Translations under genes and position numbers: made by a program
Part shown: positions 1 to 64,000 of the stretch, piece after piece
Layout: every line of letters starts with the position of its first letter
Numbering within the stretch: position 1 is the stretch's first letter
Notes under the pieces: generated by a model
Databases searched by the model: none
Told to the model about the DNA's origin: nothing
The model's input: the letters and a program-made list of their open reading frames with translations, nothing else
Source: an uncultured Caldisericota bacterium
Lineage (GTDB): Bacteria > Caldisericota > Caldisericia > B22-G15
Assembly (NCBI GenBank): GCA_964640995.1
Contig: CAZXJJ010000003.1
Span: forward strand, 198,829 to 262,828
Direction of reading: 5' to 3'
Length of the DNA: 64,000 bases

Positions 1-442
1 CTTTTGCCCATTCACAATCATCTTTAAAATTCCAATGAACACAGGAATTTAATCTATAAACTATTAAATCTTCAATTCCTATAATATAAATTTTAAGACC
101 TTCTATTTCAACAATGTTTACCTTATCATTATCTCCAAATAATTTATCATCTGGTATTTCAATAGCAATCTCTAATTCGCTGTTGAACCACAATCTTCCT
201 ATCTTTTCAAAATTCATCTCTTTTAAAATTTTATCAACTTTTTCTCTCTCAAAACAGACAATATCAATATCCTCAGTTGAATAACTTCCAAGTGTATAAA
301 ACTCAACTGCATTACCACCAACAAGAATTGGTTTTATATTATACTTTTCTAATTCTTGAGTTAGAATACCAAGGGAAAGGAGTCTTTTTTTAAAAGGAAT
401 TTTAATCTCTTTAACCTTCTCAATTAATTTTTCTATATCCAT
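1..442 (-). CDS. hypothetical protein; start codon at 440-442, C-terminus runs off the window start
   Basis: Open frame on the minus strand from ATG (revcomp of cat at 440-442), reading MDIEKLIEKVKEIK...; Lys/Glu-rich like neighbouring genes; no recognisable family. Confidence 0.45.
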   Translation of the reverse strand, partial: MDIEKLIEKVKEIKIPFKKRLLSLGILTQELEKYNIKPILVGGNAVEFYTLGSYSTEDIDIVCFEREKVDKILKEMNFEKIGRLWFNSELEIAIEIPDDKLFGDNDKVNIVEIEGLKIYIIGIEDLIVYRLNSCVHWNFKDDCEWAK

Positions 443-538
443 TATAATTATTTTACAAAATATAATATTGTTCTTCAATTAATTTAAATTAAAATATCTT
501 GACTTATTTATAATAATTTGTAAAATTAATATGAAATT

Positions 539-614
539 GGGCCGCTAGCTCAGTCGGTAGAGCACCGGCCTTTTAAGCCGGGTGTCGCAGGTTCGATTCC
601 TGCGCGGCTCACCA
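539..614 (+). tRNA. tRNA-Lys (anticodon UUU)
   Basis: Cloverleaf: acceptor GGGCCGC/GCGGCUC, D-arm AGCUCAGUCGGUAGAGC, anticodon loop CUUUUAA, T-loop GGUUCGAUUCC, encoded CCA. Confidence 0.85.
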
Positions 615-618
615 TGGT

Positions 619-693
619 GGCCTCATCGTCTAACGGTTAGGACACCGCTCTTTCAAGGCGGCAATGGCGGTTCGATTCCGCCTGGGGCCACCA
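619..693 (+). tRNA. tRNA-Glu (anticodon UUC), 4 nt after tRNA-Lys
   Basis: Acceptor GGCCUCA/UGGGGCC, anticodon stem CCGCU/GGCGG with loop CUUUCAA, T-arm GGCGGUUCGAUUCCGCC, encoded CCA. Confidence 0.8.
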
Positions 694-705
694 ATTTTAT
701 TTTTA

Positions 706-1956
706 TTAAATTTTCCAACTTGATAGATACTTTTTCTGTTCTTCTGTTAAATCATCTATTTCAATATTAAGAGTTTTGAGTTTTATTTTTGCAACTTCTC
801 TATCAATCTCCTCAGGCACATCATAAACTTTATTTTGAAGCAATCCTTTGTTTTTAACAATATATTCAAGAGATAATGCTTGATTTGCAAAACTCATATC
901 CATAACAGATGGAGGATGTCCTTCTGCTGCTCCAAGATTCATAAGTCGACCTTCAGAAATAAGATAAACTTTTTTATTATTTATTAATTTAAACTCTTCC
1001 AAATTCTCTCTTATCTCTCTTTTTTCAAGAGTAACCTCATTTAAACCATTTATATCAATTTCAACATTAAAGTGTCCTGAATTTCCTAAAATTGCACCAT
1101 CTTTCATATTTAAAATATGTTCTTTTTTTATAACATTTATATTTCCTGTTGCAGTTATAAAAATATATCCAAAATACACTGCCTTATCAATTTTCATAAC
1201 ATCATATCCTTCCATATACGCTTCAAGTGCTTTAACTGGGTCAATTTCGCAAACAATTACATGTGCACCCATTCCTCTTGCTCTTTCGGCAATTCCTTTT
1301 CCACAAAATCCAAAACCACAAACAACAACTGTCTTACTCGAAAGAAGAATGTTTGTTGCTCGAAGAAGACTATCAATTGTTGACTGTCCTGTACCAAATC
1401 TATTATCAAAAAATCTTTTTGTTTTAGCGTTGTTAACTGCAATAATTGGATAAGAAAGTATTCCTTCTCTCTCCATACTTTTTAATCTAATAACCCCTGT
1501 TGTGGTCTCCTCTGTTCCACCAATTATTTTTTGAGTTAAATATTTATATTTTTCATGTAAAGTTACTGTAAGGTCTCCTCCATCATCAACTGTTAATTGG
1601 GGTTCTTTTGATATAACTCTTTCAATATGATTAAAATATTTTTCTTTATCCTCACCTTTTATTCCAAAAGTTTGGATTCCAAAATCCTTAACTAAAGATG
1701 CTGCAACATCATCTTTTGTTGAAAGTGGATTTGATGCACAAAGAAAAACCTCGGCTCCACCCTCTTTAAGTGTTATTAATAAATTTGCTGTTTCTGGTGT
1801 TATATGAAGAGAGCAACCAATTTTTAAACCTTTAAAAGGTGCTTCTTTTTTGAATCTCTCTTTTATAGTTTCTAGAACTTTCATTTCATTTTGGGCCCAA
1901 AGAATTTTATTTAACCCTTTTTCGCTTAATGATAAATCTAAAATATCATAATCCAT
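706..1956 (-). CDS. ahcY: adenosylhomocysteinase
   Basis: 416 aa; NAD-binding Gly-rich loop and the conserved AhcY GHF-N-EID region visible in the translation; typical length. Confidence 0.85.
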   Translation of the reverse strand: MDYDILDLSLSEKGLNKILWAQNEMKVLETIKERFKKEAPFKGLKIGCSLHITPETANLLITLKEGGAEVFLCASNPLSTKDDVAASLVKDFGIQTFGIKGEDKEKYFNHIERVISKEPQLTVDDGGDLTVTLHEKYKYLTQKIIGGTEETTTGVIRLKSMEREGILSYPIIAVNNAKTKRFFDNRFGTGQSTIDSLLRATNILLSSKTVVVCGFGFCGKGIAERARGMGAHVIVCEIDPVKALEAYMEGYDVMKIDKAVYFGYIFITATGNINVIKKEHILNMKDGAILGNSGHFNVEIDINGLNEVTLEKREIRENLEEFKLINNKKVYLISEGRLMNLGAAEGHPPSVMDMSFANQALSLEYIVKNKGLLQNKVYDVPEEIDREVAKIKLKTLNIEIDDLTEEQKKYLSSWKI

Positions 1957-1967
1957 TTTTCACCTTA

Positions 1968-2780
1968 TTAAAAATTTTTTGCATTATAAGCAAGAGATAA
2001 ACTTGCCATCAAAAAATTATAAACCTCTTTATAAGAATTGCTTTCAAATGAGACTTTTCTTCCATCAACTCTTTTTGAACAGGGTATCAAAGATGCAAAT
2101 TCAGCCATCAAAGTATTTATAAAAGTTATCTCTATTTTTATAGGTTTTTCAAATTTAAGAGGTTTAACACTCTTATAATTTTTAAGTGCTTCTTTTGTCT
2201 CTTCTCTTAAAATTTTATGAACATAATCTGGGTGATATAATTTAGCAGAGAATCTTCCAAGTGATTCTTTTGTGATTATAAATTTTGTTTGAGGAAAAAA
2301 TTTTTGAGAGAAATCTTTTAATTTTTCATCTCCAGAAATCAATACAACTGGTACATCATATTCACCGAGAAAACCACCATTAATTTCTGCTTCGCCAACA
2401 ACTTCATCATTTATTTTAACTTCAAAAATTGTTGAACTTGAATATGTGTGATCCATCTCACTATTTAAAGAACCTACAGGAGAGTGATATCCTACAAAAA
2501 TTCCAGCATCAAAACTTTCATCTATTCCTGAAATCATATAAAACTCTCTTGGATATCCTGAAATTATTTTTATATCATCATAAATTCTTTTTATATCTAA
2601 ATTTCTTCCATAAGAGTGTGAGTCACACAAAACTATCTCTGCATTTTTATCAAAATCTTTTATTCCATCAATAACTGCTAAAACCTCCTCTGTCATAAAT
2701 TTTTCAATCTTTTCATCTTTTTCTTTCCAGTAAGTTAGACCTGAAATTCCTTCCATATCAATGGAAATAAAAATTTTCAC
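1968..2780 (-). CDS. dppA: D-aminopeptidase DppA-like (peptidase M55)
   Basis: 270 aa starting MKIFISIDMEGISG, characteristic of the M55 D-aminopeptidase family. Confidence 0.7.
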   Translation of the reverse strand: MKIFISIDMEGISGLTYWKEKDEKIEKFMTEEVLAVIDGIKDFDKNAEIVLCDSHSYGRNLDIKRIYDDIKIISGYPREFYMISGIDESFDAGIFVGYHSPVGSLNSEMDHTYSSSTIFEVKINDEVVGEAEINGGFLGEYDVPVVLISGDEKLKDFSQKFFPQTKFIITKESLGRFSAKLYHPDYVHKILREETKEALKNYKSVKPLKFEKPIKIEITFINTLMAEFASLIPCSKRVDGRKVSFESNSYKEVYNFLMASLSLAYNAKNF

Positions 2781-2908
2781 TTTTCACCTCCATCAAAAAT
2801 TTCTTAATTATTATATCATTTTAAATTTACTAAATAATTGGTCCTTAAAATGGACAACTTTATTTAAAAATTGTAACTTTAAATAGTCAATATAATAAAA
2901 AATTTGTA

Positions 2909-2937
2909 TTGATTTTACCTCTTATTTATGATATAAA
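2909..2937 (+). promoter_or_regulatory. sigma-70-type promoter for the rpsB operon (-35 TTGATT, 17-nt spacer, -10 TATAAA), followed by a hairpin-containing leader
   Basis: TTGATT at 2909-2914, TATAAA at 2932-2937; leader hairpin CCTCTTG...CAAGAGG at about 2982-3005; strong RBS AAAGGAGG before ATG 3058. Confidence 0.45.
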
Positions 2938-3057
2938 GATTTAGATTTTAAAAAACACACGCTTCTGATTCTCTTCAAGGTGCCTCTTGTATTATCAAGA
3001 GGTGTGAAGAGAAGATGACGAAGCGGAGGAAAAAACCTAAAAGGAGGATAAAAAGAT

Positions 3058-3861
3058 ATGCAAGTAACAATGAAACAACTTCTTGAAGTTGGTGCACACT
3101 TCGGTCACCAAGTCAAAAGATGGAATCCCAAAATGAAAAAATTTATCTTTATGGAAAGAAATGGGATTCACATTTTTGATTTAAGACACACAATTGAAAC
3201 AATTGACAGAGCAACAAAACTTGTTTCTGATTTGATAAGACAAGGAGAGATTATTATTTTTGTTGGAACAAAAAAACAGGCACAGGAAGTTGTAAAAGAA
3301 GAGGCAGAAAGATGCGGAATGTATTATGTAAATGAAAGATGGGTTGGAGGACTCTTAACAAATTTCTATGAAATAAGAAAAAGAATAGATAGATTGGAAG
3401 AAATGATAAGAATGGAAGAAAGGGGTGATACACAAAAATTTTCTTATAAAGAACTAAAAGAGTTCAAAAAAGAAAAAGATAAACTCATGAAACTTTTTGG
3501 AGGGCTCAGAGGAATTCCAAAAATTCCAAAAGTCATATTTGTAGCAGATACAAAAAAGGATGTTAATGCTATAACCGAGGCAAGAAAAGTAAAATCTTAT
3601 GTTATTGCAATAGTTGATACTAATTGCGACCCAGACCTTGCTGATATACCAATTCCATCAAATGATGATGCAATAAGAGCAATAAAATTAATCACATCAG
3701 CAATTGCAGATGCTGTAATTGAAGGAAAAGAAGGAAAAGTTATTGAAATTCCTCGCGAAGAGGAAAAAGTTGAAGAACTCTTCTTAACAAGTGAAGAAGA
3801 GATTGAAGAGTTCATGAAAGAAGGAATAGATAAGAATGAACTTGAAGAAAAGGAGGATTAA
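3058..3861 (+). CDS. rpsB: 30S ribosomal protein S2
   Basis: 267 aa; LLEVGAHFGHQ..RWNPKM signature near the N-terminus; acidic C-terminal tail. Confidence 0.95.
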   Translation: MQVTMKQLLEVGAHFGHQVKRWNPKMKKFIFMERNGIHIFDLRHTIETIDRATKLVSDLIRQGEIIIFVGTKKQAQEVVKEEAERCGMYYVNERWVGGLLTNFYEIRKRIDRLEEMIRMEERGDTQKFSYKELKEFKKEKDKLMKLFGGLRGIPKIPKVIFVADTKKDVNAITEARKVKSYVIAIVDTNCDPDLADIPIPSNDDAIRAIKLITSAIADAVIEGKEGKVIEIPREEEKVEELFLTSEEEIEEFMKEGIDKNELEEKED

Positions 3862-3864
3862 TAT

Positions 3865-4461
3865 ATGGCAAATATGGAGCTTATTAAAGAGTTAAGAGAA
3901 AAAACTGGTGCAAGTATCTCTTATTGTAAAGAAGCACTTGAGGCAACTCAAGGAGATGTTGAGAAAGCGATAGAGTATCTTAGAAAAAAGGGACTTGCAC
4001 AGGCAGAGAAGAAAGCAGGAAGAGAAACAAGACAGGGAATAATTCATTCATATATCCATCTTGGTGGAAGAATTGGCGTAATGATAGAACTAAATTGTGA
4101 AACAGATTTTGTTGCAAGAACAGAAGATTTTAAAAAACTTGCAAATGAACTCTGTCTTCAAATTGCCTTTGATTCGCCAAAATATATTTCAAGAGAAGAT
4201 ATACCACAAGGGATAATTGAAAAGGAAAAAGAAATTATAAGAGAGCAACTTAAAGATATGAATAAACCATCTCAAGTTATTGAAAAAATAGTTGAGGGAA
4301 AACTTGAAGATTTTTATAAAAGAGTTTGTCTTCTAGAACTTCCTTATATAAGAGATGATAAAAGAAAAGTAATTGATATTGTAAAAGATTCAATTGCTAA
4401 ACTTGGAGAAAATATAACAATAAAAAGGTTTGTAAGATTTGAGGTTGGTGAAAAAGAATAG
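3865..4461 (+). CDS. tsf: elongation factor Ts (short ~198-aa form)
   Basis: N-terminal IKELRE.TGA.. .CK.AL motif; directly follows rpsB; short form as in Thermus/Thermotoga-type EF-Ts. Confidence 0.9.
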   Translation: MANMELIKELREKTGASISYCKEALEATQGDVEKAIEYLRKKGLAQAEKKAGRETRQGIIHSYIHLGGRIGVMIELNCETDFVARTEDFKKLANELCLQIAFDSPKYISREDIPQGIIEKEKEIIREQLKDMNKPSQVIEKIVEGKLEDFYKRVCLLELPYIRDDKRKVIDIVKDSIAKLGENITIKRFVRFEVGEKE

Positions 4462-5175
4462 ATGGAATATAAGCGAATACTCTTAAAAATTTCAGGTGAG
4501 GCTTTAAAAGGAAATAAAGAAGAAGAAGAAGAGTATGATATAGATTTTATTAAGGACCTCTGTCTCCAAATTAAAAAAGTCAAGGAGATAGGGGTCCAAG
4601 TTTCAATTGTTATTGGTGGCGGAAATATCTGGAGAGGAACTCTTGGCGAAAATCTTGGAATAGATAGAGCAACATCTGATTATATCGGAATGATTGCAAC
4701 AATAATGAATGCACTTCTTATTCAATCAATTCTTGAAAAGATGGGTCTTGAGACAAGAGTTCAATCTGCTTTAACTTTAACTGAAGTTTGTGAACCATAT
4801 ATAAGAAGAAGAGCAGTAAGACATCTTGAAAAAGGAAGAATTGTAATTTTTGCAGCAGGAACTGGAAACCCTTATTTTACAACAGATACAGCAGCAGCAC
4901 TTAGAGCATCAGAGATTGGGGCAGATGTTATTTTGAAAGGAACAAGTGTTGATGGAGTATACTCTTCAGATCCAAAAATAGACAAAGATGCAAAACTATT
5001 TAAATCTATAACATATACAGAATTTTTAATAAAAAATTTGAGAGCGCTCGACCCAACAGCAATATCTCTTTCAAGAGAAACAAATATTCCAGTTATAGTT
5101 TTTAATATTAAGAAAAAAGATGGTATTATTAAAGCAATATTAGGAGAGGAAGGAACAGTTATAAAGGGAGGATAA
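4462..5175 (+). CDS. pyrH: UMP kinase
   Basis: 237 aa; [10 protein letters not shown] and GGGNIWRG motifs. Confidence 0.9.
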
Positions 5176-5177
5176 AT

Positions 5178-5729
5178 ATGAAAGAGATAATTCAAGAAAC
5201 TGAAGCATTGATGAAAAAGGTTGAAAAAAATTTGCTTGAAGAGTTTTCAAAGATAAGGTTAGGTAAGGCAAACCCAGTTATCCTTGAAGAGATAAGAGTT
5301 ATGTATTTTGGTCAAAAATTACCTTTAAATCAAGTAGCATCAATTAATGTTATAAATCCTCAAACAATTGTAATTGAACCATGGGATAAAAACATATTAA
5401 GAGACATAGAGAGAGCAATAAATGAGGCAAATTTAGGTCTTAACCCTCAAGTTGAAGGTAATATAATTAAAATTTTCTTCCCACCACTTTCTGAAGAGAG
5501 AAGACAGGAACTTGTTAAATTTGTAAAAAGGTTAACTGAAGAAAGAAGAGTATCAATCAGAAATATAAGAAGAGATGCAATTGAAAAAATCAAAAAGAGT
5601 GAAAAAGAGAAAAAAATCTCAGAAGATGAATCTCACAGATTACAAGATGAAATTCAAAAATTAACCGATAAATATAATGAAATTTTGACAAATCACGAAA
5701 AAGCAAAAGAGAAAGATATTTTAAGCTAA
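5178..5729 (+). CDS. frr: ribosome recycling factor
   Basis: 183 aa; conserved position after pyrH; typical RRF length and coiled C-terminus. Confidence 0.9.
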   Translation: MKEIIQETEALMKKVEKNLLEEFSKIRLGKANPVILEEIRVMYFGQKLPLNQVASINVINPQTIVIEPWDKNILRDIERAINEANLGLNPQVEGNIIKIFFPPLSEERRQELVKFVKRLTEERRVSIRNIRRDAIEKIKKSEKEKKISEDESHRLQDEIQKLTDKYNEILTNHEKAKEKDILS

Positions 5730-5738
5730 GGAAGAGAT

Positions 5739-6434
5739 TTGAAAGAAGAATCTTTAATAATTCCTGAATCTGTTGCCATTATAATGGATGGCAACGGAAG
5801 ATGGGCACAACAAAGGGGGCTTCCAAGAATATATGGTCATAAAGAAGGAATTAATGCTGTTAAAAGGGCAGTCACCTATTCCTATAAAAAGGGAATAAAA
5901 GTTTTATCTCTTTTTGCATTCTCAACTGAAAATTGGAAAAGACCAAAAGATGAGATTAATTTTTTGATGAATCTTTTCAAAGAGGTTATTCAAAAGGAAT
6001 TTGATGAAATTGTTGAAAAAGGGATAAAGGTTAAATTTTTGTCAAGAAAAGATGAACTTCCAGATTTTGTAATAAAAGAGATTGAAAGGATTGAAGAAAA
6101 CTCTGAAAATTATAACAAGATGACACTTCTTGTTGGCTTAAATTATGGTGGGAGATTTGATATAGTTCAAGCAGTTAATAAAATAATTGAGAGTGGAATA
6201 AAAAAAGTGAATGAAGAAGAATTTTCAAAATTTTTATTAACTTATCCATATAAAGACCCTGACCTTTTGATAAGAACATCAGGAGAGTTAAGAATTTCAA
6301 ACTACTATTTATATCAATTATCATACACAGAACTATATTTCACAGAAACTTTTTGGCCTGATTTTGATGAGAATGAGTTTGAAAAAGCAATAATTGAATA
6401 TTCAAGGAGAAAGAGGAGATTTGGGTCAATCTGA
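5739..6434 (+). CDS. uppS: undecaprenyl-diphosphate synthase
   Basis: 231 aa; IIMDGNGRWA and FAFSTENW motifs. Confidence 0.9.
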   Translation: MKEESLIIPESVAIIMDGNGRWAQQRGLPRIYGHKEGINAVKRAVTYSYKKGIKVLSLFAFSTENWKRPKDEINFLMNLFKEVIQKEFDEIVEKGIKVKFLSRKDELPDFVIKEIERIEENSENYNKMTLLVGLNYGGRFDIVQAVNKIIESGIKKVNEEEFSKFLLTYPYKDPDLLIRTSGELRISNYYLYQLSYTELYFTETFWPDFDENEFEKAIIEYSRRKRRFGSI

Positions 6435-7176
6435 ATTAAAAAATAGAATAATTGGAGCAATTTACTTTGGATTATCTTTTATTTTTTTTATATACCTTGG
6501 GGGAATTTACCTTAAAATATTTTTAATTTTTTTAAGTTTTACCCTTTTTTATGAAGTAAGTTTGTTCTCAAATTTAAAAAATAATTTTTTTTATTTTCCA
6601 TTTCTTTTGCTTCCATATTTTTCAAATTTAGAAATATCTATCTTTATTTTTCTTCTTTTCTCATTTATTATTTTTGTTGTTTCAAAAAGTGAAATTGAGG
6701 ATTTTTTAAAAGAAGTTTTATTTCCATTTTCATTTCTAATTCTTTCAACATTCCCATTTTTTTATCTTTTTTTATTAAGAGAAAATAGAGGAATTTTTAA
6801 AACATTCATAATAATAATTTCAATATGGATTTCAGATATTTTTGCATATTTTATAGGAAAGAAATTTGGAAAAAGAAAAATTATTCCTAAAGTTTCTCCT
6901 GGAAAAAGTTTCGAAGGTCTTTTTGGAAGTATTTTATCTCTTTATATATTCTTTATTTGCTTAAATATTTTTTATAAAAATTTTACAACAAAAGAGATGG
7001 TTTTCCTTCCATTGATTATTGTGTTTTTATCTTTTATTGGAGATATTTTTGAATCAACAATAAAAAGGTATTTTAAAGTCAAAGATTCTGGAAAAATAAT
7101 TTTAGGTCATGGGGGACTTTTTGATAGAGTCGATAGTTTTATATTTACAATTCCTATTTTATATTTTATATTATGA
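6394..7176 (+). CDS. cdsA: phosphatidate cytidylyltransferase (CDP-diglyceride synthase); start may be downstream of the annotated ATG
   Basis: Polytopic membrane protein with C-terminal GHGGLFDRVDS motif; the track start overlaps uppS by 41 nt. Confidence 0.8.
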   Translation: MNIQGERGDLGQSELKNRIIGAIYFGLSFIFFIYLGGIYLKIFLIFLSFTLFYEVSLFSNLKNNFFYFPFLLLPYFSNLEISIFIFLLFSFIIFVVSKSEIEDFLKEVLFPFSFLILSTFPFFYLFLLRENRGIFKTFIIIISIWISDIFAYFIGKKFGKRKIIPKVSPGKSFEGLFGSILSLYIFFICLNIFYKNFTTKEMVFLPLIIVFLSFIGDIFESTIKRYFKVKDSGKIILGHGGLFDRVDSFIFTIPILYFIL

Positions 7177-8315
7177 AAAAAATTTTCCTTGTTGGTGCGA
7201 CTGGATCAATTGGCAAAAGCACAATTGATGTAATTAGAAATTTTAAGGATAGATTTAAACTTGAAGGAATATCTGCAAATGAAAATTTAAATACTCTTAT
7301 TGAAATTTATAAAGAGTTTAAGCCAAAATATATTCTAATAAATAATGAAGAGAAAGCAAAAGATTTAAAAGAGATAACAAATTCAAAAAATTCAGGTCTA
7401 TTTAAAGAAATTTTTCCTTATGTATTAAAAGATAGTGAAATAGATATAGTATTTTTTGCATCAAGAGGAATTGATGATATCTTTTGGATTCTTGAAACAA
7501 TAAAAGCAAACAAAGAACTCTTCATAGCAAATAAAGAATCATTTGTTTCTGCTGGCGAATTAATAATGAAAGAGATTAGAAAAAGAAATATGAAATTTAT
7601 ACCAATTGATTCAGAACATAATGCAATTTGGGAACTCACTCTTGGAAGATATGAGGATGAAATTGAAAAGTTAATAATAACTGCATCAGGTGGTCCATTT
7701 TTTGATTTAAGAGAAGAAGAACTAAAAAATGTTAAACCAGATGATGCACTTAAACACCCAACATGGAACATGGGTAAAAAAATAACAATTGATTCTGCAA
7801 CTCTTTTTAATAAAGGAATGGAAGTTGTTGAAGCAAATTTAACTTTTGATATTCCTTTTGAAAAAATTGAAGTTTTAATTCATAGAGAAAGTATAATTCA
7901 TTCAATGGTTGAATTCATAGATGGAGAAGTTTTTGCTCTTCTATATGAACCAGATATGAGATATCCAATACAGAGGGCACTTCTTTTTCCAGAAAGAGAG
8001 AAATCTTCATATAAAAAACTGGATTTTAAAAGAAATCTAACATTTTATGAATTTAAAAAAGAGCGCTTTCCTTGTTTTGAAGTTATAGTTCAAAGTGGAA
8101 TTGAAGGTGGAATAAAACCATTTTCGATCATTTATGCAAATGATATGTTGACAGATCTTTTTTTAGAAGAAAAGATAAGTTTTATTTCAATTGGAAAAAT
8201 CCTTAAAAAAGTTTATGATAAAATTGAAAGAAGAGAATTTTCTATCTTTATTTTAGAAGATTTAAAAAAAGAGCTAAAAGAATTTATTTTGAAAGAGGTG
8301 AAGAATTGTATATAA
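7173..8315 (+). CDS. dxr: 1-deoxy-D-xylulose 5-phosphate reductoisomerase
   Basis: 380 aa; N-terminal VGATGSIGKST NADPH-binding motif. Confidence 0.9.
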   Translation: MKKIFLVGATGSIGKSTIDVIRNFKDRFKLEGISANENLNTLIEIYKEFKPKYILINNEEKAKDLKEITNSKNSGLFKEIFPYVLKDSEIDIVFFASRGIDDIFWILETIKANKELFIANKESFVSAGELIMKEIRKRNMKFIPIDSEHNAIWELTLGRYEDEIEKLIITASGGPFFDLREEELKNVKPDDALKHPTWNMGKKITIDSATLFNKGMEVVEANLTFDIPFEKIEVLIHRESIIHSMVEFIDGEVFALLYEPDMRYPIQRALLFPEREKSSYKKLDFKRNLTFYEFKKERFPCFEVIVQSGIEGGIKPFSIIYANDMLTDLFLEEKISFISIGKILKKVYDKIERREFSIFILEDLKKELKEFILKEVKNCI

Positions 8316-9313
8316 TTTACGCGATAATCGCCTTATCAATTGCAGCAATTGCTCATGAATTTGGTCATTTACTAATGGCTAAAAAAGGTGGAATGCAAGT
8401 CGAAGAGTTTAGTATTGGTTTTGGTCCAAAAATATTATCTTTTACTAAAAATGAAACACTTTATTCTTTAAGAATTATTCCATTTCTTGCATATGTGAAA
8501 GTTAAAGGAATGGATGATAAATTAAATACTCCTGATGGATATTATAAAAAGCCCCTTAAAAGTAGATTTCTAACTATTGTTGGTGGACCTCTTGCAAATA
8601 TTTTACTTGCCCTTATTATCTTCTTTATTCTATTTTCAACTTTTGGTGATTTTAACAATCTTTCAACAACAATATTTTCAGTTCAAGAAAACTCTCCTGC
8701 CTATAATGCAGGACTCAAGAGTGGAGATAAAATTTTATTTATAAATGAGGGGGAGATAAAGACATGGGATGATGTAAGAAATGAAATTCAAAATAGCAAT
8801 GGAAATGAGATAAAAATAGTTGTTAAAAGAGGAGAAGAAACTTTAACTTTTTATGTAAAACCAACAAAAGAAGCAGATAGATGGGTAATTGGAATTGTTA
8901 GTGGTTTTGAGAAATTAAATTTTTATGAGGCAATATATTTTTCATTCAAAGAAGTTTTAAGAGTAATGCTTCTATTTTTATCATCTATAAGATTACTCAT
9001 AACCGGAAAAGCAACAGGTGGTGTTGTCGGACCTGTTGGAATAGTTCAAGTTGCTTCAAACATAGGAAAATCTGCTGGAGTTTTTGGAATAATTTGGTTC
9101 TCTGCAATATTAAATATTTTACTTGCACTAACAAATCTTCTTCCAATTCCTGCTCTTGATGGAGGAAGAATTCCATTTCTTCTTTATGAGTGGATAACTA
9201 AAAAGAAAGTTCCACCAGAAAAAGAAAATTTAGTTCATCTGATTGGTTTCATATTTTTACTTGGACTTCTCTTTCTTGTGACATTTTTTGATATTTTAAG
9301 ATGGATAAAATAA
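8306..9313 (+). CDS. rseP: RIP zinc metalloprotease RseP/site-2 protease
   Basis: 335 aa; HEFGH zinc motif in first TM segment, internal PDZ-like region, multiple TM segments. Confidence 0.8.
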   Translation: MYIIYAIIALSIAAIAHEFGHLLMAKKGGMQVEEFSIGFGPKILSFTKNETLYSLRIIPFLAYVKVKGMDDKLNTPDGYYKKPLKSRFLTIVGGPLANILLALIIFFILFSTFGDFNNLSTTIFSVQENSPAYNAGLKSGDKILFINEGEIKTWDDVRNEIQNSNGNEIKIVVKRGEETLTFYVKPTKEADRWVIGIVSGFEKLNFYEAIYFSFKEVLRVMLLFLSSIRLLITGKATGGVVGPVGIVQVASNIGKSAGVFGIIWFSAILNILLALTNLLPIPALDGGRIPFLLYEWITKKKVPPEKENLVHLIGFIFLLGLLFLVTFFDILRWIK

Positions 9314-10341
9314 AAAGGTCTTTTTATATTGGGGATAAAAAAATAGGGGATGTTAATATTCTTCTTCAAGGAATGATAAAGGGGGATTTGAAAAATTTTG
9401 AAAAGATTAAAAAAGAAATAGATAAAATGATAGACGAAGGTGCTGATTTAATTAGAGTCGCAGTTCCAGATAAAAAAAGTATTGATTTTGTTGAAAAAGT
9501 TGTTAAATATTCGAGAGTTCCTATAATTGCTGATATCCATTTTAATCCTGAGCTTGCGCTTCTTTCAATGGAGATAGGAGTTAAAAAAATAAGATTAAAT
9601 CCATCAAACATAAGAGAGAGGAAAGACATTGAAAAAATTGTTCTTGAAGCAAAGAGAAGGGGAATTCCAATTAGAGTTGGTGGAAATGTTGGTTCTTTAG
9701 TTTATGAAAAAAAGGAAGGAGAAAGGATAAAACTTCTTATTGATGCAATTGAAAGAGAAGTAAAAATTTTAGAAGAACTAAATTTTTTTGACATAGTTGT
9801 TTCTGCAAAGAGTGATGATCCAATTGAGACAATAAAAATTAATGAAATTTTATATGAGAAATTTAATTATCCAATTCACATTGGAGTTACAGCAACTGGA
9901 AGTGATGAAGATGGAATTATAAAATCAACAATTGGAATATCAAATCTTCTTTTAAAAGGAATAGGAGATACAATAAGAGTTTCCCTCTCAAACGAATCTT
10001 ATTATGAAGTTCTTATCGGAAGAAAAATTTTAGAATCCCTCTCTTTAAGAAAAAGAAATAGAATTGAAATTATATCTTGTCCGAAATGTTCAAGATGTAA
10101 TAAAAATTTTGAAAAAGTTTTAAAAGAAGTAAAGAAAAATTTTTCTAATTTAAAAGTTCCACTGAAAATTGCAGTTATGGGTTGTGAAGTTAATGCAATT
10201 GGTGAATCGCAAAATGCAGATATTGGAATTGCAATGACAAGAGGAAAAATTTTATTTTTCAAAAATGGTAAAATGATAACAACTATTGAAGAATCTGAAA
10301 TTATACCTTTTTTGAAAAAAGAGTTATTAAAAAAGGAGTGA
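9301..10341 (+). CDS. ispG: 4-hydroxy-3-methylbut-2-enyl diphosphate synthase (GcpE)
   Basis: 346 aa; TIM-barrel N-half and C-terminal CPxCxRC...GC cluster-binding cysteines (ISCPKCSRC, MGCEVN). Confidence 0.85.
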   Translation: MDKIKRSFYIGDKKIGDVNILLQGMIKGDLKNFEKIKKEIDKMIDEGADLIRVAVPDKKSIDFVEKVVKYSRVPIIADIHFNPELALLSMEIGVKKIRLNPSNIRERKDIEKIVLEAKRRGIPIRVGGNVGSLVYEKKEGERIKLLIDAIEREVKILEELNFFDIVVSAKSDDPIETIKINEILYEKFNYPIHIGVTATGSDEDGIIKSTIGISNLLLKGIGDTIRVSLSNESYYEVLIGRKILESLSLRKRNRIEIISCPKCSRCNKNFEKVLKEVKKNFSNLKVPLKIAVMGCEVNAIGESQNADIGIAMTRGKILFFKNGKMITTIEESEIIPFLKKELLKKE

Positions 10342-10345
10342 GGTT

Positions 10346-12043
10346 ATGTATATAAGTAAAATGTTTATTCCAATACAAAGAGAAGATCCAAAAGATGCTG
10401 AGGTGGTTAGTCATAAATTAATGATAAAGGCAGGGCTTATAAGACAAATTAGTTCAGGAATTTATGCTTTTTTACCGATTGGATTTAGAGTTTTAAAAAA
10501 AGTTGAGAATATAATAAGAGAAGAGATGAATAAAATTGGAGCACAGGAAGTTTTTCTTCCAGCACTTTTACCAAGAGAACCTTGGGATCAAACAGGAAGA
10601 TGGGATATTTATGGAGATGAACTATTTAGATTAAAAGATAGAAGGGGGAGGGATTTTTGTCTTGGTCCAACTCATGAAGAGATAATAACTATGATTTTAA
10701 GAAATACAGTTAGATCTTATAAAAATCTTCCACAACTCCTTTATCAAATTCAGACAAAATTTAGAGATGAAATTAGACCAAGATTTGGAATTATGAGAAG
10801 TAGAGAATTTTTAATGAAAGATCTCTACTCATTTGATGCATCATGGGATTCTTTATTTGAAACATACAATAAGGTTTTTGAAGCATACAAAAAAATTTTT
10901 GATAGAGTTAAATTAAATTATTACACAGTCGAAGCAGATTCTGGTGCAATTGGTGGAAAGATATCTCATGAATTTGTTGCTGAATCTGTAGTGGGTGAAT
11001 GTGAGTTTGTGGTATGTCCAAATTGTGGTTATGCAGCAAACATTGAAGCAGCAAAAAGTGGTGAGATTGAAGAGAAAAACTATGAGGAAGAACCCCTTGA
11101 ACTTGTTTATACTCCAAATATGAAAAGAGTTGATGAGGTTAGTAAATTTTTAAATTTAAGTGAAGATAGATTAATTAAAGCAATACTTTATATGATTGAT
11201 GAAAAACCTGTTTTAGTATTAATAAGAGGTGATGATGAAATAAATGAAGTTAAACTAAAAAACTTTTACAATGCAAAATCTCTTCGTCTAGCAGATGAGA
11301 GTGAAATTGAAAAATATACCTCATCCCCTCTTGGATTTTCTGGTCCAATTGGCTTTAATGGTGAAATTATTGCTGATTTAAGAGTAAAATATGTTAAAAA
11401 TGGAGCATGTGGTGGTAATAAAAAAGATTATCACTATATTCATGTGTCATACCCAAGAGATTTTAAAGTGAGTGAGTTCGCTGATTTAAGAAAAGTAAGA
11501 GATGGTGACCCTTGTCCAAAATGTGGTGAAAAACTGATTAAGAAAGTTGGAATTGAACTTGGACATACTTTTCAACTTGGAACAAAATATTCAGAATCAA
11601 TGAAAGCATATTTTCAAGATGAAAATGGTGAATTAAAACCATTTATAATGGGATGTTATGGAATAGGGCTTGGAAGAATAATTGCAGCAACAATCGAACA
11701 ATATTCTGATAATAAAGGAATTGTTTGGACAAATGTTATTGCACCATACCACATAATTTTTATTCCAGTATCACAAAATGAAGAGACCTTTAAAGAGGCA
11801 GAAAATTTTTACAAGGAACTTGTAAATGAGGGTTTTGAGGTTATTTTTGAAGATAGAGACCTTTCACCAGGAGAAAAATTTAAAGATGCAGACATGCTTG
11901 GAATTCCATATAAAGTTATTTTTGGAAAAATTTTTGAAAATGAGGGTTTAATTGAAATTAAAAGAAGATTTGATGGTAAAATTTTTAAAATAAAAAAAGA
12001 GGAGTTAATAGATTTTTTAAGAAAAGAAATATATGATAGTTAG
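10346..12043 (+). CDS. proS: proline--tRNA ligase (bacterial type)
   Basis: 565 aa; class II aaRS motifs and C-terminal anticodon-binding domain; follows ispG as in many genomes. Confidence 0.9.
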   Translation: MYISKMFIPIQREDPKDAEVVSHKLMIKAGLIRQISSGIYAFLPIGFRVLKKVENIIREEMNKIGAQEVFLPALLPREPWDQTGRWDIYGDELFRLKDRRGRDFCLGPTHEEIITMILRNTVRSYKNLPQLLYQIQTKFRDEIRPRFGIMRSREFLMKDLYSFDASWDSLFETYNKVFEAYKKIFDRVKLNYYTVEADSGAIGGKISHEFVAESVVGECEFVVCPNCGYAANIEAAKSGEIEEKNYEEEPLELVYTPNMKRVDEVSKFLNLSEDRLIKAILYMIDEKPVLVLIRGDDEINEVKLKNFYNAKSLRLADESEIEKYTSSPLGFSGPIGFNGEIIADLRVKYVKNGACGGNKKDYHYIHVSYPRDFKVSEFADLRKVRDGDPCPKCGEKLIKKVGIELGHTFQLGTKYSESMKAYFQDENGELKPFIMGCYGIGLGRIIAATIEQYSDNKGIVWTNVIAPYHIIFIPVSQNEETFKEAENFYKELVNEGFEVIFEDRDLSPGEKFKDADMLGIPYKVIFGKIFENEGLIEIKRRFDGKIFKIKKEELIDFLRKEIYDS

Positions 12044-12695
12044 TTTAATAATTCCTGCTTATAATGAAGAAAAAACTGTTGGAGATGTAATTAAAGTTGG
12101 AATTGAAAATCCATTTGTTGATGAAATAATTGTTGTTAATGATGGCTCAACTGATAAAACAGGTATTATTGCTAAAAAAATCGGGGTTAAACTTATAGAT
12201 CTAAAAGAAAATAAAGGAAAGGGTTATGCTTTATATGAAGGGGTGAAAGAAAGTATTGGTGATATACTTTTATTTCTTGATGCAGATTTAATAGGATTAA
12301 AATCCCATCACATAACAGAACTCCTAAGACCAATCATTGAAGGAGAGTATCTAACAACTTGCGGAATTTTTGAGAAGGGGCGATTTGCAACAGATATATC
12401 ACATAAATTAACACCTTTTTTATCAGGTCAAAGAGGAATGGTAAGGGCTTTGTGGGAAAATTTTAAATATGACCCAGAAGTAAGATATGGTTTTGAAATT
12501 CTTTTGTCAGATTATTTTTGGAGAAATAAAATAAAAGTTAAATATGTTGTACTTGAGGGTGTTACACAACTTATGAAAGAGGAAAAAATAGGATTAAAAG
12601 AGGGTAGAAAATTTAGATTTCAAATGTATAAAGATATTGCAAAAACTCTTTTAAAAATAGCAAAAGATAAATTTTTAGAAACAAAGGAGGAATAA
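12033..12695 (+). CDS. family 2 glycosyltransferase (small, DPM/GtrB-like catalytic domain)
   Basis: 220 aa; SLIIPAYNEE N-terminus and DAD motif (LFLDADL). Confidence 0.7.
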   Translation: MIVSLIIPAYNEEKTVGDVIKVGIENPFVDEIIVVNDGSTDKTGIIAKKIGVKLIDLKENKGKGYALYEGVKESIGDILLFLDADLIGLKSHHITELLRPIIEGEYLTTCGIFEKGRFATDISHKLTPFLSGQRGMVRALWENFKYDPEVRYGFEILLSDYFWRNKIKVKYVVLEGVTQLMKEEKIGLKEGRKFRFQMYKDIAKTLLKIAKDKFLETKEE

Positions 12696-12696
12696 A

Positions 12697-13032
12697 ATGG
12701 AAAAGGTTGTAAAAAATTACATTGAGGTTCCAGAAGAAATTGTTGAAATGCAAGGAGCAAAAAATGCATTTATTAGATGGTTAATCAAAGGACCAAATTT
12801 TCATCTTAGATACTTTAGAATTGAAAAGGGTGGGAATTCACCAAGACACTCTCACAATTATGAGCATCAAATATTTGTATTGAAGGGCGATGGAAAAGTT
12901 TTTATAGATGGTGAAGAGTTTTATATCTCTGATAACTTTTTCGTATATGTACCTCCAAATAAAGAACACCAAATTATTAATGAAGGTGAAAGAGATTTTG
13001 AATTTCTCTGTATAATTCCTAATATAAAATAA
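12697..13032 (+). CDS. cupin-domain protein
   Basis: 111 aa; two His-containing cupin motifs (PRHSHNYEHQ... and PPNKEHQ). Confidence 0.55.
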   Translation: MEKVVKNYIEVPEEIVEMQGAKNAFIRWLIKGPNFHLRYFRIEKGGNSPRHSHNYEHQIFVLKGDGKVFIDGEEFYISDNFFVYVPPNKEHQIINEGERDFEFLCIIPNIK

Positions 13033-13033
13033 T

Positions 13034-13468
13034 CTATTTTAAAACAATTTCAACTGGTGTCAAATTTCTTATATTATCTGAAATTGGACATCTATCTTCA
13101 ACTTTTTTAAGAAGTTCTTGAAGTTTCTCTTTTGATTCATTTGATTTAATTTCAACTTCAACAACTATTTTTTTATAACCTGCTCTTTCTGAAAAATCTT
13201 TTCCCATAAATCTTAAAGGATTAATTTCACCTTTTAAATTAATCTTTATATCATCGATTTTTAAATTCATTTCTTTTGAAATAACTTGAATAACTATTCC
13301 CAGGCAACCACCAAGAGCAAAAAGTAAATATTCAACAGGATTTGGACCCAAGTTTTTTCCACCTAAATTTTCTGGCTCATCTATCATTAAAGAAAATTCT
13401 CTTGCTTTTGCTTCAAAAGTTAAATCTTCTTTTAATTCAACATTTACTTCAAATGTTATATCTCTCAT
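13034..13468 (-). CDS. OsmC/Ohr-family peroxiredoxin-like protein
   Basis: 144 aa; two conserved Cys in ALGGCLG and DRCPISDN contexts. Confidence 0.7.
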   Translation of the reverse strand: MRDITFEVNVELKEDLTFEAKAREFSLMIDEPENLGGKNLGPNPVEYLLFALGGCLGIVIQVISKEMNLKIDDIKINLKGEINPLRFMGKDFSERAGYKKIVVEVEIKSNESKEKLQELLKKVEDRCPISDNIRNLTPVEIVLK

Positions 13469-13559
13469 ATTAACCTCCTAAATTAATAATAACATAATTG
13501 AAAAATTTTTTTAATAATATTAATTTTGAATTTGAATATCTACTATCTCTACATCAATT

Positions 13560-14100
13560 ATCTCATGAGAAGTTTTAGTATCAAGATTTCATGTTGGTTC
13601 ATCAGCCAAAAATAATTTTGGATTATTTACTAGTGCTCTCATAATTCCCACTCTTTGTTCTTCACCTCCAGACAACTCAGAAGGATAATGATTAGCCCTA
13701 TGTAAAAAATTCACTTTGTCTAACATTTCAAAAGCTCTTTTTCTTCTTTCTTTTTTATCTCTTATTCCATCATAGTACAATGGAAGTGAAACATTTTCCC
13801 ATGCAGTTTAATCAGGAATTAGATTATATGACTAAATACAAAACCTATTTCTTTCCTTCTAAATTTAGACAACTCTATATTATAAATTTTGTAATATTTT
13901 CACCATTAAAAAATATATCGCCTTTTTGTAGGTAAATCTATAGTTCCTATAATATTTAAAAGAGTGGTTTTACCAGAACCTGATGGTCCAATAATCGTTA
14001 TGTAATCATGTTCACCAATAGTAAGTGTAATATCTTTTATAGCAATGACATCAACCCCCTTATTCAAAAATCTTATTCCTCTTTAATAGCCTCATTTGGA
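13560..14100 (-). pseudogene. remnant of an ABC transporter ATP-binding protein (MacB/LolD-like)
   Basis: Walker A GPSGSGKTTLLNIIG near 13960-14005 and signature/Walker [16 protein letters not shown]...LFLADEPT (ORF 13589..13780) lie in pieces separated by in-frame stops. Confidence 0.65.
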
Positions 14101-14109
14101 GTACTAGAA

Positions 14110-15060
14110 GAGGCATAGTTTGCTGGTACATATAAAGATAAGTAAAGAGGTATAATAAATGATAGAATAAAAATCATTAAAATTGATAAATATAAGTTAA
14201 ACAAAATTTCCCTGTCTAGAATAAACTATTGCCTCAATATCATCTTTTATATAATTAACTTCACCATCATCTTTATCTGGATATCTTGTTTTAAGAATAT
14301 TCAAAGCTTTATCAATAAGATTCTTTTATCCTCATTCTTAGCTTTTATTAAAAAATATGCATAATAGTTTATAGGAGTGTATTGAGAAGCGGAATCCTCA
14401 ATAGATATATAAATAGTTTTATCAATTAGGTTTGAATGCTTATTTAATATACCAACTATTTTTCTTCCTAAAAATTCATCACCTATTTTGAGAAAACTTT
14501 TTTATAAATTTCATATCCAACAACAAACATATCAAAATATGTATCATTAATACAATTACCTTCTTTTAATGAAAAATTATAAATAAATGGAAAATCCTCA
14601 GTTGCTCCAGATAATCTAAGTGTATATTTCTCTTTATCAATAGATAGATTAAAGGGTTCAGTAATAATTCTAAAACCTATATAAGCTTCATCTTTTAAAT
14701 ATCTCTTTAGTTCTAGATAGTCTTCAAAATCATAAGTTGGTGCATTTTTAAATTTTTGAGATGTTGTTAGTCATGGCACAATTCTATAGGTATCAATTGA
14801 AATGTCATTAATCAAGTTTAAGGTTGTTTTTCTTAAGTTAATTATCGATGAAAATGAAGTAAAGGTTATTGACATACTCAAGGTTATAATTAATAAAAGA
14901 ATAATAATTTGAATTTGTATTCTCTTTTCTATTTTAGGCATTTTAATTAATAAAGCAGGGGGCTCCTTTAAACTATGAATGACAGAAATTGTTGAAATAA
15001 GTATTGTCATCAACAGTAGAATAACCAACGAACTAATTACATAATATAAACAATTTTTAT
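14110..15060 (-). pseudogene. remnant of FtsX-like ABC permease with MacB-type periplasmic domain
   Basis: TM segment (ORF 14771..15028) then periplasmic-domain-like sequence broken by several stops/frameshifts, directly upstream of the ATPase remnant. Confidence 0.5.
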
Positions 15061-15249
15061 ATTTTAGGTATAAGTTAAGGATATATCAAAAATAATAAAA
15101 CTAGAAACAGTTAACAAATTGATTAAAATAGTTAAAATAGTTATTATTAATATATTTGAAATTCACTCTTTTCTTATTTGAAAATACAAATTATCATTTA
15201 GGTTTATTGAATGTGAATTAACAATATAAAGAAATTTTTTTTCCAAGAA

Positions 15250-15990
15250 TTCTTTTCTATTCTTTTTAATAAATTTCTTTCATAACCATTTTCTGGTATT
15301 AAATAATATGTAACTTGATTCTGCAAGTTGTTCTTCACCTTTATAATTTATAATTTTTCTAATTCCTGTCTTTTTAGATGGAATTATAACACTTGAACTA
15401 AATATAATATATTCTTCTGGTATACTTTTTATTACTCCTATTATTTTATATTTTTCAATATCTTTGTCTATTAATAAATTAACTTCTTTTCCTACAAAAT
15501 TATCATCGCCAAAAATCATCGTACATATTTTTTCGTTAAGCTAAACAACATTTGGGTGATTATCTTTGGTAAAACATCTACCATATTTCAACGGGAATTT
15601 TAACTCATTTATAAAATCAGGTGGAAATGAATAAACATAAACAACATTAGAATGAAATGGAATTTCTAATACATAATTTGTGATTAGTTCCGCTCTGTTT
15701 TATAAAAAATAAGTTTTATACCTTTTAAATTAATGATTTTATGAATTTCATCATCGTTCAATTTAAATTGTCTAAATTAACTTCAGGTAATGAACCAAAT
15801 GTTGACATTAATTCACCAGATATCTCATAAATTAGATTTTCAAACTTTATTCATAACTCTATAAGTAGTGTTTGCATAAATTGGTGAAATAGCGCCAACA
15901 TTTATTGGGAACCAAAAGGAAAATTTTTAATAAAATCTTTCAATTCTTTTTCATAAGAAAAAAAGTTGGCAAATACATACATAAACTATA
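15250..15990 (-). pseudogene. further decayed ABC-permease-like fragments (second copy?)
   Basis: Short ORFs (15280..15519 and others) with FtsX periplasmic-domain-like sequence, multiple stops; long AT-rich non-coding stretch. Confidence 0.3.
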
Positions 15991-16042
15991 TAAAGTAATT
16001 ATAATTAATAATATAAATTTTTTTTATGATACTATATGAATT

Positions 16043-17443
16043 ATGAAACTTAGATACCAAAGAAATATTAAAAGTTTTCTATTTTTACTTTTAATAATTT
16101 TTATTATGGCTAATTTCATAGTACTTGTTCCAAAATTCATTTTTGGAGATGAAGCATGGTCTGCAAAAATATCATCTATGGGTATACTCTCAGCAATAAA
16201 AAATTCATTAAATGATTTTCATCCTCCTTTATATCATATAGTTTTATCACTGTTTCTTTATTTATTTCCTAAAAATGAAATTTTATTAAAAATTTTATCC
16301 CTTGTTTTTGGAACATTAAGTTTATATATTGTTCTTTTCAAATTGAATGAATTTATCGGAGAAGAAGAGTCAAAATACCTTTCAATAGTAATTGTAGTTT
16401 CTCCATTCTTTCTTTATATTATAACCCTTGTTAGAATGTATTCCCTTGCATTATTTCTCTCATCACTTTCTCTTTTATATTTCTTTAAACTCCTAAAAGG
16501 TGAAAAAAAATTTAAAATCCATTTTATAATTTCAAACATTCTTATGATGCTAACACATCACTTAACAATACCTCTCTTTTTTATTGAAATTTTTTATTTT
16601 TTAATTAAGAAAAGGTGGGGTGCTTTAAAAACCTCAATTATTTGTGGAGTTCTTTATTTACCTTTCTCTTATATTTTTTTAATCCAACTTAAAAGAAGGT
16701 TTGAACTTTCGAGGGGATGGGGAAATATAACTTTTGAGTCATTTTTTTCTGACTTTTTCTCATTTTTACTCTTTAACTCAAAAGGAGTGTCAATTTTAAT
16801 ATTATCTATTTTTATTTTCCTTATAATATTTGGATTATTTAATCTCAAAAATGAAAATAAAATTTTTATGATTTTTTATTCTTCCACTTACTTTATAATG
16901 TTTCTTGTTATAACTAAATTATTTGGCTCACTTTATTTTCATTACATATCACTTATTATCATACCATCATACTATTTGTTAATAGAGGGTGCCTTTTTCT
17001 TTAAAAAATATAAAGAGAGAATCTTAATTTTTTTAATAATTTTACTTTTTGTTTTTACACCAACGAGTTTTATTAGGGGTTATCCAGAAATCTCTCAAAT
17101 AAAAAGTCTTTTAAATGGAAAAAAAGTTATTTTTTTAAATAGATATGAAATGTATAGATACACATTTAATATAAATGGAGATTTTAAATTCATAGCAGAT
17201 CTTCCACTGAATAATTTTACATTTGATAATTCAAAAAAAATTGAAAATGCAATAAATTTTATAGAAAATGAAGAAAAACCTTTTATTTTTGTTTACTCTC
17301 AAGTTGGAAGTGATTTTTTAAGTTTATATGACCCAAAAGGAAAAATTAAAAATGTTTTTGAAGAAAAAAGTTCATCAAAATTAACTTTTGGTATTTATTC
17401 GGATTTAACTCTTTTCATCTATTTTTTAGAACCTATGAAATAA
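16043..17443 (+). CDS. polytopic membrane glycosyltransferase, GT39/GT83 (ArnT/PMT-like)
   Basis: 466 aa, about 12 predicted TM helices; DEAWSA motif in first extracytoplasmic loop and HPPLY motif typical of GT-C mannosyl/aminoarabinosyl transferases. Confidence 0.6.
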   Translation: MKLRYQRNIKSFLFLLLIIFIMANFIVLVPKFIFGDEAWSAKISSMGILSAIKNSLNDFHPPLYHIVLSLFLYLFPKNEILLKILSLVFGTLSLYIVLFKLNEFIGEEESKYLSIVIVVSPFFLYIITLVRMYSLALFLSSLSLLYFFKLLKGEKKFKIHFIISNILMMLTHHLTIPLFFIEIFYFLIKKRWGALKTSIICGVLYLPFSYIFLIQLKRRFELSRGWGNITFESFFSDFFSFLLFNSKGVSILILSIFIFLIIFGLFNLKNENKIFMIFYSSTYFIMFLVITKLFGSLYFHYISLIIIPSYYLLIEGAFFFKKYKERILIFLIILLFVFTPTSFIRGYPEISQIKSLLNGKKVIFLNRYEMYRYTFNINGDFKFIADLPLNNFTFDNSKKIENAINFIENEEKPFIFVYSQVGSDFLSLYDPKGKIKNVFEEKSSSKLTFGIYSDLTLFIYFLEPMK

Positions 17444-17452
17444 TAATAGAAG

Positions 17453-18500
17453 TTAACTTGAAAATATAAGAGATAAAATTGCATAGATAGATACTTTTTT
17501 AATATAATATCCCCAAGAGACCCTTATTCCACTTTTTCCAAGAATTGATAAGGCGACAACATTTGCCGAAGCACCAATTGGTGTTCCATTTCCACCAAGT
17601 TTTGTTCCAAGAGATAAAGCCCATGCAAGAACTCCAAGTGGAATCCCTTTTAAAACACTCATATTTTTAATAACTGGAACCATTGAAAAGGGAAGTGGAA
17701 CATTATCTAAAATACTTGACAAGGAGCCTGAAATAAAAAAGGAATTGACTTGTAATAAGTTTTGGATTTTGAAAAATTTTCATTATTAAATTTGAAATTT
17801 GAGATAAAAATCCAACCTTTTCAAGAGAACCCAAAATTATAAATAGTCCTATAAAAATAAAAGTGTATCCCAATCAATTTTTTCCCAAATATTTCTAAAT
17901 CTATTTCCATTCAAAAATAATGCAAGAGAGGCTCCAATTAATCCTATAACTCCAACTGAGATGTTTATTGATTTATGAAAAACCAAAAGAATAAATCCAA
18001 GTGAAGTTCCAATTATAGCATTTGGTGGATCTCCAACCATTGTTGCGCTTTCTCCAATGTTTGATGAAACAATTTCAGTTAATATAAATGGAACAGGGTT
18101 AAAACCTAAAATTTTTGAAACCTCTATTGTTAAAGAAGAGATAAACATCATAACTGTGATACTGTCCTTAAAAGCGGAAAGAATGGTGGTTAATATTGAA
18201 AGTGAGATAAATAATAAAACCATATTTTTACGAAAATTTCTTACAATCCTATTTCCTATTATTTTAAAAAAGTTTACCTCTTTTAAAGTTATAACCAAAA
18301 AGTAAACATTCAAAAAAGAAGAGTTATTGCATCCTAATTTACAAATTAAAGTGCTTCACTTGGAGTTACAATTCTTAATAAAACAAGAACAGAGGATGTA
18401 AAAAAGACTATTATTGATCTTGGCAAAAGATCAAAAATTATCAAACAGTATGAAATGATAAAAATTAAAATTGAAATAATTTCATTTTTCATATTTTCTC
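17453..18500 (-). pseudogene. decayed anion/ion permease (ArsB/NhaD/CitMHS superfamily-like)
   Basis: Hydrophobic fragments 17453..17722 and 17849..18313 plus N-terminal piece to about 18490, separated by stops and frame changes. Confidence 0.45.
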
Positions 18501-19260
18501 CTGATCACAGATGAGTAAAATTGGCTTTTCTGATAAAGTTGTTGTGCTTCTTACAATATAATCAAGTGAAAACTCTTCTATTATATTTCTTAATTTATAT
18601 TTAAATCCTTTATATCCTCTACTTCCAATTATTAAATCATGTTCTTTTGAAATTTCTAAAATTGATTTTTAATTGATCCTCTTCAAAAATTTTATAATTT
18701 ACATGAACAGAAAGTTTTTTCTGCCTCAGATTTTACTTTTTCAAAATAACTTTCAATTAATTTTTCATCTTTTATTAAAAAAGAACTAAAACAGTTCCAA
18801 TGAAATTACTTGCAAATTTCAAAGAAAAAATTGTTGCATCAAAAGAAAACTAGCTTCCTGTTCTAGGATTTAATATCTTTGGATTTTTTGATGGCTCAAC
18901 CAACAAATTCATAATTAAAACAGGTATGTAAGAGTTTATCAAAATGTCTTTAGCTATGCCTCCAAGTTTTAATCTTTTTACACCAACAGCAGAATGACTT
19001 CCAATAACAAGCAAATCTTTTTTTAACCTCTTCAAAAACCTTATCTTTAACCATTCTTTTTTTAAAATAATTTCAAAATCAACATCTTTTTCTTTCATTA
19101 AACTCTCGTACTCCTTTAATGATTTTTCTATTGGTTCATTCAAATAATCTTCATAAAGTTTTATAACTCTACCTAAGAATTTTGATTTATCTACAACTGA
19201 AAGAATATAAAATTTTGAATCTTTAAAACTCTTTGTAAGATAATTTAAAATATCTTTCAC
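18500..19260 (-). CDS. universal stress protein UspA-family, tandem-domain; upstream (N-terminal) domain intact as ORF 18850..19260, downstream domain disrupted
   Basis: ORF 18850..19260 shows UspA-like C-terminal ...VIGSHSAVGVKRLKLGGIAKDIL motif; second UspA-like domain 18500-18840 has a frameshift. Confidence 0.55.
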
Positions 19261-19350
19261 TCTTTTGATGGTTCAAGTGAAACAAGAATTCTTTCAAATA
19301 ATTTATTCATGAAAATATTATATAATAAAAAAGATTGAATTGGAGGTAAT

Positions 19351-19746
19351 ATGAAAATATATTTTGCCTTTTCAATAAGAGGAAGTAAAAGAGACGATAG
19401 TTTAATAAAAGAAATTTATGATTTTTTAAAAGAGAAGGGACACTCAATAACAACAGAGTTTAATATTATTCAGACATATTCAGAGAAAATCTTGTCAGAT
19501 TATGATATTTATAAAAGAGACATTGAAGCACTTTTAGATTCAGAAGTTCTTCTTGCAGATGTAAATTCTCCATCTCTTGGAGTTGGTTTTGAAATTGCTT
19601 ATGCCCTTTTAAACAAAAAGAGAGTAATTGCATTTATTGAAGAGAATAAGGTTCTTTCAGCAATGATAAATGGTAATCCAAAAATAACATTGATTAGATA
19701 CAAAAATTTAGATGACCTCAAAGAAAAATTAAATAAATATCTTTAA
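19351..19746 (+). CDS. nucleoside 2-deoxyribosyltransferase-like protein
   Basis: 131 aa; MKIYFAFSIRG N-terminus and SLGVGFEIAYA active-site Glu context typical of the NDT/DNPH1 fold. Confidence 0.55.
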   Translation: MKIYFAFSIRGSKRDDSLIKEIYDFLKEKGHSITTEFNIIQTYSEKILSDYDIYKRDIEALLDSEVLLADVNSPSLGVGFEIAYALLNKKRVIAFIEENKVLSAMINGNPKITLIRYKNLDDLKEKLNKYL

Positions 19747-19758
19747 AAGAGGTGATTT

Positions 19759-20243
19759 ATGCAAGAAAAACTTTTTGAAGAAATCATTCAAATTGCAATT
19801 GTTGTTGAAAATTTAGAGAAATCCTTAAAAACTTTTAATGATGAGTATGGGATTGGTCCTTGGGAGATTTATAAAATTGATAAAGATACTACTATTGTTA
19901 TGAAAAGAAATGGGGAAAGGAAAGAATTTGATTATATTGTCGCAATGTGTGAAATTGGAAATGTTGAACTAGAACTTGTACAACCTATTGATGAAAATAG
20001 TGTTTATTATGAATTTTTAAAAAATCATGGACCAGGTCTTCATCATATAGGATTTAAAATAAAGGATTTTAATAAAGTAAATGATTTTTTTAATAAAAAA
20101 GGAATAACTCCTCATCAAAGTTGAGTTTGGAGTGGAAAATTTTTTGCACACTTGAAAACAGAAAAGGACCTTAATTTTGTTTTAGAAATTTTCAATAAAA
20201 CTGAAAATTATAAAAAACCAGAACCAATCAAAAGATACCCTTA
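19759..20243 (+). pseudogene. glyoxalase/VOC-family protein interrupted by a frameshift near 20125
   Basis: ORF 19759..20124 carries a VOC-like HHIGFKIKD motif and stops; the continuation VWSGKFFAHL...KRYP runs in another frame to about 20243. Confidence 0.45.
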
Positions 20244-20255
20244 AAGGAGCATATA

Positions 20256-21428
20256 ATGGAAGAGTTAAAAAATTTTGTTAAAAAAATTGATAGAAAGATT
20301 ATAACTCACAGAAGAAATCTTCATAAAATTCCAGAAATAGGATTAAACTTACCAAAAACCAAAAATTATATTATTAATGAATTAAAAAAGCTTGGATTTG
20401 AAATCAAGGAATATAAATCATGTTCAGGAATAAGTGCAACAATAGGAAAAAGCATTAATAAAGTCATTGCATTAAGAAGTGATATGGACGCATTGCCTAT
20501 TAAAGAAGAAACAGGGCTATCTTATTCATCTAAAAATGAAAATATGCATGCATGTGGACATGATGGTCATATGGCAATAATTTTAGGTGTCGCAAGAGTT
20601 TTAAAGGAGTTTGAAGACAAATTAAATGGATCTGTAAAATTAATTTTTCAACCTGGAGAAGAAAAAGAAGGTGGGGCAAAACTTCTTATTGAAGAAGGTG
20701 TTCTTGAAAATCCAAAACCTGATGTTATTTTAGGAATTCATGTTGGAAATTTCATTGATGAAATTGATAATGGAGTGATGGGTTTATATAAAGGTCCTTT
20801 TATGGCTTCAATTGATAGATTTAAAATTTTAATTATAGGAAAAGGATCACATGGAGCAACTCCAAATAAAGGAATTGATTCAATTTATATTGCATCTCAA
20901 ATTATTCTATCAATTCAAGAAATTGTATCAAGAGAAATTGAGGTTTTTTCACCATCAGTAATTAGTTTTGGAAAAATCTCTGGTGGTACTTCTTATAATG
21001 TAATTCCAGATAGTGTTGAAATTGAAGGAACAGTGAGAACTTTAGATGAAGATATAAGAATATATATTAGAAACAGAATGGAAGAGATGATTTCAAATAT
21101 AACAAAAGGTTTCAGGGGAAATTATCAATTTGAATATCATTTTGGTTATCCAGTTGTAGTTAATGATTCAAATTTAGTTGATAAATTTTATGAAACAACT
21201 AAAAAAATAATCGATGAAAATAGAATAAAATTTTTAACTAAACCAACAATGGTAGGAGAAGATTTTTCTTATTACACTCAAAATATACCGGGTTTATATA
21301 TTTTCTTATCATCCAAAAAAGAAGAGCATCCATATCCCCATCACAATTCAAAATTTGATATAGATGAAAATGTTCTTCCAATTGGAACTCTTGCTCTTTC
21401 TAATTTTGTGTTTGATTATTTAAAATAA
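20256..21428 (+). CDS. M20-family amidohydrolase (N-acyl-amino-acid/hippurate hydrolase type)
   Basis: 390 aa; metal-binding HACGHDGH and GEEKEGGA motifs of the M20D family. Confidence 0.8.
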   Translation: MEELKNFVKKIDRKIITHRRNLHKIPEIGLNLPKTKNYIINELKKLGFEIKEYKSCSGISATIGKSINKVIALRSDMDALPIKEETGLSYSSKNENMHACGHDGHMAIILGVARVLKEFEDKLNGSVKLIFQPGEEKEGGAKLLIEEGVLENPKPDVILGIHVGNFIDEIDNGVMGLYKGPFMASIDRFKILIIGKGSHGATPNKGIDSIYIASQIILSIQEIVSREIEVFSPSVISFGKISGGTSYNVIPDSVEIEGTVRTLDEDIRIYIRNRMEEMISNITKGFRGNYQFEYHFGYPVVVNDSNLVDKFYETTKKIIDENRIKFLTKPTMVGEDFSYYTQNIPGLYIFLSSKKEEHPYPHHNSKFDIDENVLPIGTLALSNFVFDYLK

Positions 21429-21486
21429 AAAGGCCAGGAAATTCAAAACACTTTTAAATAAAAATCTCCTGACCTTAAATTAAAAA

Positions 21487-22221
21487 CTAAAAATATGCTT
21501 TTCTTATTATTTCTTCTTTCTTTAACTCTTCTGATGTTCCTTCAGCAATAATTTGACCCTTTTGAAGATAATATCCATAATCAGTAATTTCAAGAGCCAT
21601 AACAGCATTTTGCTCAATGAGTAAAACTGTTATACCGGTTTTATTAATCTTTTGAATTATTTCTGCTGTTTCTTGAACTAAAATTGGAGCAAGACCAAAA
21701 GATGGCTCATCAAAAATTATGAGTTTTGGATTTGCCATAAGTGCTCTTCCAATATTTAACATAGATTGTTCTCCACCAGAAAGAGTACCTGCAACCTGTG
21801 ATAATCTCTCTTTTAATCTTGGAAAATGAGGAAAAACGAGTTCTTCAAGTCTTCTATCAATTTCTTTTTTATCTTTTACAAGATATGCATCTATTTTTAA
21901 ATTTTCAAGAACAGTCATTTTTGGAAATATTCTTTTTCCCTCAGGAGCAATTGAAATTCCAAGAGCGATTCTTTCAAAAGTTCTCAATCTTGTTATATCT
22001 CTGTTTTCAAAAACTATATTTCCTCCGACAACTTTAACAAGACCCAATATTGCCTTAATAAGAGTTGATTTTCCAGCACCATTACTTCCAAGAAGAGAAA
22101 CAATTTTACCTTTTTCAACATTTATATTTACATCAATGAGCATTTTATTTTGACCATAAACTGTTGTTAAATTTTTTATCTCAAGCATTAAATTTTCTTT
22201 CATTATCCAACTCCTTACCAA
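21487..22221 (-). CDS. livF: branched-chain amino acid ABC transporter ATP-binding protein
   Basis: 244 aa; Walker A GSNGAGKST, signature LSGGEQ, LivF-type. Confidence 0.85.
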   Translation of the reverse strand: MVRSWIMKENLMLEIKNLTTVYGQNKMLIDVNINVEKGKIVSLLGSNGAGKSTLIKAILGLVKVVGGNIVFENRDITRLRTFERIALGISIAPEGKRIFPKMTVLENLKIDAYLVKDKKEIDRRLEELVFPHFPRLKERLSQVAGTLSGGEQSMLNIGRALMANPKLIIFDEPSFGLAPILVQETAEIIQKINKTGITVLLIEQNAVMALEITDYGYYLQKGQIIAEGTSEELKKEEIIRKAYF

Positions 22222-22987
22222 AATATGCCTCTTTTACATCAATATTATTCGAAACTTCCGCATATGTGCCTTCTGCAATAACTTGTCCAAAATTTAGTGC
22301 ATAAACTCTTTCAGTAACCGTACTTATAACTTTCATATCATGCTCAATTATAAAAATTGTAACATTTTTCATTTGAGAGCGTACTTTTCCAATATCTTCC
22401 ATAAGCTCCATTGTTTCATCTGCATTCATTCCAGCAGAGGGCTCATCAAGAAGAATGAGTTTTGGCTCAGAAATCATTGCTCTACAAATTTCAACCCTTC
22501 TTCTATCGATAAATGGCAAACCTCCAACTCTAAAATAAAGTTTATTTACAAGTTCTGGATTAAAAACCTTAAGAAGATTTATTGCTTTTTCTTTGTATTC
22601 CTCAAGTTCTTTATAAAATTTTTTTCTATTAAAAAGTGCTTCACCAAAACCACTATTTTGCACAAAGTGAGTTCTAATTAAAATATTATCAAGCACTGTT
22701 AAATCAAAACATACTCTACTTGCCTGATATGTTCTTGAAATATCCTTTGTCATAATTTCATATGGCTCTTTTCCTGTTAATCTCTCGCCCAAAAAATAAA
22801 AATTTCCGCCTGTTGGTTTATAAAATCCTGTAATTACATTAAAGAAAGTTGTTTTACCACTTCCATTTGGTCCTATCATTCCAAGAATTTCATTTTCATA
22901 AATTTTTATATTTATATTTTTCAAAGCATAAAGTCCACCAAATCTCATCTCGATATTTTCAGTGTATAGTATTATCTTCTTTTCCAT
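22181..22987 (-). CDS. livG: branched-chain amino acid ABC transporter ATP-binding protein
   Basis: 268 aa; Walker A GPNGSGKTT, LivG-type C-terminal extension. Confidence 0.85.
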   Translation of the reverse strand: MEKKIILYTENIEMRFGGLYALKNINIKIYENEILGMIGPNGSGKTTFFNVITGFYKPTGGNFYFLGERLTGKEPYEIMTKDISRTYQASRVCFDLTVLDNILIRTHFVQNSGFGEALFNRKKFYKELEEYKEKAINLLKVFNPELVNKLYFRVGGLPFIDRRRVEICRAMISEPKLILLDEPSAGMNADETMELMEDIGKVRSQMKNVTIFIIEHDMKVISTVTERVYALNFGQVIAEGTYAEVSNNIDVKEAYFGKELDNERKFNA

Positions 22988-22988
22988 A

Positions 22989-23873
22989 TTAACTCTCCTT
23001 TACAAATCTTTTGTCATAAATTCTTTCTTTGAATGGAATAAGTCCTTGAGGTCTAAATATCAAAACAAGAACAATTAAAAGTCCATAAAGCATAACTCTG
23101 TATTCAGTTATGACTCTTAATTTTTCTGGGAAGAGAACCAAAATAAATGCACCAACAAGAACTCCGATTATGTTATCGCTTCCTCCAAGAAGAACAATTG
23201 AAATTAACATAAGACCAAGTGTTAAGGTAAAATTTGGAGGAGATATAAAACCAATCATATGAGCATAAATTGCACCACCAATTCCCATAAAAAAGTTTCC
23301 AATAAGAAGGGCAGTCAATCTCCATTTATTTGTAAAAACTCCACAACCCTTTGCAGCAGATTCATCATCCCTAATGTAATTTAAAGTTAACCCAATCCAA
23401 GAATTATATAATCTATGGAAAAATACAAGTGTGAGTAGTAAAATGATAACAACGAGAAAGTAGTAGTTCACATAAAAGTGTGTTCCAAAAGGGGGTTTCT
23501 GAAAATTATATCCAAAAAGATTAATTGGGGGAATATTTTTAAGACCTTGTGGTCCACCAACAAAATCAAGATTGTTTAAAGATAAAACAAACATATAACC
23601 AAAAGCAAGTGTAATTAAAGCAAAATATTGTCCTCTTGTTCTAAAAATTGGAATAAAAAGAAGTAGACCAAAAAGAGAAGCAGCGATTCCTCCAAGAGGA
23701 ATTGTTAAAACTGCAGGAAGCTTATAATGTATTGCAAGATAACCTGCTGTATAAGCACCAACACCATAAAAAGCAGATGCAGCAAGATTCATAATTCCAG
23801 TTGAGCCAACTTGAAAATTTAATCCAAGTGCGACAATTGCAAAAATGAAGTTTGAATAACAATTAAGAGCCAA
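22989..23873 (-). CDS. livM: branched-chain amino acid ABC permease
   Basis: 294 aa polytopic; LivM core. Confidence 0.8.
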   Translation of the reverse strand: MALNCYSNFIFAIVALGLNFQVGSTGIMNLAASAFYGVGAYTAGYLAIHYKLPAVLTIPLGGIAASLFGLLLFIPIFRTRGQYFALITLAFGYMFVLSLNNLDFVGGPQGLKNIPPINLFGYNFQKPPFGTHFYVNYYFLVVIILLLTLVFFHRLYNSWIGLTLNYIRDDESAAKGCGVFTNKWRLTALLIGNFFMGIGGAIYAHMIGFISPPNFTLTLGLMLISIVLLGGSDNIIGVLVGAFILVLFPEKLRVITEYRVMLYGLLIVLVLIFRPQGLIPFKERIYDKRFVKES

Positions 23874-24154
23874 TAAATATAAAGAGGAACTAATAGTTTG
23901 CTTACAAAAGGAAAAAGAAAAAGAAGAATAACCATAACAAGAATTGCAAAATTTGAATTTTTCTTGAAACTTTCTGAGATAAAATCGAATTGCTTTTTAA
24001 ATTTTCTTGAAAGATATAAAATTCCACCAATCAAAGCAATTGTAATTATAATTATCCATATTGATTCAATTCTTAAAAAAATCATAGAGTATAGATACAC
24101 TAAAATTTCAATAAATAAAACCATTAATAAATTAATTAATCCACTTTTTTTCAT
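23819..24154 (-). CDS. small membrane protein; possibly the N-terminal extension of LivM separated by a frameshift
   Basis: 111 aa, 3-4 TM helices, ends 55 nt inside the livM ORF in another frame. Confidence 0.35.
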   Translation of the reverse strand: MKKSGLINLLMVLFIEILVYLYSMIFLRIESIWIIIITIALIGGILYLSRKFKKQFDFISESFKKNSNFAILVMVILLFLFPFVSKLLVPLYIYWLLIVIQTSFLQLSHLD

Positions 24155-24156
24155 AT

Positions 24157-25107
24157 CTACACCCTCTCATAAACTTTCTCACCAAGAATTCCAGACGGTC
24201 TGAAGATTAAGAATATGATAACAACTGCAAAAGCAATAACATCCATAAATTCTGATCCTCGTGGTATCAAAGCGGCAGATAATGCTTCTGTCATAGAAAA
24301 TATAAATCCTCCAATTATTGCACCATAAATATTTCCAAGACCTCCAAGGACAGCAGAAGACAAACCTATAACACCCATCATAGCACCCATATCAAAAACA
24401 ACAGTATTATAATAGAGACCATAGAGAATTGCAGCAAGTGCAGCAAGAGCAGAACCAATGAAAAATGTAATATCAATTATAAAATCTTTGTTAACTCCCA
24501 TCATAAGAGCACACTCTGGATCTTGGGCAACTGCTCTTATTGCAAGACCCATTTTTGTTTTGTTAATAAAGAGTGCAAGAAGAAAAACAACAATTATACC
24601 AATAACAAGAAATAAAATATTCTCATATCTAAAAATTACTCCACTAAATTCAAATGCACCTTTTGTATTTTCAAATAGTTTATGAAAAAGTTCTGGAAAT
24701 TTTTTCGATTCACCACCTCTTGGATAGAAAAGTCTTATTCCTTCTCTTATTGCTATTCCAAGTCCGAGTGTTGCAAGTAAACTCATAGTAACTGGCCCTT
24801 TTGAAACAGGTTTAACTGCTAACCTTTCAAGAATAACACCAATTACTCCAAGAACAACCATTGACAAAAGAAAAATAAGAACAACAACACCAATATAAGT
24901 TCCACCTGTTAAGGTTAAAACACCAAAAATTGAAATTATGATTAGTGAAACAAATGCACCAAGAGCAAAAACATCTCCATGTGAAAAGTTTAAAACATTT
25001 AAAACACCTCTAAAAAGAGTAAAACCAACAGCAACCATAGCATATTGAATTCCAAGCATTATTCCATTAAAAATTATTTGTAAAATAACAGAGAATCCAG
25101 TCATCAA
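24157..25107 (-). CDS. livH: branched-chain amino acid ABC permease
   Basis: 316 aa polytopic LivH-type. Confidence 0.85.
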   Translation of the reverse strand: MMTGFSVILQIIFNGIMLGIQYAMVAVGFTLFRGVLNVLNFSHGDVFALGAFVSLIIISIFGVLTLTGGTYIGVVVLIFLLSMVVLGVIGVILERLAVKPVSKGPVTMSLLATLGLGIAIREGIRLFYPRGGESKKFPELFHKLFENTKGAFEFSGVIFRYENILFLVIGIIVVFLLALFINKTKMGLAIRAVAQDPECALMMGVNKDFIIDITFFIGSALAALAAILYGLYYNTVVFDMGAMMGVIGLSSAVLGGLGNIYGAIIGGFIFSMTEALSAALIPRGSEFMDVIAFAVVIIFLIFRPSGILGEKVYERV

Positions 25108-25126
25108 ACCTCCCTTTTTTTATCAA

Positions 25127-25152
25127 AAATAAAAAAGGGCAAGGTTGCCCTT
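25127..25152 (-). terminator. intrinsic terminator/attenuator between livK and livH
   Basis: Minus-strand hairpin AGGGCAAGG-GCAA-CCTTGCCCT followed by a T6 run. Confidence 0.5.
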
Positions 25153-25169
25153 GCCCTTCTAGCCTCTTT

Positions 25170-26404
25170 TTATGGCTTCTTGTATGGATTTACCCACTCT
25201 TTTCCTTCTCTGTATGCAAATCCTGGAAGCGTTCTAATTCCTTTTGCATATTCTGAATCTTGCCATGGAACCCATTTTCCATCTTGACTTACATAAGGTG
25301 TTGCAAGAGGAACATCATTTTGACCATATTCATTGAAGTGAATTCTTCCAATTATGTCTTCATAATCAGTCTTATTAACCTCTTCAATTACTTTTGCTCT
25401 ATCAGGTCCAACTTTTTCAATTGCTCTAATTAGAATATTTGCAGCACAATATGCAAATGGACCATATGCTTATGGTGGTTCAGCATAACCTGCTTTATTG
25501 TATTCCTCCATGAAAAACTTTCCACCTGGTAAATATTCAACAGGCGCACCATCTAACATACAAATAACACCTTCAGCATGTTCACCAAGTGCAGTGTTAA
25601 AATCATCTGATATAATTCCTGATGTTCCTAAAAATTGTGCTTTAATTCCAAGTTTATCCATCTGAAGCTTAATATTGACTCCCTCTGGTGTTAATCCACC
25701 AAAATAAATTACTTCAGGATTTAGTGCTTTAATTTTTGTTAAAACAGTTGTAAAATCTTTTTGTCAATTACAATACCTTCTTCTGCAATTGGTTTTATTC
25801 CTCTTCTTGCAAGTGCTTCTTTGAAATATTGAAGGTGTCCTCTTCCATAATCTGTTGTATCATAAATAATTGCAAATTTCTTAAAACCAAGAGTATCAAC
25901 TGTAAGTTGAGCATTTGCTTCATTTTGTTCAACTTGAGTTCCATTTACTCTACAAACCTCAGGATAATCATTTCCATAAGTTATTGCAGGCAAAACTGCT
26001 CCCCATACAATATTTACAACTCCGAACTTATGAAAAACATCAGCAGTAGCAATTGCAACCATGCTATTATAATGTGCTGCAACTGCTACAATTTCTGGGT
26101 CAGAGCATGCCTTTGTTACAACTTCTACTCCCTTTTGAGGTACACCCTAATCATCAAAATATACAACTTCATATTTGTATTTCGTGTCAGGTTTATCATT
26201 CCAATGTTTAACAGCAAGTTTAAATGAATTTAATCCGCCTATGCCCATTTTTGCATATTTACCAGTAAGTGGACCAATAAAACCTGATTTTAAAACTTTC
26301 TTCTCTTGAACCTTCTTTGTGCATCCCCAATTAAAAGAAATTAAAGTTAAAAAAGTGTGATAATTATAATTGATGCTAAAAATTTTGTTGATTTTTGCAT
26401 ACAC
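25170..26404 (-). pseudogene. livK: branched-chain amino acid ABC substrate-binding lipoprotein (LivK/LivJ family), inactivated
   Basis: N-terminal lipobox (NWGC) ORF 26147..26404, then in-frame TAG at about 26144, a 1-nt frameshift in an A5 run near 25745, in-frame TAA at about 25467; remaining pieces 25739..26062 and 25470..25661 are clearly LivK-like. Confidence 0.75.
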
Positions 26405-26540
26405 ACCTCCTTTTCTTTTTACTCAATCACTCTTTGATTTTCAAATTTGCCTTAACACTCAAACACTAGGATTTAGCACAATGTAATTTTTTTAAAACAA
26501 ATTTAATTTTTGTCAATAGAGTTGATGTTATAATTTTAAT

Positions 26541-27341
26541 ATGAATTTCCTATCAAAATACATAGAGTATTTTTTAAGATTAATTGTTCTTATATCAATT
26601 TTTTTAATTATTAAAATTTTTTTAAATGTTTTAAAGAGAAGATTCATAAAATTTTATGAAAAAGTTGAATGTTATAAGAAAAGATTAACTCTTGTAAAAC
26701 TTATATTTTCTATCTCAGATTATCTTTTAATTTTTCTTTTTATTTGGTATTTTCTAAAAATATTCAATATAGATACAACTCCACTTCTTGCAGCAAGTGG
26801 AATTTTTGGAATTGCAATTGGTTTTGCAGGTCAAACATTCTTTAAAGATGCAATAGCAGGAATATTTTTAATTTTAGAAAATTATTATTCTGTTGGGGAT
26901 ATAATAGAAATTGATGATATTTTAGGAACAGTTGAAGAAATTGGAATAAGAACAACTGTTATTAGAAATTATGAAGGGAAACTTTTTTATATTCCAAATG
27001 GAGAGATAAGAAAAGTTATTAAATATGGTTATGGAGAGCAATTTTTATGGGTTGAGGTTCCAATTTCTTATGAGGCAAATTTAGAAAAAGCGAAAGAGTT
27101 AATTTTAAAAGCTGGAGAGGTTCTTTTAAACGAAGATGAGATTTTAGAAAAACCTCAAATTATGGGAGTAAATAAGTTTTCTGAATCCTCAATTTCTATT
27201 CTTGTTAAAATGAAAATTGAGAAAGATAAAAGGTGGTGTGCAAGAAGACGCTTTTTTGAGGAGATTAAAAAAACTTTTGATAAAGAAGGAATTGAAATTC
27301 CTTACAATAGAATGGTAGTTTATCTTAAAGACAAAAAATGA
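26541..27341 (+). CDS. mscS: small-conductance mechanosensitive channel
   Basis: 266 aa; three N-terminal TM helices and the MscS beta-domain motif; extended -10 TGTTATAAT ends 6 nt before the ATG with no SD. Confidence 0.8.
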   Translation: MNFLSKYIEYFLRLIVLISIFLIIKIFLNVLKRRFIKFYEKVECYKKRLTLVKLIFSISDYLLIFLFIWYFLKIFNIDTTPLLAASGIFGIAIGFAGQTFFKDAIAGIFLILENYYSVGDIIEIDDILGTVEEIGIRTTVIRNYEGKLFYIPNGEIRKVIKYGYGEQFLWVEVPISYEANLEKAKELILKAGEVLLNEDEILEKPQIMGVNKFSESSISILVKMKIEKDKRWCARRRFFEEIKKTFDKEGIEIPYNRMVVYLKDKK

Positions 27342-27345
27342 TTCT

Positions 27346-28254
27346 ATGAGTGCATCATACCTCTATCTATCAAAAAAAGAGATTAGAAAAAGAGGTTTTG
27401 AACTTTTTACTCGACTTTCTCATTGTGATATATGTCCGAGAGAGTGCAGGGTAAATAGAATTTTAGGAAAAAGGGGGTATTGTGGAAGTGATTATAAATT
27501 AAAAATAAGTACATACTCACTTCATTTTGGTGAAGAAAAACCAATTTCAGGTTTAAATGGTTCCGGAACTATCTTTTTTACAAATTGTTCCTTGAGATGT
27601 AAATTTTGTCAAAATTACACAATTAGTCAACATGGAGAAGGAGAAGAATATGAAATAGAGGATCTTGCTAAAATTATGATTCACTTACAAAATCTTGGAG
27701 CACATAACATTAATTTAGTGACTCCAACACATTACTCTCCACACATTCTTCTTGCAATATCAATTGCAAAAGAGATGGGTCTTAAAATTCCAATTTTATA
27801 CAACACATCAGGTTACGAAAAGGTTGAAATTTTAAAATTTTTAGAAGGAATTATTGATATATATCTCCCAGATGCAAAATATGGAGATAAAAATATTGCA
27901 AAAAAATATTCAGAGGCAGAAAATTATCCAGAAATAAATATAAAAGCAATAAAAGAGATGGTAAGGCAAGTTGGATTTATGAAACTAAATAAAAATGGAA
28001 TTGTTGAAAGAGGTGTTATTGTAAGGCACTTAATTTTGCCAAATAATGTTGAAAATTCGAAATTAGTTCTTGAGTCTCTAAATGAAAATATTGGAAAAGA
28101 CCTAACTATTTCACTCATGACACAATATTATCCTTGTTTTAAAACTCTCGGTGACAAAGAGTTGGGTAGAAGAATAACAAGAGAAGAATTCGTTGAAGTT
28201 TTAAAATATTTCAGAGAACTCGGATTTAAAGAGGAATTAATTCAATATATTTAA
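27346..28254 (+). CDS. radical SAM protein, PFL-activase-like (extra N-terminal Cys cluster)
   Basis: 302 aa; CDICPRECRV plus canonical CSLRCKFCQN CxxxCxxC motif. Confidence 0.65.
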   Translation: MSASYLYLSKKEIRKRGFELFTRLSHCDICPRECRVNRILGKRGYCGSDYKLKISTYSLHFGEEKPISGLNGSGTIFFTNCSLRCKFCQNYTISQHGEGEEYEIEDLAKIMIHLQNLGAHNINLVTPTHYSPHILLAISIAKEMGLKIPILYNTSGYEKVEILKFLEGIIDIYLPDAKYGDKNIAKKYSEAENYPEINIKAIKEMVRQVGFMKLNKNGIVERGVIVRHLILPNNVENSKLVLESLNENIGKDLTISLMTQYYPCFKTLGDKELGRRITREEFVEVLKYFRELGFKEELIQYI

Positions 28255-29069
28255 GAAAAATCTTTGAAAAGAAGGTTTATAAATTTTTCTCTCTTAAATT
28301 TTTCAAAACTTTTTAAATCCTCTCCAAATGATAAAAAAAGAATAGGAATTTTATATTTATCATAAATTGGAACTAAAATTCCTGGTTTAATGGTTGAATC
28401 GATTTTTGTTATGAAAAACCCGGTTATATTCATTGCTTCATTGAATTTTTCAACTTGAGAGTATAAATTTTCTCCTTCAGTTGAATCAAGAACAAGAATT
28501 GTTTCTGTTATTTCCTTAAAATTTTTCTCAATAACTCTTTTTATCTTTTTTAACTCTTCAATAAGGTTCTTTTTTGTCTCTAATCTTCCTGCAGTATCTA
28601 TGAAAAATTTTTTATACCCTCTATTTAATCCAAAATTTAATCCATCATAAATTACACTTCCAGGTTCATCCCCTCTTCTTCCCATAAAAACAGAAACTCC
28701 AATTCTATCTCCCCAAATTTTAAGTTGTTCATTCGCTCCTGTTCTAAATGTATCCCCTTGAATAAAAAGCACACATTCACCTTTTTCTTTAAAATAACTT
28801 CCAAGTTTTGCAATTGAAGTTGTTTTTCCTCCACCATTTACTCCTAAAAAAAGGTAAATTGAGGTTTCTAAAACTTTTAAATCTCTTTCACTTCCATCTA
28901 AAATTTGAAATAAACTTTTTTTAACACCTTCAATTCCACTTTTTTTATAAATCTTCATAAGTTCTTCTGAAAAATCTATACCAAAACCTGAAAGAAGGAG
29001 AAAATCTTCAAAACTCTCAAGTTCCTCTTTTTTACCTTTTATAAATTCAAAAAATTTGAAAAGATTCAT
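28251..29069 (-). CDS. ftsY: signal recognition particle receptor FtsY (short form, NG domain only)
   Basis: 272 aa; G1 GVNGGGKTT, DTAGR and TKIDST SRP-GTPase motifs; no acidic A-domain. Confidence 0.7.
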   Translation of the reverse strand: MNLFKFFEFIKGKKEELESFEDFLLLSGFGIDFSEELMKIYKKSGIEGVKKSLFQILDGSERDLKVLETSIYLFLGVNGGGKTTSIAKLGSYFKEKGECVLFIQGDTFRTGANEQLKIWGDRIGVSVFMGRRGDEPGSVIYDGLNFGLNRGYKKFFIDTAGRLETKKNLIEELKKIKRVIEKNFKEITETILVLDSTEGENLYSQVEKFNEAMNITGFFITKIDSTIKPGILVPIYDKYKIPILFLSFGEDLKSFEKFKREKFINLLFKDFS

Positions 29070-29093
29070 ATTTAAATGATATCATATTGATGT

Positions 29094-29831
29094 ATGGAAG
29101 AGAGAGAGGTGAGAGAAGTTGTTTATGGTCCAGTACTCTCTTGGAGATATGGAAAATCTCTTGGAATAAATCTTCTAGGGAAAACAAAAAGAATATGCAC
29201 CTTCTCCTGCATTTATTGTGAACTTGGACCATTCAGTTTAAAAGAAAGTGAAAAGTTATATAAAATAAAAAGAGAAATTTTTGTTGAGGGAGAAATAGTT
29301 TTAGAAGAGTTTAAAAAGTTTTTAAATTCTGATTTTGATGTAATAACCTTTTCAGGTGCAGGTGAACCAACCTTAGCAAAAAATATAAAGGAGGTCTCAC
29401 AGAAGATAAAAGAGATAAAACCTGATAATCCTATTGTTTTATTAACAAATTCATCACTTCTTCATCTTGATGAGGTAAGAAAAGATGTTTTAAATTTTGA
29501 TATCATTGATGTAAAAATTGATGCTATAAGTGAGGAAATTTTTAAAAAAATAAATAGACCTATAACAGGAGTAACAATAGAAAAAATTCTTTATGGTATA
29601 AGAAAACTAAAAGAAGAGTTCAAAGAAAAACTTCACATCCAAATAATGGTTACTCAAATAAATTTAAAAGAAATAAAAAAAATAGCAAACTTTGTTATTG
29701 AAATCCATCCAGATGAAGTTCACCTTAACACTCCAACAAGATACCCTTGGAAAAAACCAGTTTCAAAAGAAACCCTTCTACCACTTAAAAATTACTTCAA
29801 AAACCTCAAAGTTAGAACCCCTTATGATTAA
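29094..29831 (+). CDS. small radical SAM-domain protein of unknown function
   Basis: 245 aa; CTFSCIYCELG CxxxCxxC and GAGEPTL glycine-rich SAM motif. Confidence 0.6.
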   Translation: MEEREVREVVYGPVLSWRYGKSLGINLLGKTKRICTFSCIYCELGPFSLKESEKLYKIKREIFVEGEIVLEEFKKFLNSDFDVITFSGAGEPTLAKNIKEVSQKIKEIKPDNPIVLLTNSSLLHLDEVRKDVLNFDIIDVKIDAISEEIFKKINRPITGVTIEKILYGIRKLKEEFKEKLHIQIMVTQINLKEIKKIANFVIEIHPDEVHLNTPTRYPWKKPVSKETLLPLKNYFKNLKVRTPYD

Positions 29832-29982
29832 AGAGTCTCAAATAAATTTTTAAATGTTTTAAAATAAATTTTCTTTATTTTGTTAAAACTTATCTATCAA
29901 CAACTCCATATGAATTTATATTTAAAACTTTTCTATTATAACTAAATTTTTTCATAGAAAATAAGGGTGTTATAATAAAATT

Positions 29983-31263
29983 ATGAGAAGAATTTTATTT
30001 TTAACATTTATTTTAATATCTTTTATTTTTAACATAACTTATTCAAAAAGTGAGAAAGTTTTAATTTTGCATATAGAAGGAGAAATTGAATTAGGTTTAT
30101 CAAAATATGTTGAAAGAGGTTTGAGTAATTTAGATGGTGTAAAAGCGGTAATTTTTGTTGTTGATACATTTGGTGGAGCAGTTGATGCGGCAACTCAAAT
30201 AAGAGATAAAATTTTAGAATTAAATTCTAAAGGAATACTCACAATTGGATGGATAAAAGGAAGAGCTTGGTCTGCAGGTGCTTTAATTACACTTGCCACA
30301 AAAAAAATAGTATTTTCCTCTGGAGGAAGTATGGGAGCAGCAGAACCAATACCTGCAACTGAAAAAACTATTTCTGCTCTTAAAGGAGAATTTGAATCAA
30401 CATGTGAAGCGAATGGAAGAGACCCGCTTATTGGTGCTGCAATGGTTGATAAAGATATTGAAATTGAGGGAATTGTTAAAAAAGGAGAGATTTTAACTCT
30501 TTCTAAAGATTTGGCAAAAAAGGTCGGCTTTCTTGATTTTGAGGCTAATTCAATAGAAGAAATTTTAAGTGAATTTAATTTAAAAAATTATGAATTTATA
30601 GATATTAAATATTCTTTAACAGAAAAAATTGCTCGATTTATAACACAAAGCACAATCAGAGAAATTTTGCTTGTTATTGGCTTTTTAGGTCTTTTAATTG
30701 AAGCAACAACTCCTGGTTTTGGAGTTCCAGGAACAATGGGAATAATATCTTTATCACTTTTTTTTGGAGGACACATGATTGCAGGGCTTGGAAATTGGCT
30801 TTATGTGGGATTATTCATCGCAGGAGTAATTTTACTCTTAATTGAGATTTTTTTAATTCCAGGTTTTGGTTTAACAGGAATTGCTGGAATAATTTTAATC
30901 TTCATATCGATATTTTTTACTCTAGGTGGTGGAACAATGGCTCTTTATTCAATCGGATTAGTTTCAGCTATTCTTTTGATTTTATTTATAATTCTTCTTT
31001 TTCTTTTCCCCAAACTTCCAATATGGAATAAACTTGGACTCAAAGAAAGTTTAAAAACAGAAAAAGGTTACACTACTTATTCACAACTTGAAGAGTTGAT
31101 TGGAAAAGAAGCAATAGTTTTAACAACTTTAAGACCTTCAGGAGCAATTGAAATCGATGGGAAGAGGTATGATGCAATTTCGCTGGGTGAATTTATTGAA
31201 AAAGATTCAAAAGTGAAAGTTATAAAAATTGAAGGTGGTAAAATTATAGTTGAAAAACTTTAA
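29983..31263 (+). CDS. nfeD: membrane-bound ClpP-class serine protease NfeD (YqeZ-like)
   Basis: 426 aa; N-terminal S49/ClpP-like domain, central TM helices, C-terminal OB-fold; precedes the flotillin gene. Confidence 0.8.
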   Translation: MRRILFLTFILISFIFNITYSKSEKVLILHIEGEIELGLSKYVERGLSNLDGVKAVIFVVDTFGGAVDAATQIRDKILELNSKGILTIGWIKGRAWSAGALITLATKKIVFSSGGSMGAAEPIPATEKTISALKGEFESTCEANGRDPLIGAAMVDKDIEIEGIVKKGEILTLSKDLAKKVGFLDFEANSIEEILSEFNLKNYEFIDIKYSLTEKIARFITQSTIREILLVIGFLGLLIEATTPGFGVPGTMGIISLSLFFGGHMIAGLGNWLYVGLFIAGVILLLIEIFLIPGFGLTGIAGIILIFISIFFTLGGGTMALYSIGLVSAILLILFIILLFLFPKLPIWNKLGLKESLKTEKGYTTYSQLEELIGKEAIVLTTLRPSGAIEIDGKRYDAISLGEFIEKDSKVKVIKIEGGKIIVEKL

Positions 31264-31297
31264 CATTTTTTTGTAAATAATTTTTAAGGAGGTTACT

Positions 31298-32284
31298 ATG
31301 TTTGGATTAGGAATTTGGTTTACAGTGATTATCATTGTAATACTTTTAATAATACTATTTTCATTTATTCCAGTTGGTCTTTGGATCGCATCAATTGCAG
31401 CAGGAGTTCCTGTAGGATTAATCAACCTTATCGGAATGAGATTAAGAAGAGTAGTTCCAGCAAAAATTGTTTTGCCATTAATTAAAGCAACAAAAGCAGG
31501 TCTTTCTGTTTCTGTTGATAAACTTGAGGCACATTACCTTGCCGGTGGAAATGTTGATAGAGTAATTGATGCATGGATTGCAGCAGAAAGAGCAGGAATC
31601 CCATTAACATTTGAAAGAGCAGCAGCAATTGATCTTGCGGGAAGAGATGTTCTTGAAGCAGTTAGAATGAGCGTTAATCCAAAAGTTATTGAAACTCCTA
31701 TAGTTGCAGCAGTTGCAAAAGATGGAATTGAACTAAAGGCAAAGGCAAGAGTAACAGTTAGAGCAAACATTGATAGATTGGTAGGTGGAGCAGGAGAAGC
31801 AACAATTATTGCAAGAGTAGGTGAAGGAATTGTTACAACAATAGGCTCTGCTGAAACTCATAAAGAGGTTTTAGAAAATCCAGATAGAATTTCTAAAACA
31901 GTTTTAGAGAAAGGTTTAGACACAGGTACTGCTTTTGAAATTTTATCTATTGATATCGCAGATGTCGATGTTGGACAAAACATTGGAGCAAAATTAAGAA
32001 TTGATCAAGCAGAGGCAGATAAAAGAATTTATCAAGCAATGGCAGAACAAAAAAGAGCGATGGCAGTTGCAAGAGAACAAGAAATGAAGGCCCTCACTCA
32101 AGAGATGAGAGCAAAAGTTGTTGAGGCAGAAGCAGAAATTCCTAAAGCTATCGCTGAAGCATTAAAACAAGGAAAATTAGGTGTTTTTGATTACTATCAA
32201 CTTAAAAACATTCAAGCAGACACAACAATGAGAGAGTCAATTTCAAAAATTTCTGAAGAGGAGAAAAAAGAGGAAGAGAGATAA
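31298..32284 (+). CDS. floA: flotillin-like protein FloA (SPFH/band-7, UPF0365)
   Basis: 328 aa; N-terminal TM, SPFH domain, Ala/Glu-rich C-terminal coiled coil; same size and order as B. subtilis yqfA. Confidence 0.8.
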
Positions 32285-32706
32285 TGGATTCCTTTATCAT
32301 AATAATAATCTTATACATTGTTTTATATATAATTCTTACTTTAATTAATATGATTAATCAAAAAAAGAAAAGAGAATTAATAAAAGAAAGTGAAGAAGAA
32401 ATATTAGAGGAGATAAAATTAACTCCTCCTATAATTGAAAAAGAATTTGAAATAGAAGAAGAGAAAGAGAAACTTAAGTATGAGTCAAAAGAACCTAAAA
32501 AAATAGAGATACACGAAAAAGTTCTCATAAATACACAAGAAAAGAAAGATGTAAAATTTGAAAATGAAAAACTATCTAATGTAGAGATCTTATCTTATGA
32601 AAAAATTCCCAAAATAAAAAAAATCCTAAACTTTTCTAAAAATGATGTTTTGAAAGGTATCATATACAAAGAAATTCTCACTCCAAAATTTAAAAAAAAT
32701 GATTAA
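32284..32706 (+). CDS. YqfB-like small Lys/Glu-rich membrane-anchored protein
   Basis: 140 aa, one N-terminal TM then KE-rich region; third gene of the yqeZ-yqfA-yqfB-type operon. Confidence 0.45.
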   Translation: MDSFIIIIILYIVLYIILTLINMINQKKKRELIKESEEEILEEIKLTPPIIEKEFEIEEEKEKLKYESKEPKKIEIHEKVLINTQEKKDVKFENEKLSNVEILSYEKIPKIKKILNFSKNDVLKGIIYKEILTPKFKKND

Positions 32707-32737
32707 TATGATATTTTTTAGATCTAAAAAATTTTAA

Positions 32738-32758
32738 GGGCTGGAAATTTTCCAGCCC
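32738..32758 (+). terminator. perfect 21-nt palindromic hairpin GGGCTGGAAATTTTCCAGCCC after the floA operon
   Basis: Perfect inverted repeat followed by CTTTCATT. Confidence 0.5.
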
Positions 32759-32799
32759 TTTCATTAAATTGATGATTTAAATCAATCTTTTATTCTAAT

Positions 32800-35700
32800 A
32801 GTAATTTTTTGTTAATCTATCATTAAAGATTATAGTGTATCTATTGTTGTATTTATAGTCAATATCAAAGTGATATCTAATATCGCATACTCACCAAAAA
32901 ATGATATATCAGTACTCTTAAATCTTCTAAATGTCATCCAATCTGTATCAAATCCAATTAAAGGATTAATTACTCTCCACTTAGGAATTGACGATGATGC
33001 TAAGTCTAACAATACAATTGCACCTGTTTTTATGTTAAAAAAACAATTAACGAAAATTACAGTAAAACTTAAATTTTTTGTTAGAGTGATAGAAATAGGA
33101 TCTATTTTTGAATTTATATTTCCATACCATCCAATGAAATACCATCCAGAAGAAGGTGTAGCAGTAAGTGTTATTTGTGAATATTGATTATAAGGACCAG
33201 TTGGAGGATTTATTAATACTTTTCAATTGCCTAAAACGTTAACATTAATATTTGTAAAATATAGGTACTAAAGAAATGTCAGATTCAATCCTCACTCTTA
33301 TTCTATGACCCTCACTATATTCACCTGATAAACCTATTACATACAAATAATCTCCAATTTTTAATCACTCTTGGTAGAGTTCCAATATAACCATCAATAA
33401 ATATAATTATTTCACCACTTCCATCATCTATCTTACAAGTACTTGAATCGATTATTTTTGTAACATATCCTTCTATTTTTACAAGCCATCCTTCATTTTT
33501 TTTCTAAATTCAAATCTCCAGTTCTAAAATACTTTGGTTCATATACACTTGTCTATCCAATCCATAAGATATCCCTATAAAAATCATCAAATTTTAACTC
33601 TGTATCTCCATTATATTGATCGATTACACCTGTTAATTGTAAAATTACACCTTCTGGAATTATTTTATCTGTTGGAAAACTTCCAAAAACTGTAATACCT
33701 CCAGTCTCATCTTATAAATAGATTACATCAAAGAATTTTCCTGAACCAGATGTAACAACACCTCTTATAGTTACCCTCTCTCCCAATCTATCTGATACAT
33801 TATTATTATCCATATCTTTTCTTGCCTATCTAATAGGAGTCACTCTATTTATCTTACACAACAAATCAACAAGATTTAGTGTAAACGCTTCATTATTGCA
33901 ACCAGCCTCTCCCTCAATCCAATTTCCTGGTTCATAATTTGAAAATACCGCTCTTCCTAAAACCGCAACTCTTGCTCCATTTGGAAGAGTTTGAATTGAC
34001 ATAGCTGGCATATTTGAACCATTTGGATTCGAACGGTAACTATAAATATAATATCCTGCACCGACACGATTAACACCTGAAGGTGTATCGTCGTGATTAT
34101 AACTTGTTTGATTTGCATAAGCAATTTTGTGATACCATTACAGATTTTAGAATTTGTCTGAGGAAAATTATATAAACTAACTCCCCATAAATATCCATAA
34201 TTATTAATGTCATCATATATATTATCATGATTGATATTAATTCCTAATCCAAGGGAGGTGAGAAAATCATTATATCTTGTTAGATCTTCATTATAATTTG
34301 ATTTTGCTGTAAATAAAAGTGAACTGCCATTTTGAACAAAATTTCTTATTGCTTGTTTTCAGAATCTGATAAAAGTCTACTATCGGTTCCTCCTTGTGGA
34401 TATGTTATAACAAGTAAATCAACACTAAAAAAGTAATGATTCTGTTATTTCTTGATATGTATGTATAAATTCTTAACCATTGTGTGTAAACAAATCTGCA
34501 AATTCTGATAGATTATATAAACCGGTTCTAGATGTATAATCGCTTTTGTGATATCTATCAATTAAAATTCTCTTTCCTAAACTTTCAAGAACTCTAAATT
34601 TTATCTTTTGAGTATTATCATGTTCGGGATCTTCTTTAGGTCCTTCTAAAACAACATAAATTGTAAATAATCCAGAAGTTAGGGGTATCCAGTTTGTTGA
34701 TATGTTTAATTGTATTCCAGATGGCAAATCAACTGTTTTTGTGTCTATTAAAATTCCAGCAGCTCTTGGATCGCCTTCATAGAATTTAACTTGAAGATTT
34801 GAAAAAGATATTGACCCATAATTTTTTAATGTTGGGATAAGAGAAACTACTTTGTTTTGGAATATTGCCTTGGGCGAATAACTTAAAATAATGACTTTAA
34901 GATCAATATCAGATGGTGGTGTCCAAATTGGTGATGTAATTCCAACATCACCATCTTGTTCAACAACTCTTAAATAATACCTACAACTACCACCTTTATA
35001 AATTATTGTAAATTTTTTTTCAAATTTTTGTGAATTATTTGTCCAAGAATGAAGAACATGACCACTATTTGTTATAATTTCGACTAAAATTATTTTGTCA
35101 GAAGAGTCTGGATCATAAGTGTAAATTTCAAACTGAATATTTTCACCACTTTTAGCAGGAATAGTTGATCCCATCAAATAATTGTTTGCTTTAAAACTCA
35201 ATTTTATATTTCTATCTTCTGTACTATATGTTCTCATCATTTTAAATGCTTCAAGAACATCATTTTTGGTTAAGTTGTTTGCTATTATTCCAGTCAAATT
35301 ATTTGGAGGATAACCCCAGTTTTTTGTATGGTTATCTTGTCCATTTGTTGCTCCAACATGCCAACCTTTATCAAGCGCATAAATGTAAGCATTTTCTAAT
35401 CTTGCATAAGAATATTGTGGAGATCCATTTCCGACCTCTTGATGAGTTATTATATCATCAAGATCTTCATCATAAGCAAATCCATTAAAATAATGCTACA
35501 AAAACGCCATTTTGAGTAAAATTATTCGCTTGAGTTAATGCATCATTCCATTCATTCATATCTAACCAATTTGAATGGTCTGTAATTACAAGAAAATCTA
35601 TTTTAGCTACATCTCTTACATATGTAAATACATCAACCGGAGTTAAAGCACCATCTGAATATGAGGTGTGAGCATATGGAACTCCAAAATAAAAGTTTTC

Positions 35701-37100
35701 AGTGGTTAGTGGTTCAATAATATAAAAATAAAAATTAAAAATTTTTATTTTTCCTGATAAATCTTTTACACCAATTTCCACTTTATGTTTCCCTAATGAT
35801 AAATCTGTTGAAGGAGTGTATGTTATTTGTGTCTCAGTTATTGTTGCATTATTTGTAAAATCTATATTATCTAATTTTAAATAAATGGTGCTTATATCAA
35901 TTCCACTTGAAGGTTCTGGATCAAAATATTTTGTCGAGATTGTTGGTCTTTTATTGTAATTTGATGAGAATCTTGAAGGTGAGAGATCATAAATAATAGG
36001 TTGTATGGTTTCTCCTTCAACTATTGGACCACTTTTTAAAGATGTAGGATCTCCTGTTGCATCCACTCTATAAATATCTTTTGCCATAAAGTAGTATTGA
36101 GTAATTACCTAATTATAGTGTTATCGAAAATTTATAAAGCCTACCATCCAAATAATTTGTATCAAGATAGTCGACTCACTCATAGAAAATGGACTTCCAT
36201 TTATTTCAAATCCATCCTTTAAAATATGAACCTTTGGAAAACCACTTTGAGGAGGATTGTTGTCTTGATCGAGATATTTGATTCTATACTCAAAATTTGT
36301 CGTTATATTGCCTATCTCTGGTTCAACTCCACTATTTTCATAGCCAGATTCTCCAGTCCAATCTAATGTTGGAGGACTATTGATTATTGCATTTATTGTT
36401 ATCCCAGATGTAGTTTGACCAGCACTAACACAAATATTTTCAACGACACCATTAGTGTAGACAGTATTTGTTGTTGGATCCAACAATTCAATTGTATAAT
36501 TACATCCTGCAGGTGCTGCTATTTTAAAATATCCAGCACTTCCTGTATAACCTTCTCTAACACCAATTATCTTCTGTTATATGAATACCAACAATTATGT
36601 TATTTAAATCTTTTACAACAACAATTTTGTTTTGTGCAGGATCATTTCCTAAATATGCATATCCTTCGATCCAAACTCCTAATGTTCCACTGCCTGTGCT
36701 ACTCATATTTAATTGTAGTATGGAGATATTAGCAGAATCTCTGTTTGAAGTTCCTTCTCTAACTCTTGCTTGATAGTAAATTGATTTAGACCAGTCAAAA
36801 TTTGCATTTCCAGTTATTGAATTTCTGTTTACTTTTGTAACAATCCATCCAGACCATTTTCCATTTGAATCAACATTAAAAGGTCATGAACTTGCCCAAG
36901 CCGTTGTATCAATGCCCTAAGTATATGGAGTTGTTCCGACATTTGCCCACCAAATTGCATATGTAAAATCGGTTGCAGGATACAATGGTAGTGCAAAACC
37001 AACTCTACTTTTAATTCTATGGGGAATTGTTTGTTAAAGTACACCATTTACAGATACGAAGACTGCAATAGGCGTTCCGTCACCAGGGGTTGTGGTTCCG
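32800..37100 (-). pseudogene. heavily decayed large secreted multi-domain protein with PHP-type metallophosphoesterase domain and Ig/CARDB-like repeats
   Basis: Pieces 36121..36486, 35485..36087 (PHP motif VPYAHTSYSDG...LVITDH), 34473..35297 and further fragments to about 32800 read as one protein; interrupted by many TAA/TAG/TGA stops and frameshifts; no start codon or signal peptide. Confidence 0.6.
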
Positions 37101-37236
37101 GATGTACAATCAATATTTTTAAATAATTCTCTAATTCTTATTATAATAGATAAAATTTTAGGTTGGATTTGGAATTAATTAAACAAATTTTAAAGTTTAT
37201 GGTTTGTTAAAATATTAAAATTAACAAAAATAAAAA

Positions 37237-37258
37237 AGCTGGGAGAATTCTCCCAGCT
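37237..37258. terminator. perfect 22-nt palindrome AGCTGGGAGAATTCTCCCAGCT flanked by A-run and T-run
   Basis: Immediately 3' of the 2227-aa gene on the minus strand; second 12-bp-stem hairpin CCACAGGGATCC...GGATCCCTGTGG at 37283-37320. Confidence 0.6.
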
Positions 37259-37329
37259 TTCAAGTCCTATCACCCTAAATCCCCACAGGGATCCCATAAA
37301 TAGGATCCCTGTGGTTCCTGTAAGTTTCT

Positions 37330-40300
37330 TTAGTTATACCAGAGGAATTCGATGGTTACTAATTGATAGAGTGAGTTCCAGTCAACTTTAGCACCAAAGG
37401 CTTCTGCAACAAATCTTAATGGTACAAATGTTCTGCCATTTACAATTACTGGTGCGACATCAAGAGTTACGACTTGACCGTTGACTATTGCTGTTGGGTT
37501 GCCTACCTGTAAACCAATCGTTGTGACAACTGATTTAAGGCTTAATGTTATATTAATTCCTTTTGTCTCTGGAATCCATTCAACTTGAGCACCGAATGCC
37601 TCTGCGATGAATCTTAGTGGTACCATTGTTCTTCCATCCTTGATGAATGGAGCTACTTCAAGTGGTTCACTGAATACTCCATTGACCTTTGGAGTAGGAT
37701 TACCAATCTGGAGTTCAAGTGTTGTCTTTCTGAATACTGTAACTGATGTCTCTATCTTCTTTGTATTTCCAACAGCATCTGTTGCAACTATTGTAACTTT
37801 GTTAACTCCATAAACAAGTGTGAGTTCGATTTCCCAATCATCATTTGCAACTGTTGCTGGTTTATCATTAACCATAACCTTTGCTCCTACTTCAACATAA
37901 CCTGTTAGTTTAACCTTTGTTGATGTGATTGGTCCGACTGGAAGTATAACTGTTACTTCTGGTGGAATTGTATCTAGAACAACTTTAACCATCTTTTCTG
38001 TCTTGTTTCCAGACTTATCTTTTGCAACAACAACTATCTCATTTTCACCTTCTTTAAGAGTTACATCTGCTGAGAATTTACCATCAGCATCAACTGTTGC
38101 CACATTTCCATTAACTATAACTGTTGGTACACCAGCATTATCTGATGCTATACCAGTAATTTTAACTGTTGGTTTATTTGTTGGGGATACTGGTTTATCA
38201 ACAGTAAGTTCTGGAGCAATTTTATCTGCACCGACAACAACTACTACTTTTCCTGGTATATATCCATCTCTTGATGCTGAAACAAGAATTTCACCTGCTT
38301 CTGTTGGTTTAACCATGAATTTAGCAACTCCATTTGCATCTGTTACACCAGAAAGATTCACTCCTGCACCATAGAGTGTAACTTCAGCACCTGCAACTGG
38401 GAAGTTAGGACCTGCTTCAACAACTCTAACTGTTACTTCAGTCTCTACACCAAAAACGAGTTCTCCTTTGATTGTTAGATCAAGACCCTTTGCTGAATCA
38501 AAGTATGGAAGTGGCCAGCTTGAATTTCCAACTGGTGGTGAAATTCTTGTTAATTCTCTCGCATCTGCGAAGTCATGTCCAAGTGGGCTTACCACGATAT
38601 TATTTGGACATACATAATCAGAGGTAAAGTCTGGTGCTCTATCATCATATGTCCAATAGAGTGGCTCACCCGCTGAATTGAATTTTTTCCACCATGGCCA
38701 CAACATATCATGATACCAGAAGAAATCATCACCATAGTGGTTAACTACTGCAAGATAAGCAACTTTTGTTCCTGTTCCACGAGGTCTAAAGTTAAGTGTT
38801 GCCATTGAATTTTCATCAAGTGTTCCATATGCCCAAACTTCAACATTTCCAACAAGTTGAACTTGAATTCCAGGTCTTGCTGGAAGATCTCTATTATCTG
38901 CAGGAAGTGCATTGACAAGAAGATGATTCTCAAGTCCATAAGTTAAGTCATAGTAATTTCGATTGAATATATCTTTGGTTAGTTCTGTTCTTGTTTCACT
39001 ATTTAGAACTTTGAATTTTAAGAAGTCTATATCGACTTTTTTATTAGCGTTTGCATACCAATCTAACCATAAAGCTCTATCATTATTAAGATCTGCATTA
39101 TTATATAGATTCTTTCCTAAGATTCCAGATAGAGCTCCAATATCTGTTGTAATTACAAAGAATGTTGCTTTACCATTTTCATCAAGAGGAATAGTATCAG
39201 CTAGGGTAATTAAGCATTCATCACCCGAGAGATCTGGGAATAGTTGTCCCCAATTCCACTTATCGTAGTTGTAATCTTTGTTGTATATTGCGTTGTTTGT
39301 CCATGTTCCTGTATCTGGTGGATTTGGCACTCCATCAACGACAGTATCACCAAATATACTGAATTTTGTGAAGCCATAACCAAATTCTGGCTCTCTTGGT
39401 TCATAGAAACTATAAACTCTTCCAGCTTCATCATAACTTGTTGCAACCAAGTTAAAGTAATGAGGTGTATATGCAACATATGGCAAGAATCCAGCATATA
39501 CTCCTTCTACTTCAGGTCTACAATCTTCTGCGGGTTTTCCAGGTCCACCTATTGGTTTGCCATTACAATCAGTTGCAGTAACAGTAACTTTATAGAATCT
39601 TAAATCACCAGCAGTCATAACAAAGTCTGGGTCACCTGGGACTGTATGAACTGTTCCATTTGGATCTTCAAGGTTTACAATCTCCCATTTAACTCTTGGT
39701 AGTTCCACTACAACTTCAACCTCTCCAAAACGTTTTCTATCTGGTGTGAAAACACTTACCGTGAATTTACCTTCATCATTAGCAGTGAATCCAAGGAATT
39801 TATAAATACCCTTTGCCTTTTCAGCAAAACTTCTTGTTGCGATTACACTTGAATTCCATTTATTTTTATCAACAGTTGAGTTTAGTAAAACTCTTACCCA
39901 ATTGTTCTTTCCGTCACTTGGTCTAAAGAGCCAATTTTGAATATTTGCATCTGTAACTGTTATTCCTCCAATTCCAACTGATAAGTTAACAGGTTTTCCA
40001 TCTTTATCAGTAACAACGAATGTTAAAGGTTCACTACCATTTAATTCTGGAACAACACCTGCAGTTAAGCATGGTCTTGTTTCGATTCTAAGGTCTTTTC
40101 TTCCAACTACTCTTAACTCTCTTTGACCAGCGAGATAAACTTCCCAATCTTCAATGTTTCCTGTTAATCTATTTGCAACTCTTGGATTAATACCATCGTC
40201 ACCATAAACGTATGAAGTTAATCTAACTGGAATAACTTCGTCATCAGCTAGTATTCCATCTGCATTGAAATCAAATCCAATCTCGTTGATTTGTGCACCA

Positions 40301-43300
40301 AAGGCGTCTGTCAAACTAAATATGTATTCGCCCTGGTTTATATTTGTCGTTAATGCGGTGTAACTTATAAATCCACCACTCCATGCTCTTGTTGCAATGT
40401 CATAGGTACCAATAATTTCTGTTTCATATTGTTTATATGAAATCCTTCCATCACCAGTAAAGTCAAAACCATTGTATACAGGGCTTAAGACAGGTGTGTT
40501 GTTTGTTGTATCATTGTTTACATTTAATCTTGTTCCACCTTTTGGAGTTTGACCCGAAATCCAACCATCACCAACACCAAATCTTACTCCTGTTGTTGGT
40601 CTTACTGGATGAAGAATTCCTCTATCATGCCACAAGAACATAACTACGTTATTAGCAAGTGGTTGTTTTGTTGTAATTGTTGTTTCACCATATGGAGTTG
40701 TTACATTATCAAATGGATAAACTTTTGCTGTTACTTTAAGAGTATTATCTGCATCAACTTCAAGGTCACTCTTATCTGTTACGAGTTCAACAGCGTGTAC
40801 TGGGATATTTTCTGGCGTGTCCATACAAGAGGTGCAATATTTATAAGTAACTTTACTTGTTCCATAAGTTGCAGTTACTTTAATATAACCTGGTCCTGTT
40901 GGTATAATTCCTTGCAATAACACGACGTTATTAAATATCCAACCATCTTCGAATTCGAAGTTGTTGATAAAGTAGCCACCTGGGGCTTCTAAGAGTGTTG
41001 AGGAGAAAGATGTAACTGTCCATCTATCAAAGTGTCTATATGATTTTGGTAAGTTTGGAGTAGTATTGTATGTGTATGCACCATTAAATGGTCCAACCAT
41101 GAATACAGGTTGTCCATCTTTACTTGCCTTTATTCCCTCAACAATTACTGAATCAGGTTTGAGATGATCACCATCCTTATCCTTGAGAATGAATCTTATT
41201 GTGTAGTTTGTTAATGGATAATACTCAGTACCAAGTTTCCAAAATACTTCTCTAAATTGAGCGTGTCTTGAATTAAATCCGTTTGTTAGACCAACAACTG
41301 CTGATGCACTTACTGGTCCACTATTAGGTTGTCCTTGCCAGTTATATCCCCAACCAGAACCTGGAAGGTTAGATTGACCACCTGGATAACTTCTTAATTC
41401 CATTGTTAAGTTTCTTAATATCCACGGGAATTGATTTGTTACCGGTCCGTATGGAGGATATGGATTTCCAAATTGAGAATATCTTAATCCGTTATCGACA
41501 ATTTCAAAATCAGCAAAGTTTATATCATAAATCTTTGCTGTTTTTACAGTAACAGGAGTTGTTGTCATGTAATCTATTAATTGGAAATCAAGATTTTGTG
41601 GATAAACAGGGTAGTCATACCAGTAGGCATTTCTTGTATCTAAATTTTGCTCTTGAATGTAGGTATTTGATAGAGGATATAAAATATTCCAGTAATTAGT
41701 TGTTGTAAATACTGTGAATTTAATTTCATCGCACTCTTTTGTAGGTGGCTTAACTGGAACCATAACCATACTATTAACTATTACGACTGGAAGTGGATAA
41801 TCAACTATTGTGTAGATTGTGTTGTTTCCAACAACGGTTTCTCCGTTATCAGGTATTCCATTTTTTAATATATTATCAGAGAATGTCATTGCAGAGACAC
41901 TTATTGGTGTGGAATTTAATATCTCATTTGGACTCCTCCAATTGTAAACATTATATGGCGCTTGGTCATTCATCAACCAAAGATAATCAACTGATGAACC
42001 TTTCTGTAAGATATATAAATTATTATATGTATCCCTTACAAGAGCATACCATAAGATTCCACCACCACTTGCATTTACATATGCATAAATATTTGTATCT
42101 TGGGCAGGATTAAATGGTCCAAATGGATCATCAACATCTATTAAATTATTACTATTTTCAATGTAGATTCCAAAGTTTGGAAATCTTTGATCAAGAAATG
42201 AAATACATTCTCTATCACCTCTTGCAATAATTACTTCTGGTTCAATTGGATAGAATTTTGAAAACCAGCAATCATACATATCTCTATACACACCATCTAC
42301 AAATATATAATCTGGTTCATTGTTCTCAACATAAGCATCTGCAGGGAACGGAATGGTTACATTTCCATATACACCATCTACTGGTCCAATAGCATCATAA
42401 ATTTCGGCATAGGCAGATATTCTTACTTGTGGAAAATCATGTTTCATTGTTTTTGCAAGTGAACCTCTCCATGGAGTAATTTCAAATCTATAGCTTTTTT
42501 GTGTTGCACTAAGATAGAAATCTCCGCCTGGAAGAACTGTTTCATATCCTTCTACATATGAAGGAGTTGGAGGATTTCCTAAATTAACTGGATGATAGCC
42601 TGGAACTTGTGCTAAAACGTGAACTTTTGCTCCTGGTGGCAATACACAATCTTCTGGTAATGAAACAATAACAGTGTATGTTTGTTCGACTCTTAGTCTA
42701 TCAACATCTTTACCTCCAGGATATGTTTCAAAAACCTTAACATCAAGAGTTATTTCTCCAGGAAGAACTGGTATATCAAAACCTCTGAAATCACCGTATA
42801 TTAATGTTAGTCCAGGATAAAGAAGTGGAGTTTGAGATTGATAACTATCATTAGCAACTACTGTATCTCCTGGGGAGATAACACCACCACCATCAATATC
42901 AATTACGTTTGTATCAGCGATTATTAATTCTGGTGATTGCGAAACTGAAGGTAGTAATTGAATTATATGTTTTACCTTAAAGAATAGTTCACCTTCAACA
43001 GGCTCTAAAACAAATTCATTATTATCAATGACATAGTCTGAATCTGTATCTAGGATATAGAGCTTATTACCATAAAGATCTGTTACTCTTATTACTTGCC
43101 CTTGATTTAGTAGATCACCATAGTTTCCATTAACTTGTCCAAACCATTGCTCTGCAGCAACCTCTGGATCGTAATCATCCTTGGTGTTGTTTGCAATTAA
43201 AAGAGACTGAGCGTTTAAAATATTATTATAGCCGTTATCAAACCAAATCTCAAGATCTAAAAATTCTCTGCTTGTTAATGTTATATTGTGGAAAACAGTT

Positions 43301-44013
43301 GTTGCAATTCCATGAGCAACTGACCATTGTAGTTGCTGAGAAATTGGAGTTAAAATGTCTAAACCTGTTCCTTTTGATAATCTTGCCGCAATAAGAGGAT
43401 TTCCTGGGAGATTTTGTGTATTATACGCTGGTTCCATATCAGATTGAACTGCAATGTCATAAACAACTCTACTTCCACAACAAGACGCTCTTAAAACCTC
43501 AAATAAAATTAATCCATCTCCTTGATTTAAATTATTATTATTATTATCTAAGAAATTCAAAACAAAATTTCTTCCACCAATTGTGATTGTCCATCTTGAT
43601 AATGTAGTTCCAAGTGGGAATGGACCATACCTTCTTGTATTGTTTGTAGCCGAAGGTGTTTCAAAAGTAGTATCTGGATCTATGAATAAATGATTTTGTT
43701 GACCATCACTTGCAATTATTGCATAGTATCTATCCATTAATCTTGAACCTGAAGCATCAGAAACAACTGTCAAAAAGAAATCTGTACCTAAACTAGGTGT
43801 GAAACCTGTCACAAACCATAAGAAAGAATATGGTCTTAAAGTAGAATTAACATCACCTCTTCGAGAGGTATAATCATATGTTACCGCCCACAATGCATTA
43901 ACGATCATTGTTGCGTTTCTTGTTGTTTGGGCATAAACTATCTTGTTACTTCTTAGTGGAACAAAGGAGAGGACCATTAATGCAATTAATATAAATGATA
44001 AAATTTTACGCAT
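37330..44013 (-). CDS. giant secreted cell-surface protein (2227 aa) with two C-terminal copper-amine-oxidase-N-terminal-like domains; candidate S-layer/surface-array protein
   Basis: Signal peptide MRKILSFILIALMVLSFVPL...AQ; Asn/Thr/Tyr/Gly/Val-rich, low Lys/Glu unlike the proteome; Ig-like repeats; terminal duplicated ...NGRTxVPLRFIAEAFGA.V.W... domains; no enzymatic motif recognised. Confidence 0.8.
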   Translation of the reverse strand: MRKILSFILIALMVLSFVPLRSNKIVYAQTTRNATMIVNALWAVTYDYTSRRGDVNSTLRPYSFLWFVTGFTPSLGTDFFLTVVSDASGSRLMDRYYAIIASDGQQNHLFIDPDTTFETPSATNNTRRYGPFPLGTTLSRWTITIGGRNFVLNFLDNNNNNLNQGDGLILFEVLRASCCGSRVVYDIAVQSDMEPAYNTQNLPGNPLIAARLSKGTGLDILTPISQQLQWSVAHGIATTVFHNITLTSREFLDLEIWFDNGYNNILNAQSLLIANNTKDDYDPEVAAEQWFGQVNGNYGDLLNQGQVIRVTDLYGNKLYILDTDSDYVIDNNEFVLEPVEGELFFKVKHIIQLLPSVSQSPELIIADTNVIDIDGGGVISPGDTVVANDSYQSQTPLLYPGLTLIYGDFRGFDIPVLPGEITLDVKVFETYPGGKDVDRLRVEQTYTVIVSLPEDCVLPPGAKVHVLAQVPGYHPVNLGNPPTPSYVEGYETVLPGGDFYLSATQKSYRFEITPWRGSLAKTMKHDFPQVRISAYAEIYDAIGPVDGVYGNVTIPFPADAYVENNEPDYIFVDGVYRDMYDCWFSKFYPIEPEVIIARGDRECISFLDQRFPNFGIYIENSNNLIDVDDPFGPFNPAQDTNIYAYVNASGGGILWYALVRDTYNNLYILQKGSSVDYLWLMNDQAPYNVYNWRSPNEILNSTPISVSAMTFSDNILKNGIPDNGETVVGNNTIYTIVDYPLPVVIVNSMVMVPVKPPTKECDEIKFTVFTTTNYWNILYPLSNTYIQEQNLDTRNAYWYDYPVYPQNLDFQLIDYMTTTPVTVKTAKIYDINFADFEIVDNGLRYSQFGNPYPPYGPVTNQFPWILRNLTMELRSYPGGQSNLPGSGWGYNWQGQPNSGPVSASAVVGLTNGFNSRHAQFREVFWKLGTEYYPLTNYTIRFILKDKDGDHLKPDSVIVEGIKASKDGQPVFMVGPFNGAYTYNTTPNLPKSYRHFDRWTVTSFSSTLLEAPGGYFINNFEFEDGWIFNNVVLLQGIIPTGPGYIKVTATYGTSKVTYKYCTSCMDTPENIPVHAVELVTDKSDLEVDADNTLKVTAKVYPFDNVTTPYGETTITTKQPLANNVVMFLWHDRGILHPVRPTTGVRFGVGDGWISGQTPKGGTRLNVNNDTTNNTPVLSPVYNGFDFTGDGRISYKQYETEIIGTYDIATRAWSGGFISYTALTTNINQGEYIFSLTDAFGAQINEIGFDFNADGILADDEVIPVRLTSYVYGDDGINPRVANRLTGNIEDWEVYLAGQRELRVVGRKDLRIETRPCLTAGVVPELNGSEPLTFVVTDKDGKPVNLSVGIGGITVTDANIQNWLFRPSDGKNNWVRVLLNSTVDKNKWNSSVIATRSFAEKAKGIYKFLGFTANDEGKFTVSVFTPDRKRFGEVEVVVELPRVKWEIVNLEDPNGTVHTVPGDPDFVMTAGDLRFYKVTVTATDCNGKPIGGPGKPAEDCRPEVEGVYAGFLPYVAYTPHYFNLVATSYDEAGRVYSFYEPREPEFGYGFTKFSIFGDTVVDGVPNPPDTGTWTNNAIYNKDYNYDKWNWGQLFPDLSGDECLITLADTIPLDENGKATFFVITTDIGALSGILGKNLYNNADLNNDRALWLDWYANANKKVDIDFLKFKVLNSETRTELTKDIFNRNYYDLTYGLENHLLVNALPADNRDLPARPGIQVQLVGNVEVWAYGTLDENSMATLNFRPRGTGTKVAYLAVVNHYGDDFFWYHDMLWPWWKKFNSAGEPLYWTYDDRAPDFTSDYVCPNNIVVSPLGHDFADARELTRISPPVGNSSWPLPYFDSAKGLDLTIKGELVFGVETEVTVRVVEAGPNFPVAGAEVTLYGAGVNLSGVTDANGVAKFMVKPTEAGEILVSASRDGYIPGKVVVVVGADKIAPELTVDKPVSPTNKPTVKITGIASDNAGVPTVIVNGNVATVDADGKFSADVTLKEGENEIVVVAKDKSGNKTEKMVKVVLDTIPPEVTVILPVGPITSTKVKLTGYVEVGAKVMVNDKPATVANDDWEIELTLVYGVNKVTIVATDAVGNTKKIETSVTVFRKTTLELQIGNPTPKVNGVFSEPLEVAPFIKDGRTMVPLRFIAEAFGAQVEWIPETKGINITLSLKSVVTTIGLQVGNPTAIVNGQVVTLDVAPVIVNGRTFVPLRFVAEAFGAKVDWNSLYQLVTIEFLWYN

Positions 44014-44420
44014 AAGCGTAAACCTCCTTTAAATTAAAAATTTTTGAGGAATCCGTCCTCACGCGGGGTTAGGGTCTTTAAAAACTCTTTAAGTCTTTTA
44101 TCCTCCCTAACCTTTAAGATAAAAGACTTTTTCCTTTTCACCTTCTAATACCACCTCCTCTCTTTAAAAGTTTTGAGTTTGAGAAATTTTTAGCGTCTCC
44201 TACCCACTCTGGTATAACCCAGCGGTTCAGAGTTACTGCCATACTCAAACTCCAAATATTAGTATGCAAATTTAGTGCCAAAATTTGATAAGATAAAATT
44301 AAGGCTTTTTTAAATAAAAAAAGAGCTTCATAAAAAATTTTTTGTGAAAAATTTATACATATTGTAAAAATTCCTTTTATAAATCATAAAATTTTACTTG
44401 TTACCAATTTTCACAACTTT
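44014..44420 (-). promoter_or_regulatory. long structured 5' leader/promoter region of the giant surface-protein gene
   Basis: About 450 bp non-coding; GC-rich inverted repeats embedded in AT-rich DNA (GGTTAGGG...CCCTAACC; GAGGA-CGGAT-TCCTC just upstream of the AAGGAGG RBS; GAGTTTGAGTA...TACTCAAACTC enclosing a GC-rich core). Confidence 0.4.
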
Positions 44421-44471
44421 GTGTAAATATAACTCAAGATTAAATTAGTGTATTAATAACAAAATAAAAAA

Positions 44472-44495
44472 AGCCCTGGAATTTCTCCCAGGGCT
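44472..44495 (-). terminator. intrinsic terminator of the S8 protease gene (AGCCCTGG-AATTTCTC-CCAGGGCT + T7 on minus strand)
   Basis: 8-bp stem, A7/T7 flanks; sequence related to the 37237 and 32738 hairpins. Confidence 0.6.
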
Positions 44496-44515
44496 TAGAT
44501 TTTTAAAATAATTTT

Positions 44516-47500
44516 TTAAGGTCTTCCCACTACATCGTGAATAGTTACACCCTCTCTTTTCATGTTAAGAGTTATTCTGAAAGATTGTTTAAAGAAATTT
44601 CCATCAAAAATAAGATTTACATTTCCATCAGCAAAAGCAACAAATGCCTTTCCTGATAAAGGATCAAATTGGAATCTTGTTGAACCATACCAATTTGTAT
44701 ATAGGTTTCTACTTGGCCATACAAATCTCCATGAATTTGTTGATGGATTTATCTGGAAGAAATATCCTCTTGAAATATTTCTGGCTGTTGGAAGAACTAA
44801 ACTTGAATTACCAGCAAAATCTATTGCTTCGACATGGAATGTGTGACCAATTGGAGAACCTGAAAGCGTGTACGATGTTACTGAAGGAGAAACAGTTGCA
44901 ACAAGTGTACCATTTTTATATATCTTGTAACCCCAAATGCCACTTCTTTCATCTGTTGCACTCCAAGAGATAACTGTGTTACCTGAGCTTTCAACCACAT
45001 TCCAAGTTATAATGGGTGATACAGTATCTATAATCAATGGAAAGTCTCTGATGTCATATGTTATAGGACCACCAGTTGGATCAGTTCCTGCCTCAGCTTG
45101 AATTCTAAAGAAATAACTTCCATCTGGTAAAACATTTCCATTTGTATCTCTACCATCCCAAACCCAATCATTATTCCATCCGTACCAATATGTATACCAA
45201 CCTGTTTGTAAGCCATTTTTTCTGACATACGTGTCAACTATAGGTGTTAAAAGTCTTTGTCTTGAACTATTCAAAATTTGAAATTGAATTTCTCTTGTGC
45301 CTCTTAATAGTGAAATGAGAGACCACACTTCATCTTTTATACCATCTCCATTTGGAGATATAGCTATTTTATTTCTTAGGAGTTGATTGTTAAAATCTCT
45401 TCCGAGTGGATAAAAAGTTTGACCAACTAGTTCATAAAGCCATGTATAACCAAACCACCACCAATATTCATCTGGATCGTATGCAATTGGATCGATAACA
45501 GGATTACGTGTGTAAAATGGTGTAGGTTGTCTATGATCATAAGATACATCTTGCCAATCACCATGAAGAATTGCAAAAGGAATATTTAAACTTGGGTGAG
45601 GCCCTGGTGAGGTTAAATATATGAAACCATCAACGAAAACATTATCAAAAGCTGAGAATAAATTCATATCAAGTTCCATAAAGAACTCGACGCTTCCATT
45701 TGCAGGAACTGTTATAGATGTTATTGGATTTAAGAATAAATCTCTAAATGTGAAGCCTGTTGTACCATGCATATATAGGTAACTTCTTACATACCAAATC
45801 ATTCTACGTCCTGATAAATTGTAAGTTAATGGAGATGAAGTTCTATTTACAACTCTTATTTTCTCTATGAAGAATGAAGCATATTCACTATCTCCTGTAA
45901 TCCAAGGAGAATTAGGGTTATTTCCATATACTAAAACTTTATAATTTATAGCATTTAATGCTTTAACCATATCGATTCTTCCTGAACCCTGTAATCTCGG
46001 TGAAAATGGAAAACCTGCTATTGTTAAAATAGTTGATGTTGTCATAAGAATGTTTTTTATCTCCTCTGGTTTAAGTGTTGGGTCTTTCTCAAGCATAAGT
46101 GCTGCTGCACCTGCAACATGAGGTGCTGCCATCGAGGTTCCAGAATACACTGCATAACCACCATCAGGTACTGTTGAGTAAATAAATCCACCAGGAGCAG
46201 ATAGTTCTGGTTTTCCTTCCATAAATGGAGTTAGTCCCCAAGATGTAAATGCAGATGGTTGATTGACTGTTGCTACTGGAGCAGATGACATTAATCCTGT
46301 GAATCTAATTCTTGGAGATGTTAAACTTCTTAAATATAAACCATCAGAGCGTCCTATAAATATTGCAGGTATTGTTATATCACTTGCTAACGCCATAGTA
46401 AGAAGAGCATCTCCACCAGTTGCGTGATTATGAACAATTGCTGCTATTGCTCCTGCAGCTTGTGCGTTTCTTACTTTAGTAAGAAAAGTTGCACCTCCTC
46501 TTTCCATTAAAGCAATTCTTCCAGGAACAAAATTTGAAAAATCTTCAGGAACGTTTCCAAAACCAACAAATTGAACATCATAAGAAATTGTTGTCCCTAA
46601 AACAGTTACAGGATCAGGAGATGGACTACCAACAAAATACTCTATACTTACATTTGGTGTTTGACTTGTTTCTAAAGCATATGGAGCTACTACACGAGAG
46701 TTATCAGAAGAAGCAACTGAAATAACTGCTGGTGTTGTTGATGGATCACCTACAACACCAATATCTGGATAGACCATACTTGATCTTCCATTTCCAAAAG
46801 TTGGTATCCAAATATAAGGAGAATACTGGTAATAATCGTTTCCTGCTGATATTGTTACAACAATTCCTGCTCTTACTGCATTAGATATAGCGATCTGTTC
46901 AGGGTCATCTGGTTGATTGAATCCACAATCAGAACCAAAAGACATGTTTATAACATCAACTCCTAAATTTGTAAGATACTCAAATGCAGCAACAATAGAT
47001 TCACCTGTTGCAGAACCTAAACATCCTCTTACTATCTTTGCTGCAACAAGTTTTGCATCTTTTGCAACACCCTTAAGAGTTCCATCTGCTGCAACAATTC
47101 CAGCAACATGAGTTCCATGTCCTTGACAATCTCTCGGGTCATTATCCCAATCACCAAAATCGTATCCTGCAATTACTTTTGAATTTGGAAATCCTGGACC
47201 TCCTAAATCTGGATGATTGTAATCAATTCCAGTATCAACAATTCCAACAACAATTCCTTGACCAGTATAACCAAGACCACCAGATGGTTGTCCGCCTTGG
47301 ATTAAAGGAACAGAAAAACTTAAATCCAACTTCCATACTCTTGGAAAAGAAATTCTTCTGACATAAGGAATTTTTTCTAGTTTTTTGTATTCGCTAATTG
47401 GAATTTCAATTGTTATTTGATTATAGATATTTTTGGTTTTTGTGACAACTTTATAATTAATTTTTAATGAATCAAGATAATTTATAACTTGAGCTTGTTG

Positions 47501-47812
47501 AAATTCTATTCTGAATGGATTTCCTCTGTTAACAACTGGTGGCTCTTGAAGTGTTAAGATTAATCTTATTTTACCCTCTTCTTTAACAATCGGTAAATCT
47601 GCATAATATTTTGGGATTTTTACTCCATCAATTACTACATAATTAAGTAGCATTGGAACACCTTTTGTTATGTCTGGAGGTGTTCGATTTAGTTGTAAAA
47701 ACTCTTCTTCATTTACTAAATCTGGTTCTGGAGTACTTTTTGCATTAACTCTTAACCCTTGCAGCAATAAAAATAGTAGTAAAATCAAAACAACAATCGC
47801 AAGCTTTCTCAT
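44516..47812 (-). CDS. secreted subtilisin-like serine protease (peptidase S8) with PA-domain insertion and C-terminal Ig/Fn3-like domains
   Basis: 1098 aa; signal peptide; catalytic triad contexts VGIVDTGID (Asp), HGTHVAGI (His), GTSMAAPHVAG (Ser); N-terminal propeptide-like region. Confidence 0.85.
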   Translation of the reverse strand: MRKLAIVVLILLLFLLLQGLRVNAKSTPEPDLVNEEEFLQLNRTPPDITKGVPMLLNYVVIDGVKIPKYYADLPIVKEEGKIRLILTLQEPPVVNRGNPFRIEFQQAQVINYLDSLKINYKVVTKTKNIYNQITIEIPISEYKKLEKIPYVRRISFPRVWKLDLSFSVPLIQGGQPSGGLGYTGQGIVVGIVDTGIDYNHPDLGGPGFPNSKVIAGYDFGDWDNDPRDCQGHGTHVAGIVAADGTLKGVAKDAKLVAAKIVRGCLGSATGESIVAAFEYLTNLGVDVINMSFGSDCGFNQPDDPEQIAISNAVRAGIVVTISAGNDYYQYSPYIWIPTFGNGRSSMVYPDIGVVGDPSTTPAVISVASSDNSRVVAPYALETSQTPNVSIEYFVGSPSPDPVTVLGTTISYDVQFVGFGNVPEDFSNFVPGRIALMERGGATFLTKVRNAQAAGAIAAIVHNHATGGDALLTMALASDITIPAIFIGRSDGLYLRSLTSPRIRFTGLMSSAPVATVNQPSAFTSWGLTPFMEGKPELSAPGGFIYSTVPDGGYAVYSGTSMAAPHVAGAAALMLEKDPTLKPEEIKNILMTTSTILTIAGFPFSPRLQGSGRIDMVKALNAINYKVLVYGNNPNSPWITGDSEYASFFIEKIRVVNRTSSPLTYNLSGRRMIWYVRSYLYMHGTTGFTFRDLFLNPITSITVPANGSVEFFMELDMNLFSAFDNVFVDGFIYLTSPGPHPSLNIPFAILHGDWQDVSYDHRQPTPFYTRNPVIDPIAYDPDEYWWWFGYTWLYELVGQTFYPLGRDFNNQLLRNKIAISPNGDGIKDEVWSLISLLRGTREIQFQILNSSRQRLLTPIVDTYVRKNGLQTGWYTYWYGWNNDWVWDGRDTNGNVLPDGSYFFRIQAEAGTDPTGGPITYDIRDFPLIIDTVSPIITWNVVESSGNTVISWSATDERSGIWGYKIYKNGTLVATVSPSVTSYTLSGSPIGHTFHVEAIDFAGNSSLVLPTARNISRGYFFQINPSTNSWRFVWPSRNLYTNWYGSTRFQFDPLSGKAFVAFADGNVNLIFDGNFFKQSFRITLNMKREGVTIHDVVGRP

Positions 47813-47933
47813 AACTCCTCCAATTTTTATAATTTAGATACATTATAAACCTTTAATTGTTTTTGTCAAGATATTTCCAAATTTAGATATTATCATAAAC
47901 AAAATTTTGATTGTTATAGACAAAATTATAACT

Positions 47934-50363
47934 TTAAATAATAAGGTTAATTGTAGAATTTTCTGCAAAAGCAAGGTAAGTTCCAACTCCCCCCTCTTCA
48001 ATTCCATCAATGAGTTCTTCTCTTTTTATTCCCATTAAATCCATTGTCATACTGCAAGCAATAATTTTTCCACCATTTTTAATGAAAGTTTCAAGAAGTT
48101 CATCTGGTTGCATAACATTATATTTTTTCATGATTCCCTTGATCATTTTTGTTCCAATTCCTAACATGTTCATTTTAGATAAAGTCAATTTTTTTGCTCC
48201 TCTTGGCATCATCATTCCAAACATTTTTTCAACAAAACTCTTTTTAACTTGAACCTTAAAATCCTTTCTTAAAACATTCAAACCCCAAAATGTACAAAAA
48301 ATTGAAACTTTTTTACCCATAGAAAGAGCCCCATTTCCAATAATCAAAGATGCCATAACTTTATCAAAATCATTTGAAAATAGAATTATTGAAACTGAAT
48401 CACTTCTTTGTTTTTGAGTTATTTTTTCTAAAACATCTTGAGGTTTCTCTTTTTTAAGAAGTGCTTTGATTGCTTTTCCTTTTTCAAGATTAAGAAGTGA
48501 AAGGCCTTTGCTTTGAGCATAAGATTTTATATCATTATAAAATCCTGGATCAGTTGCTTCAACTTCAATTAAAGTTCCTTCACTAACCTTATCAAGAGTC
48601 TCTTTAAGCTTCATAAGTGGTCCTGGACAAGAAAGTCCTCTAGCATCAACTTTAACTATCTCTTCACCTTTTTTTATTTCACTCATTTCTTTTTTAAACT
48701 CTAACTCTTTTTTTGTGCTTTTTTCTCCTCCAAAACAAGAGGAGTAAAATGTTAAACCACCTGAAAGATATTTTGCATTAAATCCATTTTCTAGAAGAAG
48801 TCTTAAAGCATTATATGCTCTTTGACCTTTTCCACAGCACACAATATAAAGTTTATTTTTTTCGAGTTCATTTAATCTATTCCTTAATTCTGTCAAAGGA
48901 ATGTTAATTGAATTTTCGAGTTTGCTTGCAAAGGTCTCTTCTTTTTCTCTTATATCAAGAAGCGCTGCTCCTTTTTTAACCAACTCATCAATCTCGAAAA
49001 TCGAAACTTTTGGAGCAATACCTGAAAGATCATCTTCAGCCATAGTTCCAATAATGTTTAGAGGATTTTTTGCATGCCCATACTGAGGAGAATATGCAAA
49101 ATCGATATCCTTTAGTTCTGTTATTTTTGAATTAAATCTCATTGCTGTTGCAAGTGAGTTTATAATTGTATCTACTCCATCAAAGCCTACTGCTTGCCCT
49201 CCTAATATTTTTCCAGTTTTTGCTTCATAAAAAACTTTTATATAAAGTGGATATGCATCTGGGAAGTAACCTGCATGATTTAAAGTTGAGAGACATTCAA
49301 ATTTATAATTGATTCCTAATTTTTCCAAAGTTTGGGAGTTTAATCCAGTTGAAGCACCAGTTATATTAAAAATTTTAACAATTGCTGTTCCCATTGAACC
49401 AAGATATTTTGAGTTTATTCCGCAAATATTATCCGCTGCAACTCTTGCCTGTTTGTGAGTTGGACCTGCAAGAGGAATTCTTGTTTTTGTTCCTGAAACA
49501 AAATTTACTATCTCAACCGCATCTCCAATTGCAAAAATATTTGGTTCAGATGTTCTCATAAATTCATCTACCAAAATTCCACCTGTTTCACCAATCAAAA
49601 GACCTGCATCTTTCGCAAGAGTGATTTCGGGTCTTACACCAATTGAAAAAATTACAAAATCACTTGATATTCCCACTCCATTTTCTAAAACTGTTTCTAT
49701 TTTTTCGTCTTTTTCTTTAAACTCTTTTACAGCAGAACCTAAAAAAAGATCTACCTCATTTAATTCAATTTCATCATGAATGTAAGATATTAAATCTTTA
49801 TCAAGAAAAGATAAAACCTGAGGAAGTGCTTCAACTAAATTAACCTTAACCCCTTTTCTTACCAAATTTTCTGTAACCTCAATTCCAATAAATCCTCCTC
49901 CAACAACCGTTGCTTCTTTTTTTCCACTATCTATTTGCTCCACAATTTTATCTGCATCTCCGATTGTTCTTAAAGTGAAAATTTTTGAAGATTCAATCCC
50001 TGGAATTTTTGGTTTTAAAGGTGAAGCACCAGGAGATAAAACTAAGAAGTCATAATACTCTTCAAACTCTTCTTGAGTTTCCAAATTTTTAACTAAAACT
50101 TTTTTCTCTTGAGGGAAAATTTTTATTACCTCATGCCTTGTGTATGCATCTATGTTATATTTTTTTTTCATATCATCTGGAGTTGTAACAAAAAGCCTCT
50201 CTCTTGGAACAAGACCACCAATATAATATGGAATTCCACAATTTGCATAAGATATAAAATAATCTCTCTCATAAATTTTAATCTCTGCATCACTCTTTAA
50301 CCTTCTTATTCTCGTTGCACAAGTTGCTCCACCAGCAACACCACCAACTATTATTACTTTCAT
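47934..50363 (-). CDS. CoA-disulfide reductase fused to rhodanese, TusA-like and DsrE-like domains
   Basis: 809 aa; N-terminal FAD/NAD(P) oxidoreductase with single redox Cys (SYANCGIPYY), rhodanese Cys (CCGKGQR), TusA CPxP motif (LSCPGPL), C-terminal DsrE/DsrF-like domain. Confidence 0.8.
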   Translation of the reverse strand: MKVIIVGGVAGGATCATRIRRLKSDAEIKIYERDYFISYANCGIPYYIGGLVPRERLFVTTPDDMKKKYNIDAYTRHEVIKIFPQEKKVLVKNLETQEEFEEYYDFLVLSPGASPLKPKIPGIESSKIFTLRTIGDADKIVEQIDSGKKEATVVGGGFIGIEVTENLVRKGVKVNLVEALPQVLSFLDKDLISYIHDEIELNEVDLFLGSAVKEFKEKDEKIETVLENGVGISSDFVIFSIGVRPEITLAKDAGLLIGETGGILVDEFMRTSEPNIFAIGDAVEIVNFVSGTKTRIPLAGPTHKQARVAADNICGINSKYLGSMGTAIVKIFNITGASTGLNSQTLEKLGINYKFECLSTLNHAGYFPDAYPLYIKVFYEAKTGKILGGQAVGFDGVDTIINSLATAMRFNSKITELKDIDFAYSPQYGHAKNPLNIIGTMAEDDLSGIAPKVSIFEIDELVKKGAALLDIREKEETFASKLENSINIPLTELRNRLNELEKNKLYIVCCGKGQRAYNALRLLLENGFNAKYLSGGLTFYSSCFGGEKSTKKELEFKKEMSEIKKGEEIVKVDARGLSCPGPLMKLKETLDKVSEGTLIEVEATDPGFYNDIKSYAQSKGLSLLNLEKGKAIKALLKKEKPQDVLEKITQKQRSDSVSIILFSNDFDKVMASLIIGNGALSMGKKVSIFCTFWGLNVLRKDFKVQVKKSFVEKMFGMMMPRGAKKLTLSKMNMLGIGTKMIKGIMKKYNVMQPDELLETFIKNGGKIIACSMTMDLMGIKREELIDGIEEGGVGTYLAFAENSTINLII

Positions 50364-50460
50364 ATTCTCTCCTTTCCTATAAAAATATAAGATTCTAAAA
50401 CCATTGTATCAAAATAAAATTCTCTTGACAAAAATTTTAAATTTGATAAGTTTATAAAAA

Positions 50461-51102
50461 ATGGATTATCTATATAAAAACTTGGATAAAATTTTTTCAA
50501 GAACTCTTGAACATTTTCATATTGTATCTATATCTCTATTATTGTCTATTTTTTTTGGTATTTTAATTGGAGTTCTGATTTCTAAAAATGAAAAATTAGC
50601 AGGTTTTGTTTTGAAAATTATAAGTACTCTTTTTACAATTCCATCTCTTTCTCTTTTTGGAATTTTAATTGTGATTTTATCCCCACTAAAAATAGGAATT
50701 GGAAAAATTCCTGCAATTATAGCTCTTTTTATATATACTCTTCTTCCTATAACAAGAAACACTTATACTGCAATTATAAATATTGACAAAGGAATAATTG
50801 AAAGTGCAATGGGAATGGGAATGAAAAACAGAGAAATAATATTTAAAGTCATTTTTCCTCTTGCAGTTCCATATCTTATGGCTGGAATTAGAGTTGGATT
50901 TGTTTTAGGAATTGGAGTTGGAGTAGTCTCATTTTTAATTGGAGCAGGTGGCCTTGGATATTTTATTTTTGAAGGAATTGAGAGAAGCAATAAAAATATG
51001 ATATTAACAGGAGTTTTTTTGATCTCTTTATTAAGTATATTAATAAATTATATTTTATATTTCTTAGAGAAATTTTTAACTCCAAAAGGAGTTAGAATAT
51101 GA
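50461..51102 (+). CDS. opuCB: glycine betaine/carnitine/choline ABC transporter permease
   Basis: 213 aa polytopic, OpuCB/ProW-type EAA loop. Confidence 0.75.
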   Translation: MDYLYKNLDKIFSRTLEHFHIVSISLLLSIFFGILIGVLISKNEKLAGFVLKIISTLFTIPSLSLFGILIVILSPLKIGIGKIPAIIALFIYTLLPITRNTYTAIINIDKGIIESAMGMGMKNREIIFKVIFPLAVPYLMAGIRVGFVLGIGVGVVSFLIGAGGLGYFIFEGIERSNKNMILTGVFLISLLSILINYILYFLEKFLTPKGVRI

Positions 51103-52175
51103 TTGAATTTAAAAATGTTTCAAAAAGGTATAAAGAGAGTTTTGTTGTTAAAAACTTAAGTTTTGAATTTAATATTGGTGAAATTTCTATAATCATTGGA
51201 CCATCTGGTTGTGGAAAAACAACAACACTTAAAATGATAAACAAGTTGATTGAGCCAACTCAGGGAGAAATTTTTATAAATAAAAAATCTATTTTTGATT
51301 TTGATGAAATCTCTTTGAGAAGAAGTATAGGTTATGTAATTCAAGAGGTTGGTCTTTTTCCACACTATACAATCTTTCAAAACATTTCTCTTATTCCAAA
51401 TCTTTTAGGTTGGAATAAGAAAAAAATTGAAAAAAGAGTGTATGAGATGATGGAACTAATAAATCTTCCTCTTGATTATCTTAATAAATATCCTAAGGAA
51501 CTTTCTGGTGGTGAAAAACAAAGGGTTGGTGTTGCAAGGGCACTTGCTGGAGACCCAGATATTCTTCTTATGGATGAGCCATTTGGAGCAATTGACCCGA
51601 TAAATAGAAAAGCACTTCAAGATTTTTTCATTGAAATTCAAAAAACTTTAAAGAAAACAGTCGTTTTTGTAACACATGATATTATTGAAGCAATTAAACT
51701 TGGGGATAAAATCCTTGTTATGAAAGAGGGTTCGATGGTTCAATTTGATAAGCCAGAAAATATATTGAAAAATCCTAAAAACTCTTTTGTTGAAGAACTT
51801 TTAGGTGGAAACAGAAAACTTCTTGTTATGTCTTTGAAAAAAGTTTCAAATTTTTTGAAAAAAGATTTTAAAATTATTGAAAAAAGTGAATTAGAAAAAA
51901 TAGAGAATTTTAATGAAAGTGTATTCTTAATAAAAGATCAAGATAAAGTGATAAATTATGTTTTAAAAGATGAGTTTTTAAAGGGAAGAAAATGCATTAG
52001 AAATATCATTTTAATTAATGAAAATGAAAATTTACTTGAAACAATAATTCTCCTATTGAATAAGGGAGAAAAAATTGCAATTGTAAAATGTATGGAGAGG
52101 GGTTTTATGGGTTATGTTAGATTAGATGATATGATTAAAATTTTTGAGAAAGAGGATGAATTATCTAATAAGTAA
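51099..52175 (+). CDS. opuCA: osmoprotectant ABC transporter ATP-binding protein with C-terminal CBS pair
   Basis: 358 aa; Walker A GPSGCGKTT, LSGGEKQR signature, C-terminal CBS-like region. Confidence 0.8.
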   Translation: MIEFKNVSKRYKESFVVKNLSFEFNIGEISIIIGPSGCGKTTTLKMINKLIEPTQGEIFINKKSIFDFDEISLRRSIGYVIQEVGLFPHYTIFQNISLIPNLLGWNKKKIEKRVYEMMELINLPLDYLNKYPKELSGGEKQRVGVARALAGDPDILLMDEPFGAIDPINRKALQDFFIEIQKTLKKTVVFVTHDIIEAIKLGDKILVMKEGSMVQFDKPENILKNPKNSFVEELLGGNRKLLVMSLKKVSNFLKKDFKIIEKSELEKIENFNESVFLIKDQDKVINYVLKDEFLKGRKCIRNIILINENENLLETIILLLNKGEKIAIVKCMERGFMGYVRLDDMIKIFEKEDELSNK

Positions 52176-52776
52176 CTTTTATGATATTTTAAATTTAACA
52201 AAAAATCACCTTTTAGTGACATTTTTATCAACTATACCTGCAATTTTTTTTGGTGTTATTATAGGAATTATATTTTCAAGAGAAAAGGTGCTTAAAATTG
52301 GGGAGATTATTTTAAACTTTTTTGGAACTCTTCAATCAATTCCAAGTGTTGCTTTTATCGCACTTCTTTTTACATACACTGGAATCGGATTAAAAACAGC
52401 AGTATTAGCACTTTTTCTTTATTCAATTGTACCAATAACTTATAACACTTTATCCTCAATTAAAATTATCCCTAAAGAAGTAATTGAGGCAGGAAGAGGA
52501 ATGGGGCTCACAAATTTTGAGATTTTAAGAAAAATAGAAATTCCAATAGCACTTAAAGGAATTTTATCAGGAATTAAAACATCAATTACAATAAATATTG
52601 CAACAGCAACTGTTGCAACAGTAATTGGTGTTGATACCTTAGGAAAAATAATATTAATTGGTTTAAGAGTTAGAAGGTTTGACATGCTTTGGATTGGAGG
52701 AATAATAATTGCACTTCTCGCTATTTTATTCGATTACATTTTAGAGAAATTAGAGAAAAAAATTATTAGGTGGTAA
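52144..52776 (+). CDS. opuCD: osmoprotectant ABC transporter permease
   Basis: 210 aa polytopic, paralogous to 50461..51102. Confidence 0.75.
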   Translation: MRKRMNYLISNFYDILNLTKNHLLVTFLSTIPAIFFGVIIGIIFSREKVLKIGEIILNFFGTLQSIPSVAFIALLFTYTGIGLKTAVLALFLYSIVPITYNTLSSIKIIPKEVIEAGRGMGLTNFEILRKIEIPIALKGILSGIKTSITINIATATVATVIGVDTLGKIILIGLRVRRFDMLWIGGIIIALLAILFDYILEKLEKKIIRW

Positions 52777-52832
52777 GAAAATTTTTGAAAAAATTTTTCA
52801 ATTATGATATTATTTTAAATTAAGGAGGATTT

Positions 52833-53741
52833 ATGAAAAAAGTTTTAACAATTTTATTATTAATTTTTATAATAAGTTTTTCTTTTTATGGTTGCACTAA
52901 GAAAACAGAGATTAAAGAGATAACTCTTGGGGCAAAAGCATTTACAGAGGGATACATTCTAGGATATCTTGCATCTACTCTTCTTCAAGAAAATGGTTTT
53001 AAGGTAAAAGAAAATTTTGGAATGCAAACTTTTGTTATTAGAGAAGCACTTTTAAACAAACAGATCGATGGATATTTTGAATATACTGGAACTGCTTGGT
53101 CTGCATTTTTTAAAAAAGATTATTTAATTAGAGACCCAATTGAACTTTTTAATGAAGTTAAAAAATATGATGAGAAAAATGGTATAGTTTGGATAAATAG
53201 AATTGATTTTAATGATACTTATGCGCTTGCCATAAGAGAAGAGGATAAAGAAAAATTTGGAAAAACCCTATCTTCTCTTGCAGAGTATGTTAATAAAAAT
53301 CCTGGAAAGGTTAAATTTGCGATAGATCATGAGTTTTATGAAAGACCAGATGGTTTTGATGCTCTATCAAAGTTTTATGAAATGAAATACTCAAAAAGTG
53401 ATATAGTAACAATGGATATAGGGCTAACTTACCCTGCAATTGTTGATAAAACAAAAGGTATTGATGTTGCAATGGTTTTTTCAACAGATGGTCAACTTAA
53501 AAAATATAATCTTTTTGTTTTGGAAGATGACAAAAATTTCTTTCCAATATATAACCCTGCATTTTCTATAAGAAAAGAAGTTTTTGAAAAATATCCTGAA
53601 ATAGAAAAAATTTTGGAACCTTTAACAAAAGTTTTAAAAACAGAGGATATAACAGACTTAAATTATCAGGTTGATGTTTTGGGAAAGGATGAAAGAGAAG
53701 TTGCAAAAGAGTATCTTAAATTAAAAGGTCTGATCAAATAG
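52833..53741 (+). CDS. opuCC: osmoprotectant ABC substrate-binding lipoprotein
   Basis: 302 aa; lipobox FYGC; OpuAC/OpuCC-type binding fold. Confidence 0.75.
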   Translation: MKKVLTILLLIFIISFSFYGCTKKTEIKEITLGAKAFTEGYILGYLASTLLQENGFKVKENFGMQTFVIREALLNKQIDGYFEYTGTAWSAFFKKDYLIRDPIELFNEVKKYDEKNGIVWINRIDFNDTYALAIREEDKEKFGKTLSSLAEYVNKNPGKVKFAIDHEFYERPDGFDALSKFYEMKYSKSDIVTMDIGLTYPAIVDKTKGIDVAMVFSTDGQLKKYNLFVLEDDKNFFPIYNPAFSIRKEVFEKYPEIEKILEPLTKVLKTEDITDLNYQVDVLGKDEREVAKEYLKLKGLIK

Positions 53742-53804
53742 AGTCGATTTTTTTTTAGACTTAATATTAACTTGATAATATAGTGTAAAACAATAAAGTA
53801 AAAT

Positions 53805-54180
53805 TTAAGGTTCAAAATAAAAATTACTAGATAAGACTCTTTTAATAAAAAGATTGTTTTTATTTATCATTTTTTCTATTTCATCTTCAGTATAAATAAA
53901 AAGATCAACAGGTATTGAAACATTTTTATTAAAGAAATCTAAAAATTCTGGAATTCTATCAAAAAATCTTTTATATTGAGATTCTTTTAATATGATTAAA
54001 ATATCAGCATCGCTTCCAATTCCAAATCTTTCATCTATTATGGAACCAAAAATTATAATTTTTGTTATATCATCTCTTATATTCAAAAGTTTCTGAATTG
54101 CTTCTATAAGTTCATTTAAAATTTCTTTTTTATTTTTATAAAAATTTCTTGATAAAAGAGATAATTTTTTCACAAGCATC
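53805..54180 (-). CDS. minimal nucleotidyltransferase (MNT), antitoxin partner of HEPN; real start probably the internal Met at about 54180
   Basis: GS..D.D motif IFGSIIDERFGIGSDADILI; the track ORF extends upstream to 54275 inside the HEPN gene. Confidence 0.65.
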
Positions 54181-54519
54181 AATTGCCCTTTTTGCTTCTT
54201 CTTCTGTATAATAAACTCCAGGATAACCTTCTGAAAAACCATTTGGATATCTTGTTGGTATATAAAACTTATCAAGATATTTTGCTAAATTTATAATTTC
54301 ATCATCTAACTTAACTTCATTTTTAATTTCTTCAAGTAGTTTTGAAATTGAATGACCCCATGGCTCAAAATTAAATTTATAGTATAAAGCTTTAACTGCT
54401 TTTTCTGCACTTTGTTGACATATGAAACATGTCCATTCAAAAAAACCTTTATTTAAAGTTTCTTTCGCAAATTTCAAATCTCTTTCTGATTGATTTAACC
54501 AATCTTCAAATCTATTCAT
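54136..54519 (-). CDS. HEPN-domain protein (toxin-like)
   Basis: 127 aa all-helical; ...AEKAVKALYY... and YIPTRYPN HEPN-type motif; overlaps the MNT gene. Confidence 0.6.
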   Translation of the reverse strand: MNRFEDWLNQSERDLKFAKETLNKGFFEWTCFICQQSAEKAVKALYYKFNFEPWGHSISKLLEEIKNEVKLDDEIINLAKYLDKFYIPTRYPNGFSEGYPGVYYTEEEAKRAIDACEKIISFIKKFL

Positions 54520-54542
54520 TTTTTAACCTTAAAATAAAAAAT

Positions 54543-54617
54543 TGGTAGCGCCACGGGGAATCGAACCCCGATCTGAGGATTGAGAGCCCTCCGAACTGAC
54601 CATTGTTCTATGGCGCC
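54543..54617 (-). tRNA. tRNA-Glu (anticodon CUC)
   Basis: Minus-strand cloverleaf: acceptor GGCGCCA/UGGCGCU, anticodon stem GAGGG/UCCUC with loop CUCUCAA, T-arm CGGGGUUCGAUUCCCCG, CCA encoded. Confidence 0.8.
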
Positions 54618-54646
54618 ACCCAAATTTCAAATAAATTATACATAAA

Positions 54647-55426
54647 TTAAATTTTTCTTGCAACAACTATAAATCCTGTGTGCGCAATCATTCTATCAAC
54701 TGGTCTTGTAGCTAACTCTTCTATTTTCCATCTTCTCTCAAAAATTTCATACATACCTTCAAAAAAGTAATTTCCAAATTTATCAAGTTCTATTTTAAAT
54801 TTTATGATTTGTTGAATTGTGGGGTTATAAGAAATTATTATTCCACCTTTTTTTAAACCTCTATCAACATTTTTTAAAGCATTCCATGGTTCTGGAAGGT
54901 CGAGAAGCACTCTATCAAAATTTTTATCATCTTCATGTAAACCTTCACTGTATATATCTCTTTTTCTTAAAATAAAATTTTTCGGAATTTCACCAAAAAA
55001 TCTTTCTACATTTTCTTTAAGAATATTTAAAAAATCATCTCTAATTTCATAGGTTACAAGTTTTCCAGATTTACCTAAAATTGATAAAATATAAATTGAA
55101 ATTGCTCCACTTCCTCCGCCTGCTTCAAAAATTTTTAAACCTCTGTGAATATCTCCATGAATTAAAATTTGTCCAATATCCTTTGGATAAATTATTTGTG
55201 CTCCTCTTTTCATGTGTAAAATATATGATGATTTTTTAAGAGGAAAAACAAAAATTGAAAAACCTTTTGAGGTAAGAATCTTTATTCCGTATTCTTTTCC
55301 AATAATTTGATTATGTTCAATGAACCCATAATGAAAATGAAACTTTTCGTTTTTTTTGAGTTTCAGGATGATTTTTCTCTCTTTTTTGTCAATTATTTCA
55401 ACTAAATCTCCCTCTTTAAACCTCAA
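54647..55426 (-). CDS. trmI: tRNA (adenine58-N1)-methyltransferase TrmI/GCD14 family
   Basis: 259 aa; small N-terminal beta domain plus Rossmann SAM motif IFEAGGGSGA. Confidence 0.7.
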   Translation of the reverse strand: MRFKEGDLVEIIDKKERKIILKLKKNEKFHFHYGFIEHNQIIGKEYGIKILTSKGFSIFVFPLKKSSYILHMKRGAQIIYPKDIGQILIHGDIHRGLKIFEAGGGSGAISIYILSILGKSGKLVTYEIRDDFLNILKENVERFFGEIPKNFILRKRDIYSEGLHEDDKNFDRVLLDLPEPWNALKNVDRGLKKGGIIISYNPTIQQIIKFKIELDKFGNYFFEGMYEIFERRWKIEELATRPVDRMIAHTGFIVVARKI

Positions 55427-56330
55427 TCTCTTTTCTCCCTGTTAATTTACAGAAATTACAGATATTTTCATTTGTTGTTGGCATTCCACAAACTTTACAC
55501 TCTTTAAGATTTGGTTTTTGAGTTTCAAAAAGATTTTTATTTCTTAAAAAACCAAAATAAAAACTCCTTTTAATTCCCTTATAATTTTTATCTATAAAGT
55601 CAACCACTTCTTTTGTTTTTGTCAAAGTAACTTTTCCTTTTTTATATGGACAGATTATGTTTATATGTGGAATATCTATTGAATCTGCATAAATTTTAAT
55701 CTCTTTATCTTGAAGGCGGTAAAGTGGTTTTACTTTTTTTATCAATTTTTCATGAGTTTTTTCAAGAATTGGGTGATTTCTTGATAGAGTTTCTAAATCC
55801 CAATTTAAAAGTGCTTTAAAAACAACTGCAACCCCATCATCAAGATTATGTCCTGTTGCTATTACATCAAAATTATAATCATATGCAATTTTATTCAATA
55901 GATACCTTTTTATTAAACCACAAATAGAGCAAAATTCTCTGTTTTTATTTCTTGAAAAAATTTCTTTCATATCAATATCAAAATCTTCTTTTAAATCAAA
56001 AACAATTAAAGGTGATTGAATTTTTGAAGCAAAGTCTTTTACTACCTTTAAACTTTCTTCTGAAAAATCTCCATAGTTTAAATTTATGTGAAGAGTAGTT
56101 ATATTAAATTCATACTTTTTAAGTAGATACCACAAGACCATGCTATCTTTTCCACCAGACACAGCAACCAAAACTTTTTCATCTTTTGTTAACATTTTTT
56201 TATTAAGTCCTTCTCCATTTATTGCTCTTAAAAAACTATTTTCAAAATATATCTTAAAACAATCTTCACAGAATCTTAAACTATCAATAAAAATTGTTGC
56301 CTCTTTTTTACACCTTAAACATTTTGCCAT
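55416..56330 (-). CDS. ttuA: TtuA/Ncs6-type tRNA 2-thiolation enzyme (PP-loop ATPase with N- and C-terminal zinc ribbons)
   Basis: 304 aa; N-terminal CxxC...CxxC (CLRCKK...CEDC), PP-loop SGGKDS, central CSICG plus a further Cys, C-terminal CKVCG...CNFC. Confidence 0.65.
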   Translation of the reverse strand: MAKCLRCKKEATIFIDSLRFCEDCFKIYFENSFLRAINGEGLNKKMLTKDEKVLVAVSGGKDSMVLWYLLKKYEFNITTLHINLNYGDFSEESLKVVKDFASKIQSPLIVFDLKEDFDIDMKEIFSRNKNREFCSICGLIKRYLLNKIAYDYNFDVIATGHNLDDGVAVVFKALLNWDLETLSRNHPILEKTHEKLIKKVKPLYRLQDKEIKIYADSIDIPHINIICPYKKGKVTLTKTKEVVDFIDKNYKGIKRSFYFGFLRNKNLFETQKPNLKECKVCGMPTTNENICNFCKLTGRKEIEV

Positions 56331-56357
56331 AGCAAAGAAATTTTATCATATTAAAAT

Positions 56358-57635
56358 CTAACCTGATTTAACTATTGGGATCTCTTCCCACCTTGTTGTA
56401 TAATTTTTTGATCTGTTGAGTTGTCTCATCTGAAATGGTTTTGATATTCCACAAGAAAGTGGTTTTATTGTTTCTCTTCCAAATTTTTTATTTATATTGT
56501 CAATCGCTTTCATTAAAATTTCATCTTTACTTCCTTTGTAAATTGAATCAAAAAAGAAAAATTGACCCTCTTCTTCAGGTATTAAACCTTGTAAAATAAC
56601 ACCTGCTTTTTTATATAAAATTCCACTCTTGTAGATTTTTTTAAGTTCCTGAATTCCGGCTTCAATCATCTCACTTGTATTTGCTGTTGGTCTTGGAAAA
56701 TAGTATGATGATATCTTAAAATATTTTTCTCCCTTTTTAAATGGATTACTCATTAAAAAAACTGAGATGATTGATGAAAGTTGTCTTCCTTTTCTTAATT
56801 TTTCTGATGCAATTGTTATAAAAGATGAGATTGCCTCTTTAAGGTCTTTAAAATCTGTGAGATCTTTTCCAAAAGACCTTGATGTTGAAATTGATTTTTT
56901 AGTTTTCTCTTCAAACTCCATATCAATACATGGAATTCCGTTGAGTTCTAAAAGAACTCTTAAACCAAATGTTTTAAGATGTTTTTTTACCCAATCATAT
57001 GGAAGGTATTTGTAATCATAAGCTGTTTTTATATCATTTTTCTTTAAAAACTCTTCAAATCTTGCACCAATCCCCCAAACATCTCTTATTTCAAATTTTT
57101 TAAGAAACTCATCTATGTCTTTTCTATCGAGAAGATTAAATGTACCAGAACCTCCTTTGTCTTTTTTTGCTAACTTTGTTGCAATTTTTGCAAGAGTTTT
57201 TGTTTCACCTACTCCAATTGAAATTGGTATTCCAGTCCACTTTAAAACTCTATCTCTTATTCTTTTAATATACTCATCAATATTATGGTATTTAAATCTA
57301 TCAAAAGAGATGAATGCTTCATCAATTGAATATATCTCAACATCAGGACACAAGGTTTTTATTGTTTCCATAACTCTTCTTGACATATCTCCGTATAGAG
57401 TGAAATTTGAAGATAGAAGTTCTATATTATATTTTTTAACTAAATCTTCATATTGAAAAATTGGTGCACCCATTGGAATACCCAATTCTTTAACCTCATT
57501 TGACCTTGAAATAACACAACCATCATTGTTTGACAAAACAACAACAGGTTTCCCCTTTAATTTTGGATTAAAAAATCTTTCGCATGATACATAAAAATTA
57601 TCACAATCAACTAGAGCAAAAACTTTCCTCTTCAT
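56358..57635 (-). CDS. Y-family DNA polymerase (UmuC/DinB-like)
   Basis: 425 aa; N-terminal ALVDCDNFYVSCE palm motif. Confidence 0.8.
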   Translation of the reverse strand: MKRKVFALVDCDNFYVSCERFFNPKLKGKPVVVLSNNDGCVISRSNEVKELGIPMGAPIFQYEDLVKKYNIELLSSNFTLYGDMSRRVMETIKTLCPDVEIYSIDEAFISFDRFKYHNIDEYIKRIRDRVLKWTGIPISIGVGETKTLAKIATKLAKKDKGGSGTFNLLDRKDIDEFLKKFEIRDVWGIGARFEEFLKKNDIKTAYDYKYLPYDWVKKHLKTFGLRVLLELNGIPCIDMEFEEKTKKSISTSRSFGKDLTDFKDLKEAISSFITIASEKLRKGRQLSSIISVFLMSNPFKKGEKYFKISSYYFPRPTANTSEMIEAGIQELKKIYKSGILYKKAGVILQGLIPEEEGQFFFFDSIYKGSKDEILMKAIDNINKKFGRETIKPLSCGISKPFQMRQLNRSKNYTTRWEEIPIVKSG

Positions 57636-58043
57636 TTATAAAATTTTATGAATAACATAGGTCACAACACCCCAAATCTCGCACTCCATTCCTTCTTTTA
57701 TCTCAATAGGATCAAAGTCTGAATTTTCAGGAAATAGATATAGTTTTCCATTTTTCTTTCTTATTCTTTTAAGCACAAATTCTCCATCAACATTTGCAAT
57801 AACAATTTTTCCTTCTTTTGGCTCAAGCGCTCTATCAACAATTAATATATCTCCATCTCTTATGTTTGCATTTATCATTGAATTTCCTGAAACTCTAACA
57901 AAAAAGGTTGCTTGAGGATGTTTTATAACAAGGTCATTAAGATCTAGTGTTTTTTCAATAAAATCATCAGCAGGTGATGGAAAACCAGCAGACACTTTGT
58001 TTGAATAAAGTGGAAGTTTTAATTTTTTCTTTTTTCTTCTCAT
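57636..58043 (-). CDS. UmuD/LexA-like S24 peptidase domain protein
   Basis: 135 aa; GNSM catalytic Ser and downstream Lys (VLKRIRKK) of S24 self-cleaving family; immediately upstream of the Y-family polymerase gene. Confidence 0.7.
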   Translation of the reverse strand: MRRKKKKLKLPLYSNKVSAGFPSPADDFIEKTLDLNDLVIKHPQATFFVRVSGNSMINANIRDGDILIVDRALEPKEGKIVIANVDGEFVLKRIRKKNGKLYLFPENSDFDPIEIKEGMECEIWGVVTYVIHKIL

Positions 58044-58119
58044 ATTTTAATTATAATCTTAAAGAGAGTTTTAATTGAAAAATTTAAAAATTTGACATTA
58101 TAAATGGTAGAAGAATTTG

Positions 58120-58300
58120 GTAAAATTATTTTGGTCAGGTGTAGGGAAGAGGGTGAAAATCCCTCGCTGCCCCGCAACTGTGAGTGGGTATTGATCTAAT
58201 CCTTAAGCCACTGGGAAACTGGGAAGGCTTAAAGAAAAGTTACAGCACCCACAAGCCAGGAGACCTGCCTGATCAAATTTTACCTTCCGCCTTCGCGGGA
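58120..58300 (+). ncRNA. cobalamin (adenosylcobalamin) riboswitch
   Basis: Core GGGAAGAGGGTGAAAATCCCTCGCTGCCCCGCAACTGTGAG and B12 box AGCCAGGAGACCTGCC (58254-58269); 3' hairpin CCTTCCGCC-TTCG-CGGGAAGG abutting the AAGGAGG RBS of the downstream gene. Confidence 0.8.
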
Positions 58301-58314
58301 AGGAAAGGAGGAGT

Positions 58315-59649
58315 ATGATGAAAAAATTTTTAAAAATCTCACTTTTATCAATTCTTTTATTTGTTTTATTATTTCCTACATTTTTCCATCCCCAAAAAAA
58401 TATTTTCTCATTTAGTGTAAATTTTTCTTTTAAGATCAATTCAAATCTTTTTCAATTAAATGAAAATACCTTCCAATTCACACAAAACCCAATTGTTAAA
58501 AATGGAAAAACCTTTGTTCCTGTTAGAGATTTCCTTAATGCTCTTGAAATAGAATATAAATGGGTTGATTCAGAAAAAAGCATAAACTTTGAGTATGATG
58601 CAAAGAAAGTTAAAATCTATTTAAAAGAGAATTTTTACACAATCAATGACTCAAAAAGAAATTTTAAATTTAGGCCATTTATTTTTAAAGATTTAACTTA
58701 TGTTTCTGTAAGAGATTTAGGAGAAATTTTCAATTTAAATGTTATTTGGAATGAAAAAGAGAAAAAAGTTACTCTTTCAGGAAATATATATCCCAAAATT
58801 ACAGTTAAAGATGATTTAAACAATGTTGTTACTTTTTATGAAAAACCAAAAAGGATTGTCTCTCTTGCACCATCAAATACAGAAATTTTGTTTTCTTTGG
58901 GATTAAATGATGAAATAGTTGGTGTTACTGAGTTCTGTGATTATCCAACTGAAGCCAAAAAGAAAGAGAAAATTGGTGGTTTTATAAATCCAAATCTAGA
59001 AAAAATTTACTCCCTTAAACCAGATTTAGTTTTAGGAATTAGGGGCAATCCAATTGATCTATTCATGAATCTTAAAAAATTAAAAATAAAATCACTTGCT
59101 TTTGACCCAAAAAATGTTGATGAACTATTTAAATTAATTTTAACAATAGGAAAGGTTGTTGATAAAAGAGATGAAGCAAGAAATCTTGTTGAAGTTCTTT
59201 CTGAAAAAAGAATGAAAATCATCGAAGAAGCGAGAAAGTTCAAAAAGAAAAGAGTTTATGTAGAGATTTGGAATAGTCCTTATATGTCTGTTGGTAAAAA
59301 TACTTATATTAATGATTTAATTGAGGGGGTCGGAGGAATAAATATCGCAAGCAAAGCAACTGGAGATTGGCCAATTCTTTCACAAGAGTTCATAATAAAT
59401 GAAAATCCAGAAGTTATTATAATTGCTTATATGGGGCAAACAATAGATGATGTTCTAAAAAGATCTGGATGGGAAAAAATTGATGCTGTTAAAAATAGAA
59501 GGATTTATATATTTGAAAATCAAGACCTCATCTTTAGATTAGGACCTAGAATAATTGATGGTATGGAGGAACTTTTTAGGTTGATTCATAAAGATGAACT
59601 ATCAAAATTTTCTGAGGAGACGAATGTCTCCTCCCCTCTAATCAGATGA
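58315..59649 (+). CDS. BtuF/FhuD-type (cluster A) cobalamin/siderophore ABC substrate-binding protein with N-terminal copper-amine-oxidase-N-like domain
   Basis: 444 aa; signal peptide without lipobox; residues about 60-160 resemble the C-terminal domains of the 2227-aa protein (NGKTFVPVRDFLNALE..); C-terminal about 280 aa periplasmic binding fold. Confidence 0.7.
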   Translation: MMKKFLKISLLSILLFVLLFPTFFHPQKNIFSFSVNFSFKINSNLFQLNENTFQFTQNPIVKNGKTFVPVRDFLNALEIEYKWVDSEKSINFEYDAKKVKIYLKENFYTINDSKRNFKFRPFIFKDLTYVSVRDLGEIFNLNVIWNEKEKKVTLSGNIYPKITVKDDLNNVVTFYEKPKRIVSLAPSNTEILFSLGLNDEIVGVTEFCDYPTEAKKKEKIGGFINPNLEKIYSLKPDLVLGIRGNPIDLFMNLKKLKIKSLAFDPKNVDELFKLILTIGKVVDKRDEARNLVEVLSEKRMKIIEEARKFKKKRVYVEIWNSPYMSVGKNTYINDLIEGVGGINIASKATGDWPILSQEFIINENPEVIIIAYMGQTIDDVLKRSGWEKIDAVKNRRIYIFENQDLIFRLGPRIIDGMEELFRLIHKDELSKFSEETNVSSPLIR

Positions 59650-60623
59650 AGAAAAATTTTTTTATATTAACAATAGTAATTTTACTTTTTATCTCTCTTT
59701 TTTTATCTTTATCATTTGGTGCTAAAAGATATTCATTTTATGAGGTTATAAAATTTATCTTCAATCTTAAAAATGCAGATGAATTATTTATAAAAATAAG
59801 AATTCCAAGGGTTTTCTCCTCGTTTCTTGTTGGTGCATCTCTTTCAATTGCAGGACTTCTATCTCAAACTCTATTTTTAAATCCACTTGCAGATCCATTT
59901 TTGTTTGGTATTTCTTCTGGTGCAAATTTTTTTGTAACCTTATCACTTTTTTTAGGTTTTGATATGATATTTAAATATTCACTTTCATTTTTCTCTTTTC
60001 TTGGTGCACTTTTTTCTGTTTCGATGATTTACCTTATAAGTAGAATCAAAGGGAAAATCACTCCACTGAATTTACTTCTTTCTGGAATTGCTATAAATTA
60101 TCTTTTCTCTTCTCTTTCAACCTTTCTTGTTATATGGGGAAGGGATGTTTTAAATAAATCTGTCTTTTGGTCTTTAACAGGTTTCTCAACTGCTGATATG
60201 AATAAATTTCTTTTTTTATTTTTTATATTTATTCCAGCTTTAATAATCTCTATTTTCATAAGTTTTAAACTTGATGTTTACTCTTTGGGGGAAGACCAAG
60301 CAAAAACTCTTGGAATAAATACAAACTCATTAAAAACTATAACACTTGTCTTAATTTCAATTCTAACAGGGGTTAGTGTTTATGTTTCTGGAATTATAGG
60401 TTTTATAGGTCTTATGGTGCCAAATATTTTAAGAGAGATTTTTGGTTTAAAACACTTAAAACAAATTTTACTTTCAGTGCTTTTTGGTGGATTTTTATTG
60501 GTTCTTTCAGATTTATCTGGAAGAGCAGTGTTTTATCCAACAGAAATTCCTGTTTCAACAATAACTTCTTTTTTAGGTGTTCCATTCTTTTTGTATGTTT
60601 TATGGAAAGAGAAGGTATTTTAA
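59646..60623 (+). CDS. btuC: FecCD/BtuC-family ABC permease
   Basis: 325 aa, about 9-10 TM helices, FecCD-type. Confidence 0.8.
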   Translation: MKKNFFILTIVILLFISLFLSLSFGAKRYSFYEVIKFIFNLKNADELFIKIRIPRVFSSFLVGASLSIAGLLSQTLFLNPLADPFLFGISSGANFFVTLSLFLGFDMIFKYSLSFFSFLGALFSVSMIYLISRIKGKITPLNLLLSGIAINYLFSSLSTFLVIWGRDVLNKSVFWSLTGFSTADMNKFLFLFFIFIPALIISIFISFKLDVYSLGEDQAKTLGINTNSLKTITLVLISILTGVSVYVSGIIGFIGLMVPNILREIFGLKHLKQILLSVLFGGFLLVLSDLSGRAVFYPTEIPVSTITSFLGVPFFLYVLWKEKVF

Positions 60624-61357
60624 TGAATAGAAATTATCTTGAAATAAAAGATGTTTCTTTTTTCTATAAAGATAGAGAGATTTTAAAAAATATAAGTTTT
60701 TGTATCGAAAAAGGTGATAGTTTAACAATTTTTGGTCCAAATGGTAGTGGAAAAACAACACTTTTAAAAATTTTAATTGGACTTTTAAAGCCACAAAAAG
60801 GAGGGGTTTATTTTAAGGGTATTGATATATTTAAAATAAATGAAAGGGATAGAGGAAAAATTTTTTCTTATGTTCCACAAAAGGTAAATATTAATTTTCC
60901 ACTAAAAACTTTTGATTTTCTTTTAACAGGTAGAGCACCTTATATAAATGGATTTGTAAAAAAAGAAGATAAAGATATTGTTTTAAATTGGATGGAAAAG
61001 TTTAACATAATTCATCTAAGAGAGATTAATTTTCAACTTTTATCTGAGGGAGAAAAACAACTTTTAACATTAATTAGAACATTAATTCAGGAAACAGAAA
61101 TAATTGTTCTCGATGAACCATTAAATCACCTTGATTTAAAATATAAAATAAAAATTTTAAAATTATTACAAAAGATAAAACTCTCAGGCAAAACGGTTAT
61201 ATCTGTTTTTCATGAAATAGATTCAATAAAATTTTTATCTGATAAAGTTGTCTTTCTTAAAAATGGAGAAATAGAAAAATTTGGTGAAGTTGAAAAATTA
61301 ATAAAAAAAGAAGAGATTATCAATCTTTTTGAAGAAAACATACCATTTCTAATTTAA
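60602..61357 (+). CDS. btuD: ABC transporter ATP-binding protein (BtuD/FepC type)
   Basis: 251 aa; Walker A GPNGSGKTT, LSEGEKQ signature. Confidence 0.8.
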   Translation: MEREGILMNRNYLEIKDVSFFYKDREILKNISFCIEKGDSLTIFGPNGSGKTTLLKILIGLLKPQKGGVYFKGIDIFKINERDRGKIFSYVPQKVNINFPLKTFDFLLTGRAPYINGFVKKEDKDIVLNWMEKFNIIHLREINFQLLSEGEKQLLTLIRTLIQETEIIVLDEPLNHLDLKYKIKILKLLQKIKLSGKTVISVFHEIDSIKFLSDKVVFLKNGEIEKFGEVEKLIKKEEIINLFEENIPFLI

Positions 61358-61418
61358 TGTTATAATTTTGTATCAACATCAAAGAAAGATGTTATAATTA
61401 ATAAAATCCCAGAAGGAG

Positions 61419-62513
61419 GTGGTATTAATGATTAAAATATCTGTTATTGGTGCAGGAAATGGAGGTCAAGCTTTATGTGCATATCTTTCTATGAAAGGTT
61501 TTGACACCTCTTTGTATAATAGAAGCAGATGGAGAATAGAACCGATAATTGAGAGCAAAAAAATAAAAGTTGAGGGTGAAGTAAAAGGAATTTCAGAAAT
61601 TTCATTTGCAACAACAGATCTTGAAGAGGCTATAAAAGGGAGAAAACTCATTATGGTTGTTGTTCCAGCATTTGCTCACAGAGAAATCGCCGAAAGAATT
61701 GCCCCATTTGTTGAAGACGGTCAAATAATTTTATTAAATCCAGGAAGAACAGGTGGTGCTCTTGAATTTAAAAATGTTTTTAGATTAAAAGGAGTTAAAA
61801 AAGAAACTCTTGTTGCTGAGGCACAAACTTTTATTTTTGCATCAAGAATGTCAAATCCAGGAGTAGTTAAAATTTTTAGAATAAAAAATGCCGTGCCAAT
61901 CTCTGCAATTCCTGCGAAAAGAAATGATGAACTTAAAGAGATTATGAGAGAGGTTATGCCAGAGTTTGAGGTTGTACCAAACACAATTTACACAAGTTTC
62001 AATAATATAGGTGCTGTTTTTCATCCAGCAACTTTAATTCTTAATGCTGCAAGAATCGAATCAACAGCAGGAAAATTTGAATTTTATCTCGAAGGAATCA
62101 CAATTTCAGTTGCAAAAGTACTTGAAAAGGTTGATGAAGAAAGGTGTCTTGTTATGAAAAAATTTGGAGTCGAGCCCCTTACTTCTCTTAATTGGTTAAA
62201 ATACGCTTATGATGTAACTGGAAAAAATCTTTATGAGGCAATTCATAACAATAGTGGTTATCAAGGAATTCTTGCCCCTCCAAGTATTGATAATAGATAC
62301 ATAACTGAAGATGTTCCAATGAGTTTAGTTCCAATCTCCTCATTTGGTAAAGAGTTTGGAATTAAAACAGATACGATTGATTCAATAATAACACTTTCAA
62401 ATATAATGATGAATGAAAACTATTTTCAAACTGGAAGAACAGTTGAATCTTTAGGTCTTAAGGGAAAAACTCCAGAAGAGATTGTGAAATATCTGGAGGA
62501 GGGTGATGAATAA
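61419..62513 (+). CDS. opine dehydrogenase-family NAD(P)-dependent oxidoreductase
   Basis: 364 aa; Rossmann VIGAGNGG N-terminus and helical C-terminal domain resembling octopine/nopaline DH-type enzymes. Confidence 0.6.
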   Translation: MVLMIKISVIGAGNGGQALCAYLSMKGFDTSLYNRSRWRIEPIIESKKIKVEGEVKGISEISFATTDLEEAIKGRKLIMVVVPAFAHREIAERIAPFVEDGQIILLNPGRTGGALEFKNVFRLKGVKKETLVAEAQTFIFASRMSNPGVVKIFRIKNAVPISAIPAKRNDELKEIMREVMPEFEVVPNTIYTSFNNIGAVFHPATLILNAARIESTAGKFEFYLEGITISVAKVLEKVDEERCLVMKKFGVEPLTSLNWLKYAYDVTGKNLYEAIHNNSGYQGILAPPSIDNRYITEDVPMSLVPISSFGKEFGIKTDTIDSIITLSNIMMNENYFQTGRTVESLGLKGKTPEEIVKYLEEGDE

Positions 62514-64000
62514 AAAAATAGTTGGTGCAGCAATTGAAAACGATATACATGTTGCAGGACTTCTCAATTTTTTGAATCTTGCAAAAAAAGAGGGTTTTGA
62601 AATTCACTATCTTGGTGGCGCAGTTCCAATTGAAAAACTTATAGGTGCAATAATTGAAGTTGACCCAGAAATTGTTGCAATAAGTTATAGATTGGGAGAA
62701 GAGCCATTAAAAAATCTTTTAAATGAATTTGTTGAAAAATCAAAAAAATTTAAAAATAAAAAAATAAAATTTGTTTTTGGTGGAACAATTGAAACAGGAA
62801 AAGTTGCAAGAGCTTATACCATTTTTGAAAGGGTTTTTGATGGAAGTGAAGAAATTGAGGAGGTTTTAAATTTTTTAAGGGGAAGAGCAATAAATATAAA
62901 AGAGAAAGATTATCCTCAAACTTTATGGGAAAGAGTGGAATTTAAAAAACCTTATCCACTCATAAGACATCACATTGGTCTTCAAACTATGGATGAAACA
63001 ATAGAAGAAATTAAAAAACTATCTGAAAGCAAACTCCTCGATATAATTTCTATTGCACCAGATCAAAATTGTCAATGTTATTTTTTTGAAAAAGAGAAGA
63101 TGGATGAAAAATTATCTGGTGCTGGTGGAGCGCCAATAAGAACAGAGGAAGATTTTAAAAAACTATATGAAGCATCAAGAAGAGGAAATTATCCTTTAAT
63201 GAGATGTTATTCTGGAACAAAAAACATTGTAAAATTTTCAAAACTTCTTAAAGAAACAATTAATAATGCATGGGCTGCAATTCCAATTTTTTGGTATTCA
63301 GAACTTGATAAGCGAAGTGACAGAGAACTTCTTTCTGCAATTGAAGAAAATATGGAAGGAATAAGTTGGAATGCTCAAAACAGTGTTCCTGTTGAAGTGA
63401 ATGACTCTCATCAATGGGAATTAAGAAATGCACATGATACTCTTGCAGTAGCAGATTCATATCTTGTTGCTTACATTGCAAAAAAACTTGGAGTTAAAAA
63501 CTATATTCAACAATATATGTTAAATTCTCCACCTAATCTTTCACCAAAAATGGATATAGCAAAAAGTTTAGCAAGAAAAGAGCTGGTTGAATCTCTTCGA
63601 GATGAAAATTTTAATGTTTATACAATGATTCGAACAGGCCTTCTTTCTTATCCATCAGACCCATTTCAAGCAATGGGTCAACTTGTATCTTCTATGTTTT
63701 ATGGCTCATATTTAAAACCAGATATTATTCATGTCGTTGCTTACACTGAAGCGATAAAGAGAGCAACATCAAAAGAAATTATTGAAAGCACAAAGATGGT
63801 AAAAAGAGCATATATTCTTGCTGATTCTGGTCTTCCAGACTTTTATCAAGATAGAGAAATTAAAAATAGAGTTTTGGAGTTAAAAGATGAAGCAATGTAT
63901 CTTATTGAGAAAATAAAAGAATTAGGTAAAGGAAAAAAAGAACCACTTTTAGACCCAGAAACACTTTTCAGTGCAGTTAAAACTGGAATTTTAGATGCAC
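62506..64000 (+). CDS. single-chain B12-binding (GlmS/MutS-like) + GlmE-like (methylaspartate-mutase E family) protein; C-terminus beyond window
   Basis: ATG 62506 overlaps the upstream stop by 8 nt; DxHxxG cobalamin motif (ENDIHVAGL) near the N-terminus, Rossmann-like about 130 aa, then a large domain whose visible end (IEKIKELGKGK..ETLFSAVKTGILDA) resembles, from memory, the C-terminal region of glutamate mutase E subunit. Confidence 0.55.
   Translation, partial: MNKKIVGAAIENDIHVAGLLNFLNLAKKEGFEIHYLGGAVPIEKLIGAIIEVDPEIVAISYRLGEEPLKNLLNEFVEKSKKFKNKKIKFVFGGTIETGKVARAYTIFERVFDGSEEIEEVLNFLRGRAINIKEKDYPQTLWERVEFKKPYPLIRHHIGLQTMDETIEEIKKLSESKLLDIISIAPDQNCQCYFFEKEKMDEKLSGAGGAPIRTEEDFKKLYEASRRGNYPLMRCYSGTKNIVKFSKLLKETINNAWAAIPIFWYSELDKRSDRELLSAIEENMEGISWNAQNSVPVEVNDSHQWELRNAHDTLAVADSYLVAYIAKKLGVKNYIQQYMLNSPPNLSPKMDIAKSLARKELVESLRDENFNVYTMIRTGLLSYPSDPFQAMGQLVSSMFYGSYLKPDIIHVVAYTEAIKRATSKEIIESTKMVKRAYILADSGLPDFYQDREIKNRVLELKDEAMYLIEKIKELGKGKKEPLLDPETLFSAVKTGILDA

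Follow-up and report, generated by a model that had tools for sequence, protein, structure and literature searches.

The window, a 64-kb stretch of DNA from an uncultured Caldisericota bacterium, carries as its largest ORF a 6.7-kb gene for a protein of 2227 aa. The gene keeps its syntenic place among relatives, and its product belongs to a family of giant 'stalk-domain' proteins, probably of the cell surface, that appears specific to Caldisericota. We give about an even chance to the view that this protein is a Sec-secreted, non-enzymatic, calcium-binding, all-β structural envelope protein packing into an S-layer or sheath-like coat. If so, it would most likely be the main building block of the outer protein coat in the little-known phylum Caldisericota. 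An S-layer role had been put forward in the original prediction; it is still the best explanation, and the core fold, the gradient of identity along the chain, the codon bias and the precedent of Swol_0133 fit a surface-array protein. The sigma-54-type promoter counts against this reading, as do the size of 244 kDa, the paralogous giants and the shared stalk anchor. How the envelope of Caldisericota is built is itself not settled (PMC7203096), and a literature search found no paper on S-layer proteins of Caldisericia.

In the proposed arrangement the signal peptide would be cleaved and the C-terminal Cu_amine_oxidN1 domain would bind a conserved wall component near the cytoplasmic membrane. 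Three Ig-like domains would form the spacer, a rigid β-sandwich array of ~1100 aa the body, and the fast-evolving N-terminal region of ~700 aa the outward-facing part; many copies would most likely pack into the outermost protein coat, as an S-layer or sheath-like array.

Table 1. Features of the giant gene, its product and its surroundings (positions in the window)
Feature	Position	Strand	Remarks
Giant protein gene	37330..44013	-	ATG start; 2227 codons plus stop; SD AAAGGAGG at 44030-44023
Signal peptide, aa 1-28	43930..44013	-	predicted cleavage between VYA and Q; MRKIL...VxA conserved in all orthologues
Variable N-terminal ectodomain, aa 29-716	41866..43929	-	no Pfam or PDB match
Family-defining core, aa 717-1866	38416..41865	-	packed β-sandwich (Ig/FN3/MG-like) array
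EF-hand-like Ca loop DFNADGILADDE, aa 1248-1259		-	within core
CarboxypepD_reg/Big_1-like β-sandwich domain, aa 1860-1931	38221..38436	-	Pfam E=3.6e-5, under curated cut-off
Two Glucodextran_B/Big_13 Ig-like domains (spacer), aa 1934-2095	37729..38214	-	Pfam
Cu_amine_oxidN1 ('stalk') domain, aa 2098-2227	37333..37722	-	two half-repeats; putative envelope anchor
Sigma-54-type promoter TGGCACTAAATTTGCA	44265..44280	-	GG-N10-GC; -24/-12 elements
Candidate enhancer (UAS) site 1 TGTGAAAATTGGTAACA	44399..44415	-	TGT-N11-ACA; ~128 nt upstream of -24 element
Candidate enhancer (UAS) site 2 TGTATAAATTTTTCACA	44343..44359	-	TGT-N11-ACA; ~72 nt upstream of -24 element
Structured 5' leader RNA	44014..44253	-	conserved, ~240 nt
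Leader helix P1	44252-44244 / 44183-44175	-
Leader helix P2	44240-44229 / 44200-44192	-
Leader helix P3	44225-44218 / 44212-44204	-
Leader helix P4	44127-44116 / 44104-44093	-
Leader pseudoknot	44112-44105 / 44074-44067	-
Leader helix P5	44060-44056 / 44050-44046	-
Upstream ORF in leader	44034..44141	-	GTG start, 35 codons; perfect SD AGGAGGTG at 44159-44152
Intrinsic terminator of giant gene	37234..37261	-	12-bp stem, 6 GC pairs, then T-run
Terminator of upstream S8 gene	44471..44496	-	terminator-like hairpin
Secreted S8 subtilase with PA domain, 1098 aa	44516..47812	-	Pfam Peptidase_S8 1e-53, PA 1.3e-15
Decayed pseudogene of second large secreted protein	32813..37147	-	CARDB/Flg_new_2, ~1540 aa
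GT2	12033-12695		>20 kb from giant gene
Borderline PMT_2-like protein	16043-17443		26.2 bits vs cut-off 26.1; >20 kb from giant gene

Secretion and composition

The ORF is real, and the signal peptide noticed earlier (MRKILSFILIALMVLSFVPLRSNKIVYA, followed by Q) is the sole strongly hydrophobic segment, as would be expected of an S-layer protein, secreted and with no further membrane span. Set beside the remaining ORFs of the window, the protein bears out the reported paucity of Lys (4.2 vs 9.6%) and Glu (4.6 vs 8.1%); Ile is likewise low (6.1 vs 11.7%), and Trp, Pro, Thr, Val, Asp and Asn are enriched. With a pI of 4.7, a Cys content of 0.6% and a mature mass of 244 kDa, the protein shows the composition looked for in S-layer proteins, weakly acidic, rich in Thr, Val, Asp, Asn and Gly and with few Lys and Cys; its mass lies at the upper end of the S-layer protein size range. 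The suggestion that glycosyltransferases elsewhere in the window glycosylate it was not supported, the GT2 and PMT_2-like genes being unlinked to it, and the 25 N-x-S/T sequons found represent no enrichment over the ~20 estimated from composition.

C-terminal spacer and putative anchor

The Ig-like domains described in the original prediction were recovered in the C-terminal part as two Glucodextran_B domains (E=6.4e-19 for the full-length sequence, 1.2e-23 as an excised fragment) and a CarboxypepD_reg-like domain, well predicted in the first AF2 model, and the core adds a β-sandwich array. The two terminal CuAO-N copies had to be revised: the last 127 aa form a single Cu_amine_oxidN1 domain of Pfam length, in which two half-repeats of ~60 aa each align to model positions ~45-107. 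The PF07833 match covers aa 2110-2220 (model positions 2-107) with E=8.9e-50 and 167.6 bits, far above the gathering cut-off of 24.2, and the domain is the best-conserved region of the protein (88% identity).

Elsewhere in the window a stalk domain sits on a B12-type solute-binding protein (58315-59649) that has no lipobox, and many further secreted proteins in Caldisericia loci bear one. This distribution fits a general anchor module, and the anchor is thus not specific to S-layers. In Bacillus and Thermotogae (SLH domains) and in C. difficile (the CWB2 Cwp family with SlpA), the main coat protein and many accessory secreted proteins likewise share one non-covalent anchor; in Caldisericia the stalk domain would play this reused-anchor role, with a different anchor fold. 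The Cu_amine_oxidN1 domain is regarded as a wall-binding module (PMC4137172; bioRxiv 10.64898/2026.09.23.753664), and from this literature and the domain distribution we infer that the stalk binds the wall.

A close precedent is Swol_0133 of Syntrophomonas wolfei, the most abundant membrane-fraction protein and a proposed surface-layer protein (PMC3582634). It is secreted, has the same pI of 4.7, and its sole recognisable domain is a C-terminal Cu_amine_oxidN1 (PMC3582634). It differs in its size (78 vs 244 kDa), in belonging to Firmicutes and in that sigma-54 involvement is not known for it; no similarity in sequence to the giant protein's N-terminal part or core was detected.

Fold of the core

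The first ~1830 aa gave no Pfam, NCBIfam or PDB sequence match, and the earlier remark that no catalytic motif is recognisable was upheld over aa 1-1850. The fold had been called unknown, which is wrong for aa 740-1750: the AlphaFold model of these 1011 residues (pLDDT 77.1, pTM 0.73) is nearly all β, with ordinary β-sandwich domains packed together and no enzyme fold. The high pTM over such a length suggests that the domains would be held in a fixed arrangement rather than as beads on a string.

The core model matched multi-β-sandwich proteins only, including viral Big/FN3 strings and the structures that Foldseek found in the PDB. The S-layer proteins of Nitrosopumilus maritimus (PDB 8c8o/8c8l; E=6.6e-7) and Bacillus anthracis EA1 (PDB 8opr; E=2.4e-5), which are β-sandwich chains like the core, were among them with TM-scores of ~0.1. 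Both proteins are Ca-dependent and acidic, but they have no sequence similarity to the giant protein and use different anchors (SLH in EA1), which shows that the likeness is one of building style and not of homology.

The top matches were the MG arrays of the A2M/complement group (4rtd, 5a42, 4ziq, 6tav; probability 0.97-1.0, TM ~0.1), long MG-type β-sandwich arrays packed together as in the core. An alpha-2-macroglobulin-like trap, working with or against the S8 protease whose gene adjoins the giant gene, could be read from the best of them (E. coli and human alpha-2-macroglobulins, CD109 and complement C3/C4/C5, E to 7e-10), but this is very improbable. TM-scores of 0.10-0.15 with 8-10% identity mark a likeness that any MG/Ig array would share; the protein has no CxEQ thioester motif anywhere, no bait region, no A2M-family Pfam match and no helical region of thioester-domain size in either model (aa 740-1935), and the S8 neighbour is missing at the orthologous loci L002, L004 and L005. 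The absence of the thioester motif and domain largely refutes such a trap.

Relatives and the N-terminal region

Related genomes, to which the original prediction had pointed as a check, hold full-length homologues (41-78% identity) and syntenic orthologues. A core profile search gave 69 clusters in which all named members are Caldisericia, and where names exist the family appears limited to Caldisericota/Caldisericia. The order from CoA-disulfide reductase to FloA/NfeD is kept in all five orthologous contexts read. Along the chain, identity climbs from 47% in the N-terminal part to 88% in the stalk domain.

The N-terminal ectodomain is the least conserved region (mean pairwise identity 47-54%) and is replaced or expanded in the variants P0012 and P0020. 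Residues 29-740 could hide a catalytic or lectin module. That they do the work of a surface-anchored enzyme, degrading polysaccharide or protein with a catalytic module in the N-terminal 700 aa and the remainder as a stalk, we regard as improbable. This stretch has no assigned fold, the family has conserved cysteines (CC at 178-179, C456, C582, C603 and C761) and many invariant Asp, Glu and His, and wall hydrolases often carry stalk domains (PMC4137172). However, the N-terminal profile drew no match from Pfam or PDB, lenient thresholds included, and low conservation with replacement in variants is unusual for a catalytic core.

Genomes of related lineages hold several paralogous giants, some in tandem, which would also fit an adhesin repertoire. 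The protein may then be a giant non-lattice adhesin or surface fibril, stalk-anchored, sigma-54-controlled and with a variable N-terminal binding head, serving attachment to particles, to partner cells or to the next cells along a filament; we consider this possible though rather unlikely. The core is a tandem array of Ig-like domains, a design shared by FdeC and the Big-domain proteins that the fold comparison returned, the head is variable or swapped, and lectin-like or cadherin-like modules occur in some relatives (PF06439 in P0113, PF12733 in P0015). Typical giant adhesins are highly repetitive, whereas a self-search with tile HMMs detected no convincing repeats within the chain apart from the Ig and stalk units at its C-terminus, so that the protein does not belong to the repetitive Bap/SiiE/LapA-like class. 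The high pTM suggests that the body may be compact, and there is exactly one conserved syntenic orthologue, which bears the high-expression hallmarks described below. These points speak against an adhesin.

Promoter and leader RNA

The promoter is the sole exact TGGCAY-N5-TTGCW match in the window, with the -24 GG and -12 GC at exact spacing (TGGCAC-N5-TTGCW), and it is invariant and unchanged in position in 18 of 18 related loci. Transcription from it would need an activator ATPase, so expression would be conditional rather than constitutive. S-layer genes are usually taken to be constitutively expressed, and the conditional expression implied here speaks against the coat reading; conditional surface structures, which an adhesin may be, are commonly under sigma-54 control (PMC3162934). 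At every orthologous locus TGTGTAAAA..TTTnACA-like motifs recur at 70-170 nt upstream of the promoter, but as the region is AT-rich this is weak evidence for enhancer sites. No rpoN or activator gene lies within the window; a sigma-54 activator (Sigma54_activat response regulator) and a histidine kinase stand directly upstream of the family member P0113 on contig L024.

The long structured leader described earlier is real and conserved, its helices and pseudoknot being backed by covariation. Across the 15 distinct leaders compared, pairing holds in 99.3% of cells and compensatory double changes occur at 15 pairs; none of 500 shuffles matched these values, slid controls gave 30-55% pairing, and the MFE z-score is -2.99. 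A giant-protein homologue follows in every case with downstream sequence present, and Rfam 15 gave no match at gathering or E<=10 beyond sub-threshold noise. The frame of the candidate upstream ORF is open in 15/15 leaders (0-1 stops vs 1-9 in other frames), is maintained over five linker lengths including an 84-nt insertion, and ends in 10/15 with a TAA overlapping the main ATGCGTAA. Leader, pseudoknot and upstream ORF together probably stabilise the mRNA and gate or couple translation. The combination of an invariant sigma-54-type promoter with an Rfam-less leader of this kind is new, an unusual and undescribed control region.

Comparable leaders occur with mRNA stabilisers that resemble an SD, the cryIIIA STAB-SD for one, where the mRNA has a long half-life and expression is very high. 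The Lactobacillus slpA leader is also long, carries stable hairpins and has a strong SD-like element far upstream of the start codon, and the 5' UTRs of such S-layer genes are tied to mRNA of long half-life and to very high expression (PMC3666127). The giant gene leader differs from both in its sigma-54-type promoter, covariation-backed pseudoknot, conserved ORF running to the main start and lack of an Rfam family.

Transcription unit and neighbours

Terminator-like hairpins lie on both sides of the gene, in keeping with the strong terminators first noted, and the one behind the S8 gene makes the giant gene a transcription unit of its own. The C-ending share of two-fold codons, 0.276, is among the highest of the window, beside 0.279 for frr, 0.219 for rpsB and a typical ~0.12, in a tiny reference set in which tsf (0.047) has no bias. 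S-layer genes are known to have 5' UTRs that are long and structured, and to show codon bias (PMC3666127), and the separate transcription unit, perfect SD, structured leader and codon bias of the giant gene hint at high expression.

The secreted S8 protease does lie upstream on the same strand, as noted before, with a perfect sigma-70 consensus at 47869-47842, but its link to the giant gene is confined to the closest clade: it precedes the giant gene in L001, L008, L012, L013/L016 and L015, and is absent in L002, L004 and L005. The CARDB/Flg_new_2 gene after the giant gene is absent in L002 and intact in L001, L004 and L005, and in the window it has decayed to 7 collinear tblastn pieces in shifting frames with 43-84% identity.

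Sequence and domain organization

By far the longest open reading frame of the window encodes the giant protein (see table), which begins with a typical signal peptide (MRKILSFILIALMVLSFVPLRSNKIVYA followed by Q), its sole strongly hydrophobic segment. The mature protein has a mass of 244 kDa and a pI of 4.7. Compared to the other ORFs of the window it contains little Lys (4.2 vs. 9.6%) and Glu (4.6 vs. 8.1%), in agreement with the original prediction, is also depleted in Ile, and has raised contents of Trp, Pro, Thr, Val, Asp and Asn.

Pfam and NCBIfam gave no match in aa 1-1850, and scans of the single members at E<=1 yielded noise-level hints of EF-hand or dockerin and nothing else; the earlier statement that no catalytic motif can be recognized in the N-terminal part is thereby upheld. 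Within these first 1850 aa, a self-search with HMMs of 120-aa tiles revealed no internal repeats. Two C-terminal copies of a CuAO-N-like domain had been proposed, and scanning of the separate halves showed that the last 127 aa form instead one domain of Pfam length, composed of two half-repeats of ~60 aa.

Coordinates of the giant gene, its domains and leader, and of features in the window and in related loci
Feature	Location	Strand	Description
Giant gene	window 37330-44013	-	2227 aa
EF-hand-type loop	aa 1248-1259		DFNADGILADDE; key residues G1246, D1248, E1259
CarboxypepD_reg/Big_1-like domain	aa 1860-1931		Pfam, under Pfam's cut-off
Two Glucodextran_B Ig-like domains	about aa 1934-2095		Pfam
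Cu_amine_oxidN1 (stalk domain)	aa 2110-2220		Pfam
Start of conserved promoter block	window 44280-44265		TGGCACTAAATTTGCA
Leader RNA	window, about 44253-44014		five helices and a pseudoknot
AACCCC element	window 44070-44065
Upstream ORF	window 44034-44141	-	basic peptide, VKKxKFLILKVREDKK...LTPxEDGFLKN
Upstream ORF, related locus L001	9868-10008		annotated by the JGI gene caller as a 46-aa gene
S8 protease gene	window 44516..47812	-
Sigma-70 consensus before S8 gene	window 47842-47869	-	TTGACA-16-TATAAT, 12/12
Fusion gene of CoA-disulfide reductase, rhodanese, TusA and DsrE	window 47934-50363	-	809 aa
CARDB/Flg_new_2 pseudogene	window 32813-37147	-	~1540-aa secreted protein, decayed
ORFs within this pseudogene	window 36121-36486, 35485-36087, 34473-35297		fragments
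Two short ORFs of ArsB/CitMHS type	window 17453-18313	-	89 and 154 aa
ORF-poor stretch	window, 13.5-16.0 kb		23.6% GC
Peripla_BP_2 gene	window 58315-59649	+	solute-binding protein
Cobalamin riboswitch with Peripla_BP_2 gene	window 58120-59649	+	riboswitch, 103 bits
Two-component genes, related locus L024	2794-5916		PAS histidine kinase, NtrC-type response regulator (Sigma54_activat)
Tandem giants, related locus L026	1-15985		2996 and 2994 aa

Predicted structure

Neither the profile of the whole protein nor that of its N-terminal part matched any PDB sequence. An initial AlphaFold model of aa 1060-1935, built from 21 sequences, reached a pLDDT of just 51 and was set aside except for its CarboxypepD_reg-like domain. 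A good model (pLDDT 77.1, pTM 0.73, 395 residues above 90) was obtained for aa 740-1750 from 53 sequences, remote relatives added, and is composed almost entirely of beta strands. Foldseek comparison of this model with the PDB returned solely proteins made of many beta-sandwich domains: the alpha-2-macroglobulins of E. coli and human, CD109 and complement C3/C4/C5 (E down to 7e-10), the S-layer proteins of Nitrosopumilus maritimus (8c8o, E=6.6e-7) and Bacillus anthracis EA1 (8opr), mastigonemes, and the adhesin FdeC. TM-scores were just 0.10-0.15 throughout, with 8-10% identity, and the matches therefore reflect a shared building style and not homology. In a viral structure library the core model matched strings of Big-1, BIG2, FN3 and PKD domains.

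No enzyme fold occurs among the matches.

Three alternative readings rank below the surface-layer one. A protease trap similar to alpha-2-macroglobulin, a family represented among the matches, is highly improbable and was rejected, since the CxEQ thioester motif is absent from the protein and no helical domain occurs in the modelled aa 740-1935. An enzyme concealed in the N-terminal 700 aa, which lie within the part free of Pfam matches, is unlikely. A giant adhesin that forms no lattice is possible and is entertained tentatively; the adhesin FdeC is among the structural matches.

The core contains one canonical EF-hand-type loop, the key residues of which are invariant throughout the family, and this would fit a structural calcium ion.

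Polarity and the stalk domain

The mean pairwise identity of 15 orthologues climbs steadily from the N- to the C-terminus, from 47% (aa 29-400) and 54% (aa 401-716) to 60-66% in the core (aa 717-1866) and 82-88% in the Ig spacers and the stalk domain. The variants P0012 and P0020 are 54-64% identical in the core and just 32-35% in the N-terminal part, which is ~500 residues longer.

The stalk domain is not exclusive to the giant protein. In other Caldisericia loci it is also carried by PQQ propellers, PEGA/cohesin proteins and small Ig proteins. In the window, the Peripla_BP_2 solute-binding protein, whose gene is preceded by a cobalamin riboswitch, begins with a signal peptide that lacks a lipobox cysteine, followed by an N-terminal stalk domain, which seems to substitute in the source organism for lipid anchoring of binding proteins. 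A solute-binding protein needs to remain close to its membrane permease, and it is therefore inferred that the stalk tethers proteins to a component of the wall close to the membrane. The variable N-terminus of the giant protein would be directed outwards.

In the literature the stalk domain is taken to bind the cell wall (PMC4137172; bioRxiv 10.64898/2026.09.23.753664). In Syntrophomonas wolfei, the most abundant protein of the membrane fraction is the predicted S-layer protein, which resembles the giant protein both in its C-terminal Cu_amine_oxidN1 domain and in its pI of 4.7 (PMC3582634). The proposed role of the domain is comparable to that of SLH or CWB2, and as an emerging phylum-wide anchor it could steer the annotation of many 'hypothetical' proteins.

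Distribution of the family

A word-indexed search with aa 1-1866 retrieved just 21 proteins, among them full-length ones with 41-78% identity; those that bear a name are all 'Caldisericia bacterium'. Searching the full set of 1.84 billion cluster representatives by HMMER with the profile of aa 717-1866 gave 69 clusters, some of them giants with lengths of 2000-3673 aa and identities of about 30%; every named member again belongs to Caldisericia. The remote members share the layout of a long N-terminal part without assignment, followed by CarboxypepD_reg-like, Glucodextran_B and Cu_amine_oxidN1 domains. No relative was found when the core profile was run against GTDB genomes, and word-indexed searches with two other profiles contributed little. 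In databases the family is annotated as 'stalk domain-containing' or hypothetical and nothing more, and the literature yielded no paper on it and nothing specific on a Caldisericia S-layer or envelope.

One 2.17-Mb genome harbours two members (P0035 and P0042/P0108), and in L026, from a Caldisericia genome of higher GC, two giants are encoded in tandem, so that paralogues exist within the family. Near this tandem are also an ECF-type sigma-70 gene and other stalk-domain proteins. The locus of the orthologues is conserved, being flanked by the fusion gene, its upstream boundary in the relatives, and at the opposite end by a small ORF, FloA and NfeD. The fusion protein probably acts in sulfur trafficking, which agrees with the sulfur-compound respiration reported for the phylum Caldisericota.

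Promoter and leader RNA

In the 270 nt before the start codon of the giant gene, conservation of the DNA far exceeds that of the protein. The conserved block starts with an element that fits exactly the sigma-54 -24/-12 consensus (GG-N10-GC), and this promoter is the one exact match to TGGCAY-N5-TTGCW in the 64-kb window. Each related locus has exactly one such element at a constant position. Scanning of metagenomes with a pattern of the promoter and leader start revealed 13 additional loci, and all 12 with downstream sequence left have a giant homologue beginning MRKIL behind the element; the leader-pattern scan of GTDB gave one Caldisericota MAG with the element and three chance matches. The remote paralogues of higher-GC Caldisericia are devoid of both promoter and leader. 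Judged from its sequence, the giant gene would be sigma-54-dependent. Neither rpoN nor an activator gene occurs within the window. TGT-N11-ACA-type motifs recur 70-170 nt upstream of the promoter and may be enhancer sites, the evidence being weak because the region is AT-rich. In L024, the two-component genes lie directly upstream of, and in the same orientation as, P0113, a family member of 2938 aa; no TGGCAC-N5-TTGC site is present in the 85-nt gap before it.

The long structured leader expected from the original prediction was confirmed. In 15 distinct sequences 99.3% of cells are paired, with compensatory double changes at 15 pairs; none of 500 shuffles attained the observed values, and slid controls dropped to 30-55% pairing. 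The single-sequence fold has a z of -2.99, and no Rfam family matches the leader.

Inside the leader, a perfect Shine-Dalgarno (SD) sequence, AGGAGGTG, is followed by a GTG, the start codon of an ORF with a length of 35-73 codons. Its frame contains 0-1 stops in 15/15 leaders (1-9 in the other two frames), is kept over five linker lengths, and ends in 10/15 leaders with a TAA overlapping the main ATGCGTAA. The conserved peptide stretches coincide with RNA helices, so that translation of this ORF is at most plausible. An insertion of ~84 nt, found in one subclade (L006, L009, L010, L011, L013, L017, L018) between helix P4 and the 3' arm of the pseudoknot, leaves the frame intact and folds into its own hairpin with compensatory changes (GGTAT..ATACC vs. 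GGTGT..ACACC). RNAalifold proposes pairing of AACCCC with the main SD; this pairing is invariant, leaving no covariation to assess, and would compete with the pseudoknot.

Proposed surface-layer function

According to these data the protein is secreted, acidic, all-beta and composed of multiple domains, has a conserved anchor at the C-terminus and a distal end that evolves fast, and is confined to one phylum. The data also show that its gene is a strongly signalled transcription unit of its own, the predicted bracketing by terminators being seen as terminator-like hairpins on both flanks. In two-fold codon families, the share of codons ending in C is 0.276, one of the highest values of the window; frr (0.279) and rpsB (0.219) are alike, and tsf (0.047) is without the bias. 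S-layer genes are documented to have long structured 5' UTRs and a codon bias (PMC3666127), and sigma-54 has been tied to the control of the bacterial exterior (PMC3162934). Because of these protein traits, the separate transcription unit, the codon share and both literature parallels, a major surface-layer or sheath protein ranks first among the readings, with a roughly even chance of being correct; its abundance and lattice formation are predicted.

A more far-reaching proposal is doubtful: the protein would be the building block of the outermost layer of the Caldisericota envelope (S-layer or sheath), and the cassette of sigma-54 promoter, pseudoknotted leader and translated upstream ORF ending on the main start codon would couple its output to an external or envelope-stress signal. 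This cassette, previously undescribed, is the most original element of the case and represents a compact regulatory element absent from Rfam.

Caldisericota is a deep-branching phylum with one cultured species. Whether its envelope is diderm without LPS or something else is debated (PMC7203096). Naming of a dominant surface protein and its anchor module would give cryo-ET, surface proteomics and the study of phage receptors in Caldisericota a concrete starting point. A lineage-specific surface protein of Ig-like domains with a reusable anchor is of a familiar kind; current concepts are not overturned, and the giant protein is a solid lineage-specific case of a known theme.

Neighbouring genes

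The secreted S8 protease predicted directly upstream was verified as a subtilase with a PA domain. It occurs there only in the closest clade (window, L001, L008, L012, L013/L016, L015) and is absent from L002, L004 and L005; it is therefore not an obligatory partner, and a general partnership was rejected. The S8 gene has its own terminator and a perfect sigma-70 consensus, in contrast to the sigma-54-type promoter of the giant gene. The suggestion that glycosyltransferases of the window may glycosylate the giant protein found no support: the GT2 and PMT_2-like genes, the latter a borderline match, lie >20 kb away, outside the conserved locus, and N-x-S/T sequons are not enriched (25 vs. ~20 estimated from composition).

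Directly downstream of the giant gene lies the CARDB/Flg_new_2 pseudogene, which tblastn recovered as seven fragments of 43-84% identity, collinear and in changing frames. L001, L004 and L005 have an intact copy immediately after the giant gene, and L002 lacks the gene. The two ORFs of ArsB/CitMHS type match separate parts of such a transporter and are probably a second broken gene. The source genome may carry several pseudogenes, and the stretch of 23.6% GC is nearly devoid of ORFs.

Follow-up and report, generated by a model that had tools for sequence, protein, structure and literature searches.

The window, a stretch of 64,000 nucleotides from an uncultured Caldisericota bacterium, ends in five open reading frames that its ORF listing places in one direction (+ strand) from 58315 to the window end. 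This listing and the profile matches agreed with the five co-directional genes that an earlier note had described from the letters alone, and every sequence-level feature of that note lay where it had been placed. We favor somewhat, jointly with the rest of the explanation developed below, the view that the region comprises two functionally related units under separate control. The first (58120-61357) would be a BtuFCD-type corrinoid importer under a cobalamin riboswitch, and the second (about 61358 to past the window end) an operon with its own promoter that encodes an opine synthase and a mutase.

A cobalamin riboswitch precedes the importer genes

The cobalamin riboswitch aptamer occupies 58120-58286 on the + strand (RF00174, full model 1-189, 103.5 bits, gathering score 31.5, E = 8e-25) and its B12 box at 58254-58269 reads AGCCAGGAGACCTGCC, in agreement with the switch and box recognized earlier. 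Homologous riboswitches lie 5' of btuF in three related loci (L001, L006, and L008). The expression platform is a predicted hairpin at 58277-58319 (+ strand), in which CCUUCC pairs with the btuF Shine-Dalgarno sequence GGAGG (58307-58311). Folding of the RNA from 58250 to 58335 placed this Shine-Dalgarno sequence in a stem, with a z-score of only −1.5, which is weak when taken alone. A terminator scan between the aptamer and btuF detected none. As the hairpin masks the Shine-Dalgarno sequence and has no U-tract, the platform appears to sequester the ribosome binding site, suggesting control at translation; when B12 is plentiful the importer unit would be off, probably at the initiation of btuF translation.

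The importer that had been proposed next to the riboswitch is a real ABC importer of the corrinoid type, as judged by its Pfam matches and by BtuF and BtuC as best NCBIfam matches. The BtuF-like periplasmic/substrate-binding protein (58315-59649, + strand) matched PF01497 (Peripla_BP_2) with 133.8 bits over residues 181-400 and has an extra N-terminal domain of the Cu_amine_oxidN1 type (PF07833, 83.5 bits, residues 48-153); its top NCBIfam match, BtuF, scored 121.9 bits, under the cutoff of 234. The BtuC-like FecCD-family permease (59646-60623, + strand; PF01032, 296.5 bits) overlaps btuF by 4 nt, and its top NCBIfam match, BtuC, scored 196.8 bits, likewise under its cutoff. For the BtuD-like ABC ATPase (60602-61357, + strand; PF00005, 103 bits) the leading NCBIfam matches were the heme, FecE, and corrinoid ATPase families.

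The dehydrogenase belongs to the acidic-amino-acid subclass

The fourth gene (61428-62513, + strand) encodes an opine dehydrogenase (DH) of the acidic-amino-acid (mODH) subclass. In the ORF listing it begins at GTG 61419; as this GTG sits within the GGAGG Shine-Dalgarno sequence, ATG 61428 is probably the start. Octopine_DH (PF02317) matched 61419-62513 with 156 bits, and the opine-DH family assignment made earlier proved correct: the protein matched the solved CENDH structure 1bg6 with an E value of 6e-75 and conserves the catalytic residues H202, R292, and D297. We compared it with mODH-45, -47, -48, -49, -55, and -582 (Telek et al. 2024; PMC10787698) and with Arthrobacter CENDH/ArODH (PDB 1BG6). 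Its identity was highest with mODH-48 (55%), followed by mODH-45 and mODH-47 (45% each) and ArODH (38%). With the mODHs it shares, in addition to the catalytic residues, the signature N34, R35, R111, and G198 (ArODH numbering); in contrast, ArODH has Ala111 and Asn198 and prefers hydrophobic amino acids. The signature was shared by 69 of the 74 DHs in the alignment, mutase-linked with few exceptions, and among the mutase-linked DHs R111 occurred in all 70 and G198 in 69. Reciprocal mutagenesis has shown that Arg111 and Gly198 confer the preference for acidic amino acids, and Arg35 goes with NADPH (PMC10787698). In the same study mODH-48 converted L-Asp (76%) and barely L-Glu (2%); mODH-582 accepted Glu (96% for L-Glu) as well as Asp, so that discrimination against Glu is not universal among mODHs; and 3-methylaspartate is absent from the substrate tables (PMC10787698). 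By these sequence features, the DH is a member of the recently characterized subclass that joins pyruvate to L-aspartate-type amino acids.

The fifth gene encodes a fused mutase with a GlmE-like barrel

The mutase gene (62506-64000, + strand) is cut by the window end at codon 498, 43 codons short of the 541-residue full-length protein (P0001, 100% identical). Its product, of the AdoCbl type, combines a B12-binding Rossmann domain (about residues 1-125, DIHVAG) with a GlmE-like TIM barrel (about residues 150-541). The N-terminus reads MNKKIVGAAIENDIHVAG, in which the DxHxxG motif is D13-H15-G18, and the B12-binding domain expected there passed the PF02310 threshold (42.2 bits versus 32.1). Met_asp_mut_E (PF06368) gave 21.3 bits with the window fragment and 24.7 with the full protein, below the cutoff of 26.6, so the E-like assignment rests on comparison of folds rather than on Pfam. 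The structure model was confident and had GlmE, OraE, and KamD as its best PDB matches; the profile alignment to GlmE spanned about 385-421 columns with a probability of 86-92%; and natural fusions of the mutase unit with MutL/GlmL occur (PF13941, 256-277 bits). The earlier note had held that lack of a significant Met_asp_mut_E hit would speak against its assignment; formally the result was borderline, the sub-cutoff score being overridden by the structural evidence. Taking the B12 motif, the predicted model, the profile alignment, and the GlmL fusions together, we lean, again jointly with the whole explanation, toward the mutase being an AdoCbl isomerase of the GlmE lineage.

A GlmE-like fold thus stands, and the step from there to glutamate mutase proper does not. 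Identity to GlmE was 17%, the TIGR01503 match was also weak and under cutoff, and sequence and profile searches of the PDB with the protein and with its family profile matched the B12 domain only, not GlmE. Two alignment methods agreed that the arginine claw with which GlmE holds glutamate is replaced (R66 by H156, R100 by Q190, and R149 by Y235). Strict membership of the glutamate mutase family was therefore rejected on the missed cutoffs, the B12-only PDB matches, and the three replaced arginines. With the claw lost, free glutamate bound as in GlmE is not expected and the substrate may differ. The mutase has an invariant arginine set of its own (R143, R154, R270, R307, and R/K233), and the counterpart of GlmE E171, which contacts the amino group, is ambiguous, being Ala255 by hhalign and the invariant Asp268 by MAFFT.

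Compared with GlmS/GlmE of Clostridium cochlearium/tetanomorphum (PDB 1CCW, 1CB7, 1I9C, and 6H9E), the new mutase has the same base-off/His-on B12 Rossmann domain with DxHxxG, scaffold motifs that align (GlmE/new mutase: G68/G158, D89/D179, D96/D186, P145/P230, and G151-T152/G237-T238), and relatives in which the GlmL/MutL component is part of the fusion. GlmS/GlmE is an E2S2 heterotetramer, whereas the new mutase is one polypeptide in S-then-E order. The single chain that the earlier note had reported is real; it is not rare, as the fused family comprised 559 matching stretches in a collection with one genome per species. Searches by tblastn of the window and of 85 family loci (L001-L085) found no homologs of methylaspartase, GlmL, or GlmE proper, in keeping with the missing methylaspartate ammonia-lyase noticed earlier, and neither a reactivase (GlmL) nor an adenosyltransferase was found near the pair. 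The new enzyme differs from glutamate mutase in that glmL and methylaspartase are missing from its neighborhood and in that an opine synthase and a ligase, not an ammonia-lyase, are its partners.

The DH-mutase pair is the conserved unit

In the window the two genes share 8 nt at the DH stop and the mutase ATG (ATGAATAA), exactly as had been claimed. The DH gene lay directly upstream of the mutase gene in 72 of 82 loci, adjacent pairs occurring in Caldisericota, Thermotogota, Dictyoglomota, Bacteroidales, Bacillota, and WOR-3, with one further locus (L089) in Atribacterota. The stop and start overlapped or were at most 10 nt apart in 67 of 69 loci, and the mODH-48 gene itself overlaps, by 8 nt, the gene for a 540-residue member of the mutase family. 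What is conserved is the combination of DH and mutase: the two genes are neighbors in about 70 loci of many anaerobes, spanning at least six phyla. The pairing, which the earlier note could fit to no known pathway, is real and uncharacterized: we found no description of a DH-mutase route in the literature, and the mODH study treated its enzymes as stand-alone biocatalysts and mentions neither cobalamin nor gene clusters (PMC10787698).

Partners of the pair varied. A Ddl paralog, which failed the Ddl cutoffs, lay beside it in 33 loci and an AsnB-like gene in 7; in P0130 an ATP-grasp domain is fused to the mutase; and in Hathewaya and Sporomusa the pair lies within polysaccharide clusters. Synteny with close relatives points to a Ddl-family ATP-grasp ligase just past the window end. 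No conserved opine transporter or regulator adjoins the pair. Directly 5' of DH, 14 Clostridia loci have a c-di-AMP riboswitch (89-105 bits), whose regulon covers K+ and amino-acid transport, cell-wall remodeling, and osmotic shock (PMC7266159). The window's own lineage lacks this riboswitch.

The enzyme genes probably have their own promoter

In the spacer between btuD and DH (61358-61427, + strand), the extended −10 element TGTTATAAT occurs twice in perfect form, at 61358 and 61390, and the Shine-Dalgarno sequence GGAGG lies at 61414-61418. On the + strand of the 64-kb window TGNTATAAT occurs at 8 sites only, two of them in this spacer, and an extended −10 element is kept in the same spacer of L001, L006, and L007. 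From these consensus matches, the spacer is probably an independent promoter of the enzyme operon. In L008 and L009 a convergent, opposite-strand LPG_synthase gene lies between btuD and DH, splitting the two units; with the conserved −10 elements, this indicates that the cobalamin riboswitch, which is found upstream of btuF only, probably controls the importer only.

The earlier note had instead placed all five genes under the riboswitch, so that enzymes and importer would be expressed only when B12 is scarce, and we regard this as unlikely. The genes are co-directional, the gap 5' of DH is 61-70 nt, and the terminator scan detected no intrinsic terminator there, so that transcription from the riboswitch-controlled promoter could run on into DH; the synteny of btuFCD with DH-mutase is moreover kept in L001, L006, and L007, all from Caldisericota. 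However, for an OFF-type B12 switch, repressing a B12-dependent enzyme with its cofactor at hand makes little physiological sense. The platform sequesters the btuF Shine-Dalgarno sequence alone, L006 and L007 have a hairpin 3' of btuD, and the −10 elements and the L008/L009 arrangement also argue against a single operon. In all other phyla scanned, the pair occurs without btuFCD or a cobalamin riboswitch beside it.

Proposed route and its alternatives

We infer, with slightly more confidence than doubt, that the pair forms a branched acidic amino acid bearing an N-(1-carboxyethyl) group, by a B12-dependent route that would be new. The DH would act as an opine synthase that uses NAD(P)H and is specific for L-amino acids of the acidic, aspartate type, and its translation would be coupled to that of the mutase, a single-chain adenosylcobalamin radical enzyme with a B12 domain and a GlmE-like barrel. 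The mutase would carry out a glutamate-mutase-type 1,2 carbon-skeleton shift between glutamyl and 3-methylaspartyl skeletons, and the opine synthase, discriminating against glutamate, would trap the aspartate-type product by condensing it reductively with pyruvate, giving N-(1-D-carboxyethyl)-3-methyl-L-aspartate (C8H13NO6). The opine step would pull the unfavorable mutase equilibrium, the role that methylaspartase has in fermenters. The tricarboxylate could then be used free or be amide-ligated by a lineage-specific partner, the candidates being the Ddl-like ATP-grasp, the AsnB-like amidoligase, and a glycan-decorating ATP-grasp. Given the control of the pair by a c-di-AMP riboswitch in Clostridia, though not in the window's own lineage, a role of the product in osmotic/K+ or cell-envelope homeostasis is probable.

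The same module might also work in another order or on another substrate, the opine synthase acting first on pyruvate and L-Asp or L-Glu and the mutase then rearranging the opine or another acidic metabolite; we give this perhaps one chance in a few. The exchange of the claw for a different invariant arginine set and Ala255, which hhalign sets opposite the free-amino-group contact of GlmE, would both fit a bulkier, N-substituted, and more anionic substrate; several mODHs use L-Glu well, mODH-582 among them; and the DH gene is 5' of the mutase gene in most loci. On the other hand, mODH-48, the closest characterized and itself mutase-linked enzyme, barely uses Glu, the MAFFT pairing with Asp268 may mean that the amino-group contact is kept, and, on chemical reasoning, N-(carboxyethyl)-aspartate offers no obvious migration of the glutamate mutase type. 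We know of no precedent for an opine mutase among AdoCbl enzymes. A catabolic direction, in which the DH would oxidatively cleave an exogenous acidic opine to pyruvate and 3-methylaspartate and the mutase would form glutamate, seems improbable. Opine dehydrogenases are reversible, their founding member, Arthrobacter CENDH, came from an opine-utilizing isolate, and the equilibrium of glutamate mutase lies toward glutamate, making this the thermodynamically favored direction. Against it stand the missing opine transporter or regulator, recurrent partners that are ATP-dependent ligases and glycan-biosynthesis genes, c-di-AMP riboswitch control, which is atypical for nutrient catabolism, and the NADPH-type signature N34-R35, which points to biosynthesis (PMC10787698).

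We consider it very improbable that the enzyme is a genuine glutamate mutase (EC 5.4.99.1) whose only peculiarity is the fusion, serving glutamate fermentation or supply of 3-methylaspartate. GlmE as best structural match, the weak PF06368 and TIGR01503 matches, and the GlmL-like fusions of relatives would agree with this; the 17% identity under all curated cutoffs, the failure to retrieve GlmE from the PDB by sequence, and the unconserved claw would not, and no locus has any of the methylaspartase, GlmL, and mesaconase genes of the canonical E. coli O157 cluster. Just as little likelihood attaches to a PLP-dependent aminomutase of the OraSE (D-ornithine 4,5-aminomutase) or KamDE (D-lysine 5,6-aminomutase) type, which would move an amino group instead of a carbon fragment, even though OraE is among the best PDB sequence matches of the B12 domain. 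The Rossmann lysine that anchors PLP in OraE ('VIDIK') aligns with Ala26, which is invariant in 40 close members and Ala in 31 of 42 diverse members, and no conserved Lys was found near it in the family alignments; the new mutase gives no sign of PLP dependence. Its domain order and subunit organization also differ from those of OraSE/KamDE, and the sole sub-threshold family match of the barrel, Met_asp_mut_E, is not an aminomutase.

The proposed opine synthesis resembles the work of CntM, an Octopine_DH-family enzyme whose reductive condensation with pyruvate or 2-oxoglutarate is the final step in making the polycarboxylates staphylopine and pseudopaline. The partners of CntM are CntL/CntK and a dedicated exporter/importer instead of a B12 mutase, and no nicotianamine-synthase-like gene was seen among the neighbors annotated here. 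By analogy only, the combination of mutase, ligase, and DH follows the logic of pyrrolysine biosynthesis, in which the radical carbon-skeleton mutase is PylB, the Ddl-family ATP-grasp ligase PylC, and the NAD(P)-dependent dehydrogenase PylD.

Architecture and fold of the fused mutase

The mutase gene (62506-64000, + strand) runs off the end of the window, where 43 codons are missing; the full-length protein, taken from a database copy that is 100% identical, has 541 aa. Its N-terminus matched the B12-binding profile PF02310 at 42.2 bits, above the threshold of 32.1, and carries the DxHxxG motif as D13-I-H15-V-A-G18 (DIHVAG), with H15 present in 38 of 42 diverse family members. An AlphaFold2 model of the protein, built on 40 family members, had a pLDDT of 88.7 and a pTM of 0.83. 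When a profile of the 42 diverse members was compared with GlmE, the E subunit of glutamate mutase, by hhalign, mutase residues ~117-533 aligned with GlmE residues 32-441 at a probability of 86-92%; the diverse profile was needed for this, the shallow 40-sequence alignment having given a partial match at 4% probability. Model and profile alignment thus agree on a GlmE-type TIM-barrel fold for the C-terminal part, and the modelled structure settles the fold as an S subunit fused to a GlmE-like barrel. Both the B12-binding domain and the S-to-E-like fusion, which an earlier note had read from the sequence, are therefore upheld, the latter by the confident model, the hhalign match and the fusions seen in relatives.

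Several relatives have variant architectures. In P0145 and P0148 (1226-1266 aa) the B12-barrel unit is fused to MutL/GlmL (PF13941, 256-277 bits); P0130 (863 aa) joins the mutase to an ATP-grasp of the GSH-synthetase/RimK type; P0139 (732 aa) has a weak match to a Peptidase_M15_3 fusion; and P0169, P0184 and P0212 (620-632 aa) represent a form of 610-630 aa, from Rikenellaceae and others, with ~60 additional residues between B12 domain and barrel. One relative with a C-terminal ATP-grasp scored above the gathering score of PF06368 (Met_asp_mut_E) over profile positions 21-383. Public databases label these variants only 'hypothetical' or 'TIGR01319 family'. The model, the alignment to GlmE, the MutL/GlmL fusions and the PF06368 match in a relative all argue for the fusion and make the prediction that the protein is an AdoCbl radical isomerase well supported. 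More than 2000 matches to the family were found among the candidates scored; the family has 584 clusters at 50% identity, and a collection with one genome per species contained 559 matching stretches. Their public labels are 'cobalamin B12-binding domain protein', 'methionine synthase', 'MCM cobalamin-binding subunit' and 'hypothetical'; the mutase belongs to a distinct family without a functional name in any source.

Comparison with glutamate mutase and PLP-dependent aminomutases

The window protein itself fell below the gathering score of PF06368 (26.6 bits): the part encoded in the window scored 21.3 bits and the complete protein 24.7. It reached 15.3 bits against the 390 set for the TIGR01503 GlmE equivalog. 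Searches of the PDB with phmmer and with the family profile found no GlmE chain and matched only the B12 domain. The proposal that the C-terminal part is GlmE-like thus stood by fold comparison but not by the PF06368 threshold. We then compared active-site positions. Residues R66, R100 and R149 of Clostridium cochlearium GlmE, which we take to be the three-arginine claw that binds glutamate, were located in the motifs QPRAG, YTRQ and ARHG, with E171 in NEGGG and Y181 in VPY, and the positions were verified by aligning E. coli O157 GlmE to the solved C. cochlearium enzyme. In the mutase the three arginines are replaced by H156, Q190 and Y235, conserved in 39, 38 and 40 of the 42 family members, respectively. 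The replacements were the same in global and local hhalign alignments and in an independent MAFFT alignment, and the scaffold motifs aligned. E171, the GlmE contact to the substrate amino group, paired with A255 by hhalign and with the invariant D268 by MAFFT. The family has an invariant basic and acidic set of its own: R143, R154, R/K233, D268, R270, E297, R307 and D311.

Gene context was compared with the glmS-glmL-glmE-methylaspartase cluster of E. coli O157. Neither the window nor 85 family loci (L001-L085) contained a homolog of GlmL, methylaspartase or GlmE proper, so that the methylaspartate ammonia-lyase reported as absent from the window is absent from these loci as well; the window and loci also lacked a PduO-type adenosyltransferase homolog. 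The mutase is thus like glutamate mutase in having a DxHxxG B12 domain and a GlmE-type barrel, but its family context does not match the glutamate mutase operon. Canonical glutamate fermentation was rejected because the curated cutoffs were missed, the claw is replaced and GlmL and methylaspartase are lacking; on the same cutoffs and claw residues, strict membership of the glutamate mutase family, towards which the earlier note leaned, did not hold, and a canonical glutamate mutase is disfavoured. The phmmer alignment to 3kow bears on another known enzyme type, the PLP-dependent aminomutases (OraSE/KamDE type). The lysine of the OraE motif VIDIK, presumably the residue that anchors PLP on the B12-binding domain, pairs there with Ala26 of the mutase; this alanine is invariant in 40 close members and found in 31 of the 42 diverse ones, with no conserved lysine adjacent. 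Loss of the PLP lysine argues against an aminomutase, and we disfavour that reading also.

The opine dehydrogenase

The dehydrogenase gene directly upstream (61428-62513, + strand) matched PF02317 (Octopine_DH) at 156 bits. Its product aligned with the Arthrobacter enzyme 1bg6 (CENDH/ArODH) over residues 7-353 with an E value of 6e-75 and 38% identity, and the catalytic residues H202, R292 and D297 (1BG6 numbering) are aligned and conserved, which confirmed its assignment to the opine dehydrogenase family. Six opine dehydrogenases from hot-spring metagenomes form a new subclass, which joins pyruvate preferentially to negatively charged L-amino acids, a specificity called 'unprecedented'; double mutants made in both directions traced this acidic preference to the combination of Arg at ArODH position 111 with Gly at 198, and Arg35 marks NADPH use in opine dehydrogenases (PMC10787698, 2024). 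The window enzyme has R110 (ArODH position 111), G198 and N34-R35, its signature NRRGHRD is identical to that of mODH-45, -47 and -48 of that subclass, and its sequence identity is 55% with mODH-48 and 45% with both mODH-45 and mODH-47. Among 70 mutase-linked dehydrogenases, R111 occurred in all 70, and G198 and R35 in 69 each. By these residues, the window enzyme falls within the acidic-amino-acid subclass, and its specificity is predicted accordingly.

For mODH-48, conversion was 76% with L-Asp, 71% with L-cysteate and 2% with L-Glu; 3-methylaspartate was absent from the substrate set (PMC10787698). The database counterpart of mODH-48, P0271, is 98% identical to the OCR-derived published sequence. 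Its gene overlaps by 8 nt that of a 540-aa member of the mutase family (L087, 2256-4959, contig JAHDPN010000245.1), and an AsnB-like gene adjoins upstream; Mesotoga prima has the same arrangement. PMC10787698 mentions neither cobalamin nor gene clusters.

Pairing of dehydrogenase and mutase, and neighbouring genes

An 8-nt overlap of dehydrogenase stop and mutase start, noted previously in the window, was confirmed, and the pairing proved general. An opine dehydrogenase gene lies directly upstream of the mutase in 72 of 82 mutase loci, the exceptions being mostly truncated contigs plus Youngiibacter-type loci, and in 67 of 69 loci the two genes overlap or are at most 10 nt apart, the commonest arrangement being a 4-nt overlap of the ATGA type. 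Dehydrogenase and mutase are, therefore, an obligate, translationally coupled pair.

Apart from these two, only one gene recurs broadly, that of a Ddl-family ATP-grasp ligase, present in 33 loci. It follows the pair in Caldisericota, most Thermotogota and Dictyoglomota, whereas in Mesoaciditoga and Atribacterota it precedes the pair. The ligase of L001, a Caldisericota relative, scored 174.7 bits against 243 for NF002378 and 153.8 against 245.65 for TIGR01205, with no match to the PF01820 N-domain. Since it failed every curated Ddl cutoff, while a genuine Ddl in L069 passed (450 bits against 262), a housekeeping D-alanine--D-alanine ligase was rejected; judged from these scores, the Ddl-like ligase is a paralog. 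For the context past position 64000 we relied on close relatives. The L001 proteins are 86-91% identical to those of the window, with the same genes upstream, and this synteny makes it almost certain that the next gene of the window operon, directly past 64000, is that of the Ddl-like ligase.

Other lineages have different amide-forming partners in its place. An AsnB-like amidoligase lies beside the pair in 7 loci from Kosmotogaceae and WOR-3. Hathewaya and Sporomusa have a different ATP-grasp within a surface-polysaccharide cluster that also holds the pair (L046, Hathewaya limosa, 406-12926; L047, Sporomusa aerivorans, 626-13385). This cluster includes a Wzx-type flippase, a DegT aminotransferase, a hexapeptide acyltransferase, a GFO/MocA oxidoreductase and an AsnB-like gene, together with a weak sub-threshold Wzy-like match and a sub-threshold match to a VimE-like deacetylase, which suggests that the compound made by the pair is attached to a diamino-uronic-acid sugar.

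Aspartate-family genes (aspartate kinase, aspartate-semialdehyde dehydrogenase, homoserine kinase and threonine synthase) lie beside the module in Mesotoga prima (L088, 226-4270) and an Atribacterota locus (L089, 9700-13913), and an asparaginase gene lies upstream of the riboswitch in L065; such neighbours were seen in 2-3 loci only, too few to count as evidence.

Scope of the cobalamin riboswitch

The cobalamin riboswitch at 58120-58286 matched RF00174 over the full model (positions 1-189) with 103.5 bits, well above the gathering score of 31.5, and its B12 box, AGCCAGGAGACCTGCC at 58254-58269, has the textbook form. ORF calls and domain matches confirmed the five co-directional ORFs that follow, the riboswitch and its genes being as first described. 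The first encodes a BtuF-like Peripla_BP_2 binding protein (58315-59649), the second a FecCD/BtuC permease whose gene overlaps that of the binding protein by 4 nt, and the third an ABC ATPase. All three Pfam domains were found; in NCBIfam, the BtuF and BtuC equivalog models were the top matches for the first two, at 121.9 bits against a cutoff of 234 and 196.8 against 334. Corrinoid specificity of this BtuFCD-type importer is predicted from the riboswitch. Among the loci compared, btuFCD was linked to the dehydrogenase-mutase pair only in Caldisericota.

It is tempting to read the arrangement as a B12 riboswitch governing a B12-dependent enzyme, and the earlier note placed all five genes under its control. 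RNA folding and a terminator scan showed that the expression platform is a hairpin in which CCUUCC pairs with the btuF Shine-Dalgarno sequence, without a U-tract, which suggests that control of btuF is translational; in Rfam scans of the window and loci, cobalamin riboswitches were found upstream of btuF only. The 70-nt spacer between btuD and the dehydrogenase gene (61358-61427) holds two perfect extended -10 elements, TGTTATAAT, followed by GGAGG and the ATG at 61428; this 9-mer occurs only 8 times on the + strand of the window. An extended -10 element occupies the same spacer position in the Caldisericota relatives L001, L006 and L007, and a hairpin follows btuD in L006 and L007. In L008 and L009, also from Caldisericota, an LPG_synthase_TM gene on the opposite strand (3822-4865, - strand, in both) separates btuFCD from the dehydrogenase gene. 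This insertion, together with an IS200-like transposase gene directly upstream of the riboswitch in L006 (669-1535), indicates that the importer/enzyme junction in Caldisericota is a rearrangement-prone boundary. These features suggest that dehydrogenase and mutase genes are transcribed apart from the importer, from a putative promoter of their own. Control of all five genes is thus made unlikely by the hairpin confined to btuF, by the conserved -10 boxes and by the split in L008 and L009. Most likely the riboswitch governs the importer alone and a B12-consuming operon with its own putative promoter adjoins it, which also removes the paradox of an OFF-switch that represses a B12 enzyme while its cofactor is present. 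No terminator was predicted in the window spacer, so some read-through from the importer unit into the pair may occur.

A c-di-AMP riboswitch upstream of the pair

In 14 Clostridia loci a c-di-AMP riboswitch (RF00379, ydaO class) lies directly upstream of the pair, with scores of 89-105 bits and aptamers ending 13-240 nt before the dehydrogenase start (L063, 4595-4769; L065, 4666-4812; L066, 4580-4752; L067, 4655-4783; L068, 3998-4169; L069, 4607-4774; L072, 4647-4779; L073, 4676-4806; L074, 4653-4778; L077, 4615-4780; L079, 4663-4790; L082, 4658-4782; L083, 539-666; L085, 4642-4774). L071 has a further one by motif, and all 15 of the motif matches in ~1 Mb of loci were upstream of the pair. 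The hosts are Tissierellia, Thermosediminibacterales, Thermovenabulum, [Clostridium] ultunense, Schnuerera, Sporanaerobacter and Thermovorax; RF00379 was not found in the window or in the scanned loci of Thermotogota, Dictyoglomota, Bacteroidales and WOR-3. No gene downstream of the pair is conserved in the c-di-AMP loci, from which we conclude that dehydrogenase and mutase form a self-sufficient regulated unit. Riboswitches of this class regulate transporters of K+ and amino acids, remodelling of the cell wall and genes for osmotic shock (PMC7266159). The pair seems not to have been reported before as a member of this regulon, the original ydaO gene-association reports lying outside our literature search; with it, the regulon gains two biosynthetic enzymes.

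In one WOR-3 locus (L078, 4412-5989) the dehydrogenase has a PTS_EIIA_2 domain (96.6 bits) fused to its N-terminus. Domains of this type (EIIA-Ntr) are tied to K+ homeostasis, and the fusion may point to control through a phosphorelay of the PTS-Ntr type.

A possible pathway

Dehydrogenase and mutase form a real, widespread and uncharacterised two-enzyme module, in which the mutase varies a known kind of enzyme. An AdoCbl-type mutase of the GlmE lineage is obligately coupled in translation to an Asp-type opine synthase, with recurrent amide ligases, under c-di-AMP control in one clade and adjoining a B12-regulated importer in another. We propose that the mutase would carry out a glutamate-mutase-type shift between glutamyl and 3-methylaspartyl skeletons. 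The opine synthase, which would discriminate against the abundant C5 amino acid, would then use pyruvate and NADPH to capture the C4-type product as N-(1-D-carboxyethyl)-3-methylaspartate, acting as an equilibrium puller, the role of methylaspartase in fermenters; the product might be used free or ligated. A catabolic direction for the same two enzymes is disfavoured. Because the arginine claw of GlmE is replaced, the substrate of the mutase is the main uncertainty, and the chief rival to the glutamyl shift takes the opine, or some other acidic metabolite, as the compound on which the mutase acts.

Tentatively, and with somewhat more doubt than confidence in the whole, these elements may be read jointly as an unrecognised, widespread B12 pathway to a new class of branched tricarboxylate opines, for example N-(1-D-carboxyethyl)-3-methylaspartate. 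If so, the product might serve anaerobic Clostridia and thermophiles, under c-di-AMP control, as an anionic osmolyte or a counter-ion for K+, and it might also be a unit for dedicated ligases to join to peptides or surface glycans; were the mutase to act on the opine itself, it would be the first AdoCbl 'opine mutase'. To our knowledge, AdoCbl carbon-skeleton mutases are very few and each new one has opened new radical enzymology. The present family stands out by its natural single-chain S-E architecture, remodelled active site and obligate coupled partner, and the pairing supplies a physiological setting, and a predicted true substrate, for the 'unprecedented' aspartate-specific opine dehydrogenases. 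In the literature searched, we found nothing linking an opine dehydrogenase with an AdoCbl mutase, naming the fused family or describing a carboxyethyl-aspartate-type product, nor any on glutamate mutase with opine dehydrogenase or ATP-grasp or on PF06368 as 'glutamate mutase-like'; the main text of the Thermotogales B12 paper does not discuss the family. The hypothesis is testable with a defined substrate set and product mass: mODH-48 has already been made in soluble form, and Mesotoga prima, Petrotoga mobilis and Tepidanaerobacter acetatoxydans are cultured hosts. Of what had been read from the sequence at the outset, architecture and pairing have thus stood, and family membership and riboswitch scope have not.

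Other features of the window and loci

The window has a G+C content of 29.6%; among named genomes, Caldisericia/Caldisericota MAGs are its nearest relatives. The BtuF-like protein has an additional N-terminal Cu_amine_oxidN1 domain (residues 48-153, 83.5 bits) before Peripla_BP_2; the domain is kept in L001 and also found at the head of a GH18 protein in L069. Divergent from the cobalamin riboswitch is a two-gene cassette (56358-58043, - strand) encoding proteins of 135 and 425 aa. Because the syntenic L001 genes match Peptidase_S24 (LexA/UmuD-like) and IMS/DUF4113 (Y-family polymerase), we identify it, by sequence match, as a putative UmuDC-like SOS mutagenesis pair. Three tRNA genes in the window (539-611 and 619-690, + strand; 54546-54617, - strand) and a group II intron fragment in the Thermosediminibacter locus L068 (262-332) are unrelated to the dehydrogenase-mutase pair.

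Follow-up and report, generated by a model that had tools for sequence, protein, structure and literature searches.

The question raised by this locus is what an opine dehydrogenase (ODH) and a protein with a fused B12-binding domain do behind a cobalamin riboswitch and a set of B12 importer genes. The window analysed is a stretch of 64,000 nucleotides (positions 198829-262828 of contig C3) from the genome of an uncultured Caldisericota bacterium; beyond the window end, the genome sequence was used. Features outside the window are given in window-equivalent coordinates, with those of locus L003 in brackets.

58120..58286, + strand: cobalamin riboswitch aptamer (RF00174, 103.5 bits, E 1.1e-25)
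58284..58317, + strand: likely expression platform, a hairpin in which CCUUCC pairs with GGAAGG of the btuF ribosome-binding site, from the minimum free energy (MFE) fold
58315..59649, + strand: BtuF-like B12-binding lipoprotein (PF01497, 133.8 bits; NCBIfam PRK03379 BtuF, 121.9 bits)
59646..60623, + strand: BtuC-like permease, FecCD (PF01032, 296.5 bits)
60602..61357, + strand: BtuD-like ABC ATPase (PF00005, 103 bits)
61419..62513, + strand: opine dehydrogenase of the octopine/nopaline dehydrogenase family, CENDH-like (PF02317, 156 bits)
62503..64000, + strand: fused B12-binding and glutamate-mutase-E-like TIM-barrel enzyme (PF02310; fold match to GlmE)
64144-65094 (L003 7973-8923), co-directional, outside the window: D-Ala-D-Ala-ligase-like ATP-grasp enzyme (NCBIfam PRK01372, 169 bits)
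Approx. 65097-65117 (L003 8926-8946), after the ligase gene, outside the window: strong bidirectional terminator

The riboswitch match covers all 189 positions of the RF00174 model (Rfam cmscan), with a score far beyond chance (gathering score 31.5 bits). The conserved B12-box region AGCCAGGAGACCUGCC is located on the 3' side of the riboswitch (~58252-58269), near the site given in an initial annotation of this DNA. The five co-directional genes listed there (btuF-, btuC- and btuD-like genes, ODH and B12 protein) were all recovered by Pfam and NCBIfam matches, likewise far beyond chance, and the initial observation is confirmed. The BtuF-like protein is a periplasmic binding protein with a signal peptide and an N-terminal Cu_amine_oxidN1 domain. 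Together with the FecCD permease and the ABC ATPase it forms a complete BtuFCD importer behind a cobalamin riboswitch, an arrangement kept in five Caldisericia genomes. CobS is absent from the genome, indicating that the organism probably depends on imported B12.

Extension of the contig, proposed initially with glmL and methylaspartase in mind, yielded neither gene, but a Ddl-like ligase gene followed by the terminator. This sixth co-directional gene had been missed. Its product is paralogous to the housekeeping Ddl of the genome (C2:53606), but carries Asn222 at the position of the omega-loop Tyr216 of DdlB, which sets it apart from a housekeeping Ddl. Since a separate housekeeping Ddl is encoded elsewhere, the ligase is a specialised paralogue. 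The absence of methylaspartate ammonia-lyase (PF07476), first noted for the window, extends to the whole complete genome. No glmL adjoins the operon; the one GlmL-family gene in the genome (C3:96896, ~160 kb off) fits best to the ornithine-degradation GlmL subfamily.

The ODH features the domains NAD_Gly3P_dh_N and PF02317, which confirms its proposed place in the opine dehydrogenase family. In a PDB search, the nearest solved structure was that of the Arthrobacter enzyme CENDH (1bg6_A, E 6e-75). PF02317 membership is common to the ODH and CENDH (N-(1-D-carboxyethyl)-L-norvaline dehydrogenase, Arthrobacter sp. 1C, 1BG6), although the present ODH belongs to a B12-dependent module rather than to an opine route standing by itself. 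The ODH stop codon (TAA, 62511-62513) lies within an 8-nt overlap with the mutase gene, counted from its ATG at 62506 as originally reported, which supports translational coupling of the mutase to the ODH as read from the gene arrangement. Translation of the mutase starts at GTG 62503 or ATG 62506, with the Shine-Dalgarno sequence (SD) GGAGGAGG ahead. The complete protein has 542 amino acids and its gene ends beyond the window, at window-equivalent 64131 (locus L003 7960).

The N-terminal part of the mutase is a B12-binding domain (PF02310, residues 5-99, 41.9 bits, above the cut-off). Its DIHVAG motif, which the initial annotation had pointed out, corresponds to the conserved His-on motif D14-I-H16-V-A-G19 (DxHxxG, residues 14-19), in which His16 is invariant in relatives. 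G93G94 is conserved in the alignment of relatives, and the class I His-on motif set DxHxxG...SxL...GG is present with a slight variant at the SxL site (S61-Y-R63-L64). Weak sequence similarity links the domain to GlmS (1be1) and to other His-on corrinoid domains.

For the C-terminal part, sequence and structure gave different answers. Met_asp_mut_E (PF06368) matched residues 324-500 with 24.7 bits, which is below the gathering score of 26.6 bits, and GlmE was not detected by PDB sequence searches with the mutase, even with the family profile. An AlphaFold2 model (pLDDT 94, pTM 0.88) was compared to solved chains with Foldseek, and the best match was the glutamate mutase E chain 1cb7_B (E 3.7e-17, TMt 0.65). 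By VIA, model residues 134-539 were superposed on GlmE residues 41-440 (1cb7_B) with a Z of 33.4 and an rmsd of 2.9 Å over 372 residues, at a sequence identity of the barrel of only 18%. The lack of a significant Met_asp_mut_E match had been named beforehand as evidence against a GlmE-like C-terminal part. Formally, this is the outcome at sequence level, and the assignment is decided by structure instead. The model supports a GlmE-fold TIM barrel after an N-terminal His-on B12 domain, and predicted structure and domain order agree with the S-then-E fusion that had been suspected. The lead of GlmE is slim: lysine 5,6-aminomutase KamD reached a Z of 32.2 and ornithine 4,5-aminomutase OraE 28.7, followed by methylmalonyl-CoA mutase (MCM, ~22) and IcmF (~20). 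The label 'glutamate-mutase-like' hence describes the fold alone, and this fold is common to the class I and aminomutase group.

Glutamate mutase GlmES (EC 5.4.99.1; Clostridium cochlearium, 1CCW/1CB7) shares the barrel fold, the His-on B12 domain and the GlmS-then-GlmE order with the present enzyme, and some members of the present family resemble it further in having GlmL-like accessory proteins. GlmES is an S + E heterotetramer, whereas the present enzyme is one fused chain; the partners of GlmES are glmL and methylaspartase, whereas those of the present family are ODH and often an amide ligase. The protein could be a true single-chain glutamate mutase (L-glutamate to threo-3-methylaspartate), with ODH or ligase building a 3-methylaspartate opine or amide. 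3-Methylaspartate occurs in some lipopeptides, and in a genome without methylaspartase it would be retained rather than fermented. GlmE as best structural match and the GlmL-like genes fused or adjacent in some relatives also speak for this reading. However, the low identity to GlmE and the Pfam score under the cut-off argue against it, as do the ornithine-type GlmL of the genome, the single chain and the ODH pairing. To our knowledge, all characterised GlmES are unfused and no known glutamate mutase pathway includes an ODH. We regard this reading as rather unlikely, and to call the protein a glutamate mutase as such would be an overstatement, as the predicted fold is shared and sequence lends no support.

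In MCM, OraE and IcmF, as here, a single chain comprises both a B12 Rossmann domain and a TIM barrel, and in IcmF the B12 domain is N-terminal as well. OraE and KamDE require PLP, and the substrates of MCM, IcmF and HcmA are acyl-CoA thioesters. No CoA-related partners were found at the mutase loci examined. The nearly equal structural matches to KamD and OraE, and the other B12 aminomutases present in the genome, could indicate a PLP- and B12-dependent aminomutase of the ornithine 4,5- or lysine 5,6-type that relocates an amino group within an amino acid or opine. In those enzymes, the PLP lysine is part of the B12 domain, approximately 11 residues past the histidine. Between 11 and 13 residues past H16 the relatives share no lysine (K28 and K29 are variable), and a PLP-related partner was found in no locus, which makes this reading improbable.

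Resemblance of the B12 domain to the MetH/MttC corrinoid domains, together with the name 'methionine synthase' carried by some relatives in databases, would fit a B12-dependent methyltransferase, a corrinoid protein or a non-catalytic B12 binder. We consider this reading very improbable: the barrel is GlmE-like and not of the MetH homocysteine/folate or MtaB type, a methyl-donor or activation partner is lacking, and the barrel contains many invariant, catalytic-looking residues. Among relatives, these are R144, R155, R271, R308, R377, R456, D180, D269, E298, D312 and E416.

The initial annotation had regarded the route as uncharacterised and impossible to place. The first point stands, since our literature search found no characterisation of the family after 2009, whereas the second does not. 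The family was predicted as a novel B12-dependent protein by Zhang et al. 2009 (BMC Genomics 10:78, PMC2667541, section 8), who described an N-terminal COG5012-like B12 domain followed by a TIM barrel. In their study, an octopine/nopaline dehydrogenase always adjoins the family and a D-Ala-D-Ala ligase or asparagine synthase is sometimes found near it, in Clostridia, Lactobacillales, Chloroflexi and Thermotogae (PMC2667541). The present mutase shows the same domain layout and ODH adjacency. The fused enzyme is not new, but belongs to this known predicted family.

Our analysis adds to this description the GlmE-like fold, fusions to ATP-grasp and GlmL-like proteins and a wider spread, archaea included. 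At least 592 GTDB species, comprising bacteria as well as Asgard and other archaea, contain the family, and the ODH-mutase pair is found in hundreds of mostly anaerobic bacteria and archaea. Among the 89 loci compared, 82 carry an ODH gene beside that of the mutase. A Ddl-like ligase was found in 18 and other ATP-grasp enzymes in 6 of the 89 loci; in one relative (P0130) an ATP-grasp domain is fused to the mutase, and an asparagine-synthase-type gene was also found adjacent to it. The amide-ligase partner varies and is absent from ~70% of loci, indicating that the ligation step lies outside the core. A GlmL-like accessory ATPase is fused to the mutase in the relatives P0145 and P0148 (NCBIfam accessory_GlmL, 258.6 bits), and a GlmL-like reactivase is encoded by a separate neighbouring gene in 5/89 loci. 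Two loci (L016 and L024) lie in glycan-cluster contexts.

Based on these results, we consider it probable that the 542-aa protein is an adenosylcobalamin-dependent class I radical carbon-skeleton mutase that shares one pathway with the ODH. The N-terminal His-on domain would substitute for a separate GlmS subunit, and the C-terminal GlmE-like barrel would hold the substrate. Most likely, the ODH would either condense an amino acid and a 2-oxo acid to an opine or consume the amino acid made by the mutase. A 1,2 rearrangement of the carbon skeleton would be catalysed by the mutase along the glutamate mutase route, in which a 5'-deoxyadenosyl radical takes a hydrogen and fragmentation and recombination follow. 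Within the amino acid or opine, the rearranged moiety would be of the glutamyl/3-methylaspartyl type. The many invariant arginine and acidic residues of the barrel are consistent with a carboxylate-bearing substrate. The GlmL-like fusions and neighbours in relatives support the proposed mutase, as GlmL also accompanies glutamate mutase. An adjacent gene in many lineages codes for an ATP-dependent amide ligase, which would couple the product to an acceptor; the ligase would be Ddl-like here and elsewhere another ATP-grasp or an asparagine-synthase-type enzyme. In L016 and L024, the acceptor may resemble a cell-surface glycan. In keeping with this, opines such as alanopine and Nepsilon-(1-carboxyethyl)lysine are found in O-antigens in amide linkage (review PMC10609480).

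The initial annotation had further proposed that the riboswitch controls the importer and both enzymes. In the MFE fold of 58255-58320, positions 58284-58306 pair with the SD region of btuF (z-score only -1.33), and the hairpin may be a translational OFF switch hiding the btuF ribosome-binding site. The expression platform appears to mask this site, which points to direct action on btuF; the ODH and the mutase have an SD each. The riboswitch keeps its position in four further Caldisericia genomes, and the unit of riboswitch, btuFCD, odh, mutase and ligase is kept whole in five, with no terminator ahead of the ligase. The terminator-free gap and this conservation make co-transcription of ODH and mutase with btuFCD likely, and by this route the riboswitch may control both enzymes. 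At the Thermotogota loci of the ODH-mutase module, a riboswitch was looked for and none was found. The link between riboswitch and enzymes is restricted to Caldisericia, which counts against the explanation proposed above.

A more specific reading, which we put forward only tentatively and consider doubtful, is that ODH and mutase make a skeleton-rearranged opine, which the ligases amide-link to surface glycans or peptides. For instance, in a nopaline-type N-(1,3-dicarboxypropyl) amino acid, the glutamyl moiety would become a 3-methylaspartyl one, or vice versa. If true, this would represent a widespread B12-dependent route of cell-surface decoration in anaerobes and Asgard archaea, which in Caldisericia would be switched on jointly with B12 import.

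Taken together, the ODH-mutase module is a testable piece of B12 biochemistry. In Caldisericia, co-regulation with BtuFCD under the riboswitch may be added to the family description of Zhang et al. 2009: module and importer would be transcribed jointly, so that B12 import and a B12 enzyme would be made together.

The source genome is complete, comprising 1.42 Mb on 22 contigs with a G + C content of 28%, and the window corresponds to C3:198829-262828 (C1, C2 and C3 denote contigs of this genome). Five genes are read in the plus direction immediately 3' of a cobalamin riboswitch, and a sixth follows in L003, an extract of the same locus that reaches beyond the window end:

58120-58286 (+): cobalamin riboswitch (RF00174, 103.5 bits, E 1.1e-25)
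58315-59649 (+): BtuF-like lipoprotein (PF01497), extended at the N-terminus by a Cu_amine_oxidN1 domain (83.5 bits), which is unusual among BtuF proteins
59646-60623 (+): FecCD/BtuC permease
60602-61357 (+): BtuD ATPase
61419-62513 (+): opine dehydrogenase (ODH; PF02317, 156 bits)
start at GTG 62503 or ATG 62506 (+): fused mutase, 542 aa, ending 131 nt beyond the window
window-equivalent 64144-65094 (L003 7973-8923): D-Ala-D-Ala-ligase-like (Ddl-like) ATP-grasp enzyme, sixth gene, 12 nt after the mutase

The riboswitch match and the Pfam/NCBIfam gene assignments confirmed the initial annotation, which had described a riboswitch with btuF, btuC, btuD, an ODH and a B12 protein; the Octopine_DH match it had proposed for 61419-62513 was likewise obtained. 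The overlap of 8 nt that it noted between the ODH stop (TAA 62511-62513) and the mutase start (ATG 62506) was also found, and the Shine-Dalgarno (SD) sequence GGAGGAGG precedes this start. The gap between btuD and the ODH gene contains no terminator, and a strong bidirectional terminator follows the Ddl-like ligase gene. In the fold of the riboswitch 3' end, a CCUUCC element pairs with the btuF SD (with a weak z-score), which would be consistent with a translational OFF switch acting on btuF. The riboswitch may also control the genes downstream of btuF. The sequencing runs matching 58000-64000 were hot-spring and soil metagenome DNA only, with no RNA run listed.

A divergent SOS mutagenesis cassette faces away from the operon: a DinB/UmuC-like DNA polymerase of the Y family (56358-57635, -; 425 aa) is encoded next to a LexA/UmuD-like peptidase of family S24 (57636-58043, -; 135 aa). 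On the other side, L003 encodes a subtilisin-like S8 protease of 1012 aa that combines a PA domain with a type I dockerin at its C-terminus (8977-12015, -; window-equivalent 65148-68186), an SOS-response-associated peptidase (SRAP; 12055-12741, -), a tRNA (12764-12834, -) and, side by side at 13262-14606 (+), archaeal-type SpeH (AdoMet decarboxylase) and SpeE (spermidine synthase). In a thermophile, a protease bearing a dockerin suggests anchoring to the surface or an arrangement resembling a cellulosome.

As the initial annotation had expected, the fused mutase carries a PF02310-type B12-binding domain (residues 5-99, 41.9 bits, over the Pfam cut-off). The motif D14xH16xxG19, of which His16 is invariant among 35 relatives, a slightly variant SxL position (S61-Y-R-L64) and G93G94 are features typical of a His-on B12 domain. 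The AlphaFold2 model of the protein, for which the alignment of the 35 relatives served as input, reached a pLDDT of 94 and a pTM of 0.88. Modelled residues 134-539 form a TIM barrel, and the best match among solved chains is GlmE (1cb7_B; Foldseek E 3.7e-17, TMt 0.65). Comparison of barrel and GlmE chain by VIA-align yielded a Z of 33.4 and an rmsd of 2.9 Å over 372 residues with 18% identity. The next-ranked matches are lysine 5,6-aminomutase KamD (Z 32.2) and ornithine 4,5-aminomutase (Z 28.7), with methylmalonyl-CoA mutase lower (Z about 22). A PLP-dependent aminomutase is nonetheless very unlikely, because the alignment of relatives has no conserved lysine where OAM and KamE bind PLP in the B12 domain. 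A methyltransferase or non-catalytic B12 binder is more improbable still, as the barrel is neither MetH- nor MtaB-like; the name 'methionine synthase', which some sources give to relatives, was ruled out on the same MetH comparison.

The fused protein would be classed as a class-I B12 mutase with a GlmE-type barrel joined to its B12 domain; its most probable activity is that of a radical carbon-skeleton mutase dependent on AdoCbl. Invariant barrel residues are R144, R155, R271, R308, R377 and R456 as well as D180, D269, E298, D312, D351 and E416, as would be expected for a carboxylate-rich substrate. The active site of GlmE from C. cochlearium features Arg66, Arg100, Arg149, Glu171 and Glu330.

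The likeness to glutamate mutase consists in the barrel fold and the GlmS-then-GlmE order, whereas the fused mutase differs in being a single chain, in its 18% identity and in lacking both a methylaspartase in the genome and an adjacent glmL. PDB sequence searches with the catalytic domain alone (phmmer) and with an HMM of the 35 relatives matched B12-binding domains only and found no GlmE and no other catalytic relative, so the link to GlmE is a purely structural one. The Pfam MutE model, proposed earlier for the C-terminal part, scored 24.7 bits on residues 324-500, under its gathering score. The absence of a methylaspartase, already noted in the window, extends to the whole genome, which also has no classical GlmE; past the mutase, where the initial annotation had suggested looking for glmL or methylaspartase, neither adjoins and the Ddl-like ligase gene is present instead. 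The claim of a GlmS-like and a GlmE-like part in one chain therefore stands for the fold, and membership in glutamate mutase proper fails because of the score under the Pfam cut-off, the missing methylaspartase and the missing adjacent glmL. A true glutamate mutase supplying 3-methylaspartate to the ODH or the ligase is accordingly considered unlikely.

The fusion had been regarded as uncharted, a reading that did not hold: Zhang et al. (2009, PMC2667541) predicted this B12-dependent family as 'always adjacent to' octopine/nopaline dehydrogenase, with D-Ala-D-Ala ligase or asparagine synthase near its members. Full-text literature searches for later work found no characterisation of the family. 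The ODH-mutase module is thus not a new discovery, having been predicted in 2009 and remained uncharacterised since, and the initial annotation, confirmed in what it observed, was partly right in how it read this.

Relatives of the fused mutase amount to 2631 matches at 90%-identity clusters and 586 representatives at 50%, and a GTDB scan located it in at least 592 species genomes. These range from Thermotogota, Caldisericota, Dictyoglomota, Bacillota/Clostridia, Ignavibacteria, Bacteroidota, Chloroflexota, Actinomycetota, Armatimonadota, Omnitrophota and others to archaea (Thorarchaeota and other Asgard lineages, Bathyarchaeia, Methanomicrobia). When neighbours were surveyed by tblastn at 89 loci, an ODH gene was found beside the mutase on the same strand in 82, directly upstream at 3-130 nt in nearly all of them; the exceptions are mostly located at contig ends. 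The two enzymes constitute a real, conserved and probably B12-dependent module. The Ddl-like ligase is downstream in 18 of the 89 loci (Thermotogota/Caldisericota type), other ATP-grasp ligases occur in six and separate GlmL-like genes in five; one further locus has a gene of the asparagine-synthase type.

Some relatives carry extra domains after B12 domain and barrel: a C-terminal ATP-grasp in P0130, adjoined by a class-I GATase, and GlmL/MutL in P0145 and P0148 (NCBIfam accessory_GlmL, 258.6 bits). At the relative's locus L014, a fused enzyme of 1266 aa with a C-terminal GlmL-like ATPase domain lies beside Mur-ligase and FemAB genes. Two other loci (L016, L024) belong to gene clusters for glycan biosynthesis that include DegT aminotransferases and glycosyltransferases, and the module of L024 also adjoins an MprF-type flippase (LPG_synthase_TM); flippase and DegT neighbours may indicate lipid- or glycan-linked products.

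The closest solved relative of the ODH is Arthrobacter CENDH (1BG6, E 6e-75). The Ddl-like ligase is a paralogue, the housekeeping Ddl being encoded at C2:53606. Because Asn222 replaces Tyr216 of the E. coli DdlB omega loop, with Lys215 kept as Lys221 and the Thermosipho orthologues agreeing, its substrate is probably not D-Ala. By analogy with glutamate mutase, the fused mutase would proceed through Co-C homolysis, hydrogen abstraction, fragmentation and recombination, acting on an amino acid or opine that the partner ODH makes or uses; many lineages would then employ an ATP-dependent amide ligase to attach the product to an acceptor. In Providencia O-antigens, opines are amide-linked, namely alanopine on 4-amino-4,6-dideoxyglucose and Nepsilon-(1-carboxyethyl)lysine (review PMC10609480). 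This is a suggestive precedent for a glycan-decorating pathway of ODH and amide ligase, not evidence for the ODH-mutase module. A B12-dependent route making skeleton-rearranged opines for amide-linked surface decoration is offered as a tentative and rather doubtful reading.

The closest relatives of the operon proteins are found in Caldisericia MAGs (83-89% identity). The module occurs in five genomes of the same genus or family and is absent from families elsewhere in the class; the order riboswitch-btuF-btuC-btuD-ODH-mutase-Ddl-like ligase is kept in four other genomes of the lineage. Thermotogota loci (Petrotoga, Thermosipho) feature the ODH-mutase pair, in Thermosipho (among them the cultured T. 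africanus) also the ligase; a search there found no riboswitch, and no btu genes adjoin. Other B12 enzymes of the genome are an OraE-like ornithine aminomutase, a KamE/OAM-beta-like subunit and B12-radical SAM enzymes, and CobS is absent; the genome would thus need imported B12 for several enzymes. Therefore, a B12 importer joined to the ODH-mutase module in one operon appears to be a sensible lineage-specific arrangement. The OraE-like ornithine/lysine aminomutase large subunit, the OAM-beta/KamE-like subunit and GlmL (C1 ~91.5-93.7 kb; C3 ~26.98-27.74 kb; C3 96896-98197), the last being the sole GlmL-family gene (C3:96896) and best fitting the ornithine-degradation subfamily, point to a probable B12-requiring ornithine or lysine fermentation.

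To our knowledge, very few AdoCbl carbon-skeleton mutases have been characterised, namely glutamate, methylmalonyl-CoA, isobutyryl-CoA, 2-hydroxyisobutyryl-CoA and 2-methyleneglutarate mutases. The fused-mutase family, with ODH as its fixed partner, equals or exceeds several of these in the breadth of its distribution, and tests can draw on the genes themselves, a structural model of high confidence and a probable class of substrate. If the substrate were identified, B12 biochemistry would gain a new radical rearrangement, together with a new metabolite or surface modification based on opines, and it would also become clear why B12 import is tied to the module in some thermophiles.

Follow-up and report, generated by a model that had tools for sequence, protein, structure and literature searches.

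A widely conserved opine dehydrogenase and B12-binding isomerase-like protein encoded beside a riboswitch-controlled BtuFCD-like importer in an uncultured Caldisericota bacterium

The 3′ end of the window (the whole stretch of 64,000 nucleotides analyzed) was found to carry a cobalamin riboswitch followed by five co-directional genes on the + strand, including those of a BtuF/BtuC/BtuD-like importer; the Pfam and NCBIfam matches bore out this arrangement as proposed in the preliminary description. The riboswitch aptamer was detected by cmscan at 58120..58286 (+ strand), where the full RF00174 model (positions 1-189) matched at 103.5 bits (gathering score 31.5; E 8e-25), and was the sole match to this model in the 1.4 Mb genome. 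Its B12 box, AGCCAGGAGACCTGCC, was read from the sequence at 58254..58269, exactly where it had been placed before, and aligned to GCCAGGAGACCUGCC, which is conserved in the Rfam consensus. Equivalent aptamers were found immediately 5′ of btuF in three relatives (L106, L107, and L108). A candidate expression platform was located at 58284..58317, where base pairing is possible between CCUUCC and the GGAAGG/GGAGG Shine-Dalgarno region of btuF; no U-run follows this pairing, and no terminator-like site was found at these positions. The minimum-energy fold of 58262-58330 (-16.4 kcal/mol) sequesters the Shine-Dalgarno sequence and start codon of btuF, which we regard as suggestive and no stronger, since the z-score was only -0.99. 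The riboswitch would most likely turn off btuF translation when cobalamin is plentiful.

The first gene (58315..59649) encodes a BtuF-like substrate-binding protein with a Peripla_BP_2 domain (133.8 bits) and an N-terminal Cu_amine_oxidN1 domain (83.5 bits), and its top NCBIfam match was BtuF at 121.9 bits, under the equivalog cut-off of 234. Overlapping it by 4 nt is the gene of a BtuC-like permease of the FecCD family (59646..60623; FecCD 296.5 bits), with BtuC as top NCBIfam match at 196.8 bits (cut-off 334); this gene in turn overlaps by 22 nt that of a BtuD-like ABC ATPase (60602..61357; ABC_tran 103 bits), whose closest NCBIfam models were those of heme, Fe-dicitrate, and corrinoid ABC ATPases. 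The order of riboswitch, binding protein, FecCD permease, and ABC ATPase, with overlapping genes, is that of BtuFCD systems under cobalamin riboswitch control, from which the locus differs in the extra Cu_amine_oxidN1 domain of the binding protein. As the scores fell under the NCBIfam equivalog cut-offs, the assignment of corrinoid specificity to the importer depends mainly on the riboswitch. No match to CbiC was found in the genome, which is rated 100% complete, and the organism therefore appears unable to build the corrin ring. The genome does encode an adenosyltransferase of the CobA/BtuR type, and its B12-dependent proteins number at least six; besides the one described below, they include OraE, proteins resembling KamE and the MCM small subunit (one each), and two B12-radical-SAM enzymes; with corrin-ring synthesis apparently absent and these proteins present, corrinoid must be imported.

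Downstream of the importer, the gene at 61428..62513 (+ strand) encodes a CENDH-type opine dehydrogenase of 361 aa. The membership of this enzyme in the opine dehydrogenase family was confirmed (Octopine_DH, 156 bits), while its start was moved from GTG 61419 to the more likely ATG 61428, which lies behind AAGGAGG. The protein aligned with the solved N-(1-D-carboxyethyl)-L-norvaline dehydrogenase (CENDH; PDB 1BG6) over 346 residues (8-353; E 7e-75), and the HP...NAAR and RYxxED catalytic motifs were identical. To our knowledge, no physiological role and no B12 partner of CENDH have been described. In the window, by contrast, the dehydrogenase is translationally coupled to a B12-binding protein: the 8-nt overlap noted earlier is correct (ATG 62506, stop 62513), and in some genomes the two enzymes are fused. 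This second protein is encoded from 62506 (or 62503) on the + strand and continues past the end of the window at 64000; its gene ends at window-equivalent 64131 (L006:5332-6960), giving a single chain of 541-542 aa with a B12-binding domain (residues 1 to about 130) and a TIM barrel of the GlmE/aminomutase type (residues about 134-539). The B12-binding domain, predicted earlier on the basis of its DxHxxG motif, was recovered at 41.9 bits with D14-I-H16-V-A-G19 as the motif; conserved residues include D14, H16, G19, S61, and G93-G94. Extension of the contig revealed a sixth co-directional gene, outside the window at L006:6973-7923, for a D-Ala-D-Ala-ligase-like ATP-grasp protein (316 aa), followed by a strong bidirectional terminator (L006:7926-7946). 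The glmL homolog for which the extension had been suggested is on the same contig (as glmL/mutL), yet about 160 kb away.

The preliminary description had placed the enzyme genes under the control of the riboswitch, which we now doubt for several reasons. The riboswitch travels with btuF only, and its linkage, with that of the importer, to the enzyme genes is confined to close relatives of the host, about 80 other loci being without btu linkage. The 70-nt gap between btuD and the dehydrogenase gene carries a conserved TGnTATAAT element, read from its match to consensus as a candidate extended -10 promoter (TGTTATAAT, 61390..61398, + strand) 30 nt 5′ of ATG 61428; a second copy of the extended -10 element is found at 61358-61366. 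The candidate promoter TGTTATAAT aligned with TGGTATAAT of relative L106. In relative L108, TATAAT is present and an opposite-strand gene precedes the enzyme module; in a relative with 77% identity, an opposite-strand gene separates btuD from the dehydrogenase gene. Judging from these sequences, transcription of the enzyme cassette probably starts at a promoter of its own. The stretch from btuD to the dehydrogenase gene showed no terminator, so that the cassette may also be co-transcribed with the importer; such read-through, though, would not be its main control.

The B12-binding/barrel protein had been proposed to be a fused GlmS-GlmE glutamate mutase, and its C-terminal part to be GlmE-like. 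By fold the latter proposal stands: in VIA-align, the AF2 model (pLDDT 94.1, pTM 0.84) had GlmE (1cb7_B) as its top match (Z 33.0, rmsd 3.1 over 378 residues), followed by the lysine 5,6-aminomutase (KamD, 8t0v_A; Z 31.7) and OraE (3kow_A; Z 28.6), with CoA mutases at a Z of about 20; Foldseek likewise matched GlmE (E 1.3e-16). By sequence it does not. The suggested check with PF06368 (Met_asp_mut_E) did return a match, although at 24.7 bits it was below the cut-off of 26.6 and covered only residues 324-500; 9 of 35 family members matched this model, and TIGR01503 scored 17 against a cut-off of 390. A profile of the family found no GlmE chain in a sequence search of the PDB; hhalign comparison with 16 GlmE sequences gave a probability of 90-95%. 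This profile alignment, at about 17% identity, mapped GlmE Glu330 to Glu416 (33 of 35 sequences) and GlmE Glu171, whose position moved by two residues between two alignments, to the invariant Asp269. Acidic residues are thus retained at both positions; however, the three glutamate-binding arginines of GlmE (Arg66, Arg100, and Arg149) correspond to His157, Gln191, and Tyr236, residues that vary little or not at all across the family, and the Tyr177/Tyr181 segment is deleted.

The replaced arginines, the deleted tyrosine loop, and the HMM scores below the curated cut-offs speak against a true fused S-E glutamate (methylaspartate) mutase, with the opine dehydrogenase consuming 3-methylaspartate or glutamate, even though the protein shares with GlmS/GlmE (MutS/MutE; 1CB7/1CCW) the DxHxxG Rossmann domain, the barrel fold, the acidic residues, and an association with the MutL/GlmL chaperone that extends to fusions within the family. 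Two further findings count against it: (i) the Sporomusa and Hathewaya genomes (G001 and G004) encode a genuine GlmE alongside family members; and (ii) no match to MAAL_C was found in the whole genome, so that the absence of methylaspartate ammonia-lyase noted earlier for the window holds genome-wide. Where GlmS/GlmE are separate chains partnered with methylaspartase, here a single chain with its B12 domain at the N-terminus is partnered with an opine dehydrogenase. We consider a glutamate mutase very unlikely, and the protein, as read from its sequence, is probably not one.

With KamD and OraE nearly as close as GlmE by fold, and with OraE among the best sequence matches of the B12 domain, the pair could instead be an aminomutase and dehydrogenase of amino acid fermentation, in which an amine is moved and the product then oxidized. 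Such an order of mutase and then NAD(P) dehydrogenase is found in the KamDE and OraSE pathways (lysine 5,6-aminomutase with 3,5-diaminohexanoate dehydrogenase, and ornithine 4,5-aminomutase with 2,4-diaminopentanoate dehydrogenase); the protein could even be the B12-dependent leucine 2,3-aminomutase, for which we know of no gene. Many hosts ferment peptides and amino acids, and in Tissierellia the pair comes after subunits of a 2-oxoacid:ferredoxin oxidoreductase and a butyrate-kinase-like gene, with fatty-acid synthesis genes also among the neighbors; this context would suit catabolism or the supply of a primer in place of the biosynthetic role favored below. Nonetheless, the domain order differs from that of KamDE/OraSE, and the OraE lysine 11 residues past the cobalt-binding histidine, which we take to be the PLP-binding residue of aminomutases, aligned to Ala27, with alanine as the family consensus. 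The Pfam search gave no Lys-AminoMut_A or OAM_dimer match in the protein. The partner is of the opine (secondary-amine) type with CENDH catalytic motifs, unlike the amino acid dehydrogenases of the known pathways, and the ligases and glycan loci that recur beside the pair also speak against this reading; an aminomutase pair is doubtful.

The fused form, which had been viewed as unusual, was found to be the normal state of a large family of at least 577 species genomes, in bacteria and archaea (2,629 matches among 8,000 candidates scored; 422 clusters at 50% identity). To judge by names and papers, this family is without a name and uncharacterized, and the architecture therefore does not correspond to a characterized family of known function. 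At 68 of the 73 loci with enough flanking DNA, the dehydrogenase gene either neighbors the mutase gene in the same orientation or is fused to it; the pairing spans Thermotogota, Bacillota, Ignavibacteriota, Chloroflexota, Actinomycetota, Asgard archaea, and others, with dehydrogenase-mutase fusions in L078 and L061. A dehydrogenase gene also adjoins that of a 632-aa homolog of 30% identity. Members fused to the MutL/GlmL chaperone family were also detected (P0150, P0155, and P0146); mutL is adjacent or nearby at two loci (L084 and L093), and the genome of the window has a mutL gene. These findings bear on whether the B12-domain protein might handle corrinoid as cargo (in storage, remodeling, or sensing), a role that would account for its position directly beside the riboswitch-controlled btuFCD genes in the window and close relatives. 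The limitation of this btu linkage to one lineage, the MutL fusions, the dehydrogenase as conserved partner, and the barrel, which has the complete fold of a radical mutase and numerous invariant polar residues, all argue for an enzyme that uses B12, and make a cargo role extremely improbable.

The Ddl-like ATP-grasp gene was found directly 3′ of the pair at 9 of 71 loci, and also in the genome of the window, in Kosmotoga (L008), and in relatives L106-L109; with the ligase at only a minority of loci, the dehydrogenase and mutase genes form the core. Other ligases recur as well: in P0135, the mutase carries a fused GSH-S/RimK-type ATP-grasp domain and a Peptidase_C26 gene follows, and other lineages have an ATPgrasp_Ter-like ligase or AsnB-like amidotransferases. 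The cassettes of Sporomusa (L031) and Hathewaya (L032) lie among Wzx, Wzy, WbpB/D/E-like, and AsnB-like genes; a possible link to the cell envelope comes from these two Bacillota loci, with no direct support in the neighborhood of the window. Gene contexts around the pair vary between lineages. A MutL-fused homolog is adjoined by peptide ABC transporter ATPases and a C45 peptidase-like gene, and PTS components are near two distant homologs, as might be expected if the dehydrogenase cleaved an imported opine-like compound and the mutase fed the rearranged fragment to central metabolism. The strong similarity to the Arthrobacter CENDH, which was reportedly discovered through enrichment on an opine, is consistent with such catabolism of an opine or another secondary amine. 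This reading is nonetheless unlikely: no dedicated opine transporter is conserved beside the pair, the importer at this locus is of the B12 type and riboswitch controlled, and ATP-dependent ligases as a recurrent third partner are hard to fit.

We favor, at a probability of about 0.6, a cassette of B12 isomerase, opine dehydrogenase, and ligase, probably transcribed from its own promoter, beside a riboswitch-controlled B12 importer. The barrel enzyme would be a base-off/His-on adenosylcobalamin radical isomerase, our preference for adenosyl- over methyl-type chemistry coming only from the fold and the MutL associations, and would carry out a 1,2-rearrangement of an amino-acid-like substrate other than free glutamate. 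With NAD(P)(H), the dehydrogenase may form or cleave a secondary-amine (imine) linkage in either the substrate or the product, and the ATP-grasp ligase may couple the acid or amine so produced to an acceptor; the order of these steps is as tentative as the substrate. The outcome would more likely be biosynthetic, i.e., an unusual amino acid or opine-type building block, possibly destined for a cell-envelope polymer. An analogy in logic may be drawn with the pyrrolysine pathway, in which a radical carbon-skeleton mutase (PylB) is combined with a D-Ala-D-Ala-ligase-type ATP-grasp enzyme (PylC) and an NAD-dependent dehydrogenase that acts at an amine or imine (PylD). The likeness is one of logic only, as PylB is a radical-SAM enzyme, where the mutase here is of the B12 type, and PylD is not of the opine dehydrogenase family; no sequence relationship to the Pyl trio was found, the PDB matches of the ligase (E up to 1e-3) being Ddl/Van ligases and one L-amino-acid ligase. 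The three-gene cassette of dehydrogenase, isomerase, and ligase is conserved far outside the lineage of the host, and the widely conserved, unstudied gene pair at its core may carry out a reaction not yet described.

The gene beginning at 62503/62506 was found to encode a protein of 541-542 aa, 499 residues of which lie in the window; it was completed on the same contig (C3, of which the window is 198829-262828) extended to its end (L006, whose positions equal those of the window minus 57,171), where it stops at L006:6960. At the sequence level the sole clear domain of this fused B12 protein was an N-terminal B12-binding domain (PF02310, 41.9 bits versus a cut-off of 32.1), which carries the DIHVAG motif as the preliminary description had read it. 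The signature of base-off/His-on cobalamin binding, namely (i) DxHxxG; (ii) a Ser about 45 residues past the His; and (iii) a GG about 75 residues past it, was complete, with D14, H16, G19, S61, and G93-G94 conserved. When PDB sequences were searched with the protein and with a 35-member family profile, B12-domain matches were the only ones returned, and no GlmE chain (the catalytic subunit of glutamate mutase) was among them. In an AlphaFold2 model built with 35 homologues (pLDDT 94.1, pTM 0.84), residues 1-130 matched corrinoid-binding Rossmann domains at Z 14-16, and residues 134-539 formed a TIM barrel that matched GlmE (1cb7_B) at Z 33.0, with an rmsd of 3.1 over 378 aligned residues. The same fold was shared almost equally with KamD of lysine 5,6-aminomutase (Z 31.7), followed by ornithine 4,5-aminomutase (28.6), with the CoA mutases lower, at about 18-22. 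These structural matches place the protein, as one chain, in the B12 radical-isomerase superfamily; its nearest branch is that of GlmE and the aminomutases, with GlmE leading the aminomutases by about one Z unit. The use of 5′-deoxyadenosyl radical chemistry is indirectly suggested by the fold, by E416 (the equivalent of GlmE Glu330), by MutL fusions and neighbors, and by an adenosyltransferase encoded in the genome.

The protein had been proposed to be a fused GlmS+GlmE glutamate mutase. The GlmE-like nature of its C-terminal part held for the barrel fold and did not hold for the sequence, as PF06368 (Met_asp_mut_E) gave a partial match over residues 324-500 of 24.7 bits versus 26.6, and TIGR01503 scored 17 bits versus 390; across the family, 9 of 35 members matched PF06368 at E up to 0.01. 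Genuine GlmE proteins of Bacillota, those of Sporomusa and Hathewaya among them, score about 600-780 bits to PF06368, and 16 of these were aligned for profile comparison. By hhalign, the family and GlmE profiles were related with a probability of 90% when aligned locally (E 1.4e-6) and 95% when aligned globally (E 1.4e-8), with a residue mapping that agreed between the two modes and a separate two-sequence test. Invariant in the 16 GlmE sequences were Arg66, Arg100, Arg149, Tyr177, and Tyr181; we take the three arginines to be the substrate carboxylate binders of the 1CCW/1CB7 crystal-structure papers. In the family these arginines (16 of 16 in GlmE) correspond to His157 (34 of 35 members), Gln191 (33 of 35), and Tyr236 (35 of 35), respectively, and the segment with Tyr177/Tyr181 is deleted. 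The acidic residues were found to be kept, with Asp269 at or within two residues of the GlmE Glu171 position and Glu416 at the Glu330 position, and family-specific arginines that are invariant or nearly so occur elsewhere (R144, R155, R271, R308, and R377). Furthermore, a true GlmE and a family member were found together in two genomes (Sporomusa and Hathewaya). Identity as a glutamate mutase was rejected on the grounds of the missed cut-offs, the exchanged arginines, the lost tyrosine loop, and this coexistence. We concluded from the alignments that the protein probably works in a GlmE-like manner in outline, lies outside the glutamate mutase family, and would bind a different substrate. The genome under study had no match to a true GlmE or to methylaspartase (MAAL_C), which extends to the whole genome the earlier remark that no methylaspartate ammonia-lyase is visible. 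Hallmarks of the PLP-dependent aminomutases were missing as well. The PLP-binding Lys of B12 aminomutases presumably lies 11 residues after the cobalt-binding His, a position consistent with the OraE (ornithine 4,5-aminomutase) alignment; the OraE Lys aligned with Ala27, and Ala is the family consensus. Likewise, no Pfam match to Lys-AminoMut_A or OAM_dimer was detected in the fused B12 protein at E up to 0.01, whereas these domains were matched by the OraE and KamE-like proteins of the same genome.

The fusion, earlier presented as a rarity, proved to be the standard form in a large family. A word-indexed search recovered at least 2629 proteins at E up to 0.001 among 8000 candidates scored, an exhaustive search with the barrel only gave 422 clusters at 50% identity, and a search of species-representative genomes, built on 13 closer sequences, confirmed at least 577 out of the first 600 pattern matches. 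Nearly all full-length clusters were 540-630 aa, with the barrel beginning at residue 140-230. The family was found in Thermotogota, Dictyoglomota, Bacillota, Ignavibacteriota, Chloroflexota, Actinomycetota, Armatimonadota, Omnitrophota, Methanomicrobia, and Asgard archaea, among others, with cultured carriers including Petrotoga mobilis, Kosmotoga pacifica, Thermosipho africanus, Sporomusa aerivorans, and Hathewaya massiliensis. The closest named database relatives of the protein carry the label Caldisericia. Family members are named "cobalamin B12-binding domain-containing protein," "methionine synthase," or "methylmalonyl-CoA mutase cobalamin-binding subunit," of which the latter two are misleading and need to be corrected in the annotations; ESM Atlas clusters of the family were also without names. 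No paper on the family was found in literature linking opine dehydrogenases to B12, to glutamate mutase, or to ATP-grasp enzymes, and a paper on B12 in Thermotogales counts B12-binding proteins without discussing this one (PMC3509894).

The gene preceding the mutase (as the fused B12 protein is also called here) was assigned to the opine dehydrogenase family in agreement with the preliminary description (Octopine_DH, PF02317, 156.1 bits versus a cut-off of 30), and its 8-nt overlap with the mutase gene was correctly noted. Of the span 61419-62513 given there, the gene itself is real and the start is more likely the ATG at 61428 behind AAGGAGG (61428-62513). The encoded protein has an N-terminal NAD(P) Rossmann domain (NAD_Gly3P_dh_N, 44 bits) and was similar to N-(1-D-carboxyethyl)-L-norvaline dehydrogenase (CENDH, 1BG6) at E 7e-75, with HP...NAAR and RYxxED identically aligned; the His and the Arg/Asp motif are, we assume from 1BG6 and the octopine dehydrogenase literature, the CENDH catalytic residues. 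H199, R290, and Y291 were invariant across 29 partner dehydrogenases. A complex prediction for the mutase and dehydrogenase scored 0.00 and was counted neither for nor against their association. When neighborhoods were surveyed at 80 loci and four others, the dehydrogenase was found adjacent on the same strand or fused (two fusions) in 68 of the 73 loci with enough flanking DNA, and at one further locus it lay 1.2 kb upstream of the mutase. The dehydrogenase is usually upstream and overlapping, is downstream in three Chloroflexota loci, and is also paired with a 30%-identical homologue of 632 aa and at archaeal loci. One of the fusions (L078:495-3773) is a single 1092-aa chain of PTS-EIIA (PTS_EIIA_2), opine dehydrogenase, B12 domain, and barrel, and the other is at locus L061. 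At a separate locus, in a Halothermothrix MAG (L075:10001-12256), no stop codon separates the mutase frame from that of a cNMP-binding/Crp-type regulator (751 aa in all); this is a genuine fusion or else an artifact of assembly.

All five co-directional genes previously described were present, and a sixth follows beyond the window in the same direction (L006:6973-7923), encoding a 316-aa ATP-grasp protein of the D-Ala-D-Ala ligase family (PF07478, 109.6 bits); a strong bidirectional terminator (L006:7926-7946) closes the six-gene unit. This protein was rejected as the main Ddl of the cell, since it fell below the Ddl NCBIfam cut-offs (169.3 versus 243 and 155.1 versus 245.65 bits) and a better candidate is encoded at C2:53606-54229 (199 bits to PF07478). 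A Ddl-like ATP-grasp gene was found directly downstream of the mutase in Caldisericia, Thermotogota, Dictyoglomota, and a few others. At L116:1174-3765 the mutase is fused to a GSH-S/RimK-type ATP-grasp (863 aa) and followed by a Peptidase_C26 gene, and AsnB-like amidotransferases occur at nine loci in three phyla. His-tRNA-synthetase-like neighbors (seven loci) were discarded as a ligase partner, as they may reflect ordinary hisS synteny and lie 4 kb upstream in another phylum. In Sporomusa aerivorans (L031:4626-17385) and Hathewaya massiliensis (L032:6289-14662), the module, there composed of dehydrogenase, mutase, an ATPgrasp_Ter-like ligase, and a DUF7033 protein, is located inside surface-polysaccharide loci with a Wzx flippase, a Wzy-like protein, WbpB/D/E-like sugar-modifying genes, and an AsnB-like amidotransferase. 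In Tissierellia the neighbors are instead a 2-oxoacid:ferredoxin oxidoreductase, a butyrate-kinase-like gene, and fatty-acid synthesis genes. The MutL/GlmL family was found fused to the mutase C-terminus in three distant members (P0150, P0155, and P0146; 826-1266 aa), adjoining the mutase at L084, and nearby at L093. In the genome under study, neither glmL nor methylaspartate ammonia-lyase lies beside the module on the extended contig, where the preliminary description had suggested looking for them, and in this the module differs from GlmE operons; a stand-alone MutL/GlmL gene is encoded about 160 kb away at C3:96875-98230 (L105:8876-10231; 524 bits to PF13941), beside uvrB and a TetR regulator and with no mutase neighbor. 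It was not assigned to the fused B12 protein, given that OraE and KamE-like enzymes share the genome. Past the window end and convergent with the operon on the - strand, L006:7977-11015 encodes a 1012-aa S8 subtilase that has a PA domain and bears a type I dockerin at its C-terminus; a cohesin domain was also seen in relatives, hinting at a cellulosome-like surface assembly in this lineage.

The cobalamin riboswitch at 58120-58286 on the + strand, with its B12 box at 58254-58269 inside the aptamer, was borne out by RF00174 (103.5 bits versus a gathering threshold of 31.5, E 8e-25, model positions 1-189 of 189) and is the single instance in the whole genome (1.4 Mb, 22 contigs, rated 100% complete). 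The btuF/btuC/btuD-like importer behind it was likewise present by Pfam matches, as overlapping genes of one operon (Peripla_BP_2, 133.8 bits; FecCD, 296.5 bits; ABC ATPase, 103.1 bits). Equivalog level was not reached for BtuF (121.9 bits versus a cut-off of 234) or BtuC (196.8 versus 334), and the B12 specificity of the importer is deduced from the riboswitch. In the BtuF-like protein (58315-59649), residues 48-153 form a Cu_amine_oxidN1 domain (83.5 bits) on the N-terminal side, an architecture repeated in the close relatives L106-L108; this domain, unusual on a B12-binding protein, may serve as a cell-surface stalk or anchor. The genome was found to encode a CobA/BtuR-type adenosyltransferase and seven B12-binding-domain matches and to have no CbiC match; thus, the importer would serve many enzymes and not the module alone. 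No terminator-like expression platform was found after the riboswitch. Pairing with the btuF Shine-Dalgarno sequence is possible downstream of the aptamer at a z of -0.99, which is not significant; the riboswitch may sequester the btuF ribosome-binding site. Divergent from the riboswitch, 56358-58043 on the - strand holds a umuD-like (Peptidase_S24) and umuC-like (IMS/DUF4113) pair; an IS200/IS605 Y1 transposase lies beside umuC in L106 (2211-3038) and forms a single ORF with umuC in L107 (685-2829). Three tRNA genes were detected by Rfam, two adjacent at 539-690 on the + strand and one at 54546-54617 on the - strand.

Control of the enzyme genes by the riboswitch, as earlier claimed, is probably wrong. 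The aptamer lies directly 5′ of btuF in the window, L106, L107, and L108; Petrotoga, Kosmotoga, L109, L023, L024, and L037 showed no aptamer upstream of the module. In L108 (4160-5128 and 5822-6865), a 77%-identical relative, a gene on the opposite strand (LPG_synthase_TM) separates btuD from the dehydrogenase, so the module there must have its own transcription. Also in L108, no FecCD permease was called between btuF and btuD, where small opposite-strand ORFs occur instead; the importer may be decaying in this relative. In the window, two TGTTATAAT elements occur in the 70-nt gap between btuD and the dehydrogenase, the second of which aligns with TGGTATAAT of L106; read by eye, these two ATGTTATAATT copies, 32 nt apart (61357-61399), are each extended -10-like. 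The promoter scan showed no excess of promoter-like sites (32 versus 34.5 in shuffled sequence). The terminator scan found no terminator between btuD and the module, and some read-through from the importer is therefore possible. Repression of a B12-dependent enzyme by abundant B12 would, in addition, make little physiological sense. The module is one more reason for a riboswitch-controlled B12 importer in a small genome without corrin synthesis.

Overall, the analysis leaves a B12 radical isomerase and an opine dehydrogenase whose pairing is deeply conserved and uncharacterized, and beside which ATP-dependent ligases recur. The most far-reaching interpretation, to which we assign a probability of roughly 0.45, makes the fused B12 protein the founder of a previously unrecognized family of AdoCbl-dependent isomerases, with a rearrangement off the current short list of B12 isomerase reactions. 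Coupling of this family to a CENDH-type dehydrogenase would be obligate in bacteria and archaea alike, Asgard lineages included; the two, joined by an ATP-dependent ligase, would produce an amino-acid or opine-type unit, possibly decorating envelope glycans. The logic of such a trio would, by analogy, resemble that of PylB/PylC/PylD; a PylC-like identity of the ATP-grasp protein was rejected as being without sequence support. If true, this interpretation would also show what bacterial CENDH-type opine dehydrogenases do physiologically, a role so far missing. To our knowledge, the described reactions of adenosylcobalamin-dependent isomerases number only about a dozen, each bringing new radical chemistry, and this family looks different, with a glutamate-mutase fold and a rebuilt substrate pocket. 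This combination of fold and pocket, its occurrence in anaerobic bacteria and archaea by the hundreds of species, and its tie to the dehydrogenase point to a B12-dependent step, not yet described, in metabolism derived from amino acids.
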